Positions 1 through 64,000 of a DNA stretch of 64,000 bases are shown one piece after another. Origin of the DNA: Bacillota bacterium. GTDB taxonomy: Bacteria > Bacillota > Clostridia > Acetivibrionales > JANLFN01. The notes below the pieces were generated by a model that was not told the origin of the DNA, searched no databases, and saw nothing but the letters and a program-made list of their open reading frames with translations. Location of the stretch: NCBI GenBank assembly GCA_023397675.1, contig JAEWTV010000082.1, forward strand, positions 14,984 to 78,983, read 5' to 3'. Each line of letters opens with the position of its first letter. The stretch's first letter is position 1. Made by a program: the position numbers and the translations under genes.

Positions 1-23
1 AAAAAAAGGGTATAATAGCAAAG

Positions 24-1289
24 TTGCTAAATGATAGAATTTTTACGGATATATATACTGTTGCAATGCTTATAATTTATGCAATATCATATCAAGCCCT
101 AGTTCAATTTTCATATAAACTTGAAGTTTTAATCCCATTAATCATAGTATTCTCTATTGATGTACTTCTTGGCGTTTCGTATGCTTTATCAATGATAAGA
201 CAAATATTAACCAGGACAATATTAAAAAATACTTTAGTATATAAAATATATCTTGTTATTAAAAGAGCAGCAGCTATACTTAGAGAGACGCGTGTTTTAA
301 AAGGTTGGTTTATAATACTCTTATTACTTTACGGCTTTATTAACGGCTTTTTAATTATTCAATACGATCATAATCCGGGTTTTTTAGTATTATTGCTGAT
401 TTTTACGGTTAATGCTTTTGCAGTCGGGCTTGTCATAAAATGGTCAATATCCCTTGCAAAAATCATTAATGCAGTAAAGGAGATATCCAGCGGAAACATT
501 GATTATGAATTTGATACTTCAAAAATTTCACTGACATTCCTAGCATTTGCCCAATCTATAAAGAGTCTTGGACAGGGCTTGAATAAAGCTGTTTCTGAAG
601 CAGTAAAAGCAGAAAGAATGAGGACTGACCTGATAACAAATGTTTCACACGATTTGAAGACACCGCTTACTTCCATAATTAATTATGTAGACTTGTTAAA
701 GAACGAAGTACCGTGCAGCAGCAAATCACAGGAGTATTTGGCTATACTCGAGGAGAAATCTGCAAGGCTTAAAGTGCTGATAGAAGATCTAATGGAAGCC
801 AGTAAAGTATCAAGCGGCAATATTGCAGTAAATCTGGATAACCTGGATTTAAACCAGCTTATGATACAGGCTTTGGGAGAATTTCAGGAGAAGCTTGAAG
901 CTTCAAGTCTTGAAGTAATACTTGAATCAAAAGAAAAGAACGTGTTTATTCTGGCAGATGGAAGACATATGTGGAGGGTCGCGGAAAACCTCTTATCAAA
1001 TGTTGTTAAGTATTCGATGCCTAATACGAGAGTTTATATAAGCATTGAAAAGAAAACAGACAAGGGTGTCCTGACTATTAAAAATATTTCAAAAGTTCCG
1101 CTTAATATCAGTCCCGAACAGCTGACAGAACGTTTTGTCAGAGGGGATGAATCAAGAACGACGGAAGGCTCGGGATTAGGACTTTCAATAGCGCAAAGCC
1201 TTGTAAAGGTTCAAAACAGCAATCTTGAAATCGAAATCGATGGTGACTTGTTCAAAGTTACAGTAGAAATGCCTCTTATTACAGAATAG
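24..1289 (+). CDS. sensor histidine kinase with multi-TM N-terminus (possibly 5'-truncated by the window edge)
   Basis: H-box SHDLKTPLTSI, N-box LLSNVVKYS and G-box GSGLGLSIA are present. The frame stays open from nt 3, so the true start may lie upstream of the window. Confidence 0.9.
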   Translation: MLNDRIFTDIYTVAMLIIYAISYQALVQFSYKLEVLIPLIIVFSIDVLLGVSYALSMIRQILTRTILKNTLVYKIYLVIKRAAAILRETRVLKGWFIILLLLYGFINGFLIIQYDHNPGFLVLLLIFTVNAFAVGLVIKWSISLAKIINAVKEISSGNIDYEFDTSKISLTFLAFAQSIKSLGQGLNKAVSEAVKAERMRTDLITNVSHDLKTPLTSIINYVDLLKNEVPCSSKSQEYLAILEEKSARLKVLIEDLMEASKVSSGNIAVNLDNLDLNQLMIQALGEFQEKLEASSLEVILESKEKNVFILADGRHMWRVAENLLSNVVKYSMPNTRVYISIEKKTDKGVLTIKNISKVPLNISPEQLTERFVRGDESRTTEGSGLGLSIAQSLVKVQNSNLEIEIDGDLFKVTVEMPLITE

Positions 1290-1322
1290 CAGAATTAAGC
1301 CAAGGGCGTCATTTTGATGCCC

Positions 1323-1541
1323 TTAAACTTTCCCGGGAAAGAATTTCTTAATTACTGAGCGGTATACCAGCGGTGGGACAATACTTAAAATAAATATATA
1401 TATCTTGTTCCCCGAACTGGTTACATTCCCTTCGTTATCAAAGTGAAGAGGTATTGTTGGTGGTAATAAAAAGTAAACAACCAGACAAGCAAGAAGGCTT
1501 AATGCAAATATTATATATGTCATTCTATCCAATCGTTTCAT
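1323..1541 (-). CDS. small membrane protein, DUF1648-like
   Basis: 72 aa with one TM helix followed by PPTIPLHFDNEGN, which resembles the DUF1648 N-terminal module. Recognised from memory only. Confidence 0.5.
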   Translation of the reverse strand: MKRLDRMTYIIFALSLLACLVVYFLLPPTIPLHFDNEGNVTSSGNKIYIFILSIVPPLVYRSVIKKFFPGKV

Positions 1542-1820
1542 ATCATACTCTCCTATAATGTAATTATATAATTTAAAAGCTATTCCATTAATATCCTTGA
1601 TTATAGTACTTATATAAAGAAAAAACCAGCAAATTCTGCCCTTATTTTAAAAGACTCATTGGTTTTACACATTCGGACCATCTTTAATCTCTATGTTTCT
1701 CAAATTTGTCTTAAATTACTTTTTACATAGTCTAAGTGATAAATGTAGAATATAAGTAAACATAAAATCATAAATGTTAACCAATAATCAAACTGTTAAA
1801 AATAGATTTGGGGGATTATT

Positions 1821-3944
1821 GTGCTTCAAAAGCTTAAAAATAGGTATGTTATAATGATAATTTGCGTTGGTCTTATAACTTCCATAATTGCATATCAACT
1901 TTTAAACCTTCAGATAGTTAACGGACAGTACTATGATGATCTGTCCCAGAGAAAAATTTTAAGCAGCAGGGAAATAACAGCTCCCAGAGGCAAAATTCTT
2001 GACAGGAACGGTATAACCATTGCTTCTTCAAGAATAGGTTTTGTTGTTCAGATTGTAAAAACCAAGACTGATAATGATAAATTCAATGACGTATTGCTTA
2101 ACCTGATAAAGCTTTTCGAAAAAAACAATGTATCTTATTATAATACTTTGAGCAAATATCTTACTTTCAATCCATTAGGCTTCGGTTCGTATATCAACCA
2201 GTCGCAGAAGAGGACCGATAGCTGGATTAAGCAGATTGCTCAAAGTTCGAGTGCTGCAAAAGAATTAAAAACGCCTCAGGATGCATTTAATTATCTTAGG
2301 GATAAGAGGTATAAAATCTCACACAAATATACCGACGAAGAAGCATATAAAATAATGACCTTGAGATATGAACTGGCAACCAAGGGTTATACCTCAATAA
2401 ACCCTGTAATTGTAGCAGATGATGCCAATTGGCCTACTGTAGCAGTTCTGGAAGAGAACCATGCTGATTACCCTGGTGTATCAACTGATGAACAACCTTT
2501 TAGAAACTATATAGACGCTCCTTATATAGGAAATGTTTTAGGATACGTTGGCAGTATAAATGAAGATGAATATAAGAACTTAAAGGATAAAGGCTATAAT
2601 CTTAATGATGTAATAGGTAAGGATGGAATTGAGAAACAGGCAGAATCATATCTTAAGGGCGGGGATGGAACAAAAACAATTGATATAGATATTGGGGGAA
2701 GACAGACGCAAGAACTGTCGAAGGATGCAGCTGTTCCCGGTAATAATGTTCAGCTTACCATTGATATGAATCTTCAGAAAATTGCTTTTGATTCTCTAAA
2801 ACGGAACATAGATTTGATAAAAAACAGGCAAGCCGGGACAGATGTAAGAGGAAACATGGGGGATGCTTATGCCGGAGCTGTTGTTGCAATGGATGTAAAT
2901 AACGGCGAAATACTTGCAATGGCAAGCTACCCAAGCTATGATCCAAATATATTTCTTCAGCCAAAGGACAATACGGATGCACAAAAGGCGATAGCGGCAC
3001 TTTATAAAAGCGACAGTGGAAATCCTACCTTTAACAGAGCTATTTCCGGTAGATATGCCCCCGGTTCTACCTTTAAGCCTGTGGTAGGTGTTGCAGCTCT
3101 GGAAAATGGAGTTATCACACCTGATTATACAGTTAACGATACCGGTACTCTAAGTGTTGACGGAATGGCCTTCTATTGCCTTGAATTCAGGAATGGACTA
3201 GGCGCGCATGGGCTTATAAATCTTAGGAGAGCTCTTGCTACATCCTGTAATATTTATTTCCACCAGGTTGGTATGATGACAGGTATTAATGCTATTGACC
3301 AATGGGCTAAAACCTTCGGTTTAGGTGAAAAAACGGGAATAGACCTTCCGGGAGAATACAAGGGAATCAGAAGTGCCCCAGATTATAAAAAAACCTTAAC
3401 AAAATACAGATGGGGAAATGCGGATACAGCTCAAACTTCCATCGGACAGCTTTATAATGCATATACACCAATAGAGTTGGTTAACTATATTGCAACTCTT
3501 GCAAATGGCGGGAAGAAGTTCACTCCGCATATAATTAAAGATGTGACAAAACCTGACGGCTCTTTATTAATGAGTACGCCTAGTGATTTTACACAAATCA
3601 ATTTAAAACCTGAAACTGTCAGTGCTATAAGAGATGGAATGGTTGCGGTTACAAATTCTTCTGACGGTACCGCGGTAAGCGTATTCCAGGACTTTCCTTT
3701 CAAGATTGCAGGTAAAACAGGTACAGCTGAAACAGGTGATACAACACACTCAAACAACGGCGTGTTCGTAAGCTATGCGCCTGCCGATAACCCTAAGATA
3801 GCGATTGCAGTGGTTATTGAAAGAGGTGTTTTTGGTTACTTCGCAGCACCAATTGCAAAGGACATAATGGCTGAATACTTCAAGTATAACAACGTTGCTC
3901 CAAGCGATGTGGCACAAGAGGATGGAATAACCTTTACAAAGTAA
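1821..3944 (+). CDS. class B penicillin-binding protein (PBP2/SpoVD-type transpeptidase)
   Basis: N-terminal TM anchor, SxxK (STFKP), SxN (SCN) and KTG (KTGTA) motifs. GTG start is preceded by GGGGGA. Confidence 0.9.
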   Translation: MLQKLKNRYVIMIICVGLITSIIAYQLLNLQIVNGQYYDDLSQRKILSSREITAPRGKILDRNGITIASSRIGFVVQIVKTKTDNDKFNDVLLNLIKLFEKNNVSYYNTLSKYLTFNPLGFGSYINQSQKRTDSWIKQIAQSSSAAKELKTPQDAFNYLRDKRYKISHKYTDEEAYKIMTLRYELATKGYTSINPVIVADDANWPTVAVLEENHADYPGVSTDEQPFRNYIDAPYIGNVLGYVGSINEDEYKNLKDKGYNLNDVIGKDGIEKQAESYLKGGDGTKTIDIDIGGRQTQELSKDAAVPGNNVQLTIDMNLQKIAFDSLKRNIDLIKNRQAGTDVRGNMGDAYAGAVVAMDVNNGEILAMASYPSYDPNIFLQPKDNTDAQKAIAALYKSDSGNPTFNRAISGRYAPGSTFKPVVGVAALENGVITPDYTVNDTGTLSVDGMAFYCLEFRNGLGAHGLINLRRALATSCNIYFHQVGMMTGINAIDQWAKTFGLGEKTGIDLPGEYKGIRSAPDYKKTLTKYRWGNADTAQTSIGQLYNAYTPIELVNYIATLANGGKKFTPHIIKDVTKPDGSLLMSTPSDFTQINLKPETVSAIRDGMVAVTNSSDGTAVSVFQDFPFKIAGKTGTAETGDTTHSNNGVFVSYAPADNPKIAIAVVIERGVFGYFAAPIAKDIMAEYFKYNNVAPSDVAQEDGITFTK

Positions 3945-3955
3945 ATTTGGGTGTA

Positions 3956-3984
3956 TTGACAAAATTACATGTTAAATTTATAAT
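3956..3984 (+). promoter_or_regulatory. sigma-A type promoter of bioY
   Basis: TTGACA (3956-3961), 17-nt spacer, TATAAT (3979-3984). Confidence 0.6.
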
Positions 3985-3986
3985 GA

Positions 3987-4018
3987 TTGTAAACTACAAA
4001 TGAAACAACAGTTTACAA
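3987..4018. promoter_or_regulatory. BirA (biotin repressor) operator
   Basis: Inverted repeat TTGTAAAC-N16-GTTTACAA lies immediately after the -10 box and 14 nt before bioY. The half-sites match the E. coli bioO TTGTAAACC/GGTTTACAA arms. Confidence 0.65.
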
Positions 4019-4031
4019 TCGGAGGTTTGAC

Positions 4032-4589
4032 ATGTACAACAGAACTTATAAAATGATGTTAGTTGCTTTATTTGCAGCACTTACTGCCGTTGGAGCTTTT
4101 ATAAAAATCCCTGTTCCTCCGGTACCATTTACACTTCAGAATTTCTTCGTTGTTTTGTCTGCATTGATACTCGGCCCAAAGCTTGCATCTGCAGCACAGA
4201 TTATTTATTTGCTTATAGGATTATCAGGCATACCTGTTTTTGCATACGGCGGGGGAATACAGTATGTTATCAACCCAACATTTGGATATTTGGCAGGCTT
4301 TGCAGCATTCGCATTCACAACGGGAATGATAATTAAAAAGTTAAAGAAACCTACTTATATAAATTATTTTATAGCATCTTTGAGCGGAATGATAATAAGC
4401 TATATAATTGGTGTTGCATATCTTTATATTGTTTACAGGTTTATCAGCCATAAAGATACAACAGTTTCAAGTGTTATTGTTAACGGTTTTCTATTGTTTT
4501 TGCCGTGGGACATAGTTAAAATTGCACTTGCATCATTTGTAGGCAGGGAAGTCGTAAAAAGACTTAAATGGGCAGGTGTGGGTCATTAA
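4032..4589 (+). CDS. bioY: biotin transporter S component BioY
   Basis: 185 aa with about 5-6 TM helices and a BioY-like sequence (FTLQNFFVVLSALILGP, GYLAGF). GGAGG RBS present and the BirA operator lies upstream. Confidence 0.85.
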   Translation: MYNRTYKMMLVALFAALTAVGAFIKIPVPPVPFTLQNFFVVLSALILGPKLASAAQIIYLLIGLSGIPVFAYGGGIQYVINPTFGYLAGFAAFAFTTGMIIKKLKKPTYINYFIASLSGMIISYIIGVAYLYIVYRFISHKDTTVSSVIVNGFLLFLPWDIVKIALASFVGREVVKRLKWAGVGH

Positions 4590-4608
4590 GAAAGTACAAC
4601 AAGTTTCG

Positions 4609-4634
4609 AAGACCACCAGTGGGTGGTCTTTTTG
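4609..4634 (+). terminator. intrinsic terminator after bioY
   Basis: Stem AAGACCACC/GGTGGTCTT with a 4-nt loop, followed by TTTTT. Confidence 0.7.
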
Positions 4635-4718
4635 ATGAATTGGTTAAAAATATTATGTTAACCTAATATTTTAATATTACATATTATATTGTAAATTAAA
4701 ATTAAAGGAGTTATTTAT

Positions 4719-4949
4719 ATGACTAACGAAGAATTATTCTGGTTATGGTATGATACGTCATCAACCGTATTAAGGTGGATATTTGGCACCGCATCTACAG
4801 CTATAGGTAACTTACAGTGGGTTCTAAATACCGTTTCAACAGGAACAGCTAATTTGGATTGGGCGTTGAATACTAACAATACAGCAGCTGCTGTTGCAAA
4901 GGCAATTACACAAATTACAAATCAGGCAGCAGCCCAAACCGCAGGTTAA
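4719..4949 (+). CDS. 76-aa Trp/Thr/Asn-rich repeat protein, function unknown
   Basis: AAGGAG RBS 8 nt upstream of the ATG, and a stand-alone gene with a hairpin downstream. Internal repeats are STAIGNLQWVLNT and STGTANLDWALNT. No signal peptide, TM segment or Cys. Confidence 0.5.
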   Translation: MTNEELFWLWYDTSSTVLRWIFGTASTAIGNLQWVLNTVSTGTANLDWALNTNNTAAAVAKAITQITNQAAAQTAG

Positions 4950-4972
4950 ATAATATTAGAATAAATAAAAGC

Positions 4973-5003
4973 AGGGTGCCAGGAATTGAGTTTTTGGCAC
5001 CCT
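4973..5003 (-). terminator. intrinsic terminator downstream of the GNAT gene (may also stop the convergent small gene)
   Basis: Stem AGGGTGCCA/TGGCACCCT. On the minus strand it is followed by CTTTTATTTATT. Confidence 0.55.
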
Positions 5004-5026
5004 ATCAGCTCGACAAACTACAATAT

Positions 5027-5560
5027 TTATAGAAGATTTTTGTTCATATTTTTTTCAAACCTAAAGAAGTAATCACCTTCATCAGCTGCCATTCCGCCTA
5101 CAGTCTCTGGCATATTTGGATCTCGGTGGAGTGGGTTATAAAACTCAACAATATGAAAACCACATTTATTGACATAGAAATGAATGTTCCTCTTTTCAAA
5201 ATATGGTGTGCATGTTTCCCATACCTTTGTTTCAGGGTGTAAATTTTCTATTGCCTTCCAAAGTGCCTGACCAACGCCAGTTCCTTGACAACCAACTTTA
5301 ACAAAAAGAAGATCCAAATGATTATGATATGTTTCGTTATCAACAGTTATGATTATTCCACCGGAAACTTCACCGTTAACAATAGCTTGATACGCTTCAG
5401 CACCATTGGCATTGAGTGAATCATCTATGTCCTTTTCCGGTAAAATTAATTCATCGGATGACCCGCATTCCGTTTCGTATCCATATTGAAATGCCTCTTG
5501 CATGTCTCGTTTAAACATTGCAATGTTTTCTGCTTTAAGTGGAACCAATGTAAGTTTCAT
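5027..5560 (-). CDS. GNAT family N-acetyltransferase
   Basis: Acetyl-CoA binding-type motif VKVGCQGTGVGQALW. AAGGTGA RBS. Confidence 0.8.
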   Translation of the reverse strand: MKLTLVPLKAENIAMFKRDMQEAFQYGYETECGSSDELILPEKDIDDSLNANGAEAYQAIVNGEVSGGIIITVDNETYHNHLDLLFVKVGCQGTGVGQALWKAIENLHPETKVWETCTPYFEKRNIHFYVNKCGFHIVEFYNPLHRDPNMPETVGGMAADEGDYFFRFEKNMNKNLL

Positions 5561-5645
5561 ATTAATTCGTCACCTTATAAATTAGATTTTGTCTTTGTCT
5601 ATAAAAATTTCACAGGATCAGAGGTGTTAATGTTTATGTTTATAG

Positions 5646-6614
5646 TTATCTGCTGAAGCCTGAAAGAGGATTTTTATCAACCGCATTTTTTAGTTGTTCC
5701 TTATCAAGATGTGTGTAAATTTCGGTAGTTGCAATGCTTTCGTGGCCTAAAAGCTCCTGCAATGCTCTGATATCAACATTTCCATACTTATACATCAAAG
5801 TAGCTGCAGTATGTCTTAGCTTATGGGTTGAATATCTTTGCGGATCCAGACCGGCAGATTTTATATATTTTTTAACGATTTTCTGAACGGATTCCTTACT
5901 GATACGCTGTTTTCTTTCACTGAGGAAAAGTGCATTTCTATCTTTAACACCATCAACCGGACGTACTGCTAAGTAGTCATTAATAGCCTTTATACAGGCG
6001 CCGTTAAGTGGAATGCCGCGTTCTTTGTCACCTTTACCGATAACAGTAAGGCTTTCATTCTTAATATTGTTAAGATTAATTCCAACAAGCTCAGAAAGAC
6101 GCAAGCCGCAGTTCAGAAACAGGGTAATGATAGCGTAATCACGTTCTGAATACTGGCCGTCAACACTTGATAAAAGCTGCTTGCTTTCTTCAACATTAAG
6201 ATACCTAGGCAGCCTTTTTACAATTTTGGGGGATTCAAGCTCGCTTGCTGGGTTTATATCAATTAGCTTGGCCTTATTAAACAAGTAATTAAAGAAGGAT
6301 TTAAGGCTTGCAACCTTACGGGCACGGGCATGAGCGCTGTTGTCACGGTCATTGCTGACAAACGACATAAATGCATAAAGATCGCTTAAGGTAACGGATT
6401 TAATGAGATTTATATCAACATCGGTAATTTCAATTTTTTCAAACTCTGTTTTTTTATCTATAAGTTTTTTATGAAGCTTCAGGAATCGGAAAAATACACG
6501 CAGATCATAAAAATACACAAGGACAGTATTAGAAGATTTTCCTTTGATGGTTTGAAGATAATTAAGAAAGTCACTTAAAACAGAAGGCATCTCAAAATCC
6601 CTGATAGTTTTCAT
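5646..6614 (-). CDS. tyrosine site-specific recombinase, XerC/XerD family
   Basis: N-terminal SAM-like domain (FLNYLQTIKGKSSNTV). Catalytic R (GLRLSEL), HKLRHTAAT and the final TEIYTH tyrosine are present. Confidence 0.85.
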   Translation of the reverse strand: MKTIRDFEMPSVLSDFLNYLQTIKGKSSNTVLVYFYDLRVFFRFLKLHKKLIDKKTEFEKIEITDVDINLIKSVTLSDLYAFMSFVSNDRDNSAHARARKVASLKSFFNYLFNKAKLIDINPASELESPKIVKRLPRYLNVEESKQLLSSVDGQYSERDYAIITLFLNCGLRLSELVGINLNNIKNESLTVIGKGDKERGIPLNGACIKAINDYLAVRPVDGVKDRNALFLSERKQRISKESVQKIVKKYIKSAGLDPQRYSTHKLRHTAATLMYKYGNVDIRALQELLGHESIATTEIYTHLDKEQLKNAVDKNPLSGFSR

Positions 6615-6915
6615 ATGTAAAACTCCAATACAAAGTTATAATTTAAGTAATCCTCTTATTAATTAACTGCTTATTTTTTAATGATATATCATTTGAAGCC
6701 TCTTTTCAATTATCTAGACATATAACCTAAGATTAGGTTTTACTAAGTCAACATAATGTGAACATATTATAGTAGGACTATTCTTTAGGAAGGGAATATG
6801 TATTGATTTTTCTGTTTATTTCACCTCTATTATAGTTTATATAGTACAATATTATCTATATAGGTGACTAGTTGCATTGCGTACGATAGAATAAAGGTAT
6901 GAAGGGAGGGAGCTT

Positions 6916-7878
6916 ATGGCAAAAAACGATAATATGCTGGCAATTTTATGGATGTTAAATTCAGGTATAAAAATAACTGCAAAGCAAATATCGGAAAAAT
7001 TAGAGATAAATATTCGAACCGTGTACCGCTATATTGATTCACTCTGCGCAAGTGGAGTACCAATTGTGTCGGATACAGGACAGAAAGGTGGATATAGTTT
7101 ACTGAACAATTTTATCCATGCACCTTTGTTTTTCGATATTGAAGAACAAAAAGCACTGCTTCATGCTGCCGTATTTGCCAATGAAGCTGGATACCCTTTC
7201 AGTGAGTCGTTAAACAGTGCAACACAAAAATTAAAAATGTATTCAAACCGGGAACAGGAAAACATCCTCAATCGCCACTTAGCCGGTTTCGAAGTAATAA
7301 ATCGTGATATTGCCCCATCTGTTAAATTGATATTGGAAGAACTGGAGCAAGCTGTAGCTAACGAGTATTCTGTAGAAATTGAATACCGTACAGCCCGTGA
7401 AGAACAACCACGGTCAAGAGTGATTGACCCTTATGGAATGCTCTATTGGAATAATAAATGGTATACTATTGGATTTTGTCATCTTCGAAACAGAATTAGA
7501 AGCTTTCGTGCTGAACGGATATTACATATAAAACAAACACAAAGGATATTTAAGCGTCCTGAGGCCTTTTCGGCCAGGGAGTTTTTTTTACAAAATCTTT
7601 TGCCTGATCCGGAAAGCAAGGATGAAATGATTTCAATAATTATCAACGGTAGTGAAGAAGCTTTGGACGATCTGTGCATCCATTGGTTTTTAGGTCATCA
7701 TTTGAAAGAGAGGACTTCGAATCAGGCGACCTTTTTACTTGACGAAAGAGCAGTCCATGCATATGTACCCAATTTTCTGCTACCATACGGAAAGGCTATT
7801 CAAGTGATTGAGCCGAAGAGTTTGAAGAAAAAACTTGTTTCTGTTGCAGCGGAATTAATGGAATATTATCAATTATAA
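6916..7878 (+). CDS. YafY-type transcriptional regulator (wHTH + WYL domain)
   Basis: N-terminal HTH (ISEKLEINIRTVYRYIDSL) and a central WYL-like segment (VIDPYGMLYWNNKWYTIGFCHLRNRIRSFRAERI). Confidence 0.8.
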   Translation: MAKNDNMLAILWMLNSGIKITAKQISEKLEINIRTVYRYIDSLCASGVPIVSDTGQKGGYSLLNNFIHAPLFFDIEEQKALLHAAVFANEAGYPFSESLNSATQKLKMYSNREQENILNRHLAGFEVINRDIAPSVKLILEELEQAVANEYSVEIEYRTAREEQPRSRVIDPYGMLYWNNKWYTIGFCHLRNRIRSFRAERILHIKQTQRIFKRPEAFSAREFFLQNLLPDPESKDEMISIIINGSEEALDDLCIHWFLGHHLKERTSNQATFLLDERAVHAYVPNFLLPYGKAIQVIEPKSLKKKLVSVAAELMEYYQL

Positions 7879-7880
7879 AT

Positions 7881-7917
7881 AGCTTTACTGACAGTAGTTG
7901 TCAGTGAAGCTATTTTA
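7881..7917 (+). terminator. intrinsic terminator after the WYL regulator gene
   Basis: 13-bp stem AGCTTTACTGACA/TGTCAGTGAAGCT (one G-T pair) followed by ATTTTAT. Confidence 0.55.
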
Positions 7918-7998
7918 TCATAGAGATAAACATCGTTCTTTATTATGTACGTATGTTTGATTAACACTCAATAAATATTAAAAATGGAGGACATACAA

Positions 7999-8622
7999 AT
8001 GAATAATATTGTTTATCTTTATGTGTTTGATACGATGGCAGATTGGGAAATAGGATATTTAACTGCTGAACTGAACTCAGGTAGATTTTTTAAGAAAGGA
8101 TTAGCTCCATCAAAAATTGTTACTGTGGGTATTGATAAAACACCTGTCACTACAATGGGAGGTTTGAAAATATTACCAGATGTTAATGTGGACGAGTGCA
8201 GCATCGAAAACGCAGCTGCTTTGGTTTTAGCTGGTGGAAATACTTGGGCAGACACAATTCATGATACTATATTGGCAAAGGCAGAGCAATTTTTAATGGA
8301 AGGTAATATTGTAGCAGCGATTTGTGGTGCTACAGCAGGTCTTGCCAGGAAAGGGCTGCTTGAATCGAGCTATCACACTAGCAATGACTTAAGTTATCTT
8401 AAGATGATCTGCCCGAACTATGCAGGAGAAAAGTACTTTAAACAGGAGACTGTTGTAACTGACGGAAAACTGATAACTGCTGGAATAGCTTCGTTGGAAT
8501 TTTCCTTACATGTCTTAAGAGCTTTAGATGTATTTTCTGAAAAAACATTAAATGCCTGGTATAATCTTTATAAGACTTATGAATCCGAATATTTTTTTGA
8601 TTTGATGAATTCAATCAAATAA
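7999..8622 (+). CDS. DJ-1/PfpI (class I glutamine amidotransferase-like) family protein
   Basis: Nucleophile-elbow-like AAICGAT is present. The ORF opens at 7984, but the ATG at 7999 has a GGAGGA RBS at proper spacing. Confidence 0.75.
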   Translation: MNNIVYLYVFDTMADWEIGYLTAELNSGRFFKKGLAPSKIVTVGIDKTPVTTMGGLKILPDVNVDECSIENAAALVLAGGNTWADTIHDTILAKAEQFLMEGNIVAAICGATAGLARKGLLESSYHTSNDLSYLKMICPNYAGEKYFKQETVVTDGKLITAGIASLEFSLHVLRALDVFSEKTLNAWYNLYKTYESEYFFDLMNSIK

Positions 8623-8748
8623 CAAGTGTAAAAGGTTATTGAGAATATTAATTAAGCGGCGAAAACATTTATTTGTTAAGCCGCTTTATTAAATTAACGC
8701 ATGCATAAAAAAGTCCATTTGGATAAATTCTGTTTTAACGTCCTCCAT

Positions 8749-8776
8749 ATTACGCGAAATTTTTATTTCGCGTAAT
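8749..8776. repeat. perfect 12-bp inverted repeat with 4-nt spacer (candidate operator)
   Basis: ATTACGCGAAAT-TTTT-ATTTCGCGTAAT, about 125 nt upstream of the 8902 ORF. Confidence 0.8.
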
Positions 8777-8901
8777 CAAAGATAAATTTTTAGGGGTATC
8801 TCTTCAATTATATTAACACATATAATTTCTATCTTCATCAAATCTTCAAAACAAAGATTTATTATATACTTACAAACTATTTTATCCGGGAGGAATTTTA
8901 T

Positions 8902-9180
8902 ATGAATTGTCACGGTAATCATAATGATAATAATAAGAAGCACAGTATGGTCAAGTATTCCTTAATGATGTTACTTTGCTGCGGAGCTCCGATTATTGTT
9001 TTATTGCTCCTTACTATATTAAAGATAAACAATTCTGCAGTCAAGGGAATTTCTACTGTCTTAACTTCCCTGTTGTGCCCGTTAATGATGGGTGGAATGA
9101 TATTTATGATGTTTGGTAAAGGCAAAAGTAAAAAAAACTGCTGCGAAAATGAGCAAATAGAAAATAAAACCAGCAAATAG
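8902..9180 (+). CDS. small His/Cys-rich membrane protein (DUF2933-like, tentative)
   Basis: GGGAGG RBS. N-terminus is MNCHGNHNDNNKKH, followed by the hydrophobic LMMLLCCGAPIIVLLLL and a C-terminal KKNCCENE. Confidence 0.5.
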   Translation: MNCHGNHNDNNKKHSMVKYSLMMLLCCGAPIIVLLLLTILKINNSAVKGISTVLTSLLCPLMMGGMIFMMFGKGKSKKNCCENEQIENKTSK

Positions 9181-9188
9181 CACTTAAG

Positions 9189-9229
9189 AAAAATATGCCT
9201 CTAATCTAGCATTATGGGGCATATTTTTA
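9189..9229. terminator. bidirectional intrinsic terminator between convergent genes
   Basis: Stem AAATATGCC/GGCATATTT flanked by an A-run and a T-run. Confidence 0.6.
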
Positions 9230-9242
9230 ATAGTAAATAAAT

Positions 9243-10358
9243 TTAGTTTTCTAATGATGCATTACTTTTTTCCCCGGATTTCTTACCTTTTTTAGTCTTT
9301 ACTTCTGCTGCTATCCAAATTATTATGGGCAATATCACTTGCATTGGAAATGCGTAATAAGGATAAACCTTAAATGCCCAGAACTTCATTTCCATAATGT
9401 TATCATAAATTATGTAGGATAAAAAAAACATCAATAATCCTGTTTGTATTACAATAGACCTATAATCCTTCAGATTGAATATTTTTCCTATTCCTTTACA
9501 TGTGACCAATAAACATACCGAGACTTTTATAAAAGTAGTAAAGACGTAAACGATAGATACAGTCACTTCGATCCTCTGAATAAAATCACCTACTGTTATC
9601 CTGCTAACAGCTTCATAAGATGGGATATAGAAACTGCCAAGCATATTGCCCAATACTGAAATATTTCTAATTGTAAAAGTAATTATAATAGCAGCTGGGA
9701 TTAAAATTCCCCATAAATAAACTGTTCTGGGTGATTTTTTAGTTTTTAAAGATGAGAAAATGCCAATAAATAACACTGTTTCAGCAAACGGAAAAGAAAA
9801 GGCAGCAAACCCACCTTTCAATACTGGTGCAATGCCATTCCCTAAAACCGGCTTTATGTAGTTCATATGATATTGTGATAACCCAAGTATTAATACTGAT
9901 CCCAAAATGAAAAAAACAATAGGTACAAAATATGTAGTGAATCTTCCCAGCACCTCTATCCCCAATCTTACCCCGATAATACATATTAATGCAAGGCAAA
10001 ACATAGGCGCATACATAGGTGTTTCAGGAATAGCCACAATATTGATAAATTCTCCAAAGTTACGAATAACCAGTGCTCCCAAATGAAAGGCATACCATAC
10101 ATATATGATAGATATAATTTTACCAAATAATTTCCCGAAGATTATTTCAAGAATATCAAACAAATGCTTCCCATGAAAAAGCATTAATATTCTTGAGTAA
10201 ATAAGAAGCATTGGAATAAACATTATAACGCTTAATATCCCGGAAATCCATGCATCATTTTTAGCATCACCGCCAATTCCGATAATCAGTGTGCTTCCAA
10301 TTACAAATGAGATTAAAATACATATTGCTTCTTTATTTGAAATTTGCTCTTTTTGCAT
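9243..10358 (-). CDS. spore germination protein, GerAB/GerXB-type permease subunit
   Basis: About 10 TM helices and an N-terminus MQKEQISNKEAICILISFVIGS typical of B subunits. The start was moved to the internal ATG at 10358 because the longer ORF overlaps the upstream D gene. Confidence 0.85.
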   Translation of the reverse strand: MQKEQISNKEAICILISFVIGSTLIIGIGGDAKNDAWISGILSVIMFIPMLLIYSRILMLFHGKHLFDILEIIFGKLFGKIISIIYVWYAFHLGALVIRNFGEFINIVAIPETPMYAPMFCLALICIIGVRLGIEVLGRFTTYFVPIVFFILGSVLILGLSQYHMNYIKPVLGNGIAPVLKGGFAAFSFPFAETVLFIGIFSSLKTKKSPRTVYLWGILIPAAIIITFTIRNISVLGNMLGSFYIPSYEAVSRITVGDFIQRIEVTVSIVYVFTTFIKVSVCLLVTCKGIGKIFNLKDYRSIVIQTGLLMFFLSYIIYDNIMEMKFWAFKVYPYYAFPMQVILPIIIWIAAEVKTKKGKKSGEKSNASLEN

Positions 10359-10372
10359 TATTAACCTGCCTT

Positions 10373-10582
10373 CTACTTTCCGAATATCGAAATGATCAAA
10401 TACCGAATTGGTTTTACAGGGCTTGGTATCTTTATATTGAGGCATAATAACATAGCAATTGTAAATGAAAAAAATGCAAGTATCGCATTAACCCAAAAAT
10501 CGCGCCAAAGCTTTTGCTTGTATAATGGTATGAACTCATAAATTGCTAAAAATGAGTATCCTATGATTGCTAAAATAAACAT
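10373..10582 (-). CDS. small 2-TM protein, germinant-receptor D-subunit-like
   Basis: 69 aa. It has paralogues at 16251-16490 and 50153-50371 in the same operon context, sharing the motif IKIPSP / VRIPSP / VKLSNP. Confidence 0.6.
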   Translation of the reverse strand: MFILAIIGYSFLAIYEFIPLYKQKLWRDFWVNAILAFFSFTIAMLLCLNIKIPSPVKPIRYLIISIFGK

Positions 10583-10584
10583 TG

Positions 10585-11736
10585 TTAATAATCACTCTCT
10601 TCAAGAGGCTTTGACAATACGGCACTGTTTTTTATATGAACCTTTGTTTTAACATTTACCGGTAAGTCTTTAAAGATTTGTTCCCAATTACTGCTCACCT
10701 TTTTCCAAACATTTGATTTATCTTCATGAAGCTTTGATGAAAATTCAAATATATCCGCATCATATTCAGACTGTACTTTTTTAATTAATGTCTCGATATG
10801 CTCCTTTAATTTTTTTTCTGTACTTTGTTCAAGTTTTTTACGTTCTTCTTCTTCAATGACGTTTTCTGAGCCTTCTATTTCACCAATTGCAACTGTTGTT
10901 TCTATATTCAGGTTAAACTTAATACCGGTAACATCTATTACAGGTGTAACTGTTGTTTTACTATAGAATATCTCAAGAGAAATGGGTGTTGAATTCTCTT
11001 GTGTTATTCCGACAAGTATCCCGCCTTTGATATCATTTCTGATGAAATTTAAAGCTTTCGTTTCTTCATCATTTAGAAATCCTGCCAGTTTATCATCTTT
11101 TATAATTGCGGCTCCAATTATTTGGGGCACCATTTTTTTATCAGATTTCTTAAGATTTATAGCAGGAATTACAGTTGACATCCCATCTGTTTGTATTTCA
11201 ATACTATACTTTAAAACATCTGTTAAAGGTGCTTTACTGAAGCTATCCTGATTTTTTATAGTTTCATCCAATTTAAAAGATTTAATATCCTCAGTAATCC
11301 CCTCACCTTCAAACATTTCCCTGGCAGATTCACCATTGGATATCAGAATGTTTACATCTTCTCTTGACTCAGCGTCACGAATATACCAATCAAGAATTTT
11401 CTTTAAACCTTCACTGGCAATATCTTTACTTAAAATGATAACTTTTGAATGACTCCAGTAGAGTCTTTTTCCGGTTAAGGATACGCCGTTTCTAACAGCA
11501 TCAAATACGGTTTTTCCTTTCATAGAAATTGGTTTTGATAATGTTTTACTATCTTTTCCTCCGCTAATTTGCACAATTTCAGCAGTTACAAGGTATTGTC
11601 CGTCTGTATCCTTATCTATTGCAACACCGGCAACAATTGCTAATTTATCAATTTCCTTGTAATTCCAACAGCCTGTGAGCATTGATTGAATTGCAGCAAT
11701 TATAATTAAAAGAAGAAAAATTTTTGTCCTTTTCAT
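10585..11736 (-). CDS. spore germination lipoprotein, GerAC/GerXC-type
   Basis: Lipobox LTGC followed by WNYKEID, the typical GerC start. AAGGAGA RBS. Confidence 0.85.
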   Translation of the reverse strand: MKRTKIFLLLIIIAAIQSMLTGCWNYKEIDKLAIVAGVAIDKDTDGQYLVTAEIVQISGGKDSKTLSKPISMKGKTVFDAVRNGVSLTGKRLYWSHSKVIILSKDIASEGLKKILDWYIRDAESREDVNILISNGESAREMFEGEGITEDIKSFKLDETIKNQDSFSKAPLTDVLKYSIEIQTDGMSTVIPAINLKKSDKKMVPQIIGAAIIKDDKLAGFLNDEETKALNFIRNDIKGGILVGITQENSTPISLEIFYSKTTVTPVIDVTGIKFNLNIETTVAIGEIEGSENVIEEEERKKLEQSTEKKLKEHIETLIKKVQSEYDADIFEFSSKLHEDKSNVWKKVSSNWEQIFKDLPVNVKTKVHIKNSAVLSKPLEESDY

Positions 11737-11741
11737 ATATG

Positions 11742-13316
11742 CTATTTCTCCTTGCTTTTTTTTGATGACTGTCTGACAAGGTTTTTGGCTGCAACAATTT
11801 TAGGCCTTAAGGTCATAGTCCACCATGGTGCACGAATCCACGCATCCTGTCCGTCATGGTCTTTAGCCCTGGTAACATTCATCATGTAAGGTACTCCGAA
11901 TGACCGGATACTCATTAAATGAAGATACATAATAAAAAAGGTTATCAAAAATCCATAGATACCCATAAATGCTGCACCAAATAAAAAAAATGTCCTAAAA
12001 ATGATGGTTGCGGTTATAAAATTCATGTTAATCAATGTAGTAATTCCTGTTATAGCAGTTACTATTATTACAGGAGCACTTACCAGTCTTGCTTCTACAG
12101 CAGCTTGTCCCAAAACAAGCGTACCGACAATGTTTACTGCTTGGCCTATAGGAGATGGCATTCTGGTACCTGCCTCGCGCAAAATATCAAATATAAAAAG
12201 CATCAAAATAAGTGAAAGTACTGTCGGAAAAGGAACACCTTGTCTGGAAGCAGAGATACTCAATAGCAAGGGTGTAGGCAACATTTCCTGATGGTAAGCG
12301 ACAATTGACAGGAATATTGCAGGAATAGCAACGGAGGTTACTGCAGTAAAACCCCTTATAGCACGATTAATTGAACCAAAAATAAAACTGTTATAGTAGT
12401 CTTCATTTGCTTGAAAATTCTCGACAACCAGATATGGAACTGTTAATACAAAGGGACTTCCGTCAACAAATAATGCTATTCTGCCTTCCAGAAGCTTTGC
12501 TGCGATAACATCAGGGCGTTCACTTGAACCAACCGTTTCAAACGGAGAAAAAGGTGCATCTCTTATAAGCTCCTGAATGTATCCTGAATCAATTATGCCG
12601 TCGATATCTATTTCATTCAGACGTTTCTCCAATTCATTCATTACATCCTTTAAAACCAAGCCTTCAATATAACAAATACATGTTTTTGTATTTGTCCTCT
12701 CCCCAATCTCCTTAAATTTAAACTTTAAGTCAGGATTTTTTATTTTACGACGAACCAATGACAGATTCATTATGATTGATTCAGTAAAGCCTTCCCTTGG
12801 ACCACGCACAACCCTTGTAGACTCCGGTTCAGTAATTGACCTTGTCTGCCAACCCTTGGAACTGATAACCAATGCTTTATCGTAACCTTCAAGTAAGAAA
12901 AGAGTATCCCCATAAATAACGGAACTTACTATATTATTGATGTTAGACTCAACTGATACATTATTGGAAACAATAACTTTTTTCCTTAACTCATCCAATA
13001 AATTACCGGTATCGATTTCCTTTGTCAAGTCACTGCGAAGAATGGGCTGTATAATGTTTTCATTAATAATTTCTGTATTTACCATTCCTTCAACGTATAT
13101 AATACAGCAATCAGCAGCTTTTAAACTCTTATTCTGAAATTCTCTTGTGATTAATGTTTCATCATTACTGAAAATGTTTTTAAACAGAGAAATATTTTCA
13201 GTTAGTGAGTTAACCAAAGCTTTTTTATCATTTTTTTTATTGTCATTTTTATTATCTTTATTTGTTGCATTATTGATTTCTTTAGTTGATTTATTTTCAG
13301 TTTTTTTCTTTTGCAT
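11742..13316 (-). CDS. spore germination protein, GerAA/GerXA-type
   Basis: Motifs VRGPREGFTES, SERPD and EDYY with C-terminal TM helices. The start was placed at the ATG at 13316 (GGGTGA RBS) rather than the ORF-track start at 13373. Confidence 0.9.
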   Translation of the reverse strand: MQKKKTENKSTKEINNATNKDNKNDNKKNDKKALVNSLTENISLFKNIFSNDETLITREFQNKSLKAADCCIIYVEGMVNTEIINENIIQPILRSDLTKEIDTGNLLDELRKKVIVSNNVSVESNINNIVSSVIYGDTLFLLEGYDKALVISSKGWQTRSITEPESTRVVRGPREGFTESIIMNLSLVRRKIKNPDLKFKFKEIGERTNTKTCICYIEGLVLKDVMNELEKRLNEIDIDGIIDSGYIQELIRDAPFSPFETVGSSERPDVIAAKLLEGRIALFVDGSPFVLTVPYLVVENFQANEDYYNSFIFGSINRAIRGFTAVTSVAIPAIFLSIVAYHQEMLPTPLLLSISASRQGVPFPTVLSLILMLFIFDILREAGTRMPSPIGQAVNIVGTLVLGQAAVEARLVSAPVIIVTAITGITTLINMNFITATIIFRTFFLFGAAFMGIYGFLITFFIMYLHLMSIRSFGVPYMMNVTRAKDHDGQDAWIRAPWWTMTLRPKIVAAKNLVRQSSKKSKEK

Positions 13317-13408
13317 ATAATCACCCTGATTTATTATTACCAAATCATCTATTAATACACAGGTTAGAACCAATGGAAAAGTAGAAAAAACAGGTCGATA
13401 TAATCCAT

Positions 13409-13440
13409 TGAATAAATTCTTTTATTCTTTAAACACTATT
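13409..13440 (+). promoter_or_regulatory. candidate forespore (sigma-G-like) promoter and palindrome in the divergent ger intergenic region
   Basis: GAATAA-N18-CACTATTA resembles GAATA-N17/18-CATACTA. GAATAAA-TTCT-TTTATTC is a 7-bp palindrome, so a GAATAA box occurs on both strands. Confidence 0.25.
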
Positions 13441-13484
13441 ATTAATTCATAAAATTAAGGTATTAATGGATGGAGCATATTTAA

Positions 13485-15062
13485 ATGAAGCACTTAACGA
13501 ATAAGAGCAGTAATATAACTGCGCAAAATGATGCTAATACTGAAAATACCACTATAAACAAGAATATGCTTCAAAATATAGATAAAATAAAAAATGAATT
13601 TGGTAATTCCACCGATCTTTTGATTAACATTTCCAAATTTAAAAACTTTCAGTACGCAAGCATATATATAGACAATATTATTGATAAAAATATTACAAAC
13701 AGCTTATCAATGGAAATATCAGAAATGCTGGAAGCAAAGGTCAAGAAAGAAGAACCTACACCGGAAGACTATTTTAATCAATTCTCCTCCTTTCTTACAG
13801 CCTTCAGAAAAGCTGAAGAAGGCTCGGATTTAAATAATTTATGTACTGATTTGTTAAGTGGAAAAACAATTCTTTTATTAGAAAGCTGCGATAAATACCT
13901 GTCTATAAAGTCTTTTTCAGTAGAAGGACGTTCTGTCGAAGAGCCTACAACTCAAAGTATAATCAGGGGACCAAAGGAAGGTTTTATTGAAAAAGTAGAT
14001 ACAAATATCGCACTAATCAGAAAAAGAATCAGGAATAAGGCATTAAGGGTTGAAAATCTGCTTTCAGGTAGCACAACAAATACGAAAATTGCTCTTATAT
14101 ATATCGATGGCATTGCCAGGAAAGACATTGTTGACGAAATCAGAAACAGGATAGAGAAAATAAAAATCGATGGAATTTTAGACAGTGGTTATATTGAAGA
14201 ATTAATCAAAGATGATAGGTATTCAATTTTCCCAGAATTCTTGAATTCCGAAAGACCCGATACTATAACTTCAGAACTTCTCGAAGGCAAAGTTGCAATT
14301 TTGGTTGACGGCACTTCGTATGTATTGGCTGCCCCTGCCCTATTTGTTGAATTTCTTCAGGCAAGCGAGGATTATTATCACCATTTTATAGTTTCATCAA
14401 TCGTCCGTATAATCAGATATGCAGCACTTTTTCTTACACTATTTGTTCCGGCGGGTTATGTTGCATTAATTACATTTCATCAGGAGATGATTCCTACACC
14501 ATTGCTGATAAGTATAGCTGCACAGCGTGAAGGGGTTCCCTTCCCTGCTTTTGTGGAAGCGATGCTGATGGAGGGTGTATTTGAAATATTAAGAGAAGCC
14601 GGTGTAAGAATGCCCCGGGTTATTGGCCCTGCAATATCAATTGTCGGAGCTTTGGTTTTAGGTCAGGCTGCCGTAGAGGCCGGTATAATATCTGCAGTTA
14701 TGGTAATTATAGTCTCAATCACTGCTATTTCAAGTTTTGCCATCCCCAATTATTCCATGTCCAACGCTATTAGGATGATCAGATTTGCTTTTTTGATTCT
14801 GGCAGGTATATTCGGTCTTTATGGAATTTTTATGGGATTTATTGCGCTGCTTCTCCATTTGTGTAAATTAAAATCAATCGGGGTTCCATATATGACGCCT
14901 GTTGCACCCAAAGCAAAATACGCAACAAAGGATACTATTATCAGGTACCCTTTATGGAAGAATAGAACTAGGCCTGCTGAAATAAGCTACTCAGACTCAC
15001 CCAGAGCAAGTGGAGATAATCCTGTTAGCTCAAAACAAAAAGAAAAACCGGAATTCAGGTGA
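13485..15062 (+). CDS. spore germination protein, GerAA/GerXA-type
   Basis: Motifs IRGPKEGFIEK, SERPD and EDYY with C-terminal TM helices. Confidence 0.9.
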   Translation: MKHLTNKSSNITAQNDANTENTTINKNMLQNIDKIKNEFGNSTDLLINISKFKNFQYASIYIDNIIDKNITNSLSMEISEMLEAKVKKEEPTPEDYFNQFSSFLTAFRKAEEGSDLNNLCTDLLSGKTILLLESCDKYLSIKSFSVEGRSVEEPTTQSIIRGPKEGFIEKVDTNIALIRKRIRNKALRVENLLSGSTTNTKIALIYIDGIARKDIVDEIRNRIEKIKIDGILDSGYIEELIKDDRYSIFPEFLNSERPDTITSELLEGKVAILVDGTSYVLAAPALFVEFLQASEDYYHHFIVSSIVRIIRYAALFLTLFVPAGYVALITFHQEMIPTPLLISIAAQREGVPFPAFVEAMLMEGVFEILREAGVRMPRVIGPAISIVGALVLGQAAVEAGIISAVMVIIVSITAISSFAIPNYSMSNAIRMIRFAFLILAGIFGLYGIFMGFIALLLHLCKLKSIGVPYMTPVAPKAKYATKDTIIRYPLWKNRTRPAEISYSDSPRASGDNPVSSKQKEKPEFR

Positions 15063-15068
15063 TATGTA

Positions 15069-16247
15069 ATGAAAAAGTTATTATTAGTACTCACTATAAT
15101 GTCAAATATGCTTTTAAGTGGATGTATGTCGGGAACAGAAATAAATAAAATTGGAATAGCTGTATCGGTAGGAATTGATAAATCTGAAGATGGCTATTTA
15201 GTTACTTATCAAGTAATGAATCCAAAAGCGATTTCTGCAAAGTCTCCCAATGAGGCGCCTATTGTGTTATATACGGAAAAAGGAAAAGATCTGTTTCAGA
15301 TAAAGAGGAAGATTACAGAGCAAGCCCCTAGAAAGATGTACCATTCTCATTTACGAACTGTAATTTTTGGTGAAGAAATTTCAAAAGAAGGTATTAAAGA
15401 AATACTAGATTTTTTTGTTCGTGGACATGAATATCGAACTGATTTTTATTTTCTTATAGCAAAAGGAACGACTGCTAATAATATTTTAAAAGTTATAACG
15501 CCTTTGGAAAGTGTATCACAATTAGAAATATATGATTCACTTGAAACCTCTGAGAAAGTATGGGCACCAACAAAAAGCATTAAAATATATGAACTTGTAA
15601 ACAAGATTATTTCTGATGGAGATAACCCGGTGTTGACAGGCGTTCATATTCTTGAGCCCAATGACAAGTCGGATTCCAATGACAACCTGAAGCTAAGTAA
15701 TTCTGCAAAATTAAGTGTAACAAGCCTGGGTGTATTAAAAAAGGATAAGCTTGTTGGATGGCTGAAGGAAGATGAAGGCAGGGCTTACAGCTACATCATT
15801 GGAAATATTAATAGTACAAGTGGATATGTTGACTATGAACAAAACCGTATATCTGTTGAGGTTATTAAGTCAGAAACAAAAAGAAAAGCTTATATTTTAA
15901 ATGGTAAACCCGCCATAAATATTGATATTGATTGGACAGCTAATATTTCTGCAATCACAGGTGATTTAGACTTAACAGATGAAGATATTATAAAAAAAGT
16001 GAGCGATTTGGCACAAGAAAAGATAAAAATGCTTTGTAATAATGTAGTAAAAAGGGCTAAAGAAGATTTTAGGTCTGATATCTTCGGTTTTGGTGAAGTT
16101 ATACACAGAGCTTATCCAAAACTATGGAAGAATAGTAAGGATAATTGGGATAAAGGATTTGCGGAGCTTCCTGTAAATATTAATGTAAAAGCCAAGATAA
16201 ATAATCTGGGTTCCAGTACGAAATCTATTTTTATGAAAGGGGATTAA
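15069..16247 (+). CDS. spore germination lipoprotein, GerAC/GerXC-type
   Basis: Lipobox LLSGC, collinear with the other two GerC paralogues. AGGTGA RBS. Confidence 0.85.
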   Translation: MKKLLLVLTIMSNMLLSGCMSGTEINKIGIAVSVGIDKSEDGYLVTYQVMNPKAISAKSPNEAPIVLYTEKGKDLFQIKRKITEQAPRKMYHSHLRTVIFGEEISKEGIKEILDFFVRGHEYRTDFYFLIAKGTTANNILKVITPLESVSQLEIYDSLETSEKVWAPTKSIKIYELVNKIISDGDNPVLTGVHILEPNDKSDSNDNLKLSNSAKLSVTSLGVLKKDKLVGWLKEDEGRAYSYIIGNINSTSGYVDYEQNRISVEVIKSETKRKAYILNGKPAINIDIDWTANISAITGDLDLTDEDIIKKVSDLAQEKIKMLCNNVVKRAKEDFRSDIFGFGEVIHRAYPKLWKNSKDNWDKGFAELPVNINVKAKINNLGSSTKSIFMKGD

Positions 16248-16250
16248 AAA

Positions 16251-16490
16251 GTGAATATTGTAGCTATCCTTGCTGTATTAACTTTTGCTGTAATATTATC
16301 TTTCATAGAAGTACCCAAAATGCTTAAAAACAAATCCTACAAAGAGTTCTGGAGCTTTTCAATTTTACTCATTATTGGTGTTATCTTGGCGATTCTAAAA
16401 AGCCTGGGTGTGAAATTGTCAAATCCATCTGATTGGGTGGCATGGGTATTTTCACCGTTGTCGGACTTGATTAAGCCTATTTTGAAATAG
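16251..16490 (+). CDS. small 2-TM protein, germinant-receptor D-subunit-like
   Basis: 79 aa with a GTG start after AAAGGGGA. Paralogue of 10373-10582 and 50153-50371. Confidence 0.6.
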   Translation: MNIVAILAVLTFAVILSFIEVPKMLKNKSYKEFWSFSILLIIGVILAILKSLGVKLSNPSDWVAWVFSPLSDLIKPILK

Positions 16491-16509
16491 AGATGAAAGG
16501 AAATTTGGA

Positions 16510-17628
16510 ATGAATAAAATCACAATATCAAGCCGCCAATTTGGGCTTTTAGTATCAGGCTTTATGTTTGGCTCTGCCCCACTTTTAATTTCATCCAGTG
16601 TTGCAGCTTTGGCTGGACCCGATTCATGGATCTCAATAATTATTGCTAGTGTTATAGGATTATTCATTGTTTGGATTCATTCTTATCTTGGTAAATTATA
16701 TCCTGATAAAACACTTATAGAGGTTATCCAGTTTGTACTGGGTAAATGGCTGGGCAGTTTTTTTTCTGTTAGCTTAATCTTAATATCCTTCATTACGGGT
16801 ATCCAGGTTATATGGTATGTAGGGGATTTTTTTACAACAATGTTTATGACAGACGCGTCGAATTACTATATAAATTTATTATTTATAGTTGTAATAGCAA
16901 TTGCACTGCTATATGGTTTGGAAGCAATGTTCAGGACAACTGAAATTGTCTTTTTGATAGGCTTCCCGCTTATGATAATATCTCTGATTATGCTTACACC
17001 TGAAATTAAATTAGATAACTTGCTGCCAATTATGGAAAAAGGGATAGGCCCTGCAATTAAAGGCGCAGTTCCAATTTTGAGCTTTGCTATCCTGCCGCTG
17101 ATAGCATTAAATATGATTTTCCCTACTAATACAGGGAATTTGAAAAAAGCCAAAAAAGCGATGTTTAGTGGTTATTTTTTAGGGATTATCACATTTTCTT
17201 TTGCAATTATGTTTTGTATTCTGGTCTTAGGAAGTACTGTTACTGCAAATTTACGTTTCCCGCTATTCACGGTAACAAAGGAAATCAATATAGGTACTAT
17301 ATTTTCAAGAGTTGAAGCTTTGATTGTATTTGTCTGGATTAGTACAAATTTTATTTCTACATTTGGATTTTTATATGTAAGTGTTAAAGGACTTTCTCAA
17401 TTATTAAAGCTTAAGGATTATAAAACATTGGTTCTGCCTCTTTGTTTAATTGCTGCTGTTTATTCTGGATTTATATATAAGAATGTTCCGTATGAAATCA
17501 AGTGGGATAGCTTGGTATGGACTCCTGTTTCGTTTACTTTCGGTCTTTTTGTACCTCTATTGCTGCTGGCTGTTTCATTTATAAGAAAAAAGTCTGGTAA
17601 ACAGAAGCAAAAAGGTTGTAAAAGATAA
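16510..17628 (+). CDS. spore germination protein, GerAB/GerXB-type permease subunit (copy 1)
   Basis: Multi-TM protein. Shares VIWYVGDFFTT and YYINxLFIVVxAIALLYGLEA with the next gene. Confidence 0.85.
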   Translation: MNKITISSRQFGLLVSGFMFGSAPLLISSSVAALAGPDSWISIIIASVIGLFIVWIHSYLGKLYPDKTLIEVIQFVLGKWLGSFFSVSLILISFITGIQVIWYVGDFFTTMFMTDASNYYINLLFIVVIAIALLYGLEAMFRTTEIVFLIGFPLMIISLIMLTPEIKLDNLLPIMEKGIGPAIKGAVPILSFAILPLIALNMIFPTNTGNLKKAKKAMFSGYFLGIITFSFAIMFCILVLGSTVTANLRFPLFTVTKEINIGTIFSRVEALIVFVWISTNFISTFGFLYVSVKGLSQLLKLKDYKTLVLPLCLIAAVYSGFIYKNVPYEIKWDSLVWTPVSFTFGLFVPLLLLAVSFIRKKSGKQKQKGCKR

Positions 17629-17678
17629 ACTCTAATGTACTTTGGATGAAGGAATATTGGAAGGATGAGTTTCCTTAA

Positions 17679-18782
17679 GTGAATAAAATTATAATATCAA
17701 ACTATCAATTATTACTTTTAACATCAGCATTTGTCGCTGGTGCTTCACCATTTATAGTTCCAACCATGGTTGCATCTGTTGCAGGAAAAGATGCATGGCT
17801 TTCTGTAATTATTGCAGCTATAGTAGGATTGTTGGTTGTTTGGACAAATATTTATTTAGCACAATTGCATCCTGGAAAAACTTTTGTTGAGTTTACGCAA
17901 CAAATACTTGGCAAATGGATTGGCGGCTTTGTATCTGTAATATTAATTATGATAGAACTTTTGGCAGGTACTGATGTTATATGGTATGTTGGTGATTTTT
18001 TTACAACAGTGTATATGCCCGGAATTTCAAGGTATTACATAAATATTTTATTTATAGTTGTTTTAGCGATTGCTCTTTTATATGGTCTGGAAGCTGTAGC
18101 AAGAGCCAGAGAGGTATTATTTGTTTTAATTTTTACACTTTTTATTCTTACTTTTTTATTGCTTACACCTGAGTTTAAAATTGATAATTTATTTCCGATT
18201 ATGGAAAAAGGAGCAGTTCCTGTACTTGCGGGTATGTTTCCGCTGCTGAATAATGCTGTCTTCCCCATTATATGTTTTACTATGATTTTTACAGCAAATA
18301 TTAAAGATATAAAGTCGGCAAAAAAATCAATATTCAAAGGCTATCTTTTGGGTATGTTTGAGTTGTTTACCGGTATGTTATTATGTGTACTAGTTTTAGG
18401 AGGTACTCTAGCCGGAGAAATGAGATATTCATCTTTCTCAATAACAAAGGAAATTGATGTTGGTGTAATATTTTCTCGTCTTGAAGCCTTAATAGTAATT
18501 GTCTGGCTGGTTATAAGTTTTTATGCTGCACTTATATATATTTATGCAGGTGTTCTAGGGCTTTCCCAGGTTTTAAAACTTAAAGATTATAAAAAAATCG
18601 TTATTCCGGTTTTATTAATTGTGGCCGTTTATTCAGGGATTGTGTATAAGGATGTTTCTTATCAACTCAACTGGGATAAAGTAGTAAGAACTCCTGCTGC
18701 TATTGTTTTCGGGTTTATTTTGCCTGTGATGCTACTGGTTGTTTCCTTAATAAGAAAAAAGTCTGCTAAGAAGAATAAATGA
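17679..18782 (+). CDS. spore germination protein, GerAB/GerXB-type permease subunit (tandem paralogue)
   Basis: Collinear with 16510-17628 over its full length. The GTG start gives an MNKIIIS N-terminus that parallels MNKITIS. Confidence 0.8.
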   Translation: MNKIIISNYQLLLLTSAFVAGASPFIVPTMVASVAGKDAWLSVIIAAIVGLLVVWTNIYLAQLHPGKTFVEFTQQILGKWIGGFVSVILIMIELLAGTDVIWYVGDFFTTVYMPGISRYYINILFIVVLAIALLYGLEAVARAREVLFVLIFTLFILTFLLLTPEFKIDNLFPIMEKGAVPVLAGMFPLLNNAVFPIICFTMIFTANIKDIKSAKKSIFKGYLLGMFELFTGMLLCVLVLGGTLAGEMRYSSFSITKEIDVGVIFSRLEALIVIVWLVISFYAALIYIYAGVLGLSQVLKLKDYKKIVIPVLLIVAVYSGIVYKDVSYQLNWDKVVRTPAAIVFGFILPVMLLVVSLIRKKSAKKNK

Positions 18783-18791
18783 TTTCCGTGA

Positions 18792-19352
18792 CTATTCATT
18801 AATTCCTTCTCTGTAGGCTTTAAGCCTCTCCTGGAACTGGTGGGTTTTATGATATCCGCATGATTTGAATTCGTAGCACCAGCCTCTGTAAATGCAATCC
18901 GGAACACATACTTGATATAACTCAGGCTGTGATTCTTTAAATGATTCAAGAATTGCCTGCCAAGCTGCGCGTGTTTCTGGAGATGCCTGATTACAAAGTC
19001 TTTTTCTTGAAATATTGATTATTGCCTGGGAACTTGCAAGTATTTCATGCTCAACTTCATTCCCCTGAGGCAACTCGTCTCTTGAAACGCCTGTTCTATC
19101 TGTTCTCTGGCTGCGCACCCAATGCTCTATTCCGATTTTATGTCTTACTAAGTGGACAGATACCCATGATTTAAGTTCAAACCATTTACATCTTATTAAA
19201 AGCTGTCTTATCGGTGAATGCTCACAAAGTAGCATTCTTCTTTTCCACTGAGATGAAGGTTCCTTGGTACCGGCTTCCTTGTGAATTGTTGTATTCGCGC
19301 AGTCGGCAACCTCTCTCCATGTACCTTTTGTTCCAAGATATTCAGCTCTCAT
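18792..19352 (-). CDS. divergent ThyX-fold (FAD-dependent thymidylate synthase-like) protein
   Basis: CEHSPIRQLLIRCKWFELKSWVSVHLVRHKIGIEHWVRSQR aligns by eye to the ThyX core HExPxEH...RHRxxSxxxxSxRY, but reads RHK and lacks the first Ser. The C-terminus is Cys-rich (CVPDCIYRGWCYEFKSC). Confidence 0.45.
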   Translation of the reverse strand: MRAEYLGTKGTWREVADCANTTIHKEAGTKEPSSQWKRRMLLCEHSPIRQLLIRCKWFELKSWVSVHLVRHKIGIEHWVRSQRTDRTGVSRDELPQGNEVEHEILASSQAIINISRKRLCNQASPETRAAWQAILESFKESQPELYQVCVPDCIYRGWCYEFKSCGYHKTHQFQERLKAYREGINE

Positions 19353-19399
19353 TTGTGGACCTCCATTATCTGTGTTCCCAGGTATGTTTAAAGTACATT

Positions 19400-20071
19400 T
19401 TATCTGATTAAATCACTGGATTTATATATTCCGTAAGATATAAAGCCTATACCAAGCAAAGCCAGGCCATACGCAATCAAATGAGAAATCTTTGTGGTAA
19501 GATTTGAAAGGTAAGCTTTTAAACCCTTTGCCACACAGAGGTTAATAGTAAATATGCATATAAACAATCCAAGCATAATTGAAATTGTAAATACCAGAAA
19601 CGGCAATTTACCGGCATTTCTCCATATTGAGAAAACGGTGCTGCTCAAAGTAAGCCAGAAGAAATGCGTACCAAGGTTTGTGAAGTTAATAAGGAAACCT
19701 GTTAAAAATGGCCTTGTCATGAATTTTGCCATTTCTGCAGTTGTATCTTCCTCGCTTAATAAAGCCTTCCTGTGGGTCATGATTCCTTTGAAGCCTACAA
19801 TAAATATTGCCAGTCCAGATAGAACCCATATGAATACTTCAACTTTTTTACTTATTTTTATAAAATCCAATATTCCGAAATTTATTAACGCCAGATCGAA
19901 TGCATCGGTTATAAGTGTTCCTAAAGCAAGTGTTATACCCTGTTTAAAGCCTTTTATAATAGTCCATTTGACAGATTCAATTCCTGCCGGTCCCATAGGA
20001 AGTGCGATTAGAATGCCGGTTATTACACCAGTATATGCCGCATTCATAAGCAAAATTAAAGTTGTACTCAC
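19400..20071 (-). CDS. LysE/RhtB family amino-acid exporter
   Basis: 223 aa with about 6 TM helices and an N-terminus of the LysE type (GVITGILIALPMGPAG). Confidence 0.7.
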   Translation of the reverse strand: MSTTLILLMNAAYTGVITGILIALPMGPAGIESVKWTIIKGFKQGITLALGTLITDAFDLALINFGILDFIKISKKVEVFIWVLSGLAIFIVGFKGIMTHRKALLSEEDTTAEMAKFMTRPFLTGFLINFTNLGTHFFWLTLSSTVFSIWRNAGKLPFLVFTISIMLGLFICIFTINLCVAKGLKAYLSNLTTKISHLIAYGLALLGIGFISYGIYKSSDLIR

Positions 20072-20198
20072 GAAAAATACTCCTGTCCAAATTTGAATAT
20101 CATTTGTAATTATATTAACCCACTAATTATAAATCTATATTTAGTTATTTTTTATATTTAGACATAATTATAGCATAAATAACAGTAAGAGATAAAAA

Positions 20199-20936
20199 TT
20201 ACTTGCTATTTTCAAATGCAAGTTTGCATTTGTCTGCCCTATATTTTGTAATAATCATTTCTACAGCCTGGCTGTTCTTGGAGTACAAGACATTTTCAAT
20301 CTTGATAAGAGGCTGTCCTATTTGAACCTGCAAATAATGAGAGTCGCGTGTTTCAGAATACACAACTTCAAGTGAACTCTTGGATTTTACAGGAATCAAA
20401 GGATATTTGCCTCTCATTATATCATAAGATGGCTTTTTTTCCTTAATGTCGTCTAAAATTTCCGGAAAAAGCCCGAGAGGTATATAAGATATATTAATTG
20501 CAATTATTTCATTGTTTTCTACTGTTGGAAATAAAACTTCAGCAAATTCTGAATCTGAAGTGTTCATTACATTAAATACTTCGCATAAGAAAGACTTTTG
20601 TGATGCCTTGACAACATTACATGCTATAACATTCTTATCTCCGGGAATCTGGCTGTCCAGAATGGAATCTGTAAAACCCGAGTAGTTTTTAATATTGATT
20701 CTTGACTTTGGCTTGGAAACAAAGGTCCCCTTCCCTTTTTCCTTATATAAATATCCGCTGTTTGTAAGCTCACTGATTGCCTGTCTGACTGTTGGACGGC
20801 TTATATCATAAAGTTCGCACAGTTCCTGTTCTGAAGGTATTTTGGAATTCTCAGGGTATTCACCGCTTTCAATCCCTTCTATTATCAGATTCTTTAATTG
20901 AGAATATAATGGAACGTTGCTGTACTTGTTAATCAT
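20199..20936 (-). CDS. GntR family transcriptional regulator (HutC subfamily, UTRA effector domain)
   Basis: wHTH segment IPSEQELCELYDISRPTVRQAISELTNSGYLYKEKGKGTFV. The start was placed at the ATG at 20936 (GGGGGA RBS). Confidence 0.85.
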   Translation of the reverse strand: MINKYSNVPLYSQLKNLIIEGIESGEYPENSKIPSEQELCELYDISRPTVRQAISELTNSGYLYKEKGKGTFVSKPKSRINIKNYSGFTDSILDSQIPGDKNVIACNVVKASQKSFLCEVFNVMNTSDSEFAEVLFPTVENNEIIAINISYIPLGLFPEILDDIKEKKPSYDIMRGKYPLIPVKSKSSLEVVYSETRDSHYLQVQIGQPLIKIENVLYSKNSQAVEMIITKYRADKCKLAFENSK

Positions 20937-21088
20937 AAGATGATCCCCCTGAGTTATATGAATAAAAATATCTAAAATAGTAAACATAACCTAACATACT
21001 TACATCTTTACAAAAATCCAATAACATTATATAACAATATTTTTAAATAGCATATACTTTTACAACAAAAAAATTAACTTCTTAGCAA

Positions 21089-21122
21089 ATAAAAAGACAG
21101 GATGACGTAATTACATCCTGTC
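21089..21122 (-). terminator. intrinsic terminator after purB
   Basis: Stem GACAGGATG/CATCCTGTC followed on the minus strand by TTTTTATTT. Confidence 0.75.
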
Positions 21123-21137
21123 GACTATTGTTTATAC

Positions 21138-22565
21138 TTAAACTTTAAGTTCTACTTTAACATCTTCCGTTTCATTGGTGTCCAATACAGGTTTAATATA
21201 TTCATTTACGAATTCCTCAACCTGCTGAGGTGCCCGGCCTATATAATTCTCAGGCTTGAGTACCGCCTTCAGCTCTGAAAAGTCGAGTTTGAATGCAGGA
21301 TCGGCAGCTATTCTTTCTATAAGGTCATTGCTCTTACCTTCAAGCTTAACCATTTTTGCTGCTTCCATTGAATGAGTTCTGATTCTCTCGTGTATTTCCT
21401 GCCTGTCCCCTCCTCTTTTTACAGCTTCCATCATGATGTTTTCTGTAGCCATAAAAGGAAGTTCATCAAGGATATGCTTCATTATTACCTTTGGATATAC
21501 AACAAGTCCTTCGCTTATGTTTATAAAAATGTTGAGTATTGCATCAACAGCAAGGAATGCCTCTGGTACACTGATACGTTTATTTGCAGAATCATCCAGC
21601 GTTCTTTCAAACCACTGAGTTGATGCTGTAATTGCCGGATTAAGAGCATCTACGATTACATAGCGTGCAAGGGAAGAAATTCTTTCACTCCTCATAGGAT
21701 TTCTCTTGTAAGCCATCGCTGACGAGCCTATCTGATGTTTCTCGAATGGCTCTTCGATTTCTTTCATGCTTTGGAGAAGTCTTATATCATTACTGAATTT
21801 ATAAGCACTCTGTGCTATTCCGCTCAGTACATTCAATACACGGCTGTCAAGCTTACGTGTGTATGTCTGTCCTGATACAGGGAAAGTTGATTTGTAGCCC
21901 ATTTTTTCAGCTATAAGCTTATCAAGCTTCTTTATCTTTTCATGATCACCTTCAAAAAGGCTTAAAAAGCTTGCCTGTGTACCAGTTGTACCCTTTTGGC
22001 CAAGAAGCCTCATATTTGAAAGTACAAATTCCAAATCTTCGAAATCAATTAGCAAATCCTGAAGCCAGAGACAAGCACGTTTACCAACAGTTACAAGCTG
22101 TGCAGGCTGATAATGGGTAAAGCCCAATGTAGGCTGATCCTTATATTTCATTGCAAATTCAGAAAGCCTTTTAATAACTATAAGAAGCTTCTTTCTCACA
22201 AGCTTGAGAGCTTCAGTCATTACTATAATATCAGTATTATCACCTACATAGCAGGAAGTTGCTCCAAGGTGTATTATTCCTCTTGCATTCGGGCACTGTT
22301 CGCCATATGCATGTATGTGAGCCATTACATCATGTCTGAACTCTTTTTCCTTAGCTTCGGCTATATCGTAGTTGATATCGTCCTTAAACTTTTTAAGCTC
22401 TTCTATTTGTTCATCTGTTATATTAAGGCCAAGTTCCTTTTCAGCTTCAGCGAGTGCTATCCAAAGCCTTCTCCAGGTTTTGAATTTCATATCGGGAGAA
22501 AACAGTTCCTGCATTTCAGGACTTGCATATCTTGCATTAAATGGACTGTCATAAGTATTTTTCAA
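21138..22565 (-). CDS. purB: adenylosuccinate lyase
   Basis: Fumarate-lyase signature [11 protein letters not shown], 475 aa, typical PurB N-terminus ([17 protein letters not shown]). Confidence 0.95.
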
Positions 22566-22661
22566 TTTGTTTTACCTCCGTTACCTTAAATATCCCTTGA
22601 TATTATACATATAATTTATAAAAAAAACCATCAATTTATAAAAAAATGTACTTAATAGAAT

Positions 22662-22865
22662 GTGCCAGTTTGATTTCATTTCAAGAACAGCCGTGCTCCA
22701 GACTCTAGACCCTGTAAATTCAGCGTGGGCAAATTCAAACTCGAAAATGACATTAATAATATTTAAGGTATCATTTTCTCAAACAGTGAATTTGCTTTCC
22801 CCGCTCTGATTAACAGGCTCTACAAGCTTACGCACAAAGTTCTTGCTATAAAATCAAACTGGCAC
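22662..22865. repeat. 204-nt imperfect long inverted repeat (hairpin or MITE-like)
   Basis: Outer arms GTGCCAGTTTGATTT (22662-) and AAATCAAACTGGCAC (-22865). Inner pairing GAAAATGA/TCATTTTC surrounds a 20-nt AT loop. TAATAG is present on both flanks. Confidence 0.85.
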
Positions 22866-22887
22866 TAATAGTTTTTAGTAATTTTTA

Positions 22888-24171
22888 TTATTTTGCTTCC
22901 AGCTTCTCGATACTTGCAAGCTGAACACATATGCAAAAGACTTCAATTGCCTTTTTCAACTCTTCAAGTGATGGGAAAGTAGGTGCAATCCTTATGTTTC
23001 TGTCGTTAGGGTCTTTACCGTAAGGGTATGTTGCACCTGCATTAGTCATTACAACTCCTGCTTCACGTGCCATTGCAACAACCTTTTTTGCACAGCCGTC
23101 AAGAGTGTTAAGGCTAATGAAATAACCGCCGTTTGGCTTGTTCCACCATGCAATGTTCTTGCCGCCTAGCTCCTTATCAAGTATGTCAAGCACAGCATCA
23201 AACTTTGGCTTTATAATTGCAGCATGCTTTTTCATGTGCAGTTTCATATTATCGAGTGTTTTAAAATACTTAACATGACGGAGCTGATTTATTTTATCCG
23301 GACCTATTGTCTGGAAGAACATCTGCTTCTTTATGAAATTAATATTTTCTTCAGATGCTGCCATAACAGCTACACCTGAGCCTGGGAAGCTTACTTTTGA
23401 AGTAGATGCAAACATGTAAACCATATTTGGATTACCCTGCTTTTTACACTCTTCAAAAAGGTTCTTGAGTTTATCAGATTTGTCAGTCAAATCATGAATG
23501 ATGTATGCGTTATCCCAGAATATTCTGAAATCCTTAGCCTTAGGCTTAAGTCTTGCAAAACGATCTACAACCTCATCAGAATAAGTTATTCCATCAGGAT
23601 TGCTGTATTTTGGAACGCACCATATACCTTTTATAGTTTCATCGCTTGAAACAAGCTCCTCTACCCTGTCCATATCAGGACCGTCATTCTTCATATCTAT
23701 TGAAATCAGTTCAAAACCGAAAAACTCAGTTATCGCAAAATGTCTGTCATAGCCAGGGCTTGGGCAAAGGAATTTAACCTTGGGAAGCTGTCCCCATGGC
23801 TTTTCACTTCCTACAATACCATGAGTAACGGCACGTGAAACTGTACCATACATTAATTCTAAACTGGAATTGCCGCCAATAATTACTTCTTTTGGGTCAA
23901 CCTCCAGCAAGTCTGCAAACAGCTGCTTTGCTTCAGGAATACCATCAAGAAGTCCGTAATTGCGGCAATCGGTACCGTCAGAAGCTTTCATGCTGTCTTT
24001 GGCAGTAAGTGCATCCATCATATCTAGAGAAACATCAAGCTGCTCTTTGCACGGCTTACCACGTGACATATCATATTTTAGATTTTGAGATTTAAAATCA
24101 TTATATCTTTTTAATAGATTTTCTTTATTGTTTAAAAGCTCTTTTGCGTTAATGGAATTAATATCATTCAT
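22888..24171 (-). CDS. PLP-dependent aminotransferase (class I/II fold)
   Basis: 427 aa with an aminotransferase-like layout, including SKVSFPGSGV around the presumed PLP lysine. Subfamily not resolved. Confidence 0.75.
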   Translation of the reverse strand: MNDINSINAKELLNNKENLLKRYNDFKSQNLKYDMSRGKPCKEQLDVSLDMMDALTAKDSMKASDGTDCRNYGLLDGIPEAKQLFADLLEVDPKEVIIGGNSSLELMYGTVSRAVTHGIVGSEKPWGQLPKVKFLCPSPGYDRHFAITEFFGFELISIDMKNDGPDMDRVEELVSSDETIKGIWCVPKYSNPDGITYSDEVVDRFARLKPKAKDFRIFWDNAYIIHDLTDKSDKLKNLFEECKKQGNPNMVYMFASTSKVSFPGSGVAVMAASEENINFIKKQMFFQTIGPDKINQLRHVKYFKTLDNMKLHMKKHAAIIKPKFDAVLDILDKELGGKNIAWWNKPNGGYFISLNTLDGCAKKVVAMAREAGVVMTNAGATYPYGKDPNDRNIRIAPTFPSLEELKKAIEVFCICVQLASIEKLEAK

Positions 24172-24437
24172 TTTTATATACCCCCGGTTCGGCAGATAAA
24201 CTGTAAATTTTTCTTAAAATGCCCATAAATAAAGGATTCATTCTATAAGACATTAATATAATTGTATTATAGATGAACCAAAAATGCAAGTTGAATATAT
24301 AGATAAATTCAAAAATGAGGGAAAGTAATAAGAGGCTATTAAAGCTGATTCATAATTTCGGTAATTATTATCCTCATAAAATGAATTAGAACGATGGAGG
24401 TTGGTGCAAAAATATCTTCTTATCTATATTTATAAAA

Positions 24438-24478
24438 GTAAAAATAATAGTCCCTGTAAGGGACTTGGTTCTGATAGC
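24438..24478 (-). repeat. 41-nt hairpin module, copy 1 (terminator-like on the minus strand)
   Basis: Stem AGTCCCT-GTA-AGGGACT. On the minus strand it is followed by ATTATTTTTAC. About 80-85% identical to 51650-51689. Confidence 0.8.
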
Positions 24479-24535
24479 CGTGGGTTTAGGTATAATTATC
24501 AATTGCTAAAATATCTATAGTTATTCTTCGAAGTG

Positions 24536-25104
24536 TCAATGCTGGACTTTGCCGCTTTTGAACTGCCCAAAATCGGCGGAAAAGGCACCGCTCGCCGCGG
24601 AGGCCAGCCCTGTGAAAGCCTACTGCGGCATCTGTAAGCTGCTCAATCGCTCTCAAGCCGGGACGATGCTACTTCGCTATCCTGCTCAGACGCTACTTGA
24701 ATGGCCATCCGGGCCATTCACCGGCATTCGACCTTCGTTCGCAGCAACACCTGCCAGCTCGGCTTTCAATGGGCAGAGATGCGGGTAAACTCTTCGAAGC
24801 AGCCACGTTAGAACTTTGTTTACAAAGTTCGGTATAGCCACCCATGACCCTAGCCCTGAAGGAGCTTGGTGGAGTGACATAGAAATTCCTGCATGCATGT
24901 ATCAAGTCCGGCGAATTCGTCATGGAAGACGGATTCAGGTGGGTATGTCATGGATGACATTGGAACCGGCCGGACAAAAGCAAGTATGCAGGCTTGGAAG
25001 TTCTGTCACGGAATCCGTTGCGCCCGGCTTTTGAAGCCATCACGGCGCTTGAGTGAAGAGTTTTCCTCCGATTTTGCTCTCTCAAAAGCGGAAAAGGAAT
25101 ATTA
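24536..25104. repeat. G+C-rich structured repeat element, contiguous copy (candidate large ncRNA or non-autonomous mobile element)
   Basis: Homologous to 51388-51648 plus 53853-54209. About 58-62% G+C by hand count over 24541-24660, in an AT-rich genome. Many local and long-range helices, and the termini 24552-24583 and 25061-25091 pair. Confidence 0.85.
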
Positions 25105-25138
25105 AAATTTAAGGTGTTTAGTTAATTGACTTATTCAG

Positions 25139-25639
25139 TTATTCATACCCTTTCTCCTCTTTCCAGCCACCAATTAGATCTACCCACAAATATGCAGACA
25201 CTTTTCCATCCTGTGGCTTGGTTACAGCAATATACATATCCCTCTGAGTATGTGTCCCCGCCTTTATTACGCTTGTAAGATCCATTATTGTGTAGTCATA
25301 ATTTGTTTTTGTAAGACCCCAATCTGAAAAAGTTGGCGTGTCGTAATCATTATAATTTAGTCTTTCAAATTTTTTATAATAACCAAGTACTTTATCTACC
25401 TCATCTGCCCGCATGTTCAACTTAACATTTATTACATAGGAAGTTCCATACCCTGATTCCACCATATATTTTTCTATATACGAATCATTCGGTATGTTTG
25501 TATTGAAATATTTATTTACTTTTTCAGCACTGGGATTTTTAATACTTAGATAAAAAAATACATTAGTTATAAGTAAGCAAATAAAAACAATAACTAGAAT
25601 TGATCCAATAATAATAGCCCATTTAACACTTTTCTTCAC
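25139..25639 (-). CDS. N-terminally membrane-anchored hypothetical protein
   Basis: A GTG at 25639 after a GGGGGG RBS gives MKKSVKWAIIIGSILVIVFICLL (TM anchor). No recognisable domain. Confidence 0.55.
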   Translation of the reverse strand: MKKSVKWAIIIGSILVIVFICLLITNVFFYLSIKNPSAEKVNKYFNTNIPNDSYIEKYMVESGYGTSYVINVKLNMRADEVDKVLGYYKKFERLNYNDYDTPTFSDWGLTKTNYDYTIMDLTSVIKAGTHTQRDMYIAVTKPQDGKVSAYLWVDLIGGWKEEKGYE

Positions 25640-25888
25640 CTTTATACCCCCCAAAAAAAGTACAGAACAGACTCAACTACTTCTTACCGTTTGTTATAGG
25701 AACATCCTAATTGTTATATATAGTATACGATTTAGAAGAATAATTTTCCAGGGATATTATCATTATTGTGCAGCAACGAAAAAAGTAGAATGAAATAAAA
25801 AAGCACGAACCGGTAAAAACCCCAATGCGTACGTATTAACACATCTTACATTATATTTTAAGTCTTGGATTTAATCTGCAGTTAAAAT

Positions 25889-26215
25889 TCACAGGTTGGA
25901 AACTTCGACATCTTCCTGCCATGCCTTTGAAACCTTTTTGAGTTTGCCTTCTATTTTAGAAACCCTAAGATTATGACTGTCAAGCTCAGCTTTGCCTGCA
26001 TTATTGGAATGCTCTATGGACCTTAACACTTGATACATTTCATCTTGTCTTATACTAAGTGCTTTATACATTATATCTTGTTTAGTGCTAAGATCCTGAT
26101 ACATTTCATCCTGTCTCATACCAAGCTGCCTTTGGCCGATTTTCAATTCATCTAACTGTTCTATAACATTTTTCAATTCATTAAGAATTGTTTTTTGAAA
26201 GTCTTCGTTTTTCAT
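25889..26215 (-). CDS. 108-aa coiled-coil protein with three 11-aa repeats
   Basis: AAAGGAGA RBS. Repeats are GMRQDEMYQDL, STKQDIMYKAL and SIRQDEMYQVL. Confidence 0.55.
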   Translation of the reverse strand: MKNEDFQKTILNELKNVIEQLDELKIGQRQLGMRQDEMYQDLSTKQDIMYKALSIRQDEMYQVLRSIEHSNNAGKAELDSHNLRVSKIEGKLKKVSKAWQEDVEVSNL

Positions 26216-26423
26216 TTTTTTGTTCTCCTTTAATATAAGAACTTATTAAAGTAATCTAATTTTATAGCTATATAATTAAAAATGCAATAAAATTAATAAA
26301 TACGCCAATGTCATTATTATACATATTTGTAATCATTATGTCAAATTATGGCACGAATTATTTATTCTTTATTAACTCCCTATACGAAGAAAACTTTTTT
26401 AAAGCAGGAGTGCTCCCCTGTTT

Positions 26424-27368
26424 CTACCCTATTACTTGCTTTATAACCCTCATGAAATTCTCTCCTGAAAAACCCTTTACAAAAGCCTCCGAATAATTCA
26501 GCTTAAGCAATTCATTAATAAGTGCATTAATATCCTGTACGCCCTGTATATCAACCGGTGTAACCTCTATCCCATCAAAATCGGCCCCAATTCCAAGTAT
26601 TCCGTCTCCTCCGATTGAAGAGATATGTTCTATATGCTTTATAACATCTTTTATAGAAGCCTTATCCGAATTATTCAGAAAATCAGGATACAGATTAATC
26701 CCTATAACGCCTCCATTGCCTTTTATTGCAGATACTTGCTCATCTGTGAGATTGCGTCTGTGGTTGCAGATAGCTTTAGAATTGGAATGGGATGCAATTA
26801 TAGGCTGTTTTGATGTTTCGATTACATCCCAGAAGCCTTTTTCTGATAAGTGTGAAACATCAACCAGCATTCCAAGCCTGTTCATTTCTGAAACAACTGC
26901 TTTTCCGAAAGGTGTCAGTCCTCCACCGGATGATGCATCAGCTACTCCATCTGCAATTTCATTTCTGTGGTTCCATGTAAGGCAAATACTTCTGACACCA
27001 AGCTTATAAAAGGCTCTTAAAACCCCAAGGTCGCCCTGAAGAGCTTCCCCGCCTTCGATACTCTTTATTCCTGCTACCTTGTCCTGGCTGAATGCTTTCT
27101 CAATATCAGCAAAACTATTGCATAACATAAGACTGTCACTGTATTCTTCCGCTTGCTGCTCAAGCTTGTCGATTATCTGTATTGCTCTTCTGAGTGCATA
27201 GGCCTGTGAATGTATGGGGTCAATAAAAGCAGCAAAAAATTGTACAAAGCTGCCTAGTGTTTTTGCCCTTGTAAGGTCAAAGTGACATGTATTCTTAAAA
27301 AGGTTCTCACCCTTTTTTTCTTCCATTATTTTAGTGACGGTATCGCAGTGAGCGTCTACAATTATCAT
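26424..27368 (-). CDS. membrane dipeptidase (peptidase M19 family)
   Basis: Motifs DAHCD, DVSH, SHSN and GADFDG. AGGAGG RBS. Confidence 0.9.
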   Translation of the reverse strand: MIIVDAHCDTVTKIMEEKKGENLFKNTCHFDLTRAKTLGSFVQFFAAFIDPIHSQAYALRRAIQIIDKLEQQAEEYSDSLMLCNSFADIEKAFSQDKVAGIKSIEGGEALQGDLGVLRAFYKLGVRSICLTWNHRNEIADGVADASSGGGLTPFGKAVVSEMNRLGMLVDVSHLSEKGFWDVIETSKQPIIASHSNSKAICNHRRNLTDEQVSAIKGNGGVIGINLYPDFLNNSDKASIKDVIKHIEHISSIGGDGILGIGADFDGIEVTPVDIQGVQDINALINELLKLNYSEAFVKGFSGENFMRVIKQVIG

Positions 27369-27386
27369 AATTCCTCCTAAAAATAC

Positions 27387-27767
27387 TTAATAAAAAGCGT
27401 TCTTAATAATATTTGATTCCAATACAAGAAAGTTTCCATTTGACTTTTTATAGATGATTTCAATTATATCAAACCGTACATTGGAATTTTCGAGATGATG
27501 TTTCTTTAAATAAATCTGTGAAAGGCGGATAATATTATCCATCTTTTTTCTGGTAACTGCTTCAGAAGGCTGGCCGAAAATAAGACTGCTACGTGATTTT
27601 ACCTCTATAAAACAAATATATTCTCCTTCTTTTGCGATTATATCAATTTCACCAAGTCTGCTGAAGCGAAAATTTCTTTCCATTATAATATAACCGTTCT
27701 TCTCAAGAAGGCTGACAGCGGCATTTTCACCTTCACTGCCTGTAGTACGCTTATTTTCAGTGTTAAT
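27387..27767 (-). CDS. yraN: YraN family (UPF0102) endonuclease-like protein, probable non-AUG start
   Basis: Core GEIDIIAKEGEYICFIEVKSRS. The family-typical N-terminus TGSEGENAAVSLLEKNGYII is encoded in frame upstream of the first ATG (27683). The only start candidates after the GGAGGA RBS are GTT at 27770 and ATT at 27767. Confidence 0.7.
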   Translation of the reverse strand: MNTENKRTTGSEGENAAVSLLEKNGYIIMERNFRFSRLGEIDIIAKEGEYICFIEVKSRSSLIFGQPSEAVTRKKMDNIIRLSQIYLKKHHLENSNVRFDIIEIIYKKSNGNFLVLESNIIKNAFY

Positions 27768-28053
27768 AACCGTTTCCTCCGTATTTATTATCTACATCGC
27801 CTATAAATATAAGTATTTTGGCCACGATATCATAAAGCTCTTCAGGTATTTCATCCCCAAGCTTAAAGCTGTTCAGGGTATGGGCAAGGCTTGCATCCTC
27901 ATATATAGGCACATCGTTTTCTTTTGCCTTTTCAATTATTTTTTCAGCAATTTCTCCTTTGCCGACAGCAACTATTTTTGGAGCTGCATCAGAATCAGGA
28001 GAATATTTAAGCGCTGCGACCTCTTTGACTTTTTTCTCAGGCTTTTTGTCCAT
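27763..28053 (-). CDS. ylqH: FlhB/EscU C-terminal domain-like protein (YlqH-type)
   Basis: 96 aa. APKIVAVGKGEIAEKIIEKAKENDVPIYEDASLA matches the FlhB C-terminal domain, and the gene sits downstream of a ylqG-like gene as in Bacillus. Confidence 0.8.
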   Translation of the reverse strand: MDKKPEKKVKEVAALKYSPDSDAAPKIVAVGKGEIAEKIIEKAKENDVPIYEDASLAHTLNSFKLGDEIPEELYDIVAKILIFIGDVDNKYGGNGY

Positions 28054-28074
28054 TTATTAACACTCCGATGAGTA

Positions 28075-29718
28075 CTAAATTTTATAATCAATTGAAATTC
28101 TGTTTGAACCTATTTCCTTCCTTATAACCTTTTCGGCATTAACAAGATTAATTTTATCTTTAATAAGGCCGAAATTCATGCCTACCAGCTTAAAGCCGAT
28201 TTCCTCCAGCGAGTTAAACAGCTCATTATATTCAGAAGAAAAGGCTTCAGAGAGCTTTTTGTCTTCAAGCTTGAAGTTTATCATAACACTCTTGCGACTT
28301 ACAGATATAAGCGAGTCTACCCGTCCAAGATTCTGAGTATCCAACGATAGGAATACAGTCATGTTTTCGGGATCAAGCTTCTTTTTTGTCCCTTCCCTCT
28401 TGAGTATATATAACTCAGCTGTTTTATCGCTTCCTTTAAGGCTTACCGGTATCTGAAGATATGCAGCGTAATTGCTTGCTTCATTCATGAACCTAAGATT
28501 ATTTTGTATATTGTCAAGCTTGTCTGTAAGCTGGTCTTTTAAAGGGTATGCAGAGGCAACAATTTCCTGCTTTATTACATCCAGCTTTTCGTAAAGCTCT
28601 TTATAGGCATTTTTAACAGCTCCCTGTGTCAGGTCTCCGGCCTCGACATCCAGTAAAGCTTTAGAGAATAGCTTGTTTATATGCTTTTTAGTATCCTCTA
28701 TAGAATTGTTATTTGCATTTAAAAGTTCATTCTTATTAAGCTTATCAAGCTCTTTGAACAAGGATTGCATGAATTGAGTTTTTCCAGGTTGTTCAGGAAT
28801 ATCTTTTAACTGGTTTTTTATAAAATCAATTACCTTTTCAGCGTCCATCTTATTGGCAGGCTGTGATGTAATAAAGTTATCAAGCTTTTGAGCAAAGCTG
28901 CTGTTATTGAATATTTGCTTTATTGCTTCAGCATTATTGGACATAGTTTTATCAGAAAGCTGTGAAATAATATTTGTAAGTAATTCTTTTGCATTAATTT
29001 TTACAGGAGCATCGGTAGAAGTTGCGTTTTGCGTTATTGAAGCCTGTTCATCAGCAACAGTAGTCGCTGATGGTGAGTATTTGGCGTCGACACGTTCAAG
29101 ACCTTTTGAAATAGCTTGAAGAAGGTTTGAGTCTTTAATTTCCGGCAGCTTATCTATTATATCCCTGATGGACGAAGTAACTTTGAATTTTTCATCGGTA
29201 AGCTGCTGAAGTGAATTTAAATTATTCTCTATAGTCGGAATATTGTTTTTTAAGATAAACACAGCCTTTTCAGGAGTTATTCCTGTTGCTTTGAAGTTTG
29301 ACATTAGCTGTGACGCCTTATCTACGTTTTCCTTTGAGATAGGCAGACCCGTAGCACCAAGCTCCTTTGCGATATCAATGGAGTTATTATCAGGTGAAAT
29401 ACCTAAAGACATAAGTGTTTTGGAAATTGCATCATTTTCATTTAATACAGGCACTGGCTGCTTAAGGGTTTGAAGAAGCAGCTTGCCGTCCTGAAAACCT
29501 TTTACGGTAAAATCAACAAAGTCCCCCTGCTTTGCATCAATTGAACCGAGGGTTTTTGCAGTTACAGAAGTACCGTCAAATAGCTTTAAAATAGCTTCAT
29601 CAGTCGCAATTTCAAGTATTTGCGCTCTAAGCACATCTCCGATGTTAAGTTTGCTTAATATATCGGAAATGTTTACTGTCGTACCTGCCTGTACCAAATT
29701 AAACCCGTCAATTCGCAT
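28075..29718 (-). CDS. FliK/hook-length-control-like protein (YlqG-type)
   Basis: C-terminal Flg_hook-like segment (ELYILKREG...VFLSLDTQNLGRVDSLISV). The start was placed at the ATG at 29718 after TGAGGT. Confidence 0.65.
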   Translation of the reverse strand: MRIDGFNLVQAGTTVNISDILSKLNIGDVLRAQILEIATDEAILKLFDGTSVTAKTLGSIDAKQGDFVDFTVKGFQDGKLLLQTLKQPVPVLNENDAISKTLMSLGISPDNNSIDIAKELGATGLPISKENVDKASQLMSNFKATGITPEKAVFILKNNIPTIENNLNSLQQLTDEKFKVTSSIRDIIDKLPEIKDSNLLQAISKGLERVDAKYSPSATTVADEQASITQNATSTDAPVKINAKELLTNIISQLSDKTMSNNAEAIKQIFNNSSFAQKLDNFITSQPANKMDAEKVIDFIKNQLKDIPEQPGKTQFMQSLFKELDKLNKNELLNANNNSIEDTKKHINKLFSKALLDVEAGDLTQGAVKNAYKELYEKLDVIKQEIVASAYPLKDQLTDKLDNIQNNLRFMNEASNYAAYLQIPVSLKGSDKTAELYILKREGTKKKLDPENMTVFLSLDTQNLGRVDSLISVSRKSVMINFKLEDKKLSEAFSSEYNELFNSLEEIGFKLVGMNFGLIKDKINLVNAEKVIRKEIGSNRISIDYKI

Positions 29719-29733
29719 AATCAAAACCTCACA

Positions 29734-30402
29734 TTAAATTATGGAGATTTGCTCAAAATCAGTTTCCTCGGTGATTTTTCTTGTAAAACTCAGTCTATGT
29801 ATTGGGCAAAGTCCATGTTTTTTTATTGCTTCAATATGTTCTTTAGTAGCATATCCCTTGTGTTTGGCGAAGCCATATTGAGGATATACACTATCAAGCT
29901 CCTCAATAAGCCTGTCCCTCGTTACCTTGGCAATAACCGAGGCGGCTGCTATTGAAATACTGAGAGCATCACCTTTAATAATAGGTATCTGTTCTATATT
30001 TATATCGGAAAGTTTTACCGCATCAATCAGAAGAATTTCAGGAGTTTGTGCAAGACCGTCTACCGCCGTAATCATTGCCTTCTTTGTTGCATTAAGTATG
30101 TTAATCTCGTCAATGCATTTTTCATCAATAATTCCGACACCGTATGTAACAGCTTTTTCAATTATTTGATCGTAAATAACGTCACGCTGCTTTGCAGTAA
30201 GCTTTTTAGAGTCATTCAGGTTGGGTATGAACACATCCTTGGGAAGAATTACCGCAGCTGCAACAACCGGTCCTGCTAAAGGCCCCCTGCCCGCCTCGTC
30301 TATGCCGGCAATTCTCAGCAAGCCCCGTTCATAGCACTGATGTTCATATTTACACATTTCGTTAAAGCGTTTAACCTCATCTTCATATGAAAGTTCCTTC
30401 AT
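29734..30402 (-). CDS. rnhB: ribonuclease HII
   Basis: Motif [14 protein letters not shown], about 220 aa, in rbgA-rnhB synteny. Confidence 0.95.
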
Positions 30403-30420
30403 TTTTGACCTCCAAATACA

Positions 30421-31281
30421 TTACTGACCCTCTTCTACAGGTCTTTCCAGAGTAATTCTTCCTATTTTCCCGCCTCTGAATTCATCCAGAACAATGGCAG
30501 AAATCCTGTAATAATCTATTTCTCCGCCAGAGATAATACAGCCTCTTTTTTTACCTGCAGCTTCAAGCAGTTCCAATCCAGTCATGTCTGTAACCTTATC
30601 AAGCTTGTATCTTTGTGCCAGCTGATCAGGGTAAATTTCAGAAAGTCTTTTCATAAGATGCATTGCAATCTCCGCTATATCAAGAATATCATCTTTGATT
30701 GCTCCTGTAAAAGCCAGATTAAGGCCCACCTTTTCATCCTCAAATTTCGGCCATAGTATTCCGGGTGTGTCAAGCAGCTCGATTTCTTCATTGATCCTTA
30801 TCCACTGCTTGTTTCTTGTGACTCCTGGTTTATCGCCTGTATTTGCTGTTGCCTTTCCAGCTATTTTATTTATAAATGAAGATTTGCCTACGTTAGGTAT
30901 CCCAACCACCATTGTCTTGATTGGACGTAAAAGCCTTCCTTTCTGCTTTTCACGCTCTATCTTGTCAGCCATTATTTCTCTTAGCCTGGCTTTGACATTA
31001 TTAAGGCCTTCACCTTTTTTTGACTCTGCTGTTAAGCAAATAATCCCTTTGTCACGATAATATTTTATCCATTCGTTAGTAACCGCTGGATCTGCAAGGT
31101 CTGCCTTGTTCAAAAGCACAACCCTTGGCTTGGTTCCAAGAAGAGTATCTATTTCAGGGTTTCTGCTGCTTAAGGGAATTCTTGCATCTAGCAGCTCTAT
31201 TACAACATCAATCATTTTAATATTTTCCGAAAGCATTCGCCTTGTTTTAGCCATATGTCCCGGAAACCATTGTATGTTCAT
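30421..31281 (-). CDS. rbgA: ribosome biogenesis GTPase A (YlqF)
   Basis: Circularly permuted GTPase order: NKADL (G4), then GIPNVGKSS (G1), then DTPG (G3). Confidence 0.95.
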   Translation of the reverse strand: MNIQWFPGHMAKTRRMLSENIKMIDVVIELLDARIPLSSRNPEIDTLLGTKPRVVLLNKADLADPAVTNEWIKYYRDKGIICLTAESKKGEGLNNVKARLREIMADKIEREKQKGRLLRPIKTMVVGIPNVGKSSFINKIAGKATANTGDKPGVTRNKQWIRINEEIELLDTPGILWPKFEDEKVGLNLAFTGAIKDDILDIAEIAMHLMKRLSEIYPDQLAQRYKLDKVTDMTGLELLEAAGKKRGCIISGGEIDYYRISAIVLDEFRGGKIGRITLERPVEEGQ

Positions 31282-31398
31282 ATATTCCTCCGTAGTTTCA
31301 ATTAAAAAGAAATTTATAAATAATATAGGTATAGTATACCATTATTTTCATTAATTAATGAAAAAAGGGACCATAAGGTCCCTTTGGTTTCATAAGTA

Positions 31399-31755
31399 TT
31401 AATCTTTAGATTCAAGTCTTTCCTTAACCTTTGCTGCCTTACCAACTCTATCACGGAGATAGTAAAGTTTAGCTCTCCTAACCTGACCTTTTCTTACAAC
31501 TTCTATATGGTCGATTTTTGGTGAGTTAACAGGTAATATTCTCTCAACACCTACACCGTAGGAAATTCTTCTTACAGTGAAGTTTTCCTTAAGACCATGT
31601 CCTTTAAGAGCTATTACAGTTCCTTCAAATATCTGAAGTCTTTCTCTGTTTCCTTCCTTAACCTTTAAGTGAACCTTTACATAGTCGCCGATTTCAAGCT
31701 TTGGAAGATCACTTCTCTGTTGTTCCTGCTCTAATGCTTTAATAATTGGATCCAT
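31399..31755 (-). CDS. rplS: 50S ribosomal protein L19
   Basis: 118 aa with the typical L19 sequence ([12 protein letters not shown]...[15 protein letters not shown]). Confidence 0.95.
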
Positions 31756-31853
31756 TTTTTTATCCTCCTTCCCACCTAGGCGTTCTTAAACAGATATATA
31801 ATATTTATATAATCTTTAATGCCAGCGGAACGTCCGTAATACACACGCAAAAA

Positions 31854-31882
31854 ATTATAGCATATGATTTCTGTATTGTAAA
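31854..31882 (-). promoter_or_regulatory. sigma-A promoter upstream of rplS (extended -10)
   Basis: On the minus strand: TTTACA, 17 nt, then TGcTATAAT. The roughly 95-nt leader that follows could be an L19-type leader, but this is unverified. Confidence 0.5.
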
Positions 31883-32024
31883 TATGTTTTATCAAGGTTT
31901 GTACACAATTTGACAAAGCGAAAACCATTGTTATATACTTAATAAGTGCAGGAATACCTTGCAATGCTATATTATAACATATTTTTAGATGTTTACTCAA
32001 AAAGTTTTTAATGGAGAAATAATT

Positions 32025-33245
32025 ATGAATTCTAGAAAATTTTATTTAATAATCAGTATATTGCTTTCAGTTTTCCTTTTTGCAGGTGGTACTTTTGCTC
32101 TCGCTTACATAAGCCAGGAAGATTCTCAGGAAGGTTTTATAGGCGATGTTCTTGATTCATTCCGCGCAGATAAAGACCCTATGAATATTCTTCTGTTGGG
32201 TGGAGACTATGTAAATGGCAATACAGATACTATAATGCTTATCAATTTAAACCCTTCAACAGGAAAAATTAATTTGCTTTCAATACCAAGGGACTCAAAA
32301 GTAAGCGTTAAAGGTTCAAGCCTCCCGAAAATAAATTCTGCCTACCCTATTGGCGGTCCTGATTTAGCTATAAAAACAATAAGCAATTTTCTTGGTGTAA
32401 ACATAAAGCATTATGTTTATATTGATACATCAGCTTTCAGGCTTATTATCGATAAGCTTGGAGGGGTTGATTACTATGTTCCTGTTGATATGAAACGTGA
32501 TGACCCTGTTCAGAACCTTCATATTAATCTTAAAAAAGGCCAGCAGCATCTTAACGGTGCAAAAGCCGAACAATTTATGAGGTTCCGTGAATATAACGAC
32601 GGAACAGTTAACAAATTTTATGACGGAAGCGATATAAAACGAATTGAAGCGCAACAGGGTTTTATAAAGGCGTTAATCGATCAGAAGGTTACAATTTCGA
32701 ACCTTCCAAAACTTAAGGGTGTCCTCAATATTGTTTTCAATAAAATCAAGACGGATATGGATTTAGATGAAGTAATGAAGCTGGCACAATGCCTTGGAAA
32801 TGTAAGTACAAGCAACATGTCTACTTTTACACTCCCCGGCCGTGATTCTAATGAACCAAACGGATGGTTTTACGTAATAGATATGAATAAGGCTTCAGCT
32901 ATAATAAAGAATAACTTTGCAGGTACCGGAAACTATGTTGATTCAGGAAATAATGAAAAAGATACATCCAATACCAACAAGACAGGTACCAAAAAGTCCA
33001 ATTCAAATCAAAGTACACCGTCTAAAACAACTAAGCCGCCTGCTACCGATACTACTAAGGATACAACGACTAAAGACGTTACAACTGTTCCGGAGACTAC
33101 CAAGCCGCCTACAACAAACGAAACAGACAATATACCTTCAGGCAACGATACAAATGTGAGTGATACAACAAAGCCCCCTGCGACAGATAATACAGATAAT
33201 ACACAAACTACAAATACTCAGACAACCGATCAAACACCTCAATAA
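32025..33245 (+). CDS. LytR-CpsA-Psr (LCP) family protein with Thr/Pro-rich C-terminal tail
   Basis: TM anchor, NILLLGGD...DTIMLINLNP...LSIPRD. The ATG at 32025 follows a GGAGA RBS. The tail carries TTKPPATD-type repeats. Confidence 0.85.
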   Translation: MNSRKFYLIISILLSVFLFAGGTFALAYISQEDSQEGFIGDVLDSFRADKDPMNILLLGGDYVNGNTDTIMLINLNPSTGKINLLSIPRDSKVSVKGSSLPKINSAYPIGGPDLAIKTISNFLGVNIKHYVYIDTSAFRLIIDKLGGVDYYVPVDMKRDDPVQNLHINLKKGQQHLNGAKAEQFMRFREYNDGTVNKFYDGSDIKRIEAQQGFIKALIDQKVTISNLPKLKGVLNIVFNKIKTDMDLDEVMKLAQCLGNVSTSNMSTFTLPGRDSNEPNGWFYVIDMNKASAIIKNNFAGTGNYVDSGNNEKDTSNTNKTGTKKSNSNQSTPSKTTKPPATDTTKDTTTKDVTTVPETTKPPTTNETDNIPSGNDTNVSDTTKPPATDNTDNTQTTNTQTTDQTPQ

Positions 33246-33258
33246 TAGATAAAAAAAG

Positions 33259-33287
33259 AAACAGCTGCTTTTATGGCAGCTGTTTTA
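33259..33287 (+). terminator. intrinsic terminator after the LCP gene (A-run upstream, so possibly bidirectional)
   Basis: Stem AAACAGCTGC/GCAGCTGTTT followed by TTTT. Confidence 0.8.
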
Positions 33288-33630
33288 AATTATAAATCTT
33301 TCATCTAGTTGTGCATATTTGAGTATAGTCAGTTTAATTGATTCAAGTAGATATTTGTATTGAGATAAGTATACCGAGCAATCCCTTAAGAAGATGATTT
33401 TGGGCATTGCAATATTGTGTAATTCCTCAATGCTGTAATCACCATGTTCGTATTTTTCCAGCATCAGGTCCAAAAACAATATTGTTACCAAAGCAATTCT
33501 TTTTATCAAAGTGAACCCCACCGTTAATAAAATTTAAGCCGTAGTTTCAGTTTAAACCACGGCTCTAAACAACTAAATTATAGAACATTTCAAAAATATT
33601 GTCAATAAAAACCAACGTAAAATTTTACAT

Positions 33631-34281
33631 TTATGTATTATCTTGAATCCAATTGACAAATTCTGATGGTGTTTCAAAGGCTGCATCGGGATTAAGTTTT
33701 AACAGTTCCCTATTCGCAGTTGCTGACCAAAGTGCCACAATTGCCCTGGTAGCTGCATTTCTACTTGCTTGTATGTCTACATCAAAATCCCCTACATAAG
33801 CACTGTTTTCAGGTTTAACACCAAGGACCGCAAGAGATTTAATAATTCCTTCGGGGTCAGGTTTAAATTTTGAGGTATCATCACCTGCAATTATATTGTC
33901 AAAATATTGTTTGATTTGAAGCTTTTCAAGCACCAATTCCGCTGTAATTCTGCTTCTGCCTGTAAACAAGGCTATTTTAATTCCTCTTCGTTTGATAAAG
34001 GAAAGCATCTCGCTGATTCCTTCAATTGGTTTGACCATTGCGTCAAAACACTCCGATACAAACTTTACATAGTCGTCAATGAAGTTCTCGTCTGTATTAT
34101 TGGGAATAAGCTTTCTTATAATATAAGTGTCTATCGGACCGAATTCAGCTAAAATATCTTCATCTCTGTACTGTTTTCCTGTTTTAATCCTCACATACTC
34201 CTTGATAGAATATATTGTTAGCTTTATAGTATCTGCAATAGTTCCGTCAAGATCAAATATAACTGCATCAAGCTGCATCAT
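33631..34281 (-). CDS. HAD superfamily hydrolase (phosphatase, PGP-like)
   Basis: Motif I FDLDGTIADT and late motif VGDFDVD. Confidence 0.8.
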   Translation of the reverse strand: MMQLDAVIFDLDGTIADTIKLTIYSIKEYVRIKTGKQYRDEDILAEFGPIDTYIIRKLIPNNTDENFIDDYVKFVSECFDAMVKPIEGISEMLSFIKRRGIKIALFTGRSRITAELVLEKLQIKQYFDNIIAGDDTSKFKPDPEGIIKSLAVLGVKPENSAYVGDFDVDIQASRNAATRAIVALWSATANRELLKLNPDAAFETPSEFVNWIQDNT

Positions 34282-34298
34282 TTTCCCCCAGTAAAAAA

Positions 34299-35726
34299 TT
34301 AAATTGCAAAAGCCTTATATGCCTTATACATCTCGTAAATATCTATTTTGCTTGTTATCTCATAAGGTGAATGCATTGACAGGACTGCTACTCCACAATC
34401 CAGTACATCAACTCCAAGGTTGGCAACATACTGCGCAATTGTTCCTCCACCGCCAAGGTCAACCTTTCCAAGCTCTGCAACCTGCCAGATTATATTGTTT
34501 TTATTGAATATGCTTCTTACTTCTGCAATAAATTCAGGATTGGCATCGCTTCCCCCAGACTTTCCCCTGACCCCGGTGTACTTTTGAAGAACTATACCGT
34601 TTCCAAGATAGGATGCGTTCCTTTTATCCTGCACTCCTTCGTAATTGGGATCAACACCTGCATTTACATCAGCTGAAAGCATTTTGGAGTTTTCAAGGCA
34701 TTTTCTGAATATAAGGTCGTTGTAATTATCGGCTGTATAGGCACAAAGTGTTGCAATAAAATTCTCAAGTGCTCTTGATTGAGCGCCTGTATTGCCTACA
34801 CTTCCTATTTCCTCTTTATCTGTAAGGACACACATGTATGTATGTTCAACTTTACCAACATCAAGAATAGCCTTTAAACCTCCATATGCACATACTCTGT
34901 CGTCCTGCCCATAAGCGCCTACCATTCCCCTGTCCATACCTACATCCTTTGCTTTAAAAGCAGGAACAATTTCAAGTTCTGCAGTTGTAAAGTCCTCTTC
35001 GCTGATTCCGTATTTATCATTAAGAAGCTTTAAAATATTGAGTTTTACCTTGTTTTTTACCTTTTCGTCTTTATAAGGGATAGATCCGAATAAAAGGTTT
35101 AAGGCTTCTCCTTGAATACCTTCATGCATCTTCTTCTGCATTTGTTCAGTTGCAAGGTGTGGAAGCAGGTCTGTTATTGTAAACACCGGATCATCTTCGT
35201 CTTCCCCTATATTTATCTCAATTTTTGTTCCATCATCTTTTATAACAACACCGTGCAATGCAAGTGGTATGGTAACCCACTGATATTTCTTTATTCCACC
35301 GTAATAATGGGTTTTAAGAAGTACCATTCCAGTGTCTTCGTAAACTGGTTTTTGCTTAAGATCAATTCTTGGCGAGTCAACATGAGCACCTGTCATCCTG
35401 ACGCCTTCAACCAAAGGTTTTGAACCAATTATCGCCATTATAAGTGCCTTGCCCTTATCAACCTGATAGACCTTCATTCCTGGGACCAGCTTTTTACTGG
35501 CTTTTAACGCTTCGTTTATATCAATAAAACCTTTTTGTTTTATAAGTTTTAAAGCTTCATTGATGAATTCACGTTCTGTTTTTGCCTTGTCAAGGAACCT
35601 TTTATAGCCTTCACAAAAATCGAAAGCCTGCTCAATGCTTTCTTCACTTGATTTTTCCCAAGCATCTTTGTTTTTGTAATTGAGCTTTTCAAACAAAAGC
35701 TGTCCCTGAGTCTTATTCTCTTCCAT
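34299..35726 (-). CDS. M18 family aminopeptidase
   Basis: Motifs GAHVDSPR, DKEEIGS, GGGGTIA and MHSPYE. Confidence 0.85.
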   Translation of the reverse strand: MEENKTQGQLLFEKLNYKNKDAWEKSSEESIEQAFDFCEGYKRFLDKAKTEREFINEALKLIKQKGFIDINEALKASKKLVPGMKVYQVDKGKALIMAIIGSKPLVEGVRMTGAHVDSPRIDLKQKPVYEDTGMVLLKTHYYGGIKKYQWVTIPLALHGVVIKDDGTKIEINIGEDEDDPVFTITDLLPHLATEQMQKKMHEGIQGEALNLLFGSIPYKDEKVKNKVKLNILKLLNDKYGISEEDFTTAELEIVPAFKAKDVGMDRGMVGAYGQDDRVCAYGGLKAILDVGKVEHTYMCVLTDKEEIGSVGNTGAQSRALENFIATLCAYTADNYNDLIFRKCLENSKMLSADVNAGVDPNYEGVQDKRNASYLGNGIVLQKYTGVRGKSGGSDANPEFIAEVRSIFNKNNIIWQVAELGKVDLGGGGTIAQYVANLGVDVLDCGVAVLSMHSPYEITSKIDIYEMYKAYKAFAI

Positions 35727-35894
35727 TAAATTGCCTCCTTTATTTCTCTATTAATATTATATACCAAATTTCCTCAAGAGGAATATATTATCTGGCATAA
35801 GCAATCAATACATATAGTATTTTAATTAATATTGTCTTTTTAATACTCAAATGCTAGAATAAAGCCAAAGTTTGTTTTAGGAGGTATCCCCACC

Positions 35895-36689
35895 ATGTAC
35901 GACTGCCACATACACAGCAATTTCTCCCTGGATAGTGAACTGCCTGCCGAAATAGCCTGTGAGAAAGCATTAGAGCTAAAGCTTGACGGTATTGCCTTTA
36001 CGGACCATTACGATTATGATTATCCTGACTTTGATAATGATTTCAATATAGATTTTGAAAATTACTTTAAACTTATGAAAGAGCTTCAGAAAAAGTATAA
36101 AAACCGGCTTAAAATACTGAATGGTCTTGAACTTGGTATCCAGCCGCATGTTATAGAACAGTCCAGAAATATAGTTGAAACCTATGACTTTGATTTTGTA
36201 ATCATGTCGGTACATGTGATTGACAAGCTGGATCCATATACACAAAAATACTTTGAAGGTAAAACCAAATATCAGGCCGATATGAGGTATCTGGAAGAAA
36301 TCCGTGACACAATGAGGCTGTTTGATAATTTTGATGTTTTGGGACATATCGGCTATATAAGGAGATACAGCTGTTTTGAGGATAAGTCTTTAAGCTGCAC
36401 AGATTATGGAGATATTATTGATGAAATATTAAATGAAGTGATTAAAAACGGTAAAGGAATAGAAATAAATACGTCAGGCTACCGGAGCCTGGGGACTCCG
36501 ATACCTGACTTTGATATTGTACAAAGATACTATGAATTGGGCGGTGAAATTATTACGCTTGGTTCTGATTCACATAACGCAGAGCATGTAGGCTGGGGCT
36601 TTGCTGAAACCCTCGACAGGATTAAAGCCATAGGATTTAACTATGTTGCCCATTTTGAAGACCGTAAGCCTGTATTTGAAAAAATTTAA
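35895..36689 (+). CDS. PHP-family histidinol-phosphatase (HisJ/HisK type)
   Basis: N-terminal [12 protein letters not shown]. Later HIGY and GSDSH metal-ligand motifs. Confidence 0.8.
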
Positions 36690-37774
36690 GGCTTTACAGC
36701 ATCAATTGTGCCACCACCAACAACTACGTCACCATCATAAAATACTACTGATTGTCCAGGTGTTATAGCTCTTTGAGGAGTTTCAAACCTTACGCTTACA
36801 CTGTCATTTCCTAAAGGAGTTATAACTGCCGTTGCTGGTTTGGCAGAATATCTGATTTTTGCAGTAACCTTCATTTCACCATCAAGCTTGTTTATTGAAA
36901 TAAAATTAAGGTCAGAAGCAGTCAATCCGCCTGAAAAAACCTCATTTTCATTTCCAAGAACAACCTCATTTTTAGCAACATTTATGTCAACAACATACTT
37001 TGGTCTTCCGAATGCTATTCCAAGGCCTTTCCTCTGCCCTATTGTATAATGGATTATACCTTTATGCTTTCCAAGTACATTACCGTCAGGGTCTACAAAG
37101 TTTCCGGGCCTTATGTCAGCATCGGTATTTCTCTCAATATATCCGCCATAATCATTATCATCAACAAAACAAATTTCCTGGCTGTCAGGCTTTGATGCAA
37201 CTGAAAGCCCTATTTCTCTTGCGATTTCCCTTACTCTGTCCTTTGTATAATCCCCTATTGGCATAAGTGTTCTGGAAAGCTGGTACTGGCTCAGATTATA
37301 AAGGGCATAAGTCTGGTCCTTTGCATCTGTTACCGATTTTTTCAATAAATACCTGTCAAGCTTTTCATCATGCTCAATCTTTGCATAATGACCTGTAGCA
37401 ACTCTGTCAATACCCATTGAAACAGCCTTGTCAAGCATTGCTTCAAACTTGACATACCGGTTGCAGGCTACGCAAGGATTAGGGGTTCTCCCCTTAAGGT
37501 ATTCCGCCTTAAAGTAATTGATTACCTTGTCCTCGAAAATATCCTTGAAATTCAATACGTAATAAGGTATGCCAAGCTTATTGGCAACTCTTCTGGCATC
37601 ATCCACCGCTGAAAGTGAACAGCAGCCGCCTTCTGTTTTTTTGTGTTCTTCCTCCATGTCGGGCCATATCTGCATTGTAACGCCAATAACTTCATAGCCC
37701 TTTTCCAACAAGACAGCGGCGGCTACTGAACTATCAACGCCGCCGCTCATTCCAAGCATTACTTTCTTATTCAT
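36686..37774 (-). CDS. mnmA: tRNA 2-thiouridine(34) synthase
   Basis: PP-loop GMSGGVDSS, and conserved Cys in NPCVACN and QEICF. Confidence 0.95.
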
Positions 37775-37791
37775 ATATTTTCTCCGGAATA

Positions 37792-38232
37792 TTAATCTTC
37801 TTCATTCAAACGATGAATATCATCGCAGCGTCTGCCGCAGCTATTACAGTTTTCTTCAGTCCAAAGACCATTCTTTTTCATGTAATCCTCTATGGCTGCT
37901 TTAATTGCTTCCTCTGCAAGATTTGAACAGTGCATTTTGACTGGCGGCAATCCATCAAGAGCTTCAGCAACTGCAGCATTTGTAATCTTCAAGGCTTCGT
38001 CCAAGGATTTTCCAATTACCATTTCAGTTGCCATACTGCTTGTAGCTACAGCAGCTCCACAACCGAAGGTTTTGAATTTTGCATCCTTTATTATGCCGTC
38101 TTCTATCTGAAGATACATTTTCATTATATCTCCGCATTTAGCATTGCCAACCTGGCCTACACCGCTTGCATTCTCTATTTCACCAACATTTCTCGGATTT
38201 GCGAAATGATCCATTACCTTTTCACTATACAT
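37792..38232 (-). CDS. iscU: Fe-S cluster scaffold protein (IscU/NifU N-terminal type)
   Basis: Cys ligand motifs KCGD, GCGAA and HCS. Located downstream of a cysteine desulfurase gene. Confidence 0.9.
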
Positions 38233-38260
38233 AAATGTTCCCTCTTTCTATAATATTTTC

Positions 38261-39445
38261 TTAATTGTTTGCGTTCTTTACAGCTTCATACAGTGGAGAC
38301 ATTTCCCTGAGCCTTTCAACTATTGGAGGGATTGTTTCCAGTATATAGTCCACGTCCTGGTCTGTATTATCTTCTCCGTATGAAATTCTCAGTGAACCGT
38401 GAGCTATTTCATGCGGGAGTCCTATTGCAAGGAGTACATGTGAAGGATCAAGCGAACCTGATGTGCATGCTGAGCCGCTGGAAGCAGCTATTCCTTTCAT
38501 ATCGAGCATCAGGAGTAGTGATTCTCCTTCGATGAAGTTGAAGGAGACATTTACATTTCCAGGAAGCCTCTTGTATCTGTCACCGTTTAATTTTACAAAT
38601 GGAACACGTTTCATAATCTCATCAATTGTCTTGTCACGAAGAGCAATAAGCTTTTCATTGTATTCGTCTATTCTGCTTGTTGCAAGCTCAACTGCCTTGC
38701 CAAGACCTACGATTGCCGCAACGTTTTCAGTGCTTGCACGTCTGCCTCTTTCCTGTGCTCCGCCGTGCATAAAGGAAACTATTTTGGTGCCTTTTCGAAT
38801 ATATAAAGCTCCTATACCCTTTGGTCCATAGAATTTATGTGATGACATGGATAAAAGGTCTATATTCATCTCCTCAACGTTTATATGAACGTTACCCATT
38901 GCCTGTACTGCATCAGTGTGGAAATAAATCTTATGCTCTTTTGCAATCTGTCCAATCTCGGCAATTGGCTGAATTGTTCCTATTTCGTTGTTTGCAAACA
39001 TAATTGTTATCAGAATTGTATCAGGTCTTATGGCTTTCTTTAAGTCATCAAGCCTTATTAATCCATTTTCATCAACCGGCAGGTACGTAACCTCAAATCC
39101 ATCACTTTCAAGGTATTGACACGTATGAAGCACTGCATGGTGTTCAATTGCTGAGGTTATAATGTGCTTTCCCTTTTGTCTGTTGGCATAAGCCACACCC
39201 TTGATTGCCCAGTTGTCGGCCTCAGTTCCGGAGCCTGTGAAGAATATTTCTTTTGGCTGTGCAGAAATCGCAGCTGCAACTTTGTCTCTGGCCTCTTCAA
39301 TTGCTTTCTTGCTTTCTCTGCCTATTGAATATATTGATGAAGGATTGCCATATTTTTCTGTATAATAAGGAATCATTACATCAAGAACTTCTCTTTTTAC
39401 TGCTGTTGTTGCAGCATGATCAACATAAATAAATCTATCTCCCAT
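38261..39445 (-). CDS. iscS: cysteine desulfurase (NifS/IscS type)
   Basis: PLP lysine motif [10 protein letters not shown] and active-site loop SSGSACTS. Confidence 0.9.
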
Positions 39446-39563
39446 AACGTTTGCTCCTTTTGTTTCTTTATACTTTAGTAATTTACACGACTTTCTGATT
39501 AAAAAAGCATTTATTTTATAATTTATATACCCTCAAGACTTGTTCCATAAACATGAATAAAAT

Positions 39564-40013
39564 TTATATATAATAGGTGTAATCACACTTTCCGGACATT
39601 TTTCTGCAGTCTTCCACAAGCTGTTCAAGACTAATTGAATCAACAACCTCGTTAACACTGTCACGGATTCTTGCCCATATAAGCCTTGTAACACAGTTTT
39701 CCGACTTCCCACAAGCAGGCTGCTCGCTTTCTTCTACGCATTCCACAGGAGCAAGAGATCCTTCAAGTGCCCTCAAAATATCCCCTACTGATATTTCATC
39801 TACAGGTCTTCCGAGCTCATATCCACCTTGTGAGCCGCGTGTACTTTTAACTACACCTGCCTTCTTTAAAGATGCAAAAAGCTGTTCGAGGTAATTTTCA
39901 GATATTTCCTGTCTGTCAGCGATACTTTTGAGGGATATAAGGCCTTCACTGCTGTGCAATGCAAGGTCAAGTACAGCTTTCATGCCATATCTTCCTTTAG
40001 TTGATAATCTCAT
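39564..40013 (-). CDS. iscR: Rrf2 family transcriptional regulator (IscR-like)
   Basis: N-terminal MRLSTKGRYGMKAVLDLA and a three-Cys cluster ECVEESEQPACGKSENC. It heads the iscS-iscU-mnmA operon. Confidence 0.85.
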   Translation of the reverse strand: MRLSTKGRYGMKAVLDLALHSSEGLISLKSIADRQEISENYLEQLFASLKKAGVVKSTRGSQGGYELGRPVDEISVGDILRALEGSLAPVECVEESEQPACGKSENCVTRLIWARIRDSVNEVVDSISLEQLVEDCRKMSGKCDYTYYI

Positions 40014-40132
40014 AATTATTTACCTCAATGAAAGTTATTAAATCCAAGTAATTCACTTGGTTATCATATATAAGAGTAGCACTATCTTTTTATATTGTCA
40101 ACAATTAAACAAACTTTATATAATTAATTTAG

Positions 40133-40188
40133 TTAAAAAAAATTCCACCTTAAGCTAATAACTAAAGTATTAGCAGCAGGTGGAATTC
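40133..40188 (-). terminator. intrinsic terminator after the larA-like gene
   Basis: Stem AATTCCACCT/AGGTGGAATT, followed on the minus strand by a T-run of 8 or more. Confidence 0.75.
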
Positions 40189-40229
40189 TTATACTTTTGG
40201 ATTTTATATGTTGATTTACTTTAAATATA

Positions 40230-41663
40230 TTATTCTTTTACCAATACAGGCAGTGTTGATCCTCCATGCGGCATCAATATTACTTTTGCGTCTTGTCCCA
40301 AAACCTTGAAGGCTTCTTTTAGTGCTTCATTAACACTACCGAAAGGCTCCATGAACATATTCTTAACTTCTTCAGGCTTAAAGTCTGATACAAGGAATAC
40401 TCTTGCTTTTTTAAGCACAAGTGCTATTGCAGCAGCCTTATGTCCTCCAAGCTCGAAGTTTTCCTGAATGTCTTTAATCAGACTGTCAGGAGATGTCGCG
40501 TTTTTCATCCATCTTTCAAATACCTCTTCGCCCATTCCTTCCTTACAGGATGCAAGAAGTATTATTATTCCACAGTCTTTTACTGCATTTTTCGAATTAT
40601 CCAAAGCTTTTTGAGCCTGGTAAAGATTGATATCCTTAGGGAATCCGCCTGGCGTAGTTATTACTATATCAGCTTTTTCAGGGATTTCTATTTTATAAAG
40701 GCTATCAAGGAATTTGCAGCCTTCCCTGTGTGCTTCAACATGATGACCGGCAACAGCTTTGATTATATTTTTATCCTCATCGAGGACAACGTTTACTATG
40801 AAGTCTATGTTTACGTACTTCGCAACCTCTTCAATATCCTGTCTTACAGGGTTATCGCTTATAGCACCGGCACGTGCAGCAGCCTTAACCATTGCACTGT
40901 GGTTTGCCTGAATGGTGTCTCTTGTGGAAACGCCAGGCAGAATAGCCTTTGCTCCTCCGCTGTAGCCTGCAAAGTAGTGATATTCTATATTTCCAAGGCA
41001 AATTCTGCGGTCCGCATTTGCAACAACACTAAATATATCAACAGGGGTACCCATTTCGGATATTCCCATACGGACAAAATCACTGGTGTCGCTGTCTATA
41101 CATTTAATACGGTTATAGATTTCTTCTCCCACAAGATACTTCTTTTCGTCCTCTGTGTGCTTTCTATGACTTCCAAGTGCAAATACTATAGTAATATCCT
41201 TTTCTTCAGCGCCAGAACGTAAAATTTCCTTAACCAACTCAGGTAGAATAACCTTGCTCGGCAGAGGCCTTGTAATATCACTTGTAACAATTACAATCTT
41301 CTCACCTGGTTTTACTATGTCTCCAACCTTTGGTGTTCCTATAGGATTCATTAAAGCTCTTTTAACCTCAGCTTCACCTGTAAGGTCTACCTCTACCTCA
41401 TTCTGATGAAGCTCATGAAGAATATTATTTACCATCAGTTCAAAATCTGCAAAGCCTTTCCCAAAACCATACCTGAATTTCACTTTTCCCACCTCAAAGT
41501 CTTTAGTTTTTGGTTTACCCATATTGAATGCAAAAATATAGGTTACAATTACTACTAAATATAATATAATACTTGCCGCACGTTGAAAGCCGAAAACAAC
41601 AATATTTAATATCAGCAGCACAAATCCTATCAATAAAACCCATGCAAATACTCTTCTGGCCAT
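40230..41663 (-). CDS. LarA-type (nickel-pincer dependent lactate racemase family) protein with N-terminal 2-TM extension
   Basis: Motifs NPIGTP, SDITRP, LGSHR, EYHYFAGYSGGAK and ANHS align by eye with LarA. The first 47 aa or so form two hydrophobic helices. The ATG overlaps the rarA stop (TAATG) and follows GGAGAA. Confidence 0.8.
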   Translation of the reverse strand: MARRVFAWVLLIGFVLLILNIVVFGFQRAASIILYLVVIVTYIFAFNMGKPKTKDFEVGKVKFRYGFGKGFADFELMVNNILHELHQNEVEVDLTGEAEVKRALMNPIGTPKVGDIVKPGEKIVIVTSDITRPLPSKVILPELVKEILRSGAEEKDITIVFALGSHRKHTEDEKKYLVGEEIYNRIKCIDSDTSDFVRMGISEMGTPVDIFSVVANADRRICLGNIEYHYFAGYSGGAKAILPGVSTRDTIQANHSAMVKAAARAGAISDNPVRQDIEEVAKYVNIDFIVNVVLDEDKNIIKAVAGHHVEAHREGCKFLDSLYKIEIPEKADIVITTPGGFPKDINLYQAQKALDNSKNAVKDCGIIILLASCKEGMGEEVFERWMKNATSPDSLIKDIQENFELGGHKAAAIALVLKKARVFLVSDFKPEEVKNMFMEPFGSVNEALKEAFKVLGQDAKVILMPHGGSTLPVLVKE

Positions 41664-42970
41664 TACTTTTCTCCTTCTTTCTTACTGTCCCTTATTTTCT
41701 CAAGCCATTCCTTTATACGTGCTTCATAGCCGTTGGACGATGGCTTGTAGTATATTGTGCCTTTCATTTCAGGTGGAAAATAATCCTGTTTTACATAATT
41801 ACCGGCATAGCTGTGAGCATACTTATAACCCACACCATAACCCAAATCACTCATACCTTTGGCGGCTGCATTCCTTAGATGGAACGGCACCTCTCCGGTC
41901 CGTTTGGTTTCAATATCGTGAAGCGCAGTACCGACAGCTTCATAGCAGGAATTTGATTTGGGGCTTGTAGCAACCATTACTGCAGCATGAGAAAGAATTA
42001 TCCTTGATTCAGGCATTCCTATCATTTTTACAGCCTGTGCTGCTGCCACAGCAACCTGTAATGCGTTTGGATTTGCCATTCCGACATCTTCCGAAGCGCA
42101 TATAATAATTCTTCTTGCAAGGAATTCAGGGTCTTCCCCCGCGTACAATGCCCTTGCAAGATAAAAAACTGCTGCATCGGGGTCACTTCCCCGCATCGAC
42201 TTTATAAAAGCACTTATATTATCGTAATGATTTTCACCCGATTTGTCAAAGGTTAAGGCTTTTTTTTGCACACATTCTGCTATAGTTCCAAGATCTATAT
42301 GAATTTTACCATCCGAATCAAGTGTTGAAGTTAAAACGGCTATTTCAAGTGCATTAAGAGAAATTCTAGCATCCCCGCCGCAAACCTCTGAAAGGTATGT
42401 GACTGCATCATTGTCAATTTCAATTTTGTAATTACCGAGACCTCTTTCTTTGTCTGTTACAGCGCTTAGAATAATCCTTTCAATATCTGCAGGCTGAAGA
42501 GGCTTGAGCATGAAAACAGTAGAACGCGATATCAAAGCCTTGTTAACCTCAAAGAAAGGATTTTCAGTTGTTGCACCAATTAAAACAATTGTTCCGTTTT
42601 CAACAAATGGAAGCAATGCATCCTGCTGTGCTTTATTAAACCTGTGAATTTCATCTACAAACAGGACAGTCCTTCCCTGTGGGTTTATAAGGCTGTTCTG
42701 AGTATCGGCCACTATTCTTTTTATATCGCCGACTCCTGCTGTTACGGCATTCAGTTTTTCAAAGTTAGCTTTTGTTGCATAAGCGATTATTCTGGCAAGG
42801 GATGTTTTGCCTGTTCCGGGCGGTCCATAAAGAATAATGGAACTTATTCTGTCTGCTTTTATCATTCTGTAAAGCAGTTTACCCTTACCTGTTATATCTT
42901 GCTGCCCAAAAAACTCATCCAGAGTTCTTGGGCACATTCTATATGCCAATGGTTCCTTATTTTCCTGCAA
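41663..42970 (-). CDS. rarA: replication-associated recombination protein A (AAA+ ATPase)
   Basis: Walker A GPPGTGKTS, Walker B LFVDEIHR, and a MgsA C-terminal domain. Confidence 0.95.
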   Translation of the reverse strand: MQENKEPLAYRMCPRTLDEFFGQQDITGKGKLLYRMIKADRISSIILYGPPGTGKTSLARIIAYATKANFEKLNAVTAGVGDIKRIVADTQNSLINPQGRTVLFVDEIHRFNKAQQDALLPFVENGTIVLIGATTENPFFEVNKALISRSTVFMLKPLQPADIERIILSAVTDKERGLGNYKIEIDNDAVTYLSEVCGGDARISLNALEIAVLTSTLDSDGKIHIDLGTIAECVQKKALTFDKSGENHYDNISAFIKSMRGSDPDAAVFYLARALYAGEDPEFLARRIIICASEDVGMANPNALQVAVAAAQAVKMIGMPESRIILSHAAVMVATSPKSNSCYEAVGTALHDIETKRTGEVPFHLRNAAAKGMSDLGYGVGYKYAHSYAGNYVKQDYFPPEMKGTIYYKPSSNGYEARIKEWLEKIRDSKKEGEK

Positions 42971-43006
42971 AACTTAGCCTCCATATTATACGAAAGTCTT
43001 TAACAA

Positions 43007-44977
43007 CTAATCTACAATCTTAAAAGAGCTCCAAATTCTGTTTAAGGTCTCGGTATTGCTTTGAGTTTTAAATTCATCGGGAATTACACTGAAATAGCAA
43101 TAGTAGTACTTGCTGTTTTCAAGAACACTGAACTTAACATCAGCGAAGGTTTCATTTTCCTCGTCTTCCCATCTGTATGTATAGGTTTTTACATTACCTT
43201 TGTCGCTTGAGTTCGAAGTATCCTTAAGAGTTATTCCCTCATTGTTCAATATTGAACTCATAAAGTAAAATTTATCTTCGTCAGATTCCGAAGCATTATC
43301 AGAATCCTTTTCTACAGTTTCAACTGCAACGCTTAATCCGGTGTTTTTATCAAGAAAGCTTATGAAATCTGAAGACTGGGAGCCAGTTTTTGACCAGGAA
43401 CCCGGCAGGTTGGCGCTCCATTTGTATTCCTTGTTTTCAAACAATGTAGGATAGTCATATTTTCCAACCTTGTTTTTGGCAAGCTGTGAAAAGTAATTAT
43501 CAAGGTCCTTGTTAAATGCACTGGTAAACTTGTCAACAGGTTTAAACGAATTCAAAATATCATCAAAAACCAGCTTATTGTCTTTGTATTTATCTGTCGG
43601 AGTCTTAAGAGTAAGGTTGTATATGATTCCTCCCATGGAGGTTAAAGCCTCATCATATGTATATGTCTTTTTGCCAAGCGTAAGCTCATAAACAATCCTG
43701 TAAGTCTTAATTCCGGAAATATCAGTAGTACCTGCTGAAATGAACTTATAAATTTGCGGATTCATGTTTGAATTCAGAAAATCTTTTCTTTGCTCACCTG
43801 CTAGCGCAATGTTTTTGCCATTGCTTTTATCCATAGCTACTGCAACATATTCATTGTTTCCTGCTCCTATTTTGGTAGACAGCGGGTTATCATCGGATGC
43901 ATAAGGTATTACATCCCAAACAGGCGGTATTGAAGCTTTCCAAGCATAATACTTCTTTCCGTTGGGAAATTGAACATAATTGTTATAAATCGCCTTGCCA
44001 TGCTGAATCTTTGTCAGGTCCTGTATGTTTTGTGATTTATCAAAGGATGTTGCAAATGAATCAAGCATAGTTTTATAGTATTGCGAACCGGTTATATCAT
44101 CAGTTCCTTCTTCACCATAGTAATAAAGTATTACATTATAAATGTATTTTGAGTTGATATAAATTCTATGAACTATTGGTTCACTGCTGGTTCCGGTATA
44201 TATGAACTCCATGTAAGGATCCCTGGCATCTTTCACAAGACGGGAATCTGCTATTGAATATCCCTCAAGATATGTCGACGGGTCTTCAAGTACCTTATCA
44301 TAATATGATGAAAGTGTTTCAGAATTTGCATCTGCAATCTTTATATCAAGTGCAATATTTCTGTTCGCATTCTCTATTGAAACATATTTTGAATTAAAGG
44401 TTCCTCCCGAAACGCGGGAGCCTCTAGGAATATTCATGCTCCAATTGTAATAGCTGTCACCCACCCTGGACTTTTTTATGCTGTCGGTAAGGAAGGATAA
44501 ATCCTTTAAAGCACCATCATCAGCAAAATAAGCTGTTACCATATTCGATGAGCTATTGTAGCTTACAGAAGCACCGAACTTCTCTGCAAAAAACTTAAAT
44601 GGTACGAATACAGTTCCGTTTTTCAACTGAGGCGCCGCGGGCAAATTTGTACCTTCATCGTTGGCTTTGCAGTCCCTTTTTCCGATAGAGAAGTCAATTG
44701 AAGCATTATTGTATGAAAAGTTATAGGATGCATTATCCCTTTTGGTAAGCTCTGCACCTAAAATTCTTACAAAAACATCAGCAGAAGTAAATGCCGTATT
44801 TTCAGAAAAGTAGGTTCCGGCAAATGTATAATAGCTACCGTTAGCTTGTACAGATGAGCTGCCTACATTGAATTTAATTGTTATTGAATCACTGTCGGCA
44901 AATGCTGTAAAAGACAGCATTGAAAGTACCAGCACAGTTATTATTAATATTGAAACAAGCTTTTTAACTTTATTCAT
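43007..44977 (-). CDS. secreted protein with copper-amine-oxidase N-terminal-like (stalk) domain
   Basis: Signal peptide MNKVKKLVSILIITVLVLSMLSFTAFA (start at the ATG at 44977 after AAGGAG). The segment GTVFVPFKFFAEKFGASVSY is typical of that domain. Confidence 0.65.
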   Translation of the reverse strand: MNKVKKLVSILIITVLVLSMLSFTAFADSDSITIKFNVGSSSVQANGSYYTFAGTYFSENTAFTSADVFVRILGAELTKRDNASYNFSYNNASIDFSIGKRDCKANDEGTNLPAAPQLKNGTVFVPFKFFAEKFGASVSYNSSSNMVTAYFADDGALKDLSFLTDSIKKSRVGDSYYNWSMNIPRGSRVSGGTFNSKYVSIENANRNIALDIKIADANSETLSSYYDKVLEDPSTYLEGYSIADSRLVKDARDPYMEFIYTGTSSEPIVHRIYINSKYIYNVILYYYGEEGTDDITGSQYYKTMLDSFATSFDKSQNIQDLTKIQHGKAIYNNYVQFPNGKKYYAWKASIPPVWDVIPYASDDNPLSTKIGAGNNEYVAVAMDKSNGKNIALAGEQRKDFLNSNMNPQIYKFISAGTTDISGIKTYRIVYELTLGKKTYTYDEALTSMGGIIYNLTLKTPTDKYKDNKLVFDDILNSFKPVDKFTSAFNKDLDNYFSQLAKNKVGKYDYPTLFENKEYKWSANLPGSWSKTGSQSSDFISFLDKNTGLSVAVETVEKDSDNASESDEDKFYFMSSILNNEGITLKDTSNSSDKGNVKTYTYRWEDEENETFADVKFSVLENSKYYYCYFSVIPDEFKTQSNTETLNRIWSSFKIVD

Positions 44978-45007
44978 AAAAGCGAAGCTCCTTATCACAA
45001 GATTGTT

Positions 45008-46051
45008 TTACTGTTCTTCTTCAAAGATGATTTTGATTTTTACGGTTTTTTCATCTCTTAATACTGTAAGTACTGCTGAATCACCTGGAAGATATTTTTT
45101 AAGAAGTTCGTTGTAATCTACAATATTATAAACGCTTTTACCATCTACCGCTGTAAGTATATCTTCTACCTGAAGTCCTGCCTTTTCTGCGTTTGAACCT
45201 TCTGTAACAGAAGTAATACTTAAGCCTTCATCTGAAGGCAAGCCATACCTTGCGGCAACTCCTTCAGAAAATTCGGCTCCTATATAAGGCCTTCTTACCC
45301 TGCCGTACTTTTCAAACTGACCTACAATATACTTAACTGTATCGGCAGGTATTGAAAATGCCAGTCCCTCAACTCCAAAGCCGGAATACTTGGCAGAATT
45401 TATTCCAATAACTTCCCCATTCATGTTTACTAGCGGTCCTCCGCTGTTTCCGCCGTTTATCGCAGCATCCGACTGAATAAACTTGTAATCGCCGTCAAGA
45501 GGCCTGTTCATACCGCTTATTATACCTTTTGTAGCTGTATTGAGAAGTGAAAAGGATAAGGGTGTCCCAATTGCAATTACAGGATCACCTACTGATATTT
45601 TGCTTACATCTCCAAATTTAGCAGGTGTAAGCCCACCTTTATCTATTTTTATAAGTGCCAGATCGGATTTTTCGTCTATAGCTTTAAGCCTGGCAAGATA
45701 AGACTTGCCATTTGAAAGTATTACAACGATTTTCTCCATGTCTGTAACAACATGAGCATTTGTTATAATATATCCCTCAGCTTTATATATCACACCACTG
45801 CCTGAAACAAGGTTATCGCTATATTCACTCCAGTCAGGGCTTTCCTGCTTTATTTTTCCTATAATTCCTACAACCGAAGGACTCAGCTTCTTGATAATTG
45901 CAGAAGCCGATGTATCCGAAGAGACACTGGAATGTTGAAACATTTTGTTAACGGAATTATCAGATACAGAGTTCGGGCTTGCCATTACAGTAGTTGGAAA
46001 GATCATTGCAAGAACAAGGATCAATGCGATACAGATTTTTTGCTTTTTCAT
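45008..46051 (-). CDS. HtrA/DegP-like serine protease with PDZ domain
   Basis: Signal or anchor sequence, TNAHV (His), GNSGGPL (Ser), and a C-terminal PDZ-like region. Confidence 0.9.
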   Translation of the reverse strand: MKKQKICIALILVLAMIFPTTVMASPNSVSDNSVNKMFQHSSVSSDTSASAIIKKLSPSVVGIIGKIKQESPDWSEYSDNLVSGSGVIYKAEGYIITNAHVVTDMEKIVVILSNGKSYLARLKAIDEKSDLALIKIDKGGLTPAKFGDVSKISVGDPVIAIGTPLSFSLLNTATKGIISGMNRPLDGDYKFIQSDAAINGGNSGGPLVNMNGEVIGINSAKYSGFGVEGLAFSIPADTVKYIVGQFEKYGRVRRPYIGAEFSEGVAARYGLPSDEGLSITSVTEGSNAEKAGLQVEDILTAVDGKSVYNIVDYNELLKKYLPGDSAVLTVLRDEKTVKIKIIFEEEQ

Positions 46052-46232
46052 TCAGTTACCTCCAGCAGCTGAAAATGTAGGTTTAAAACTTACATAATAA
46101 CTAAGTATATCATAAAATAGGTTTGTTTACCATATGGGAGGATATAGAGCAATAATTTCCACGTGTAAAAAAGTTTAAATTTTTTAATAATTGTTAATAG
46201 CTAATAAACTATAAAAAATTAGGATAACTACT

Positions 46233-47831
46233 ATGTTTAATTATATATATAAAAAAATGCACTATTTAAAAATAAAAAATCAAGAATCAGCTTTCTCTCC
46301 CATGGAAGATACTAAGGATGATAACTCCTTAGTAGATAACTTTGAAAGGAATTTAAATACCTTCAAAGATTTACTGGGAGTTAACACTGACGTTGTAATA
46401 AGGGATTTTTTATTTGGACATAACAAAGCAAATAAAAGTGCTATCATATATATAGAAGGCATAACTGATAAATCAGTAATAAATGACAATATTATAAAAC
46501 CTATCATTTACGACCTTCTTCTTCTGCCAAATGATAAAGAAGCCCGTAATGTGAGTATTGATACAATAAAATCTACTTTAATATCAGTAGGAAATATAAA
46601 AAAGTCTTCCTCCATAAATAATCTAATTGACAGTTGTCTTTCAGGAAATTCGATATTATTGGTAAATGATTCAAATGAAGCTCTTATAATAAGTACAGTC
46701 GGCGGAGAAAAAAGAAGTGTGGAAGAACCTAAGACCGAAGCTTCGGTTAGAGGCCCAAGAGAAGGCTTTACTGAGGCTTTAAAAACAAATTTATCATTAT
46801 TGCGCCGTAAAATAAAAAGTGCTGACTTGACATTCGAAACTGTTACTATTGGTGAAAAGACAAAAACAAATGTAAGTATAGCATATATAAAAGGTATAGC
46901 AACAAAAGAACTTATCGATGAAATAAAAAACAGGCTGAATAAAATTAAAATTGATTCAATTCTTGAATCCGGATATATTGAACAATTGATTGAGGATGCC
47001 CCTTTTTCGATATTTTCAACCATCGGTAACAGCGAAAAGCCTGATATAGTATCAGCAAAGCTGCTTGAAGGCAGGGCTGCAATATTTGTTGACGGTACAC
47101 CTTTTGTTCTTACTGTTCCAATGGTTTTTATTGAAAACTTTCAAAGTTCGGAAGATTATTATTCACGTCCATATTTTGCAAGCATGCTGAGGATATTGAG
47201 GTTTTTTGCATATGGCTTAAGTATCCTGGCACCTGCTACTTACGTTATTTTATCATCATTTCACCAGGAACTGATACCCACCCCATTGCTGTTTACAATG
47301 GCTGCATCACATGAAGGAGTTCCTTTTCCATCCGCAGTGGAAGCATTTATTATGATAATTACCTTTGAAATACTGAGAGAAGCCGGGGTTCGTTTACCCC
47401 GCCCTGTCGGACAGGCTGTAAGTATAGTTGGAGCTCTGGTAATAGGTGAATCGGCTGTCAATGCCGGGATTATTGGTGCGCCTATGGTAATTGTTGTTGC
47501 TATAACCGCTGTTTCAAGCTTTGTAGTTCCTGCACAAACAGATAGTGGAGCTATTTTGAGAATTATTCTTTTATTGCTTGCCGGTTTTATGGGTGGATTT
47601 GGAATCTTGATAGGTTTACTTGGACTTATGGTTCATATGGCATCGCTAAGATCTTTTGGAACACCTTATCTTTCACCCATTGCTCCACTAAGCATCGGTG
47701 ATTTGAAAGACAGCTTTATAAGAAGTCCTTTATGGATGATGAATAAACGGCCAAAAGGTATTGCGTTCAACTCATCAAAAAGGCAGGCTGATGATATGAA
47801 GCCAAAACACCCGAAAAAGAAGGACAATTAA
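46233..47831 (+). CDS. spore germination protein, GerAA/GerXA-type
   Basis: Motifs VRGPREGFTEA, SEKPD and EDYY with C-terminal TM helices. The exact start is uncertain. Confidence 0.9.
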   Translation: MFNYIYKKMHYLKIKNQESAFSPMEDTKDDNSLVDNFERNLNTFKDLLGVNTDVVIRDFLFGHNKANKSAIIYIEGITDKSVINDNIIKPIIYDLLLLPNDKEARNVSIDTIKSTLISVGNIKKSSSINNLIDSCLSGNSILLVNDSNEALIISTVGGEKRSVEEPKTEASVRGPREGFTEALKTNLSLLRRKIKSADLTFETVTIGEKTKTNVSIAYIKGIATKELIDEIKNRLNKIKIDSILESGYIEQLIEDAPFSIFSTIGNSEKPDIVSAKLLEGRAAIFVDGTPFVLTVPMVFIENFQSSEDYYSRPYFASMLRILRFFAYGLSILAPATYVILSSFHQELIPTPLLFTMAASHEGVPFPSAVEAFIMIITFEILREAGVRLPRPVGQAVSIVGALVIGESAVNAGIIGAPMVIVVAITAVSSFVVPAQTDSGAILRIILLLLAGFMGGFGILIGLLGLMVHMASLRSFGTPYLSPIAPLSIGDLKDSFIRSPLWMMNKRPKGIAFNSSKRQADDMKPKHPKKKDN

Positions 47832-47857
47832 TGCTTTTATAATAACCGGAGATGCAT

Positions 47858-49033
47858 ATGGGAAAAATTAAGAAATTTTTTATTTTACTTATAACATGTA
47901 TATATTTGATGTTCTTTACAACAGGTTGCTGGAACAGCCGGGAGCTAAATGCTATTGCAATTGTTTTAGGAACCGGAATTGACAAGTCACCTGAACAGGG
48001 TAAGATACAGATTACTGCACAAATAGTCAAACCTGAAAGCTTAAGGTCTTCAGGTAGTAATAAAGGCGGAGGGAGCTCAAACGACAAAAGTTTTTGGAAT
48101 GCATCCTATGACGGAGAAACAGTATTCAGTTCTATAAGAGGGTTGACTCATGTTTCGCCCCGAAAGCTATTCTGGCCGCATAACCAGGTTATTATTTTCG
48201 GAAAAAGCGTTGCCTTCTCAGGTATTAAAGAATACATTGACTTTTTTCTACGTGATCATGAACCCCGTATCAGCGCATACATCCTTGTTTCAGATACAAC
48301 TGCCAGAGATGTTTTTGAAGTAACACCAAAGCTTGAAAAAGTTACTTCCATGAATATCAACAGTCTTATGAAAAATCAATCATCAACATCTCAGACAGTT
48401 GTAACAAAATTTAAAGAATTTTTAACTGATTATATGAGCAAGACAAAAGTCTGTATTGCGCCAATTATACGTATAACAGGTGAAGGCGAAGGTAAAACAA
48501 TCAGTGTTTCAGGTCTGGCTATGTTTAAAGATTTAAAAATGACAGGTCAGCTCGATGAAAACGAAACCAGAGGAGTTTTATGGGCTACCGGTAAAGTAAA
48601 AAGCGGAATTATTACAGTTGATATTGCTGAAAATAACAAAAAAGTCAGCTTTGAAACTATTAAAGCAAGAAGTAAAATTACACCTGAAATAAAAGATAAC
48701 ACTATTATAATGAAAATCAATATTAACGCAGAAGGTAATATCGGAGAAAATACTGGTAATTTGGATATAACCAAGTTAGAGGTAATAAATGCTCTTGAAA
48801 AAGCAGTAACTAATACAATCAAAAATGAAATAATGTCAGCTGTAAAAAAGGCAAAAGAATTTGATACCGATGTTTTTGGTTTTGGTAATTTACTATATGA
48901 GAAATACCCGGAGCAATGGTTACACATTGGCAATGACTGGGATGTCATTTTTAAAAATGTCCAGACAGAAATATCTGTAAATACAAATATTATTCTTGAA
49001 GGAAAAATAAATAAACCGGCATCAATGCATTAA
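47858..49033 (+). CDS. spore germination lipoprotein, GerAC/GerXC-type
   Basis: Lipobox FTTGC followed by WNSRELN. The ATG at 47858 is better spaced from GGAGA than the one at 47852. Confidence 0.85.
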   Translation: MGKIKKFFILLITCIYLMFFTTGCWNSRELNAIAIVLGTGIDKSPEQGKIQITAQIVKPESLRSSGSNKGGGSSNDKSFWNASYDGETVFSSIRGLTHVSPRKLFWPHNQVIIFGKSVAFSGIKEYIDFFLRDHEPRISAYILVSDTTARDVFEVTPKLEKVTSMNINSLMKNQSSTSQTVVTKFKEFLTDYMSKTKVCIAPIIRITGEGEGKTISVSGLAMFKDLKMTGQLDENETRGVLWATGKVKSGIITVDIAENNKKVSFETIKARSKITPEIKDNTIIMKININAEGNIGENTGNLDITKLEVINALEKAVTNTIKNEIMSAVKKAKEFDTDVFGFGNLLYEKYPEQWLHIGNDWDVIFKNVQTEISVNTNIILEGKINKPASMH

Positions 49034-49048
49034 TGGGAGATTAGATTT

Positions 49049-50146
49049 ATGAAGTCGGAAAACTCGAAAATTTCAAGTACTCAGTTGACCTTTTTAATTT
49101 TTAGTTTTATACAATGCGGTATATTGCCTTTAGCTTACCCAAGCAGTATAACCAAGAATGATACATGGCTTGCTGTTATTATTTCTATATTTATAAGCAT
49201 ATTCTTTGTATTAATATATATTAAATTGTCATTAAGATTTCCTGAAAAGAGCCTTATTCAAATACATGATATAATTTATGGTCGGTATTTGGGAAAAGTT
49301 TTCTCCATTCTTTATCTAATATTTTTCATATCGGTAATTGCTGCAAACCTATGGTTTATCGGAAGTTTCTGGACAGATTATCTAATGCCTGAAACACCCA
49401 GGGCAGTTTTTATAATAATGTTTATTTTCATTTGTTCGTGGGCTGTCCATAAAGGCATAGAGGTTATTTCAAGATGCAGTTTTATTACTTCCTTTGTCAT
49501 CACTTTCATAACAGTTATAACAGCTGTTTTGTTGTTTAAAAACATGAAGTTCACTAATTTCTTACCTGTTCTTAGAACTCCGGTAATGAACTTTGTTCAG
49601 AGTATTCATATTCTTGTTGTGATTCCCTTTTGTGAGATGATTGTATTCCTTATGATATTTCCGATGACCAATAAAATAAAACAGATAAAAAAAGCAACCT
49701 TTACTGCAGTATTTCTTGGAGGATTATTTCTTCTGTTTATTATTTTACGCGATACTGCTGTAATAGGTAATTTGATGTCAATATCAACTTCCCCGAACTT
49801 TGTATCCATTCGTCAAATAAATATTGGAGATATTCTCACAAGATTGGATATATTGGTTGCAACTGGGTTAATGTTAGCGGTTTTCATAAAAATAAACGTT
49901 TTTTTATACGCAATCATTTCTGGAGTGAACCAACTGGTTAATTCTCGTTCCTATAAAATTTTTATAACTCCTATTTCAATACTTTGTATTATCTTAGGCT
50001 TAATAATTTTCAAATCAGATATGGAACAGGTTTATTACGGTACTAATATATGGCCATTTTACACAATACCATTTGAGTTAGTTTTTCCTATAGTAACTTT
50101 AATAATTGCAAAATTCAGAGGCTTACCGAAAAAAAACGGAGGTTAA
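49049..50146 (+). CDS. spore germination protein, GerAB/GerXB-type permease subunit
   Basis: About 10 TM helices, B-subunit-like N-terminus (ISSTQLTFLIFSFIQ). GGGAGA RBS. Confidence 0.85.
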   Translation: MKSENSKISSTQLTFLIFSFIQCGILPLAYPSSITKNDTWLAVIISIFISIFFVLIYIKLSLRFPEKSLIQIHDIIYGRYLGKVFSILYLIFFISVIAANLWFIGSFWTDYLMPETPRAVFIIMFIFICSWAVHKGIEVISRCSFITSFVITFITVITAVLLFKNMKFTNFLPVLRTPVMNFVQSIHILVVIPFCEMIVFLMIFPMTNKIKQIKKATFTAVFLGGLFLLFIILRDTAVIGNLMSISTSPNFVSIRQINIGDILTRLDILVATGLMLAVFIKINVFLYAIISGVNQLVNSRSYKIFITPISILCIILGLIIFKSDMEQVYYGTNIWPFYTIPFELVFPIVTLIIAKFRGLPKKNGG

Positions 50147-50152
50147 TAGTAA

Positions 50153-50371
50153 ATGTTGTTTGCCGTAGTTTTTGTATTTATCCTTATTTCAGTAATTGAT
50201 ATAAAAATTTATCTAAAAAAGAAATATTATAAAGAGATTATTCTGTATTCAATATTAATTTTAGGTGGATTTATTTTAAGTATACTTCTGGTACTAGGTG
50301 TTAGGATTCCAAGTCCTAGCATTGCAATTAAATATATTGTAAAGGATATGCTTCATTTAAATTATAAATAG
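50153..50371 (+). CDS. small 2-TM protein, germinant-receptor D-subunit-like
   Basis: 72 aa with a GGAGG RBS. Paralogue of 10373-10582 and 16251-16490. Confidence 0.6.
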   Translation: MLFAVVFVFILISVIDIKIYLKKKYYKEIILYSILILGGFILSILLVLGVRIPSPSIAIKYIVKDMLHLNYK

Positions 50372-50374
50372 TAT

Positions 50375-51178
50375 TTATTTATCTAAATTTATCATATATC
50401 GGTTGAATCCGCCTTCGCTTGCGATTATCTGACCTGTTATCCAGCGTGCATCGTCACTATGCAGGAAGCATACAAGTCTTGCTGCGTCCTCAGGTGTTCC
50501 CCATCTCCCTGAAGGAAACATTTGTGCCACCTTTTTATAATCTTCACCATCAAGATAACCTGTATCTGTAGGTCCAGGATTTATGCAATTAACACGGATA
50601 TTTTTAGTTGCCAGAGCTACGGAAGCTTGTTTACACAGACCAATTACTGCATCTTTAGATACGGCATAAGTTATTTCATCTATCATTGGGCCAAGATACT
50701 GGCCGCTTGTAAAAAGAGTAACTGCTCCCCTATTACTGTTGACCTGATTTGCAAATTCCTGAAGCAGAAGCATTGAAGCCCTGACATTTATATTAAGATG
50801 CAAATCAATGTGCTCTGCAGTCCAATTCCCCATGGATACATTCTCAGAATATGCATGATTAAGTATAAGCCCATTCAGGCTGCCCAGTTTATTTACAGCT
50901 TCAGATATGATTTTTCCGGGTTGGTTTACATCCGATAAATCCGATGGTCTAAGGGGAATTATATTAAGTTTGTTTTCAGACAATTCTTTTGCAAGATTCT
51001 CAATGAAATCATATGATGCGTCAGAATATTTCATTTGCATGTCGTAATCAGGGAAACCGTGTATTGCAACAGCTGCACCGGCTTGAGCGCATAGCTTTGC
51101 AATGGCTGCACCTATTCCGTTGGGGCGGCTGACGCCGGTAATCAGGATTTTATGGTCTTTAAGTGATAGATTCTTCAT
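50375..51178 (-). CDS. SDR family oxidoreductase
   Basis: Cofactor motif TGVSRPNGIGAA and catalytic YAVSKDA (YxxxK). Confidence 0.85.
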   Translation of the reverse strand: MKNLSLKDHKILITGVSRPNGIGAAIAKLCAQAGAAVAIHGFPDYDMQMKYSDASYDFIENLAKELSENKLNIIPLRPSDLSDVNQPGKIISEAVNKLGSLNGLILNHAYSENVSMGNWTAEHIDLHLNINVRASMLLLQEFANQVNSNRGAVTLFTSGQYLGPMIDEITYAVSKDAVIGLCKQASVALATKNIRVNCINPGPTDTGYLDGEDYKKVAQMFPSGRWGTPEDAARLVCFLHSDDARWITGQIIASEGGFNRYMINLDK

Positions 51179-51387
51179 AAGTACCTCTATGATATTTGTT
51201 TTGGATTATAATACCATAGCATAAGCGATAAACTCAAGATATAGGAACATAATAAGCAAAATAGGAAACTCCCGTGCTAAATAATACACCGGAAGTTGGT
51301 AATTTTAGCATATAAAGATGATATAGTACTGTGGGTTAAAACCCACGGCGCGAATTAAATACATATTAATTATGGGGTAAAACCTTT

Positions 51388-51648
51388 TCAATCCTTTATT
51401 TGCCGCTTTTCAGCGACGTGAAGCGGCGCAAAAGTCGCCGCTCGCCGCGGAGGCTGCCCTTGTGAAAGCCTACTGCGGCATCTATAAGCTGCTTAATCGT
51501 TCTCAAGCCGGCACGATGCAACTTCGCTATCCTGCTCAGATGCTACTTGAATGGCCATCCGGGCCATTCACCGGCATTCGACCTTCACTCACAGCAACAT
51601 CTGCCAGCTCAGCTTTCAATGGGCATGGGATGCGGGTATGACTCTGTA
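51388..51648. repeat. G+C-rich structured repeat element, 5' half of the split copy
   Basis: About 90% identical by eye to 24587-24790 (roughly 19 differences in about 205 nt). Starts with the same TCAAT...TTTGCCGCTTTT as the contiguous copy. Confidence 0.85.
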
Positions 51649-51649
51649 G

Positions 51650-51689
51650 GTAAAAGAATAGTCCCTGTAAGGAACTAGATTTTGACAGC
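51650..51689 (-). repeat. hairpin module, copy 2 (acts as a minus-strand terminator for the cargo operon)
   Basis: Stem AGTCCCT-GTA-AGGAACT, followed on the minus strand by ATTCTTTTAC. It lies about 25 nt downstream of the stop of ORF 51714-52100. Confidence 0.75.
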
Positions 51690-51713
51690 ATTGAGTAAAA
51701 TCCACGCGTTATT

Positions 51714-52100
51714 TTATGCCCAAATCAATACAGCTACACTGCAAACAAATTCAAATATAGATATTGGAGTCATGACAAGTCTTTCTTTTTTACTTTTTGT
51801 TATAAATCCATTTCCTACAATCGCATATGCAAGAAATACAGTATTAATTATAATAAAAATATTTATGAAAGTTGAACTTAAACCTAAACTTACTATACCT
51901 CCTTTTTGGAGATAAGAAATAATAAAAAAAACATACACAAATGCAAATGTTATGCTTACTAAACGCATTTTTTTAGGCAAAACTTTATGTTGTCCTCCCA
52001 ATGCATATTCACCGATTGGTGCCCCTAATGATAAAGATAACTGCAGCAAAAGCATTATAAAGGTTACAATTGCGCATATAAGTGAAGCAATATAGCCCAT
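51714..52100 (-). CDS. 128-aa integral membrane protein (4 TM), function unknown
   Basis: Four hydrophobic helices. It is the last gene of a minus-strand lipoprotein-MerR-membrane protein unit. Confidence 0.6.
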   Translation of the reverse strand: MGYIASLICAIVTFIMLLLQLSLSLGAPIGEYALGGQHKVLPKKMRLVSITFAFVYVFFIISYLQKGGIVSLGLSSTFINIFIIINTVFLAYAIVGNGFITKSKKERLVMTPISIFEFVCSVAVLIWA

Positions 52101-52182
52101 TTTGAAATCCTCCTTGTACTAACTTTATTTTGTATCCAACGTCATTATAAAGGATGGAGTATAGTACAAGGTCAAGAATTTT

Positions 52183-52587
52183 CTACTCTTCTTTGAAGCT
52201 ATTTAAAAATGCCCTCATGTGTGGGCACTGATTTGGGCATTCTTCATTGTTCTTGAAGCTGTTAAGCATTGCTTTCATTTCAATCAATGAGGCAATTCTG
52301 GAATCTATCTCACTTATTTTTTCGTCAACAGTAGTTATTAAATCATCCATCCTAATGTTCCTGCTTTCGGTGATAGCGAACATTTCTTTTATTTGATTTA
52401 GCGTAAAGCCTGATGCTTTAGCGTTTTTGATGAATTCAAGCCTGTAAAGCACAGACTCCGGATAAAGCCTGTAACCAGAATCAGACCTTTTAGGTGATGG
52501 TATTAAGTTTGATTTTTCATAAAATCTCAAGGTTTCGGGATTTATTTGCGCCATTTCGGCTATTTGTCCCTTTAAATATTCTGCCAT
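52183..52587 (-). CDS. MerR family transcriptional regulator
   Basis: HTH segment IAEMAQINPETLRFYEKSNLIPSPKRSDSGYRLY, a coiled-coil, and C-terminal CPNQCPH. The start was placed at the ATG at 52587 because the longer ORF overlaps the upstream gene. Confidence 0.85.
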   Translation of the reverse strand: MAEYLKGQIAEMAQINPETLRFYEKSNLIPSPKRSDSGYRLYPESVLYRLEFIKNAKASGFTLNQIKEMFAITESRNIRMDDLITTVDEKISEIDSRIASLIEMKAMLNSFKNNEECPNQCPHMRAFLNSFKEE

Positions 52588-52603
52588 TATATCACTTCCG
52601 TTT

Positions 52604-53143
52604 TTATTTAGTTGAGTATCCGAACACCATGTCAAAGCCCATGTTTTTACCTTCAGAGTTTTTGATATTCCTTGATAGATATATTGTTATTCCATTCTCT
52701 GTTCCTACGTTGTTTCCGGGAATTTTAAAATTAATAAAAAGAGTCCTGGTTTCTTTATCATATTCAAAATTGTAAAGGTCGGTAATTGTCCTGCTGTGCT
52801 TTCCTTCAACTATGATAGTGTTCTTATCATTAAGTGTCTGTGGGTCCATATCATATTTGAAGGTTATAGAAATATTGCTGCCAGGGTCTACATCCCTTTC
52901 ATCATGCCTGGGTGCTGTCGATTCTATCCAACTTTGAGGATCATCGGGAAGTTTTGCGTTTTTATAGTCGATATCAGGAACAGTTTGTTCTTGTGCCTGA
53001 GTTGTGATCTGGGTTGAATTAATAGAAGCAGCAGGAATTGTTGAATCCTGAGTCACTGTACTGGTGCTGCTAATGCCGCTGCAGGATGAAAGGATTAGGG
53101 ATAGCGTAATTATCATGGTAAGGGATAAAAGTTTGTATTTCAT
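52604..53143 (-). CDS. lipoprotein with Ig-like (SbsA/Big_5-type, tentative) domain
   Basis: Lipobox LSSC, a Thr/Ser/Gln-rich linker, and a beta-rich C-terminal domain (SNISITFKYDMDPQTLN). Confidence 0.6.
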   Translation of the reverse strand: MKYKLLSLTMIITLSLILSSCSGISSTSTVTQDSTIPAASINSTQITTQAQEQTVPDIDYKNAKLPDDPQSWIESTAPRHDERDVDPGSNISITFKYDMDPQTLNDKNTIIVEGKHSRTITDLYNFEYDKETRTLFINFKIPGNNVGTENGITIYLSRNIKNSEGKNMGFDMVFGYSTK

Positions 53144-53327
53144 TTGTTGCCTCTCAAAAGGATAATTTTAGAATTATTATAACATATAAATATCATGTTT
53201 ATTGACCCAAATATTGACTTTGATATATAGAATTTTCGGGTGGTGATATGACTATTGTTATGATATATTTAATATACTTTTTTATTGGAATTTCTACCAA
53301 AATAAATTTTACTCAAGGTGATGACAA

Positions 53328-53837
53328 ATGAGAATAATTGAGACTGAAAAGTTATGCCTAAGGGAACTTAGAATTAATGATAAAAAAGATTTAATGAAAG
53401 TTCTTTCAAATCCTGAATCTATGGAGTTTTACCCACATCCCTTCAGTGAAGATGAAGTTGAAAGGTGGATTCAATGGAATTTGGAAAATTACAAAAAATA
53501 TAAACATGGACTGTGGGCCGTAATATTAAAAGAAGGTGACGTATTTATAGGAGATTGCGGTATAACGATGCAGGACATTGATAATGAAATTATGCCGGAG
53601 ATAGGTTTTCATATTATTAAGGAATATTGTAATAAAGGATATGCAACAGAAGCTGCTCTCGCATGCAAGGAATATGCATTTAATGTATTACATTATCCTC
53701 GGATATTTTCATATACAAGAGTTTTAAACTTACCTTCGCAAAAAGTTGCTAAGAAGATTGGTTTGCAGCCATATAAATATTTTGAGAAAAACGGTGTAGA
53801 ACAAATTGCGCAATATGCAATCAATGACACAATTTAA
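53328..53837 (+). CDS. GNAT family N-acetyltransferase (RimJ/RimL-like)
   Basis: 169 aa with GFHIIKEYCNKGYATEA, an acetyl-CoA pocket-type motif. AGGTGA RBS. Confidence 0.8.
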   Translation: MRIIETEKLCLRELRINDKKDLMKVLSNPESMEFYPHPFSEDEVERWIQWNLENYKKYKHGLWAVILKEGDVFIGDCGITMQDIDNEIMPEIGFHIIKEYCNKGYATEAALACKEYAFNVLHYPRIFSYTRVLNLPSQKVAKKIGLQPYKYFEKNGVEQIAQYAINDTI

Positions 53838-53852
53838 TTTACTTCTTTCCTA

Positions 53853-54209
53853 GGGCGAAACCTGTCAGCTCAGCTTTAAATCGGCAAGGAATTAGGGTAA
53901 ATTCTTCGAAGTAGCTTTCGTGAGAACTTTGTTTACAAAGTTCGGTATAGCCTCCCGTTACTCTAGCCTTGAAGGCGCTTGGTGGAGTGACTAGAAATTC
54001 CTGCCTGCATTTATTAGAGTCTGGCGAATTCGTCATGGATGACGGATTCAGGTGGGTATGACAGGATGTCATTAGAACCGGCCAGTCAATAGTAAGTATG
54101 CAAGCTTGGAAGTTCTGTCACGGAATCCGTTGCGCCCATTTTTTAGAGCCACCATGGCGCTTGAATGGTGACTTTTGCAAGCTTTTGGTCATTCAAAAGC
54201 TGAATATTA
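53853..54209. repeat. G+C-rich structured repeat element, 3' half of the split copy
   Basis: Collinear with 24741-25104 (about 80% identity by eye). Shares GAACTTTGTTTACAAAGTTC, CGGATTCAGGTGGGTATG and GGAAGTTCTGTCACGGAATCCGTTGCGCCC exactly. Confidence 0.85.
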
Positions 54210-54254
54210 TCGTAGTTTTATGTTTTTTAATAAGAAAAAGGAAAAGATTAAAAT

Positions 54255-54280
54255 CAAAAAAGCCCTCCGCTAGGAGGGCT
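54255..54280 (-). terminator. intrinsic terminator after ORF 54346-54852 (end of the glyA unit)
   Basis: Stem AGCCCTCC-GCTA-GGAGGGCT followed on the minus strand by TTTTTT. Confidence 0.8.
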
Positions 54281-54345
54281 CATGATTTAGTTAAGCGGAT
54301 AATCCTTATTTGACAGAATACTCTCTGTTATTGAAGACAAATCCG

Positions 54346-54852
54346 TCATTGGTAATCACTGTTGGTTAAATCCCCTATATAATGATTCCATATTCTTAAT
54401 TGTTCTTCCAGTTCTGAGACAATAGCATAGGTCTCTTGAGGAGTCTCTGTAAAATCCTTCATGGTTAATCCTATTTCATCTTTTAACTCAAGAATATAAT
54501 GCGCATAAAATTTTTCATTATCGAATTCTGGATTTTTGTAAAGATTATTGTTGAAATTCGCTATTTGTCTGTTTGTCTTTTCTGTTTTCGACAGTGACAT
54601 TTGCGGAATCAATGTATTATAATCCTTTTTCTGAAATGTTATTGTCTTCCATAAATAATCTGCATAAGAAGATTTTTTATTGGAATCATTTTTTATTTCA
54701 AATCCGAAAAATTTAGCTAAATGTTTTATTTCAATATTTGCAATTCTTATATCATTTTTATACGATTTATACAGTTTATTGTTAATGATAATACCCGTGA
54801 AAACTAATACTACGATAATGCTTATAGTAATAATTAATTTTTTCTTCTTCAA
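54346..54852 (-). CDS. N-terminally membrane-anchored hypothetical protein
   Basis: Starts MKKKKLIITISIIVVLVFTGIII (TM anchor). No recognisable domain. Lies 26 nt downstream of glyA. Confidence 0.55.
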   Translation of the reverse strand: MKKKKLIITISIIVVLVFTGIIINNKLYKSYKNDIRIANIEIKHLAKFFGFEIKNDSNKKSSYADYLWKTITFQKKDYNTLIPQMSLSKTEKTNRQIANFNNNLYKNPEFDNEKFYAHYILELKDEIGLTMKDFTETPQETYAIVSELEEQLRIWNHYIGDLTNSDYQ

Positions 54853-54877
54853 TTAATCACCTAAATTCACCTTAATT

Positions 54878-56116
54878 TTACCTGTATAGCGGGTACTTGT
54901 CGCACAAAGCTGTTATCCTTTTCTGCACTGATTCTTTAGAATTCTCAAAGTCAGTGAGTGCAAGGCTTATGCAGTCTGCAATCTCTTCAAAATCTGATTC
55001 AATCATTCCCCTTGAAGTCACAGCTGGAGTTCCAAGTCTTAAACCGCTAGTAACCGTTGGCTTCTGAGGATCAAATGGAATACAGTTGTAGTTTACTGTG
55101 ATTCCTACCGCATCAAGAAGCTTTTCTGCTTCTTTACCTGTAAGATTCTTGCTTCTTAAATCTATAAGCATAAGGTGATTGTCGGTTCCGCCTGAAACGA
55201 GGTTAAAGCCGTGTTCGGTAAGTGATGTTGCAAGAGCTTTTGCATTTTTTACAATCTGAGTTTGGTAAGCTTTGAATTCGTCAGTCAAAGCTTCCTTAAA
55301 GCATACAGCTTTTGCAGCTATTACGTGCATCAAAGGTCCTCCCTGTATTCCAGGGAAAACAGCCTTGTCTATCTGCTTTGCAAATTCAGCCTTACAAAGT
55401 ATCATACCGCCTCTTGGACCTCTGAGAGTCTTGTGAGTGGTAGTTGTAACAAAGTGTGCATGAGGTACCGGACTTGGATGAAGGCCAGCTGCTACAAGAC
55501 CTGCAATATGTGCCATATCAACCATGAGGTAAGCTCCTACCTCGTCTGCAATTTCTCTGAAGGCTTTAAAATCAATTATTCTTGAATAAGCACTGGCGCC
55601 AGCAACGATGATTTTAGGCTTATGCTCAATTGCTTTTTTCCTTAATTCATCATAATCAATCCTGCCGTCAGTTTCCTTAACACCGTAAGGAACTACATTA
55701 TAGTATTTTCCAGACATATTAACAGGACTTCCGTGTGAAAGATGTCCTCCGTGAGCGAGATTCATTCCTAGAATGGTATCGCCAGGTTGAAGTACTGAAA
55801 AATAAACCGCCATGTTAGCCTGTGCACCTGAATGAGGCTGAACATTTGCGTGTTCTGCACCAAAAAGCTCTTTAGCCCTTTCAATTGCAAGTGTTTCTAC
55901 TATATCAACAAACTGGCACCCGCCGTAATACCTTTTTCCCGGATACCCTTCGGCATATTTGTTTGTCAATGGTGTACCCATTGCTTCAATAACTGCGTTG
56001 CTTACAAAATTTTCTGAAGCTATAAGTTCAATTTTATTTCTTTGACGATTAACTTCCATTTCAATTGCTTCAGCTACTTCTTTGTCTACTTTTTTGATCT
56101 CATTAGTACTGTACAT
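54878..56116 (-). CDS. glyA: serine hydroxymethyltransferase
   Basis: PLP-lysine motif [14 protein letters not shown], 412 aa. AGGAGG RBS. Confidence 0.97.
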
Positions 56117-56210
56117 GAAATATCCTCCTAATTAAACTATTTATATTTATATATTATTCAGATTAAACTAAAACCGGAATTGACTCTCTGTTTTACACTC
56201 TATTCCCTGT

Positions 56211-56249
56211 AAATAATAAAAGGGTAGAATTATCAATAAAATTCACCCC
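56211..56249 (-). terminator. candidate terminator hairpin of the riboswitch expression platform
   Basis: On the minus strand: GGGTGAATT-loop-AATTCTACCC (one bulge) followed by TTTTATTATTT. Confidence 0.35.
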
Positions 56250-56282
56250 TGAATAAACATGAAATATGCTTAAGAAAATATA

Positions 56283-56455
56283 CTCTGTCCTTTTGCCTGA
56301 GAGATTACAGCTAAAAAGCCTTGCCCCTTCGGCGCCTTGACGGTCTCTCCAGAGATGCGTCCATTCATGGTCTACTGTAACGTTTAATGCTTGTTACTTT
56401 ACCTGAGAGTATAACTCCTTCGGTGTACCTTTTAGGCATCTCTCCCATGAATATC
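56283..56455 (-). promoter_or_regulatory. tandem glycine riboswitch (two aptamers)
   Basis: Minus strand reads GGGAGAG...CACCGAAGGAG...CUCUCAGGUAAA, then CUCUGGAGAG...CGCCGAAGGGGCAA...CUCUCAGGCAAAAGGACAGAG. This closely matches the conserved glycine aptamer cores. Confidence 0.85.
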
Positions 56456-56483
56456 ATTCGCCAGTTATTAAGTTTCCATAAAA

Positions 56484-56512
56484 ATTATAATGTTATTTGA
56501 AAACTATGTCAA
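56484..56512 (-). promoter_or_regulatory. consensus sigma-A promoter driving the riboswitch and glyA
   Basis: Minus strand: TTGACA, 17 nt, TATAAT. Confidence 0.7.
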
Positions 56513-56545
56513 TAAATTGCACATAAATTATATTTTACTAAATAT

Positions 56546-57529
56546 CTATTTTACTGCCTTGTATAATTCATCTGTTTCGGGCGGCATTATAGATACCATT
56601 TTGCCGTCAATCAGAATGTATTTGTTCTTATTTTGAGTTGTTTTGCCTATTATTGCCGCCCTTATTCCGGCTGCTTCCAACTCTTTTACAAGACCTTCGC
56701 CATTTTTACACGTAATAATCATACAGCCGCTTGATATGAGCTTTAAAGGGTCAATTTCATAAATTCCTGCTATAGCCTTTGTTTCATCAGCGACAGGTAT
56801 TTGGTCAGCATAAACCACTGCACCGGTACCGGATGCTTCTGTAAGTTCCCAAACAGCACCCAGAACTCCCCCTTCGGTTACATCGTGCATTGCAGTTGCA
56901 CCGAATTGACCGGCAATCATACCTTCCTTAACTACACTTATGTCATTGATAAATGTTTTTGCTTTTTCGACAATGTTTTTATCAAGCTGCTTTAATAATC
57001 CAATTTCATTGTCTTTGGCAATAATTGATGTACCTTCTATTCCAGCAGTTTTAGTAATTATTATTGCTTCATCCGGCCCGGCACCTGAAGTTGTAACCAT
57101 TTTACCTTCAGGGCAGCGACCTACAGCAGTGCTTGAAATGACAAATCTATTAACAGCATTTGTTACTTCGGTATGTCCGCCTATAATTTCAACATTAAGT
57201 GAGGCTGCTGTTTCACATACATCCTTCATAATGCTTTCAAGATCATTTTCCGTTGCATCTTTCGGAGCAAGTACGGTAAGCATAATTCCAACAGGTTCTG
57301 CCCCACAGGATGCAATATCATTGCAGGATATATGTACAGAAAGCTTTCCTATGTCATTAATAGCACCCGTTATAGGATCGGTGGAAATAACACACAAATT
57401 GTCTCCGAAATTGACAGCGCTGCAGTCTTCTCCTATTTTAGGCCTTAGTATTATATCTTTTCTTACACTTTTAATTTTATCAAGTATTATTCGTTGCAGA
57501 GTCTCGTTTGGGACTTTTCCTATTTTCAT
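56546..57529 (-). CDS. AIR synthase-related protein (PurM/ThiL/HypE superfamily)
   Basis: N-terminal GEDCSAV...VISTDPITG and a C-terminal domain with MHDVTEGG. Subfamily not resolved. Confidence 0.75.
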   Translation of the reverse strand: MKIGKVPNETLQRIILDKIKSVRKDIILRPKIGEDCSAVNFGDNLCVISTDPITGAINDIGKLSVHISCNDIASCGAEPVGIMLTVLAPKDATENDLESIMKDVCETAASLNVEIIGGHTEVTNAVNRFVISSTAVGRCPEGKMVTTSGAGPDEAIIITKTAGIEGTSIIAKDNEIGLLKQLDKNIVEKAKTFINDISVVKEGMIAGQFGATAMHDVTEGGVLGAVWELTEASGTGAVVYADQIPVADETKAIAGIYEIDPLKLISSGCMIITCKNGEGLVKELEAAGIRAAIIGKTTQNKNKYILIDGKMVSIMPPETDELYKAVK

Positions 57530-57552
57530 TTATATAAAAATACCTCCAGGCA

Positions 57553-58224
57553 TCAATCAATCTTGTTGTCTTTTGCAAGTTGGAACTGGTCTCTTGCCTT
57601 TTCAAGCAGCATTGCGTTGGAACGTCCTATAGAAGAACTTATGAATTTGCTGAACCATTTGATTGAGTCATCAAAATTTCCAACTCTCCGGTTAAGTTCT
57701 GCAATCATGTACATGCAGGTAGCTTCATCAAGCTTGTCTACTGGAAGCCTTTCCTTTTCGAAAATTTCATTATAGCAATTGAGTGTGAACTGCAAAAATT
57801 CCCTTTCCTTTTCATCCTTTTTCAGCCTGTAAAGCCAGGATATACGAAGGCAAACCTTTGCAAGGTCTACGTTTTTTGCTTTAATAACCTGAAGGTTGAA
57901 CAAGGCTAATTTAAAGGTTTCTAATGCAATATCTATTGTGCGGTCTCCCTTATAACTTCTTTTATTCCATCTTGGTGCAATGGTTTCTGCAATCTTTCCG
58001 GCACTTTTGAAATCAAGCTGCTCAAACTTCTCGGTAAAAGCTGCATAACCGCAATTTTCACATACGCTGATTTCATAGAACATCGGGTTGAGACCTTCAT
58101 AATGAACACAAAAGTCAGAATCCCTTGATTCAACTTTTATTGATTTAGTACGAACCTTTGTAGCTTCAAAGTCCTTATTACATACAGGACATTTAAGCGT
58201 TTTGTTATAAAGTCCCTCATTCAT
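57553..58224 (-). CDS. DUF2225 family protein (zinc-ribbon + TPR-like)
   Basis: CPVCxxxF...CENCGYAAF zinc ribbon at the N-terminus, about 220 aa. Confidence 0.7.
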   Translation of the reverse strand: MNEGLYNKTLKCPVCNKDFEATKVRTKSIKVESRDSDFCVHYEGLNPMFYEISVCENCGYAAFTEKFEQLDFKSAGKIAETIAPRWNKRSYKGDRTIDIALETFKLALFNLQVIKAKNVDLAKVCLRISWLYRLKKDEKEREFLQFTLNCYNEIFEKERLPVDKLDEATCMYMIAELNRRVGNFDDSIKWFSKFISSSIGRSNAMLLEKARDQFQLAKDNKID

Positions 58225-58242
58225 ACACTTTACCCTCTATCT

Positions 58243-59637
58243 CTAAGTAATGTCTTTACCAACACTTTCGTAAGTAACACTGTTAACCTTGAACTGCTGC
58301 GGAACAGGCTTATATTTGTCTTCAGATATTTTATCCCTGTCTATAAGCTTACCGCTGCTGTCGTAAGTTTCTTTGTATAATATTGCACGACAGCCGTTTT
58401 TTGCTTCTCTGGTAAGAATCATCTGTCCAATGGGAACACTATCATCAACAACATACTCTACACCTGTTGGAGGATATTCATCAAATATTTCAGATTTTAG
58501 CTTTACTGTATAATTGTTTTCCGGCTTTTTGCCAAGAAGCCTTATTGTCAAATGATCGCCTTCCAAATATGTCGAGAGGCAAACCGCATATTCTGAATTA
58601 TTCTTAAACTTAAAATCTATAACCCCTTCTGCAATAGTCGCATCCTGTCCAGGCTCACAATAAACCGAAGGCATTGAGTGAGGCGTTCTCTGAACTATTT
58701 TAAGTCCTGATTTCAGTACTGCATCATATAACGTTGTTGTAACCTGGCAGATACCTCCCCCAGGGCTATCAACATATTTATTCTTTAAAATAATTTTTGC
58801 TTCCTGGTAGCCATTCTCAGGAGTTCTGGGGCCAAGAACCGAATCCATCGAAAAGGTGTTCCCCGGTAAAATTATATAATTATCAAGTTTTTTACTTGCA
58901 ATAGCCAAATTATTCGTCCTATTCCTGTCTGACGGGTTGAAATAGGTAGTAAAGGATGAAATAACAGCTGAAATATCCTTTACATCTTCGTAGGTTATAT
59001 CAGGTTTCAACTCCTGCAGTTCAAGTTCGACAGTAAAATTTTCTTCTTTTATATGATTTTCTACCAATTTTAAATTATTGTCAATGTCCAGAAACCATCC
59101 CGGACTATCTTTTGAAACCGTTACAGTCCCTTTTTGATATGTTATCCCGGCTGGCTTACCGGGAGTATCAATTGTTTTCTTTAAATCAGAAAGAATATTT
59201 GTTAAAGCCTGTATATCAAAAAAGTTATGGAGCGTTATGTTATGCTTTCCAAACCATAAGCCTGTAATATCTGCAATTCTTTTGAAAACGTTTCCTTCCC
59301 TGCCATACTTGAATGCCGTTATGGCGGATTCGTTTATCAGATGTCTGAAAGAGATATCGTTTAGTGGTATTATTTTTTCCTTATCCATATATCGCAGAAC
59401 AAGGTTCTTATTATTACAGGCATTGCAATTCTGGGTGAGCTGTGAAACCGCCTGTTCAATGCTCATGCCTGAAACGTTTACATTATTAATATAAACACCG
59501 TCGTAAATTCCTTTATTATTAAGGATAATTACCAATGTAAGTAGTAAACCCGCTAATATTACTAACGGAATTACAATGAGCTTTTTTTTATACCTTTTAA
59601 TAAAATGTAATATATTTTCTGGCAGCATCCAAAACAC
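58243..59637 (-). CDS. VanW family protein
   Basis: TM anchor, a PG-binding-like N-terminal region, a VanW core (GGGICQVTTTLYDAV), and a C-terminal G5-like segment. Confidence 0.8.
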   Translation of the reverse strand: MFWMLPENILHFIKRYKKKLIVIPLVILAGLLLTLVIILNNKGIYDGVYINNVNVSGMSIEQAVSQLTQNCNACNNKNLVLRYMDKEKIIPLNDISFRHLINESAITAFKYGREGNVFKRIADITGLWFGKHNITLHNFFDIQALTNILSDLKKTIDTPGKPAGITYQKGTVTVSKDSPGWFLDIDNNLKLVENHIKEENFTVELELQELKPDITYEDVKDISAVISSFTTYFNPSDRNRTNNLAIASKKLDNYIILPGNTFSMDSVLGPRTPENGYQEAKIILKNKYVDSPGGGICQVTTTLYDAVLKSGLKIVQRTPHSMPSVYCEPGQDATIAEGVIDFKFKNNSEYAVCLSTYLEGDHLTIRLLGKKPENNYTVKLKSEIFDEYPPTGVEYVVDDSVPIGQMILTREAKNGCRAILYKETYDSSGKLIDRDKISEDKYKPVPQQFKVNSVTYESVGKDIT

Positions 59638-59694
59638 CCCTAAAAATATAATCTATATTATAATATTGCTGCCTTGGACATATATATTACATGG

Positions 59695-60876
59695 TTAAGC
59701 ATTATTAGTGATTTTAATTGTTTCCATATTTGCCACCGCTGTTTCGACAAGGTTATTTATGTCAAGCTTGGACTCTGATTCCTCAATTTTTTCAAGAACT
59801 GGTCTTGTTTTAGGGTGCTTTGCAACAAAAACGGTACAACAATCTTCATAAGGTAATATTGAGGTTTCAAAAGTGCCTATCTTTCTTGCTATATCAATAA
59901 CTTCATTTTTGTCCATACCGATAAGAGGTCTGAAAACAGGCATTTCAACTACCGCATTAGTAACTGCAAGGCTTTGTATTGTCTGACTGGCAACCTGACC
60001 TACACTTTCTCCTGTAATAAGTGCAAGTCCTCCAACCTTTCTTGCAACCTTTTCTGAAATCATCATCATAATTCTTCTCATAATGATGGTCATTTGATCT
60101 AGTGGACAATTGTCACGTATCTGAAGCTGTATATCGGTAAAAGGGACTACATGCAAGTTTACCTTTCCGCAATAGGAAGCCAGAATTTTCGCCAGGTCTA
60201 TAACCTTTTCCTTGGCTCTTTCGCTGGTATATGGATAGCTGTAAAAATGGACGGCTTCTATCTCAACCCCTCTTTTTGCAATCATCCAGCCGGCTACAGG
60301 GCTGTCAATTCCTCCCGAAAGTAAAAGGACTGCCTTACCGTTTGTTCCAAGGGGCATACCTCCGTAAGCCGGGATAATTTCAGAATGGACATAGCTATTT
60401 TCCCTAACTTCAAGAAATATTTTAAAGTCTGGATTATTTACATCTACAGTCAATGAAGGGATATTTTCAAGAATATATCCTCCAACCTCGCCGCTTATTT
60501 CAGGAGACTGCATAGGAAACCTTTTGTTGCCGCGTTTTGTCTCAACCTTGAAGGTCTTATACCCATTCTTTTTGACAAGCTGCTGTGCAAGTTCAAGTGC
60601 ATGTTTTCTAATCTCTTCAAAGTCGGTATCAATTTTCCATACACGGCTTACAGAGACTATTCCAAAAACCTTGCAAAGCCTCTGAATTGCTTCATCAAAA
60701 TCATAGTCATCGTTAACAGGCTCAATATATATTCTTGCCTGTGACCTAACAATTTCAATTTTTCCGAGACCGTAAAGAGATTTTTTTATGTTATTCACAA
60801 GCTTTTCTTCAAATACAGGCCTGTTAAGACCCTTCAGTGCAATTTCTCCGTAACGCACAAGTATAATTTCCTTCAT
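59695..60876 (-). CDS. thiI: tRNA 4-thiouridine(8) synthase ThiI
   Basis: THUMP-type N-terminus (LVRYGEIALKG) and PP-loop SGGIDSPVA. The ATG at 60876 avoids overlap with the upstream gene, though 60894 is also possible. Confidence 0.92.
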   Translation of the reverse strand: MKEIILVRYGEIALKGLNRPVFEEKLVNNIKKSLYGLGKIEIVRSQARIYIEPVNDDYDFDEAIQRLCKVFGIVSVSRVWKIDTDFEEIRKHALELAQQLVKKNGYKTFKVETKRGNKRFPMQSPEISGEVGGYILENIPSLTVDVNNPDFKIFLEVRENSYVHSEIIPAYGGMPLGTNGKAVLLLSGGIDSPVAGWMIAKRGVEIEAVHFYSYPYTSERAKEKVIDLAKILASYCGKVNLHVVPFTDIQLQIRDNCPLDQMTIIMRRIMMMISEKVARKVGGLALITGESVGQVASQTIQSLAVTNAVVEMPVFRPLIGMDKNEVIDIARKIGTFETSILPYEDCCTVFVAKHPKTRPVLEKIEESESKLDINNLVETAVANMETIKITNNA

Positions 60877-60877
60877 T

Positions 60878-62032
60878 CTATTTTTTCCCTCCATACCTTA
60901 TTCTGGGGATGATGTCTCTTACGACATCAACAGTATATTCTATATCTTCCCTGCTTATAAACTGTGAAAAGCTGAACCTTATTGCTCCCTGTAAATAGCA
61001 GGATTCGATATTCATTGCTTTAAGTACATGACTAGCGGTATTTTTTCTTGAAGAGCAGGCGGAGCCAGTGGAAACGAATATACCTTTCTCTTCAAGGTGA
61101 TGAAGCATTACTTCCGACTTAAGATTCGAAAAAGCAACATTCAGTATATATGGTGAACCATCATTGGGTGAAATAACAAGGTAGCCTTCTGTTTTTTCAT
61201 TAAGCTGTGCTATAAAAAATTTTTTTAGCTCCGAAAGCTTGGTATTGTTTTCTTCTAGAGCCTTAAACGTTAATTCAGCCGCAAGTCCAAATCCGCTTAC
61301 ACCGGGTACATTCTCGGTACCTGAACGCAGTTTGTTCTCCTGCCCGCCTCCGAAAAGTAAGGGATTTACCTTTATTCCGGCCTTAATATACAAAGCTCCT
61401 ACGCCCTTGGGGCCATGGATTTTATGAGAACTCATTGACATGAGGTCTATTCCTGATTTTTTGGGGTTAATTTGAAGCTTTCCAAAAGCCTGTACTCCAT
61501 CAACGTGTAACACTGTACTACTATTTATTGACTTAATTATCTGAGCTGCTTCTTCAATCGGCTGTACAGCTCCTGTTTCGTTGTTGACATAGATAAGACT
61601 TACAAGGGCTGTATCATTAGTTACAAGACTTTTGAGCATATCAAGTTCAATTTTCCCCTGGCTGTCAACCCCCAGTATATCTACCTTATAGCCATTAGCA
61701 GCAAGATGCCTGTACACCTCAAGCACCGATGGATGCTCAATTGCACTGGTTATTATATGATTTCCCTTACGCTTGTTTGCTAAAAGATAACCCATTATAG
61801 CGGTATTGTTTGATTCTGTTCCTCCCGAAGTAAACAAAATTTCACTGAGTGTAACACCAAGTGAAGAAGCTATACGCTGTCTCGCCTGCTTTACAAGCTT
61901 CTCTGCTTCTATTCCCTTTGTGTGAAGAGATGAAGGATTTCCATAAAATTTATCATTAATTTCGCTTATATAGCTGGTTACTTCATCGTATGCTCTTGTG
62001 GTAGCAGCATTATCGAGATATATTTCCCTCAA
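60878..62032 (-). CDS. cysteine desulfurase (NifS-type, ThiI partner)
   Basis: PLP lysine motif SSHKIHGPKG and active-site loop STGSACSS. Confidence 0.9.
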   Translation of the reverse strand: MREIYLDNAATTRAYDEVTSYISEINDKFYGNPSSLHTKGIEAEKLVKQARQRIASSLGVTLSEILFTSGGTESNNTAIMGYLLANKRKGNHIITSAIEHPSVLEVYRHLAANGYKVDILGVDSQGKIELDMLKSLVTNDTALVSLIYVNNETGAVQPIEEAAQIIKSINSSTVLHVDGVQAFGKLQINPKKSGIDLMSMSSHKIHGPKGVGALYIKAGIKVNPLLFGGGQENKLRSGTENVPGVSGFGLAAELTFKALEENNTKLSELKKFFIAQLNEKTEGYLVISPNDGSPYILNVAFSNLKSEVMLHHLEEKGIFVSTGSACSSRKNTASHVLKAMNIESCYLQGAIRFSFSQFISREDIEYTVDVVRDIIPRIRYGGKK

Positions 62033-62148
62033 TATTAAAACCTCCGAGTGTTGTCAATTAATATAATGTAAAACGCTGATAAAGTAATTTTACCATAATA
62101 ATACCAAAGTGTTTAAAGTGTTTCAATTTTTATTGCAATGAAATACAT

Positions 62149-62176
62149 TTGATTAAAGTCATCTTTTTGTTATAAT
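62149..62176 (+). promoter_or_regulatory. sigma-A type promoter for the 62234 ORF
   Basis: TTGATT, 16 nt, TATAAT. Confidence 0.45.
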
Positions 62177-62233
62177 TATTAGGTATTACAAGTATTATTC
62201 TTTTATTATAATATTGATTTATGCGGGGTACTG

Positions 62234-64000
62234 ATGATTCGAGCATTGTGTAAAATAGAGGAACTACTCAGGAAAAAATGGCTTATACTTTGCATTATAG
62301 CTGCTGCAGGAATAATTGTTTATGTTAATAGCTTTTCTACACCATTTCATTTGGATGACTTTGGCTCTATAAGGGACAATTATTCTATAAGGGATCCACT
62401 GAATGTTGGTGAAATATGGAAGTTTTATTCAAACAGAGTTGTATTATACTTTACTTTATCAATAAATTATTTTATACATCAAACAGCCTACGAAGGTTAT
62501 CATATAACCAATGTAGCAATTCATATCTTTAACGGATTAATTTTCTATTTTATATTGTATAATATTCTAAGTCTCAAGTACTTTAACGGCAAGAAAATTG
62601 CTACCTTCAAGCGTTTTGTCTGTATCCTTGCAGCGGTTATGTTTATTGTGCATCCAATGCAGGTTAATGCAGTAACATATATTGTACAGCGTACAGCCTC
62701 ACTTGCTGCAACCTTCTATTTGCTGGCCATATTCTTCTTTATTAAATTCCGTGTTCACGATAAAGTAAGATATTTTGTTCTGGTAATACTATTTACTATA
62801 CTTGCAATGTTTACTAAGGAAAATACGATCACAATACCTTTTATGCTTATATTTCTGGAGATTCTCTTCTTCCTCAAAGATGGAAAGACCTCCTGGAAAA
62901 AAAGGCTTTTATTCTGCTTTATATTATTGCTAACCGTACCTATAATACCTGGAACCATAAAATTTCTTCATGGTTACAGCCAAAGCGATCCTAATGGGGT
63001 ATTCATGGCAAGTACTTCAATGAATAGAATGTGGTACTTCTATACGTCATTAAATGTAATTGTTTTGTATATTAAGTTATTATTCATACCCGATCATCAA
63101 AACTTCGATTACAGCAACGACTTCCCTATCTCTCATAATATCTGGGAGAACGGGTCTTATATATCACTTACAATTCTTGTTGTAATATTCCTTTTTGCAG
63201 TAAAAAACTTCAGAAAGAATAAGCTTATAACTCTTGGAATTGTATGGTTTTTCATGGGTCTGGCTGTCGAATCAAGCTTTATTTCCATAAAGGATGTTTA
63301 CTTTGAGCATAGGGTTTACTACCCTCTTGCCGGTTTCATAATTGCATTGGCAGGAATAGTTTTTGCAGAATTCAAGTCAAAAGACAGGAAACTGCTTGTA
63401 AAGAAGCCTCTGCTGTACTTTACAATACTATCTGCAATTATTATAATAACAAATTCAGCACTTACTTTAAGGCGTAACTATGTATATTCAGATACTGTAA
63501 GGCTTTGGGCTGATGTTGTTAAAAACGCTCCAAGGAGTGACCGTGGCCACAGCTCTCTTGGTGCAAGCTATCTTGATTATTATGATCCAGATAAGGAAGA
63601 TACAAAAATATATCTGAAAAAGGCTGAGGAAGAGCTTAAAATAGCTATTTCGCAGTATCCAAACAATGATACCGCTCACTGCAACCTTTCAAAGACATAT
63701 TATCTCGAAGGTGAATATGATTTGGCAATAAAGGAAGCTGAGGAAACAAACAAAATAAGCCCATCTGTGTATGCTTTTCACAACATGGGCGTGGCATATC
63801 AGAAAAAGGGTGATTTAAAAAATGCATTATGGGCATTCCAATGTGGTTATAATAGAGATAAAAAGTGTGGTTTCATAATGGATGATTTAGGCAGCTATTA
63901 TTATGAGCAGAAGGATTATGTAAATGCTAAGAAATACTATGAAGAGTACCAAAACAATGCTCCAACTAAAAGCAGCATAATAGCAGGAAGGCTAAAGGAA
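62234..64000 (+). CDS. GT-C-fold membrane glycosyltransferase-like protein with C-terminal TPR repeats (3'-truncated by the window edge, not in the ORF track)
   Basis: Hand translation gives 589 codons with no stop to nt 64000: MIRALCKIEELLRKKWLILCIIAAAG...PFHLDDF. That is a DD motif in the first loop, as in PMT/TMTC enzymes. There are at least 9 hydrophobic segments, then TPR-like YYLEGEYDLAIKEAEE and AYQKKGDLKNALWAF. Confidence 0.7.
   Translation, partial: MIRALCKIEELLRKKWLILCIIAAAGIIVYVNSFSTPFHLDDFGSIRDNYSIRDPLNVGEIWKFYSNRVVLYFTLSINYFIHQTAYEGYHITNVAIHIFNGLIFYFILYNILSLKYFNGKKIATFKRFVCILAAVMFIVHPMQVNAVTYIVQRTASLAATFYLLAIFFFIKFRVHDKVRYFVLVILFTILAMFTKENTITIPFMLIFLEILFFLKDGKTSWKKRLLFCFILLLTVPIIPGTIKFLHGYSQSDPNGVFMASTSMNRMWYFYTSLNVIVLYIKLLFIPDHQNFDYSNDFPISHNIWENGSYISLTILVVIFLFAVKNFRKNKLITLGIVWFFMGLAVESSFISIKDVYFEHRVYYPLAGFIIALAGIVFAEFKSKDRKLLVKKPLLYFTILSAIIIITNSALTLRRNYVYSDTVRLWADVVKNAPRSDRGHSSLGASYLDYYDPDKEDTKIYLKKAEEELKIAISQYPNNDTAHCNLSKTYYLEGEYDLAIKEAEETNKISPSVYAFHNMGVAYQKKGDLKNALWAFQCGYNRDKKCGFIMDDLGSYYYEQKDYVNAKKYYEEYQNNAPTKSSIIAGRLKE

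Follow-up and report, generated by a model that had tools for sequence, protein, structure and literature searches.

The roughly 550 bases at positions 24547-25096 of the window (the whole stretch of 64,000 nucleotides that was analyzed) are intergenic and make up one copy, here called W1, of a multi-copy, non-coding mosaic repeat that is restricted to a lineage of a few uncultured Clostridia. It is assembled from G+C-rich, structured modules: two end units (T5 and T3), domains B and C, the linker between these domains, and two alternative modules, one for the 5' side (A') and one for the 3' side (X). Its copies gain, lose, and reshuffle them. We see about an even chance that this non-autonomous repeat supplies a two-GGA-hairpin RNA domain, a candidate site for the RNA-binding protein CsrA, on whichever strand happens to be transcribed.

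W1 stands out from its surroundings in both composition and folding. Its G+C content is 53.5%, compared to 36.1% for the whole window and 28.8% and 21.4% for the two flanks, and an initial annotation, made from the letters of the sequence, had rightly set a G+C-rich element (60.0% over 24541-24660) against an A+T-rich background. Its description of the element as heavily base paired was also borne out: all five of the local hairpins that it listed are present, and a 560-nt stretch folds better than its dinucleotide shuffles on both strands (z scores of -3.7 on the plus strand and -6.4 on the minus strand). The two ends of W1 are inverted repeats, with outer arms of 15 nt (24547-24561 and 25082-25096; 93%) and inner arms of 16 nt (24568-24583 and 25061-25076; 94%). 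The annotation had read these ends as a closing helix; the inverted repeats are real in W1, but the T5:T3 pairing is mismatched in the L003, L014, and L025 copies, and we rejected it as a conserved closing helix. The end units fall into at least three sequence types, and L003, L025, and the window's second locus each combine units of different types. A further helix, 24784-24795 with 25055-25066, is present in W1 but is not conserved among the other copies and was likewise set aside.

Two hairpin units lie to the left of the element. H1 (24446-24465, minus strand) is a G+C-rich hairpin, AGTCCCT-N3-AGGGACT (24465-24449), followed by a minus-strand T-run, and is terminator-like; it is also found beside other copies (window positions 51657-51676, L018, and L025). 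H2 (24478-24490, no strand assigned) is a truncated hairpin unit that starts CCGTGGGTTT, and its complete form, CCGTGGGTTnnAACCCACGG, adjoins other copies (51329-51348, L006, L018, and L025). The element itself begins with T5 (24547-24596, plus strand), a terminal palindromic unit of the form CCGCTTTTG-N7-CAAAATCGG, continued by GGAAAAGG, that is an inverted repeat of T3. It is followed by domain B (24607-24774, minus strand), a rod-like domain in which GCCC..TGAAAGC pairs with GCTTTCA..GGGC and which ends in a three-way junction with hairpin alpha (24698-24720, minus strand), whose minus-strand loop is CGGAU here and UGGAU or AUGGAU in other copies, and hairpin beta (24668-24693, minus strand), whose minus-strand loop is AGGAUA. 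The variable linker (24775-24860, no strand assigned) contains GGTATAGCC and a conserved hairpin, GAACTTTG-TTTA-CAAAGTTC, at 24811-24830; in other copies, it carries an insertion of 25 to 30 nt. Domain C (24861-25024, plus strand) consists of a TwoAYGGAY motif and an outer helix, GGAGC/GCGCC, and includes hairpin 1 (24913-24936, plus strand; loop AUGGAA) and hairpin 2 (24945-24960, plus strand; loop UGGA within AUGGAU). A tail (25025-25060, plus strand) with the small hairpin GGCTTTTGAAGCC connects domain C with T3 (25061-25096, plus strand), a terminal palindromic unit, CCGATTTTG-N6-CAAAAGCGG, that is approximately the reverse complement of T5.

The single second copy that had been placed at 51388-51648 is actually two separate truncated copies. 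Positions 24548-24787 match 51399-51638 (88%), while positions 24749-25093 match 53860-54204 (84%), 2.2 kb beyond the first match. The left copy, W2L (51399-51640, plus strand), holds only domain B and a T5 of a different sequence type, with H2 upstream and H1 downstream. The right copy, W2R (53853-54204, plus strand), starts with a 17-nt remnant of A', CCTAGGGCGAAACCTGT, followed by the last ~30 nt of domain B, the linker, domain C, and T3. The two copies flank a 2.2-kb block of four genes, and a related metagenome-assembled genome (MAG) has one contiguous copy beside the same right flank. A second copy split by an insertion was considered and rejected in favor of two independent truncated copies, since W2R opens with the A' remnant and its linker is of another type.

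In all, we recovered about eleven copies, some full and some partial, which come from three or more related genomes. A 20-mer of domain B, matched exactly, occurs at five places in the MAG JAEZTC01 (Bacillota bacterium OH_PDB_31) and nowhere else among 185,579 species genomes; the L014 and L025 copies were found through spurious open reading frames (ORFs), and the short-read contigs L002 and L022 break off where T5 meets domain B, as would be expected of a repeat. The module order is T5-B-C-T3 in W1 and L003, A'-B-C-T3 in L006a, T5-ins-A'-B-T3 in L006b, A'-B-X in L004, and T5-ins-A'-B-C-T3 in L025, and L018 is a mini copy of ~150 nt. Domain C is missing in L004 and L006b, T5 is missing in L006a and L004, and the orientation of domain C in L005 is opposite to that of T5 and of a domain B fragment. 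The units H1, H2, T, A', and X occur in a different combination at each locus, and all copies are intergenic. The discrete structured unit of 570 nt proposed initially gives way to mosaics that variously combine the ends with domains B and C. The site of W1 is empty in L015, where the neighboring aminotransferase is 95% identical; it holds the full copy in the window but only the mini copy in L018. Because one close relative lacks the element there and another retains only ~150 nt of it, the element is a dispensable repeat rather than a housekeeping RNA. Regarding an origin from plasmids or phages, BLASTN searches of 72,556 plasmid and 50,697 phage records were empty, and two 22- to 24-mers had no match in viral contigs. 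One of two metagenome scans was also empty; the seven contigs found in the other were treated as chance matches, as their similarity was limited to the searched word.

For ~150 nt of the element, the initial statement that it could not be assigned to any RNA family was wrong. The Rfam scan of both strands that had been proposed as a check was run and gave a significant match to RF01731, the TwoAYGGAY motif (Weinberg et al. 2010, PMC2864571), so that the element is not an entirely new large RNA. The covariance model matches 24867-25016 (plus strand) with 52.3 bits and 53979-54129 (plus strand) with 53.4 bits, against a gathering score of 43, a membership that applies to domain C only. The model also matches loci L005, L006, and L014; in the L025 copy, GUGA replaces one AYGGAY loop, and the score lies under the threshold. 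Other families of Rfam clan CL00106, which includes TwoAYGGAY, appeared as lower-scoring overlapping matches. In domain C, two adjacent AYGGAY-type hairpins (AUGGAA and AUGGAU) are enclosed by a P1 stem, and among six copies, seven compensatory events at five base pairs have maintained P1 and the stems of the two hairpins. Seven one-sided changes leave a G-U pair on the plus strand, versus one that gives A-C, and the folding energy is -64.0 kcal/mol on the plus strand versus -52.3 kcal/mol on the minus strand. These data support selection of domain C on the plus strand.

The TwoAYGGAY family was still called unexplored as of 2025, and our literature search found no tested function for it and no description of the present element. 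The published copies in Psychromonas have repeated flanks in common, and copies from gut metagenomes are bounded by inverted repeats of 40 to 50 bp. One word, GAAAGCCUAC, is shared between the present repeat and the Psychromonas flanks, but this is at chance level given the amount of sequence compared, and it was discarded.

Domain B is a new domain of 168 nt. It is present in every copy but the most reduced, with 88 to 94.5% identity among seven aligned copies. Since the copies are uniformly ~90% identical and offer little variation, its support from covariation is thin, consisting of one A-U to G-C double change in the closing helix. Among the one-sided changes, five give A-C on the plus strand and G-U on the minus strand, versus one with the opposite effect; the contrast in wobble polarity between domains B and C has a Fisher P value of 0.026, with the minus-strand signal of domain B coming from six substitution events only. 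Helices 3 and 5 are 100% paired on the minus strand, compared to 95.9% and 94.3% on the plus strand, and the folding energy is -72.8 kcal/mol on the minus strand versus -64.3 kcal/mol on the plus strand. The evidence favors selection of domain B on the minus strand. The plus-strand lean of the initial annotation therefore holds for the right half of the element (domain C), but not for the left half. On the minus strand, domain B forms a three-way junction with two GGA-loop hairpins, the same topology as that of domain C, and its loops are (C/U/AU)GGAU and AGGAUA in all eight copies except L003, which has CGGAC and AGGACA. In short-stretch scans, RF01731 did not match the minus strand of domain B even at an E value of ≤10, and thus, domain B resembles TwoAYGGAY in topology only and is not a demonstrated member. 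Words from domain B are absent from part of the published TwoAYGGAY alignment with flanks.

We found no convincing sigma-70 promoter inside or upstream of the element and no promoter or terminator that consistently flanks the copies; no dedicated pair is evident, and the orientation of the element relative to the neighboring genes varies among copies. As noted in the initial annotation, a minus-strand terminator-like hairpin is located at 24465-24449, and there is none between the gene at 25139-25654 and the element. The annotation was also correct in seeing no sign of OLE, GOLLD, ROOL, HEARO, raiA, or an intron: models for large RNAs and for group I and II introns gave no match on either strand, even at an E value of ≤10 on short stretches. 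Across the window, short stretches, and the related loci, Rfam scans at gathering and at permissive thresholds returned nothing but TwoAYGGAY.

Paired GGA loops are the element that CsrA, a dimeric RNA-binding protein, recognizes. CsrA binding is the published hypothesis for TwoAYGGAY, whose loops Gardner and Eldai (PMC4333381) matched to the CsrA-binding motif. Domains B and C appear to share one topology, in which a long stem closes a three-way junction with two GGA-loop hairpins, and selection appears to act on the plus strand of C but on the minus strand of B; transcription from either side, e.g., by read-through from neighboring genes, would therefore yield one correctly folded two-GGA-hairpin domain. 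The repeat may then serve as a portable CsrA-type protein-binding RNA cassette or decoy, and we infer a CsrA-type function for it. Because the end units are palindromic and copies are variably present and absent, the repeat probably spreads at the DNA level, by transposition or recombination, with an enzyme that would be supplied from elsewhere in the genome. It is conceivable, albeit unlikely, that the repeat is a strand-symmetric mobile cassette whose insertion into a transcribed spacer in either orientation adds a CsrA-type site or decoy; that the two GGA-hairpin domains were convergently designed on opposite strands, as such a cassette would imply, seems to us unlikely to the same degree. 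Two GGA loops are found on the plus strand (domain C) and two on the minus strand (domain B), and the plus strand contains 13 GGA trinucleotides versus 9.1 expected, which is no marked excess. With a crude motif search, csrA was not detected in the window or in the related loci (~230 kb), which are partial genome DNA. There are no transposase or recombinase genes near any copy, and no consistent direct repeat indicative of target-site duplication was detected at W1, L003, L006a, L006b, L014, L018, or L025, a weak negative, as the boundaries are blurred.

The mobility of the repeat could be explained if it were purely selfish DNA, a miniature inverted-repeat transposable element (MITE)-type non-autonomous transposon whose halves are mirror-image transposase-binding ends and whose RNA has no role, an explanation that we consider unlikely. 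Inverted-repeat ends, multiple copies with internal-deletion derivatives, and an orthologous site that carries the element in some relatives but not in another would all be expected of such an element, and a GGA-loop hairpin motif that lies on opposite strands in the two halves has the symmetry of transposon-end sites. The repeated flanks in Psychromonas and the inverted repeats around the gut-metagenome copies point in the same direction. However, no target-site duplication was recognized at any copy, no transposase gene was found in the window or beside any copy, the end units of at least three types are mixed within single copies, and 53% G+C in a 36% genome would be unusual for a resident MITE. 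The G-U versus A-C polarity and the compensatory changes indicate selection on single-stranded folding, not on the duplex, and the AYGGAY loops, unlike the stems, are conserved across phyla, which points to a widespread host factor. If, on the other hand, the T units were core sites of a site-specific recombinase, the intervening DNA would be inverted or excised. Each T unit has 9-bp inverted arms and a spacer of 6 to 10 nt, an arm-spacer-arm layout like that of such sites; domain C is inverted in L005; in the window and in L006, two copies enclose a small block of genes (2.2 and 2.7 kb, respectively); and a tyrosine recombinase gene is located at 5646-6614. Yet this gene is 18 kb away and of the common XerC/D-like type, the same locus was not observed in both orientations, homologous recombination between repeats accounts equally well for the loss of gene blocks, and the conserved, covarying interior is left unexplained; we consider invertible DNA of this kind very unlikely.

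Two other explanations assign the whole element a product of its own. The initial view was essentially that of a single trans-acting plus-strand RNA of ~550 nt closed by a T5:T3 helix; in its fullest form, the UCC loops of domain B would kiss the GGA loops of domain C to give a compact fold. The near-perfect end pairing and the folding of the whole sequence relative to shuffles are in its favor, as are one apparent compensatory change between the ends of W1 and the second copy and the complementarity of the plus-strand loops AUCCG and UAUCCU in domain B to AUGGAU and AUGGAA in domain C. Both this RNA and its loop-loop contacts are nevertheless quite doubtful, given that the modules occur separately and in different orders, with domain C or T5 missing from some copies (L004 and L006b, and L006a and L004, respectively), that the end pairing is mismatched in three copies, that A-C mismatches arise from one-sided changes when domain B is read on the plus strand, and that a plus-strand promoter or terminator, a match to a large-RNA family, and, in a close relative, the element itself are all lacking. 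A small protein or proteins, for example, from the 79-amino-acid (aa) plus-strand ORF at 24549-24788, would be a highly implausible product. The ORFs had initially been dismissed as not conserved in the other copy, but this was an artefact of the length threshold, since this plus-strand frame also stays open over 59 aa at 51462-51641; in L006, it does so over 106 and 144 aa, and P0001 and P0122 are called genes in this frame. Long open frames are, however, expected by chance at this G+C content, and the gene caller left the element in L001 uncalled. Variable sites are distributed 14/9/9 over the codon positions, with no periodicity and no third-position excess, and a Pfam search gave no match. 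Relatives of the plus-strand ORF numbered one among 5.8 billion proteins and two among 1.84 billion representatives, all of them the same element, and no relatives of the minus-strand ORF were found. A coding region was rejected on these grounds of periodicity, Pfam, and protein relatives, on which the initial non-coding conclusion stands. The evidence supports a W1 region that is non-coding and whose folds are subject to selection.

TwoAYGGAY has been known since 2010, and the sole functional proposal for it is CsrA binding. Here, the motif is a module of a dispensable, reshuffling repeat, and its partner is a domain that has the same topology on the other strand, a layout that offers a new clue to its role and shifts the question away from which gene the motif regulates. 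If the cassette reading is true, TwoAYGGAY would be the cargo of a mobile repeat family rather than a classical small RNA or cis-regulatory element. The copies are also break points for the gain and loss of gene blocks in these genomes, and they call for caution in annotation, since G+C-rich islands in A+T-rich Clostridia can be mosaic repeats and not single large RNA genes.

Among known repeats, bacterial interspersed mosaic elements (BIMEs, made of REP units) and the pneumococcal BOX elements lie outside genes in multiple copies, combine short G+C-rich palindromic units whose order and orientation vary, and are often transcribed within neighboring mRNAs. The present repeat similarly combines extragenic palindromic units in various ways, but REP and BOX units are far smaller and less elaborate than its central domains of 168 and 164 nt, and its copy number is so far low (at least five copies in ~860 kb of the MAG). 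It resembles MITEs in its length of ~550 bp, its terminal inverted repeats, its non-coding nature, its multiple copies and deletion derivatives, and its polymorphic presence at one site; it differs from them in its mixed end types and its interior under selection for single-strand folding, and neither a target-site duplication nor a parent insertion sequence was found. As in the CsrB/RsmZ-type RNAs, GGA is located in paired hairpin loops, with a spacing that would fit a CsrA dimer; unlike these sponges, which carry many such loops, the element has two per strand, is multi-copy and dispensable, and has no dedicated promoter or terminator that we could find. With respect to TwoAYGGAY itself, the motif makes up ~150 of 550 nt here, fused to domain B and palindromic end units, and some copies of the repeat (L004 and L006b) are without it altogether. 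In other respects, the likeness is close: domain C has two AYGGAY-loop hairpins in a long closing stem, with stems that covary, the host taxon is suitable because the family is known from Clostridia, and the motif lies within repeated or inverted-repeat flanks, like the Psychromonas and gut-metagenome examples.

The G+C richness ascribed to this element in the initial annotation is borne out: the full copy at 24547-25096 contains 53.5% G+C and the stretch at 24541-24660 contains 60.0%, compared with 36.1% for the whole window and 21-29% in the immediate flanks. All five local hairpins named there are present, as is the pairing of the two ends (24547-24561 with 25082-25096, 15 nt, 93%; 24568-24583 with 25061-25076, 16 nt, 94%). 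Relative to dinucleotide shuffles, a 560-nt stretch folds at -216.5 kcal/mol on the plus strand (z = -3.7) and at -224.4 kcal/mol on the minus strand (z = -6.4). The view that no RNA family could be assigned did not hold, since Rfam TwoAYGGAY (RF01731) matches 24867-25016 (+) with 52.3 bits, where the gathering score is 43, and matches the window again at 53979-54129 with 53.4 bits. No other Rfam family matched the element, even at an E value of ≤10, and no large bacterial RNA or intron model fits the element, as had been judged. The right half of the element is the TwoAYGGAY motif; domain C (24861-25024), which adds an outer helix, is a member of the family: it passes the covariance-model threshold and has the expected loops and covarying stems.

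Comparison of the copies indicates that domain C has clearly been selected for folding of the plus strand. Compensatory double changes affect 5 pairs, with 7 events in all, among them wholesale re-pairing of hairpin 1 in the related locus L025; one-sided changes preserved G-U on the plus strand 7 times versus 1 change giving A-C, the consensus holds two conserved U-G pairs, and the folding energy is -64.0 kcal/mol for the plus strand and -52.3 kcal/mol for the minus strand. Hairpin 1 of L025 (5455-5480) carries a GUGA tetraloop, not AYGGAY, with an Rfam score below threshold; four pairs of its stem differ, two in both partners and two in one, without loss of pairing. In domain B (24607-24774), the closing helix shows one compensatory double change (A-U to G-C in locus L004), 5 one-sided changes give A-C on the plus strand and G-U on the minus strand with only 1 the opposite, and the minus strand folds at -72.8 kcal/mol, the plus strand at -64.3 kcal/mol. 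The contrast between the two domains gives a Fisher p of 0.026 with events counted as independent, and the minus-strand call for B is based on six substitution events only. On that strand, B is predicted to form a long stem leading to a three-way junction with two adjacent hairpins; the loops read (C/U/AU)GGAU and AGGAUA in 7 of 8 copies, and CGGAC and AGGACA in L003. This is the topology of TwoAYGGAY, although the Rfam model, applied as a test of family membership, gives B no score, and B thus resembles the family in layout only. The element thus carries GGA-loop hairpins on both strands, two on each and four in total, within two look-alike domains that face opposite ways. Both halves have been selected for folding as single strands, apparently on opposite strands. 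Within B, positions 24737 and 24750, which are paired in no predicted helix, covary in eight copies (G/C in four, A/T in four; L025 has G with T), which could reflect a tertiary contact or mark a subfamily.

Side-by-side reading of all copies yielded a modular scheme. The palindromic end units, T5 and T3, have 9-bp arms (CCGCTTTTG and CAAAAGCGG), a 6-10 nt spacer and GnAAAAG, and fall into three or more sequence types. Other modules are A', an alternative 5' module (CTGGGGCGAAACCTGTTCGCCGCCACGGTTTCCCCCAG...CCATGGCTCGCC); a variable linker containing the hairpin GAACTTTG-N4-CAAAGTTC; and X, an alternative 3' module. The order is T5-B-C-T3 in the full window copy and in L003, A'-B-C-T3 in L006a, T5-ins-A'-B-T3 in L006b, A'-B-X in L004 and T5-ins-A'-B-C-T3-H2-H1 in L025. 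L005 is rearranged (3177-3600): T5 is joined to a C domain in inverted orientation, after which come the 3' portion of B, running forward, and an end resembling X; L018 is a 150-nt mini copy in which A', with most of B deleted, is followed by T3. A single copy can combine end units of more than one type, as in L003, L025 and the window's second locus, and the striking pairing of T5 with T3 in the full copy is therefore no conserved closing helix. Two small G+C-rich hairpin units, H1 (AGTCCCT-N3-AGGGACT) and H2 (CCGTGGGTTnnAACCCACGG), travel with the big element on either side; their sites are at 24446-24465 and 51657-51676 and at 51329-51348 and 24478-24490 in the window, and at L018 9700-9775, L025 5668-5710 and 5817-5840, and L006 4865-4885. 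In the full copy and L018, H1 has the orientation of a terminator that would act on transcripts exiting the element. No transposase or recombinase gene was found beside any copy, and no target-site duplication was recognized.

The window's second locus, described initially as one further copy, is more complex: the left 240 nt match 51399-51638 (88%), and the right 345 nt match 53860-54204 (84%), 2.2 kb further on. The right-hand part (53853-54204) opens with CCTAGGGCGAAACCTGT, a remnant of the alternative 5' module known from other copies, followed by only the last ~30 nt of B; the two parts (the left spans 51399-51640) are therefore read as independently truncated copies, and a single copy split by insertion was rejected. 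Between them, at 51641-53852, lies a four-gene block encoding a small membrane protein, a MerR regulator, a Big_5-like lipoprotein and a GNAT acetyltransferase. The metagenome-assembled genome JAEZTC01 (Bacillota bacterium OH_PDB_31), whose locus L003 and window 54868-59661 are 86% identical, carries one uninterrupted copy by the same right flank and, as far as this copy and its right flank show, lacks the block, a difference that suggests repeat-mediated gain or loss of these genes. The minus-strand gene at 54878-56116, with SHMT and aminotransferase domains, is preceded by a tandem pair of glycine riboswitch aptamers (RF00504; 56275-56362 and 56382-56457 (-), 55.3 and 40.5 bits); the orthologous spot, L003 3988-4167, matches the glycine-GGAnGA model below threshold.

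The element is a noncoding, multicopy, modular repeat. The absence of an ORF from the second locus, cited initially as evidence, was a threshold artifact, as the same frame is open there for 59 aa; the noncoding conclusion stands on other grounds. Variable sites are distributed 14/9/9 by codon position, without periodicity; a Pfam search found no match; and the relatives of the ORF, 1 among 5.8 billion proteins and 2 among 1.84 billion representatives, are all genes called within further copies of the element. No relatives of the minus-strand ORF were found. A coding region was accordingly rejected.

At a given site the element is dispensable: the intergenic site of the full copy is empty in L015 and holds only a mini copy, with H1 and H2, in L018, the aminotransferase of the relatives compared being 95% identical. 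The element is recombinogenic. The H1-H2 left flank and ~15 nt of the right flank are common to L018 and the window, which suggests that their copies descend from one ancestral insertion, later remodelled. The adjoining gene at 25139-25654 (-), of 171 aa, has a 3'-terminal sequence different from that of the genes of 155 and 174 aa that occupy its position in the close relatives L018 and L015; the spacer is a variable spot even outside the repeat. Pairwise identity is 88-94.5% for domain B, alike within a genome, at the same locus or across species, and 78.5-89% for domain C; flanking coding DNA is ~86% identical between two species.

As far as sequence collections tell, the family is narrow in distribution. 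A 20-mer taken from the best-conserved block had exact matches, five in number, in only 1 of 185,579 species genomes, JAEZTC01; JGI metagenomes gave 20-mer matches at chance level only; two further full copies, L014 and L025, were reached in ENA metagenome assemblies via spurious ORF calls. BLASTN against plasmid and phage collections and word searches of viral contigs gave no match. Same-strain short-read contigs stop at the T5/B boundary in both window loci because the element is a repeat. The host belongs to an uncultured clostridial lineage, the nearest named relative being Pseudoclostridium thermosuccinogenes (71% amino acid identity in the neighboring aminotransferase), and is evidently a spore former, since three separate GerA/GerAC/spore-permease germinant-receptor gene sets occur within 64 kb (9243-18782 and 46233-50146); FliK-like and FlhB-like flagellar genes lie near them at 28075-29724. 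In JAEZTC01, inverted-orientation copies (L006 1665-2215 and 4890-5390) bracket a 2.7-kb block with genes for an ECF sigma factor, a zf-HC2 anti-sigma factor and a DUF4179 protein; the block itself is placed between rpsB and a gene for a sigma factor of the sporulation type.

Transcription of either strand would fold one half of the element into a two-GGA-hairpin domain. No terminator was found between the minus-strand gene 25139-25654 and the full copy, and H1 follows the element, where the terminator-like hairpin noted earlier (24465-24449, minus strand) is present; the plus-strand GNAT gene runs directly into the right-hand copy of the second locus. The CsrA dimer recognizes GGA presented in paired hairpin loops. 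CsrA binding is also the published hypothesis for TwoAYGGAY (PMC4333381), repeated elsewhere in the literature. We therefore favor the reading that the repeat is a portable RNA cassette for protein binding, or a decoy, and a candidate of the CsrA type; it may spread at the DNA level via its palindromic ends, with the enzyme encoded elsewhere. The copies have no promoter or terminator arrangement in common, and a crude motif search saw no csrA in the window or in ~230 kb of related loci.

A purely selfish MITE-like DNA element would account for the mirror symmetry and the polymorphism, but we consider it unlikely given the wobble polarity, the cross-phylum conservation of the loops and the missing target-site duplication. 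Complementarity between the B and C loops could instead mean kissing within a single ~550-nt plus-strand RNA; the modularity, the mismatched ends and the A-C mismatches of B on the plus strand argue against this and make it decidedly improbable. Still harder to credit is an invertible segment driven by a recombinase, for which the T units resemble core sites and C is inverted in L005, but which has neither an adjacent recombinase nor evidence of two orientations. The window contains a gene for a tyrosine recombinase (322 aa, Phage_integrase domain; 5646-6614 (-)) next to a WYL/HTH regulator. It is 18 kb away from the element, and no link to the repeat was found.

The element is thus a composite repeat bearing TwoAYGGAY and an opposite-strand twin domain, in part a known family and in layout new. 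TwoAYGGAY is still described as unexplored in 2025, and the twin-domain layout offers a useful, testable lead on this still unexplained motif. Known CsrA sponges have more GGA sites than the element, which has few. With MITEs it shares its ends and presence polymorphism, though not a recognizable target-site duplication, and the mosaic logic of the whole is shared with enterobacterial BIMEs and pneumococcal BOX elements, the closest likeness for that trait.

Follow-up and report, generated by a model that had tools for sequence, protein, structure and literature searches.

TwoAYGGAY RNA motif at the core of a dispersed, modular non-coding repeat in an uncultured Bacillota lineage

Introduction

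Bacterial genomes carry mosaic intergenic repeats, among them pneumococcal BOX, enterobacterial BIME/REP and ERIC, the Correia elements of Neisseria and bcr1 of Bacillus cereus. In post-transcriptional regulation, the RsmE/CsrA consensus is (A/U)CANGGANG(U/A). The TwoAYGGAY motif (Rfam RF01731; Weinberg et al. 2010, PMC2864571) has been proposed to be a CsrA-binding sRNA of Clostridia on the basis of an RMfam prediction (PMC4333381), and Rfam places it in CL00106, a clan of Csr-Rsm protein-binding RNAs (PMC5753348). A September 2026 preprint (10.64898/2026.09.22.753630) speaks of a "TwoAYGGAY element" and of a "TwoAYGGAY repeat" and has "repetitive" 52 times; some of the present findings may already be described there.

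Here we analyse a 64,000-nt stretch of DNA (the window) in which positions 24547-25096 are one full-length copy, copy A, of a dispersed, modular non-coding repeat family. The family belongs to an uncultured Bacillota lineage; among named taxa, Pseudoclostridium and Acetivibrio stand closest to it. Built around the known TwoAYGGAY RNA motif, the 540-nt unit does not represent one RNA gene.

Results

Layout of copy A

A full copy runs from a terminal module through a 5' domain, a hinge and a 3' domain to an inverted terminal module. The parts of copy A are:

24547..24609, + strand: 5' terminal module, with CTTTGCCGCTTTT, box1, AAAATCGG, GGAAAAG, box2 and CCGCTCGCCGCGGAGGC; an inverted copy of the 3'-end module
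24607..24775, + strand: 5' domain, a long irregular stem GCCC..GTGAAAGCC .. GGCTTTCA..GGGC
within 24607..24775, + strand: inner three-way part of the 5' domain, including the hairpin GAATGGCC-ATCCG-GGCCATTC
24776..24810, + strand: hinge and linker, GATGCGGGTA / AAACTCTTCGAAG..., the start or stop point of half copies
24811..24830, + strand: hairpin GAACTTTG-TTTA-CAAAGTTC, with 98.7% of cells paired across 19 copies
24861..25024, + strand: stem GGAGCTTGG / CCGTTGCGCC closing the TwoAYGGAY domain (RNAalifold helix 3)
24867..25016, + strand: TwoAYGGAY motif, with outer stems, the junction stem CCGGC/GCCGG, hairpin 1 GAATTCGTC-ATGGAA-GACGGATTC and hairpin 2 ATGTC-ATGGAT-GACAT
25031..25096, + strand: 3' terminal module, the hairpin TCAC-GGCGCTTGA-GTGA followed by AGAG..CTCT (S1) interleaved with CCGATTTT..AAAAGCGG (S2)

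The hinge was placed from the boundaries of copies that hold the 5' half only or the 3' half only. The structure of the 5' domain rests on a minimum free energy (MFE) fold and on RNAalifold applied to 11 copies; this domain is about 95% conserved, so compensatory change is seen in 3 pairs only. It has no Rfam match. A 57-codon open frame runs through the 5' domain in all copies, and we rejected it as coding because variable sites fall evenly over the three codon positions (11/12/9). Scans of the + strand of copy A for a sigma-70-like promoter and for an intrinsic terminator found neither.

The TwoAYGGAY core

The 3' domain is a member of the known TwoAYGGAY RNA family. The core of copy A matches RF01731 at 52.3 bits against a gathering score of 43, and so, at 53.4 bits, does a second core in the window at 53979-54129 (in B-right, described below). 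Nine further copies match at 45.0-58.3 bits, every time on the element's + strand. In a permissive Rfam search of 24300-25300, TwoAYGGAY was the sole match, with none to OLE, ROOL, GOLLD, raiA or other large closed ncRNAs.

The domain is a long interrupted stem bearing two hairpins whose loops carry CANGGANG around a GGA core; copy A has CAUGGAAG and CAUGGAUG, and CANGGANG is found throughout the family. The adjacent loops read ATGGAA and ATGGAT in copy A, and ATGGAT and A-GGAT in B-right. Across 19 copies the loop GGA is invariant or nearly so while the preceding position may be A, C, G or T, and the loop consensus of the present lineage is ANGGAN, not AYGGAY. One subgroup (L014, L016 and L017) has lost a hairpin, the two having fused into one.

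Compensatory change within the 3' half

Among 19 3' halves, 96.3% of cells are paired. Both sides have changed in 17 pairs (11.0 after shuffling) and in 92 cells (29.5 after shuffling); as the copies are related by descent, the cell counts overstate independent events. None of 500 shuffles reached the observed values, and slid controls gave at most 9 pairs and 19 cells. Compensatory changes are seen in helices 4-9 of the TwoAYGGAY motif, of which the long enclosing stem (helices 4-6) is 93-98% paired with 5 pairs altered on both sides. At the next inner position of the hairpin at 24811..24830, T..A becomes C..G in L014, L018, L021 and L035. On the + strand, G-U pairs occupy 81 cells and A-C mismatches 7, which identifies the + strand as the folding strand. 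These substitutions support the view of the element as a structured single-strand element whose internal hairpins are kept by compensatory changes.

An earlier note on this DNA had described a structured element with real internal hairpins, and this part stands: the hairpins are those of the Rfam motif, and they change in compensation. The base pair that it saw flipped in the hairpin ATGTCAT/ATGACAT is likewise confirmed as strongly co-varying (GC 8, AU 4, UA 4, UG 2). Its AGCCC hairpin, which like the flipped one stands at the quoted coordinates, showed no compensatory change. The stem closing the TwoAYGGAY domain takes up GGAGC, which had been drawn in that hairpin, together with part of GAATCCG; this stem is 98% paired, yet invariant, so that covariation cannot test it.

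The note had also proposed a pseudoknot from two interleaved helices, CCTGCAT/ATGCAGG and CGGATTC/GAATCCG, both of which lie exactly where it placed them. CCTGCAT/ATGCAGG is real and is part of the TwoAYGGAY outer stem, but CGGATTC/GAATCCG is without compensatory change. Its sole informative position is the one at which CGGATTC becomes CAGATTC in 7 of 18 copies, and there it is hairpin 1 that supplies the compensation, not GAATCCG, which stays invariant even in copies that have lost CGGATTC.

Terminal modules and the proposed closing helix

Both termini are inverted copies of one module of about 60 nt, and the earlier description of them as inverted repeats was right (covariance model R1, alignment A4). 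The 5' terminal module of copy A scores 78.8 bits and the 3' module, backed also by pair counts, 68.7 bits; R1 is written in the 3'-end orientation, so the match at 24547..24609 falls on the - strand. All of the end strings quoted earlier are in place: CCGCTTTTGA at 24552-61, AAAATCGG at 24569-76, GGAAAA at 24578-83, TTTTCC at 25061-66, CCGATTTT at 25068-75 and TCAAAAGCGG at 25082-91 in copy A, and GCAAAAGTCGCC at 51428-39 and GGTGACTTTTGC at 54167-78 in the second locus. Pairing between the ends of a copy follows from their being one module set in opposite orientations.

Read as a closing helix, one of the two options in the earlier note, this pairing would belong to a single large ncRNA whose ends co-evolve in each copy and enclose the pseudoknot. 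Several observations fit. In its MFE fold, copy A is closed by the terminal helix (z = -4.85). RNAduplex gives -37.8 kcal/mol for the ends of copy A (-16.7 +/- 3.5 in 1000 dinucleotide shuffles) and -38.3 kcal/mol for those of the second locus (-18.6 +/- 3.3), energies that 0 of 1000 shuffles reach in either case. The cross pairs in the window reach -30.3 and -30.4 kcal/mol, so that own-end duplexes are 7-8 kcal/mol better, and CCTGCAT/ATGCAGG is, as shown above, a real helix.

The pairing is beyond chance, and within the window own ends pair best; across the family they do not. We compared 11 5' ends with 19 3' ends. The nine own-end pairings match at 24-28 of 36 positions and rank 6-17 of 19, the own partner never being best; the window copies, at 27/36, sit at the family median with ranks of 9 and 16. 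The best partners come from other copies (31-34/36), and arm types are shuffled between copies. Co-variation of the termini between copies is thus not borne out. Many copies, moreover, are one-ended, holding only the 3' half or only the 5' half.

Nor does a closing helix appear to be the structure under selection, since compensatory changes maintain helices inside each end. For 30 distinct modules the share of paired cells is 92.3%, and double changes fill 60 cells, against 18.8 +/- 3.8 after shuffling (0 of 500 shuffles reach 60). All 4 pairs of S1 co-vary, as do 3 of 4 in the first hairpin; S2, and with it a pseudoknot internal to the module, has one co-varying pair and two weak positions. 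The change to CCTC..GAGG in L018 keeps the local hairpin and breaks the 5'-3' pairing. As judged from these substitutions, selection maintains the fold that the module forms by itself, with a 4-bp hairpin followed by a box2':box1' helix whose loop is able to pair with the terminal AAAAGCGG. The pseudoknot helix is broken in 7 of 18 copies at the one position that varies, where hairpin 1 compensates, and the second locus is not one copy (below). We regard the large closed ncRNA as very improbable. On the enlarged copy set, then, covariation upholds the TwoAYGGAY stems and the local fold of the terminal module, but not the 5'-3' closing helix, the pseudoknot or the AGCCC hairpin.

It could be imagined instead that the RNA is split and assembles in trans, 5'-half-only and 3'-half-only transcripts restoring the full RNA by annealing at their near-perfectly complementary terminal modules. 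The best partners of the 5' ends are indeed the 3' ends of 3'-half-only copies (33-34/36, -65 to -77 kcal/mol). Such a match is expected, however, if recombination simply turned the module round to give these "version II" 3' ends, and local folds compete with the duplex. We find this idea barely credible.

Two partial copies around a conserved gene block

The second locus of the window comprises:

51398..51459, + strand: terminal module of a 5'-half copy, B-left (R1, 77.4 bits)
51460..51640, + strand: 5' domain of B-left, 91% identical to copy A, stopping at the hinge and running into a U module
51652..51696, no strand assigned: U module after B-left; on the - strand, a terminator-like hairpin behind the gene for 128 aa
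53855..53899, + strand: a further, diverged copy of the final 45 nt of the 5' domain, opening B-right (repeat family D4, 78%)
53900..54142, + strand: 3' domain of B-right, containing the TwoAYGGAY core (alignment A2)
54143..54207, + strand: 3' terminal module of B-right, with a CCAT..ATGG hairpin, TGAC..GTCA and AAGCTTTT..AAAAGCTG (R1, 62.3 bits)

These had been read as one copy split by a 2.2-kb insert. The supposed insert is a gene block kept in all relatives: the Big5-MerR-128aa block adjoins the SDR gene in 7 of 7 relatives' loci, and element copies stand on either side of it in a combination that differs by locus. At the B-left site, L014-L017 carry the same 5' half and L018 a full copy. 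B-left and B-right are two separate partial copies flanking conserved genes. We also considered the 45-nt direct repeat around the block as att sites of an integrated element and rejected this; the enclosed genes are core there in all relatives, and there is no integrase.

A dispersed family

Two related MAGs and the contigs of several close relatives supplied the copy set, about 20 diverged copies in all. An invariant 20-mer has at least 13 matches on 8 contigs of MAG OH_PDB_31 (JAEZTC01) and one more in MAG OH_CDB_54. By HMM searches we recovered some 19 independent 3' domains and some 10 5' domains, in full, half and mosaic copies; those of the relatives are of full, 5'-half and 3'-half types. 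Orientation relative to neighbouring genes is about 50/50, so read-through transcription cannot be general. Copies flank variable gene segments that include Kelch genes, GNAT, an OLD-family nuclease, GmrSD and HNH-SAVED. BLAST of the element against plasmid and phage collections gave no match, nor did scanning of viral contigs with the conserved blocks; a loop-plus-junction pattern of the 5' domain found 5 chance matches only in JGI metagenomes, with no wider similarity.

A small palindrome lies 66 nt upstream of copy A:

24441..24485, no strand assigned: REP-like U module, hairpin AGTCCCTGTAAGGGACT and the start of hairpin GCCGTGGGTTT (repeat D7)

On its - strand a terminator scan finds a terminator-like hairpin, and 19 related hp2 copies adjoin elements in other loci. 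We considered assigning the U hairpin to the element and rejected this: it is a REP-like repeat in its own right, occurring also away from element ends and as doublets.

Dispersal of this kind recalls a MITE-like, non-autonomous DNA transposon, in which terminal inverted repeats of about 60 bp would bind a transposase encoded elsewhere and the RNA-like interior would be a passenger. The inverted termini, the near-perfect inverted twin that each 5' end type has elsewhere in the genome, the many intergenic copies without orientation preference, the truncated copies and their position at variable segments beside defence genes all agree with this. The pattern of conservation does not: the ends are most variable and the interior most conserved (95% in the 5' domain), the reverse of MITEs, and compensatory evolution in the interior is strand-specific. 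At the flanks of 7 copies that have both ends there is no consistent target-site duplication or direct repeat. A clean empty site was not found either: L003 lacks copy A but its flanks are not collinear, L006 carries an internally deleted remnant at the copy A site, and the B sites differ by rearrangement and not by simple insertion, L019 not being collinear with B-right. No transposase stands beside any of the 13 loci in MAG OH_PDB_31, no autonomous relative was found there, and plasmid, phage and viral sequences gave no hit. We consider such a transposon unlikely, if still deserving of attention.

Alternatively, the element could act as single-stranded DNA in the manner of REP/REPIN or attC: a strand-specific recombinase or Y1 transposase would act on the folded + strand of its ends, and perhaps of its core, and copies would bound exchangeable gene segments. 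Self-folding end modules with compensatory change, nearby REP-like palindromes that occur as inverted doublets, the variable gene segments between copies and a breakpoint that recurs at one hinge are all consistent with this. Yet the 150-nt core matches an RNA family, and its conserved loop sequences suggest recognition of RNA loops by a protein; no RAYT, IS200 or integrase gene was seen in the loci examined, and no other site was seen to carry the flanked blocks. This explanation appears quite improbable to us.

Discussion

Orphaned since 2010 and linked to CsrA only by a bioinformatic proposal, TwoAYGGAY is here the core of a 540-nt, many-copy modular repeat. We favour, with confidence a little above even, a model of a dispersed, modular non-coding repeat family whose + strand folds and whose copies recombine. 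Its most likely mode of action would be that the repeat is transcribed and that the folded + strand RNA is bound by a loop-specific protein; family assignment suggests one possibly of the CsrA/Rsm type, and the two adjacent GGA hairpins would fit one dimer. The self-folding terminal modules may act as structural caps or processing signals. Recombination between copies would yield the half copies that break at one hinge, the chimeric end combinations and the rearranged neighbouring genes. Several observations sit uneasily with this model: the + strand scans of copy A for a promoter and a terminator were negative, orientation to neighbouring genes is about even, each copy has only two GGA loops, with one hairpin lost in the subgroup of L014, L016 and L017, and high copy number with inverted terminal repeats would also fit a DNA transposon derivative. 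A crude pattern search of the 64-kb window found no CsrA-like ORF.

It is tempting to speculate further that TwoAYGGAY, far from being a free-standing regulatory sRNA, is the RNA core of an ORF-less genetic element that propagates itself and drives segment exchange. Here the folded + strand, comprising the core and terminal modules capable of forming a triplex (UUUU loop, UUUU/AAAA stem), would be recognized by machinery encoded elsewhere; this machinery would copy or recombine the element, and neighbouring segments, including defence genes, would be exchanged in the process. We think this rather unlikely.

Whether as protein-binding RNA or otherwise, the repeat context of TwoAYGGAY changes which experiments make sense. 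It raises the questions of where the copies originate, what recognizes the terminal modules and whether copy number titrates a protein. Roughly 20 diverged copies, at least 13 of them in one genome, are a natural set for structure inference. There is also a lesson of method: two paralogous copies can mimic end-to-end covariation if their ends are drawn from a pool of interchangeable modules.

Like BOX, BIME, ERIC, Correia and bcr1 repeats, the present family is non-coding and consists of dispersed intergenic copies with optional modules, inverted ends capable of forming stems and small palindromes nearby. Unlike them, it has a far larger unit (540 nt) whose ends vary more than the interior does, and its complex multi-stem interior is under strand-specific compensatory evolution and matches a curated RNA family. 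With CsrB, RsmY and RsmZ it shares hairpin loops that match the CANGGANG recognition consensus and two sites spaced for one dimer. It differs in having two sites per copy, against 5-22, and many genomic copies known from sequence alone, against one highly expressed gene; the modules around its core are without counterpart in the CsrB or Rsm RNAs. With TwoAYGGAY RF01731 itself it has in common the long enclosing stem, a pair of adjacent hairpins whose loops contain GGA, and the occurrence in Clostridia. In contrast to the motif as defined, TwoAYGGAY here accounts for only 150 nt of its 540-nt unit, which also has a 5' domain, an extra closing stem and self-folding inverted terminal modules and is present as many dispersed full and partial copies.

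Repeat family and element anatomy

Copy A belongs to a repeat family and is not a single gene. With copy A as query, BLAST and HMM recovered full copies in loci of relatives (designated by L numbers: L014:16400-17009, L016, L017:14071-14680 and L018:18536-19137), as well as lone 5' halves, lone 3' halves and fragments. Across 185,579 species genomes, the invariant 20-mer GTCACGGAATCCGTYGCGCC is found 13 times in one MAG (Bacillota bacterium OH_PDB_31), spread over 8 contigs, and once in another (OH_CDB_54); five further, isolated matches lie in unrelated phyla, in surroundings dissimilar to the element. The plasmid, phage and viral-contig collections searched held no sequence similar to it. 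The nearest named relatives of the source MAG, an uncultured member of the Bacillota, are Pseudoclostridium thermosuccinogenes and Acetivibrio, at 70-80% protein identity. In a second, independently made assembly of the window's genome (Logan contig SRR13358454_2532, 1-54; L002), the contig breaks off 54 nt inside copy A, which fits an element present in several copies in that genome.

Copies in the window and neighbours of copy A
22888-24171, -, aspartate aminotransferase gene, neighbour of copy A
24552-25091, +, copy A, in a G+C-rich non-coding island
25139-25654, -, 171-aa ORF, the other neighbour of copy A
51404-51640 and 53855-54205, +, second copy as the earlier note had it, in two pieces (B-left and B-right)

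Modules of the element, defined from aligned copies (alignments A1-A4)
1, terminal module, about 60 nt
2, 5' domain, about 170 nt, 95% conserved, predicted long irregular stem
3, hinge GATGCGGGTA / AAAYTCTWCGAAG, breakpoint of all half copies
4, 3' domain, hairpin GAACTTTG..CAAAGTTC and stem GGCGCTTGG/CCGTYGCGCC enclosing TwoAYGGAY
5, terminal module again, inverted

Modules are exchanged for others in some copies. A "W" segment of ~200 nt, with no Rfam match, takes the place of the usual 5' domain in six (L021 3900-4060, L017 11640-11840, L023, L025, L027 and L028 4930-5060); its reverse strand carries the hairpin GGTGCAT..CCATGGATGGGG..ATGCACC with a CAUGGAUG-like loop. A small module, CTGGGGCGAAACCTGTTCGCC(GCC)ACGGTTTCCCCCAG, replaces the terminal module ahead of the 5' domain in others (L037 7137-7190, L028 4647-4700, L006 9640-9698, L029 2746-2800) and also stands after the full copy in L018. 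Many copies are accompanied by "U", a separate small REP-like palindrome pair, AGTCCCTGTAAGGGACT and GCCGTGGGTTTTAACCCACGGC (window 24441-24485, 51652-51696 and 51331-51346; L023 505-648; L029 2535-2671), sometimes in inverted doublets. Its second hairpin occurs 19 times in 350 kb, nearly always with an element copy no more than a few hundred bases away, and its first reads like an intrinsic terminator on the - strand.

A TwoAYGGAY core that folds on one strand

TwoAYGGAY (RF01731; Rfam gathering score 43) matches the + strand at 24867-25016 (52.3 bits) and 53979-54129 (53.4 bits), and nine further copies pass the threshold, on the element's + strand every time. A permissive Rfam search of 24300-25300 found no other family. 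Two helices of the earlier note, all of whose quoted strings are present where it placed them, belong to this motif: ATGTCAT/ATGACAT is its second GGA hairpin and CCTGCAT/ATGCAGG contributes to its outer stem. The loop consensus across aligned copies is CANGGANG, with GGA invariant, and fits the RsmE/CsrA recognition consensus.

Copy A folds much better than its shuffles on both strands (z = -4.85 and -6.11), as expected of any helix-rich sequence. Covariation was tested on the RNAalifold consensus of 19 independent 3' halves, and none of 500 shuffles matched the observed values.

Test of the 3'-domain consensus structure
Paired cells: 96.3% observed, 90.6% in shuffles
Pairs in which both sides changed: 17 observed, 11.0 in shuffles, no more than 9 in slid controls
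Cells in which both sides changed: 92 observed, 29.5 in shuffles, no more than 19 in slid controls

Compensatory changes occur in hairpin 1 (GAATTCGTC..GACGGATTC versus GAATCTGCC..GGCAGATTC), the outer stem (AGAAATTCC..GGAAGTTCT versus AGAGCCATCC..GGATGCTCT) and the junction stem (CCGGC/GCCGG in A, CTGGC/GCCAG in B-right). The flipped base pair that the earlier note saw in hairpin 2 (ATGTCAT/ATGACAT) recurs across the family, with GC 8, AU 4, UA 4 and UG 2. G-U exceeds A-C (81 versus 7 cells, 16 versus 6 pairs), which identifies the + strand as the folding strand. Two results speak against a simple RNA gene: a + strand promoter and terminator scan at copy A found neither, and copy orientation relative to neighbouring genes is about even.

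Other proposed helices did not fare as well. The pseudoknot CGGATTC/GAATCCG shows no compensatory change across copies: its single variable position goes from G to A in 7 copies, hairpin 1 compensates in 6 (C-G to U-A), and the supposed distant partner remains C. GAATCCG is invariant even in L014-type copies, from which CGGATTC is deleted; the apparent pairing arises because GAATCCG is one base off the hairpin's own 5' strand, GAATTCG. The hairpin AGCCC-TGAA-GG(A)GCT likewise has 0 compensatory changes, and 7/19 and 4/19 copies lack its outer pairs. Its GGCGC has an alternative partner, GCGCC downstream of the TwoAYGGAY motif, in a helix that is invariant and on which covariation is therefore uninformative.

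The ends fold locally

The pairing of each copy's ends is beyond chance, at -37.8 kcal/mol for A (shuffles -16.7 +/- 3.5) and -38.3 kcal/mol for B (-18.6 +/- 3.3), with 0/1000 dinucleotide shuffles as good in either case, and within the window own-end duplexes are 7-8 kcal/mol stronger than cross duplexes (-30.3, -30.4). Among all copies, own-end complementarity is ordinary and better partners lie among other copies' 3' ends, so that the proposed covariation of ends within a copy is not supported.

Complementarity of 5' ends to 19 3' ends
A, 5' end with its own 3' end: 27/36 positions, rank 9
B-left with B-right: 27/36, rank 16
The nine pairings of a copy's own ends (A and B among them): 24-28/36, ranks 6-17
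Best-matching 3' ends, from other copies: 31-34/36, rank 1

Duplex energies are -58 to -77 kcal/mol for the best pairings versus -20 to -43 for own ends. The three short helices noted in copy A are constant motifs common to all module types, and the variable boxes of its two ends, GAACTGCCC and GCTCTCTC, do not match. As a separate observation, the window has a 77-nt inverted repeat whose arms (12727-12803 and 46752-46828) lie 34 kb from each other and are 77% complementary.

Terminal modules from either end, 30 distinct ones in all, were brought into a common orientation. Each combines constant motifs (TTTTNC, CCGNTTTT, AAAAGCGG and a small hairpin YCRY-loop-RYGR) with two variable boxes, box1 and box2, and in every type box2' is complementary to box1' (GACGCC..GGCGTC, GCGAC..GTCGC, TGCC..GGCA, GGAG..CTCC, TGAC..GTCA, CACC..GGTG). 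The intra-module fold pairs 92.3% of cells, with 60 double-change cells versus 18.8 +/- 3.8 in shuffles (0/500) and at most 12 in slid controls; co-varying pairs number 4/4 in box2':box1' and 3/4 in the small hairpin. A third helix, CCGNTTTT:AAAAGCGG, in which one pair co-varies (C-G to A-U in 7 modules) and two positions are weak, interleaves with box2':box1' in a predicted H-type pseudoknot, whose UUUU loop beside a UUUU/AAAA stem might allow U-A-U triples. A covariance model of the module matches at element ends only: the window has four such matches, and one solo module appears in 327 kb.

A double change in L018 (CCGC..GCGG to CCTC..GAGG) keeps the local hairpin and breaks pairing with the copy's own 5' end. 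Together with the intra-module covariation and the ordinary own-end match, this indicates that the structure selected in the ends is local. The two ends of a copy pair as a side effect of inverted duplication, and end types have been shuffled among copies.

Copies and their sites in relatives

We compared orthologous loci in relatives whose flanking proteins are 95-99% identical. The 2.2-kb "insert" taken to split one copy holds genes of a conserved block that adjoins the SDR gene in 7/7 relatives' loci. The block encodes a membrane protein of 128 aa, MerR and a Big_5 lipoprotein, and in L019 and L020 GNAT as well.

Copies on either side of the block
Gap between SDR and 128-aa genes: 5' half in L014-L017 and the window (B-left); full copy in L018; inverted 3' half in L019
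Other side: full copy in L014, L016 and L017; 5' half in L018; B-right in the window

As the block is conserved and the copies beside it differ, B-left and B-right are two partial copies; B-right is a 3' half, and ahead of it stands a diverged duplicate of the 5' domain's final 45 nt. Site A holds a 150-nt remnant with an internal deletion in L006 and no element in L003, where the flanks are not collinear with the window. A simple transposon fits poorly: the ends are the element's most variable part, target duplication is not consistent across copies, no clean empty site was found in the compared loci and no transposase near copies in the loci examined.

By site A, L003 has a 174-aa ORF (9204-9728) that contains 24-nt units repeated in tandem (ATCATTTTTAAAATCGCACATGTC and variants of it), and the window's 171-aa ORF at the matching place has no detectable DNA similarity to it. 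The segment from glyA to the Big_5-MerR-128-aa genes is variable (L014-L018, e.g. L014 11431-16152; window 53328-54852): relatives have a 464-aa gene together with one Kelch-repeat gene or two, the window a GNAT gene and a 168-aa ORF, and element copies occupy its borders. Tandem glycine riboswitch aptamers (56275-56362 and 56382-56457, -; 55.3 and 40.5 bits) lie ~160 nt upstream of the serine hydroxymethyltransferase gene glyA (54878-56116, -), an arrangement found likewise in L017, L018 and L022. In related MAGs, several copies adjoin defence-type genes, encoding OLD-family ATPase-TOPRIM, GmrSD_N and HNH-SAVED proteins (L028 2115-4145, L033 920-2509, L029 5448-6650).

Discussion

Our comparisons establish family membership, copy number, modularity, strand-specific compensatory evolution, a local end fold and module shuffling. 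We propose a model where the copies would be transcribed and act as protein-binding RNA, with a CsrA-type protein as the sole candidate partner with any basis. The terminal modules may serve as structural caps or processing signals, and homologous recombination between copies could generate half copies, chimeric ends and rearranged neighbourhoods.

In the partly accessible literature, we met no earlier description of the 540-nt modular unit, its self-folding inverted terminal modules or its dispersed multi-copy state. The TwoAYGGAY core is a known family, described in 2010 from human-gut metagenome sequences, Clostridiales and gamma-proteobacteria as a probable RNA whose function was not known (PMC2864571). 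A link to CsrA has been published too, as the RMfam proposal of a CsrA-binding sRNA of Clostridia (PMC4333381). TwoAYGGAY also appears in the abstract of a preprint from September 2026 (10.64898/2026.09.22.753630); as far as its term counts go, the text has "repetitive" 52 times, "TwoAYGGAY element" four times and "TwoAYGGAY repeat" once, and zero occurrences each of "transposon", "recombinase", "CsrA" and "inverted repeat", and on that footing the repetitive nature of TwoAYGGAY may already be reported there.
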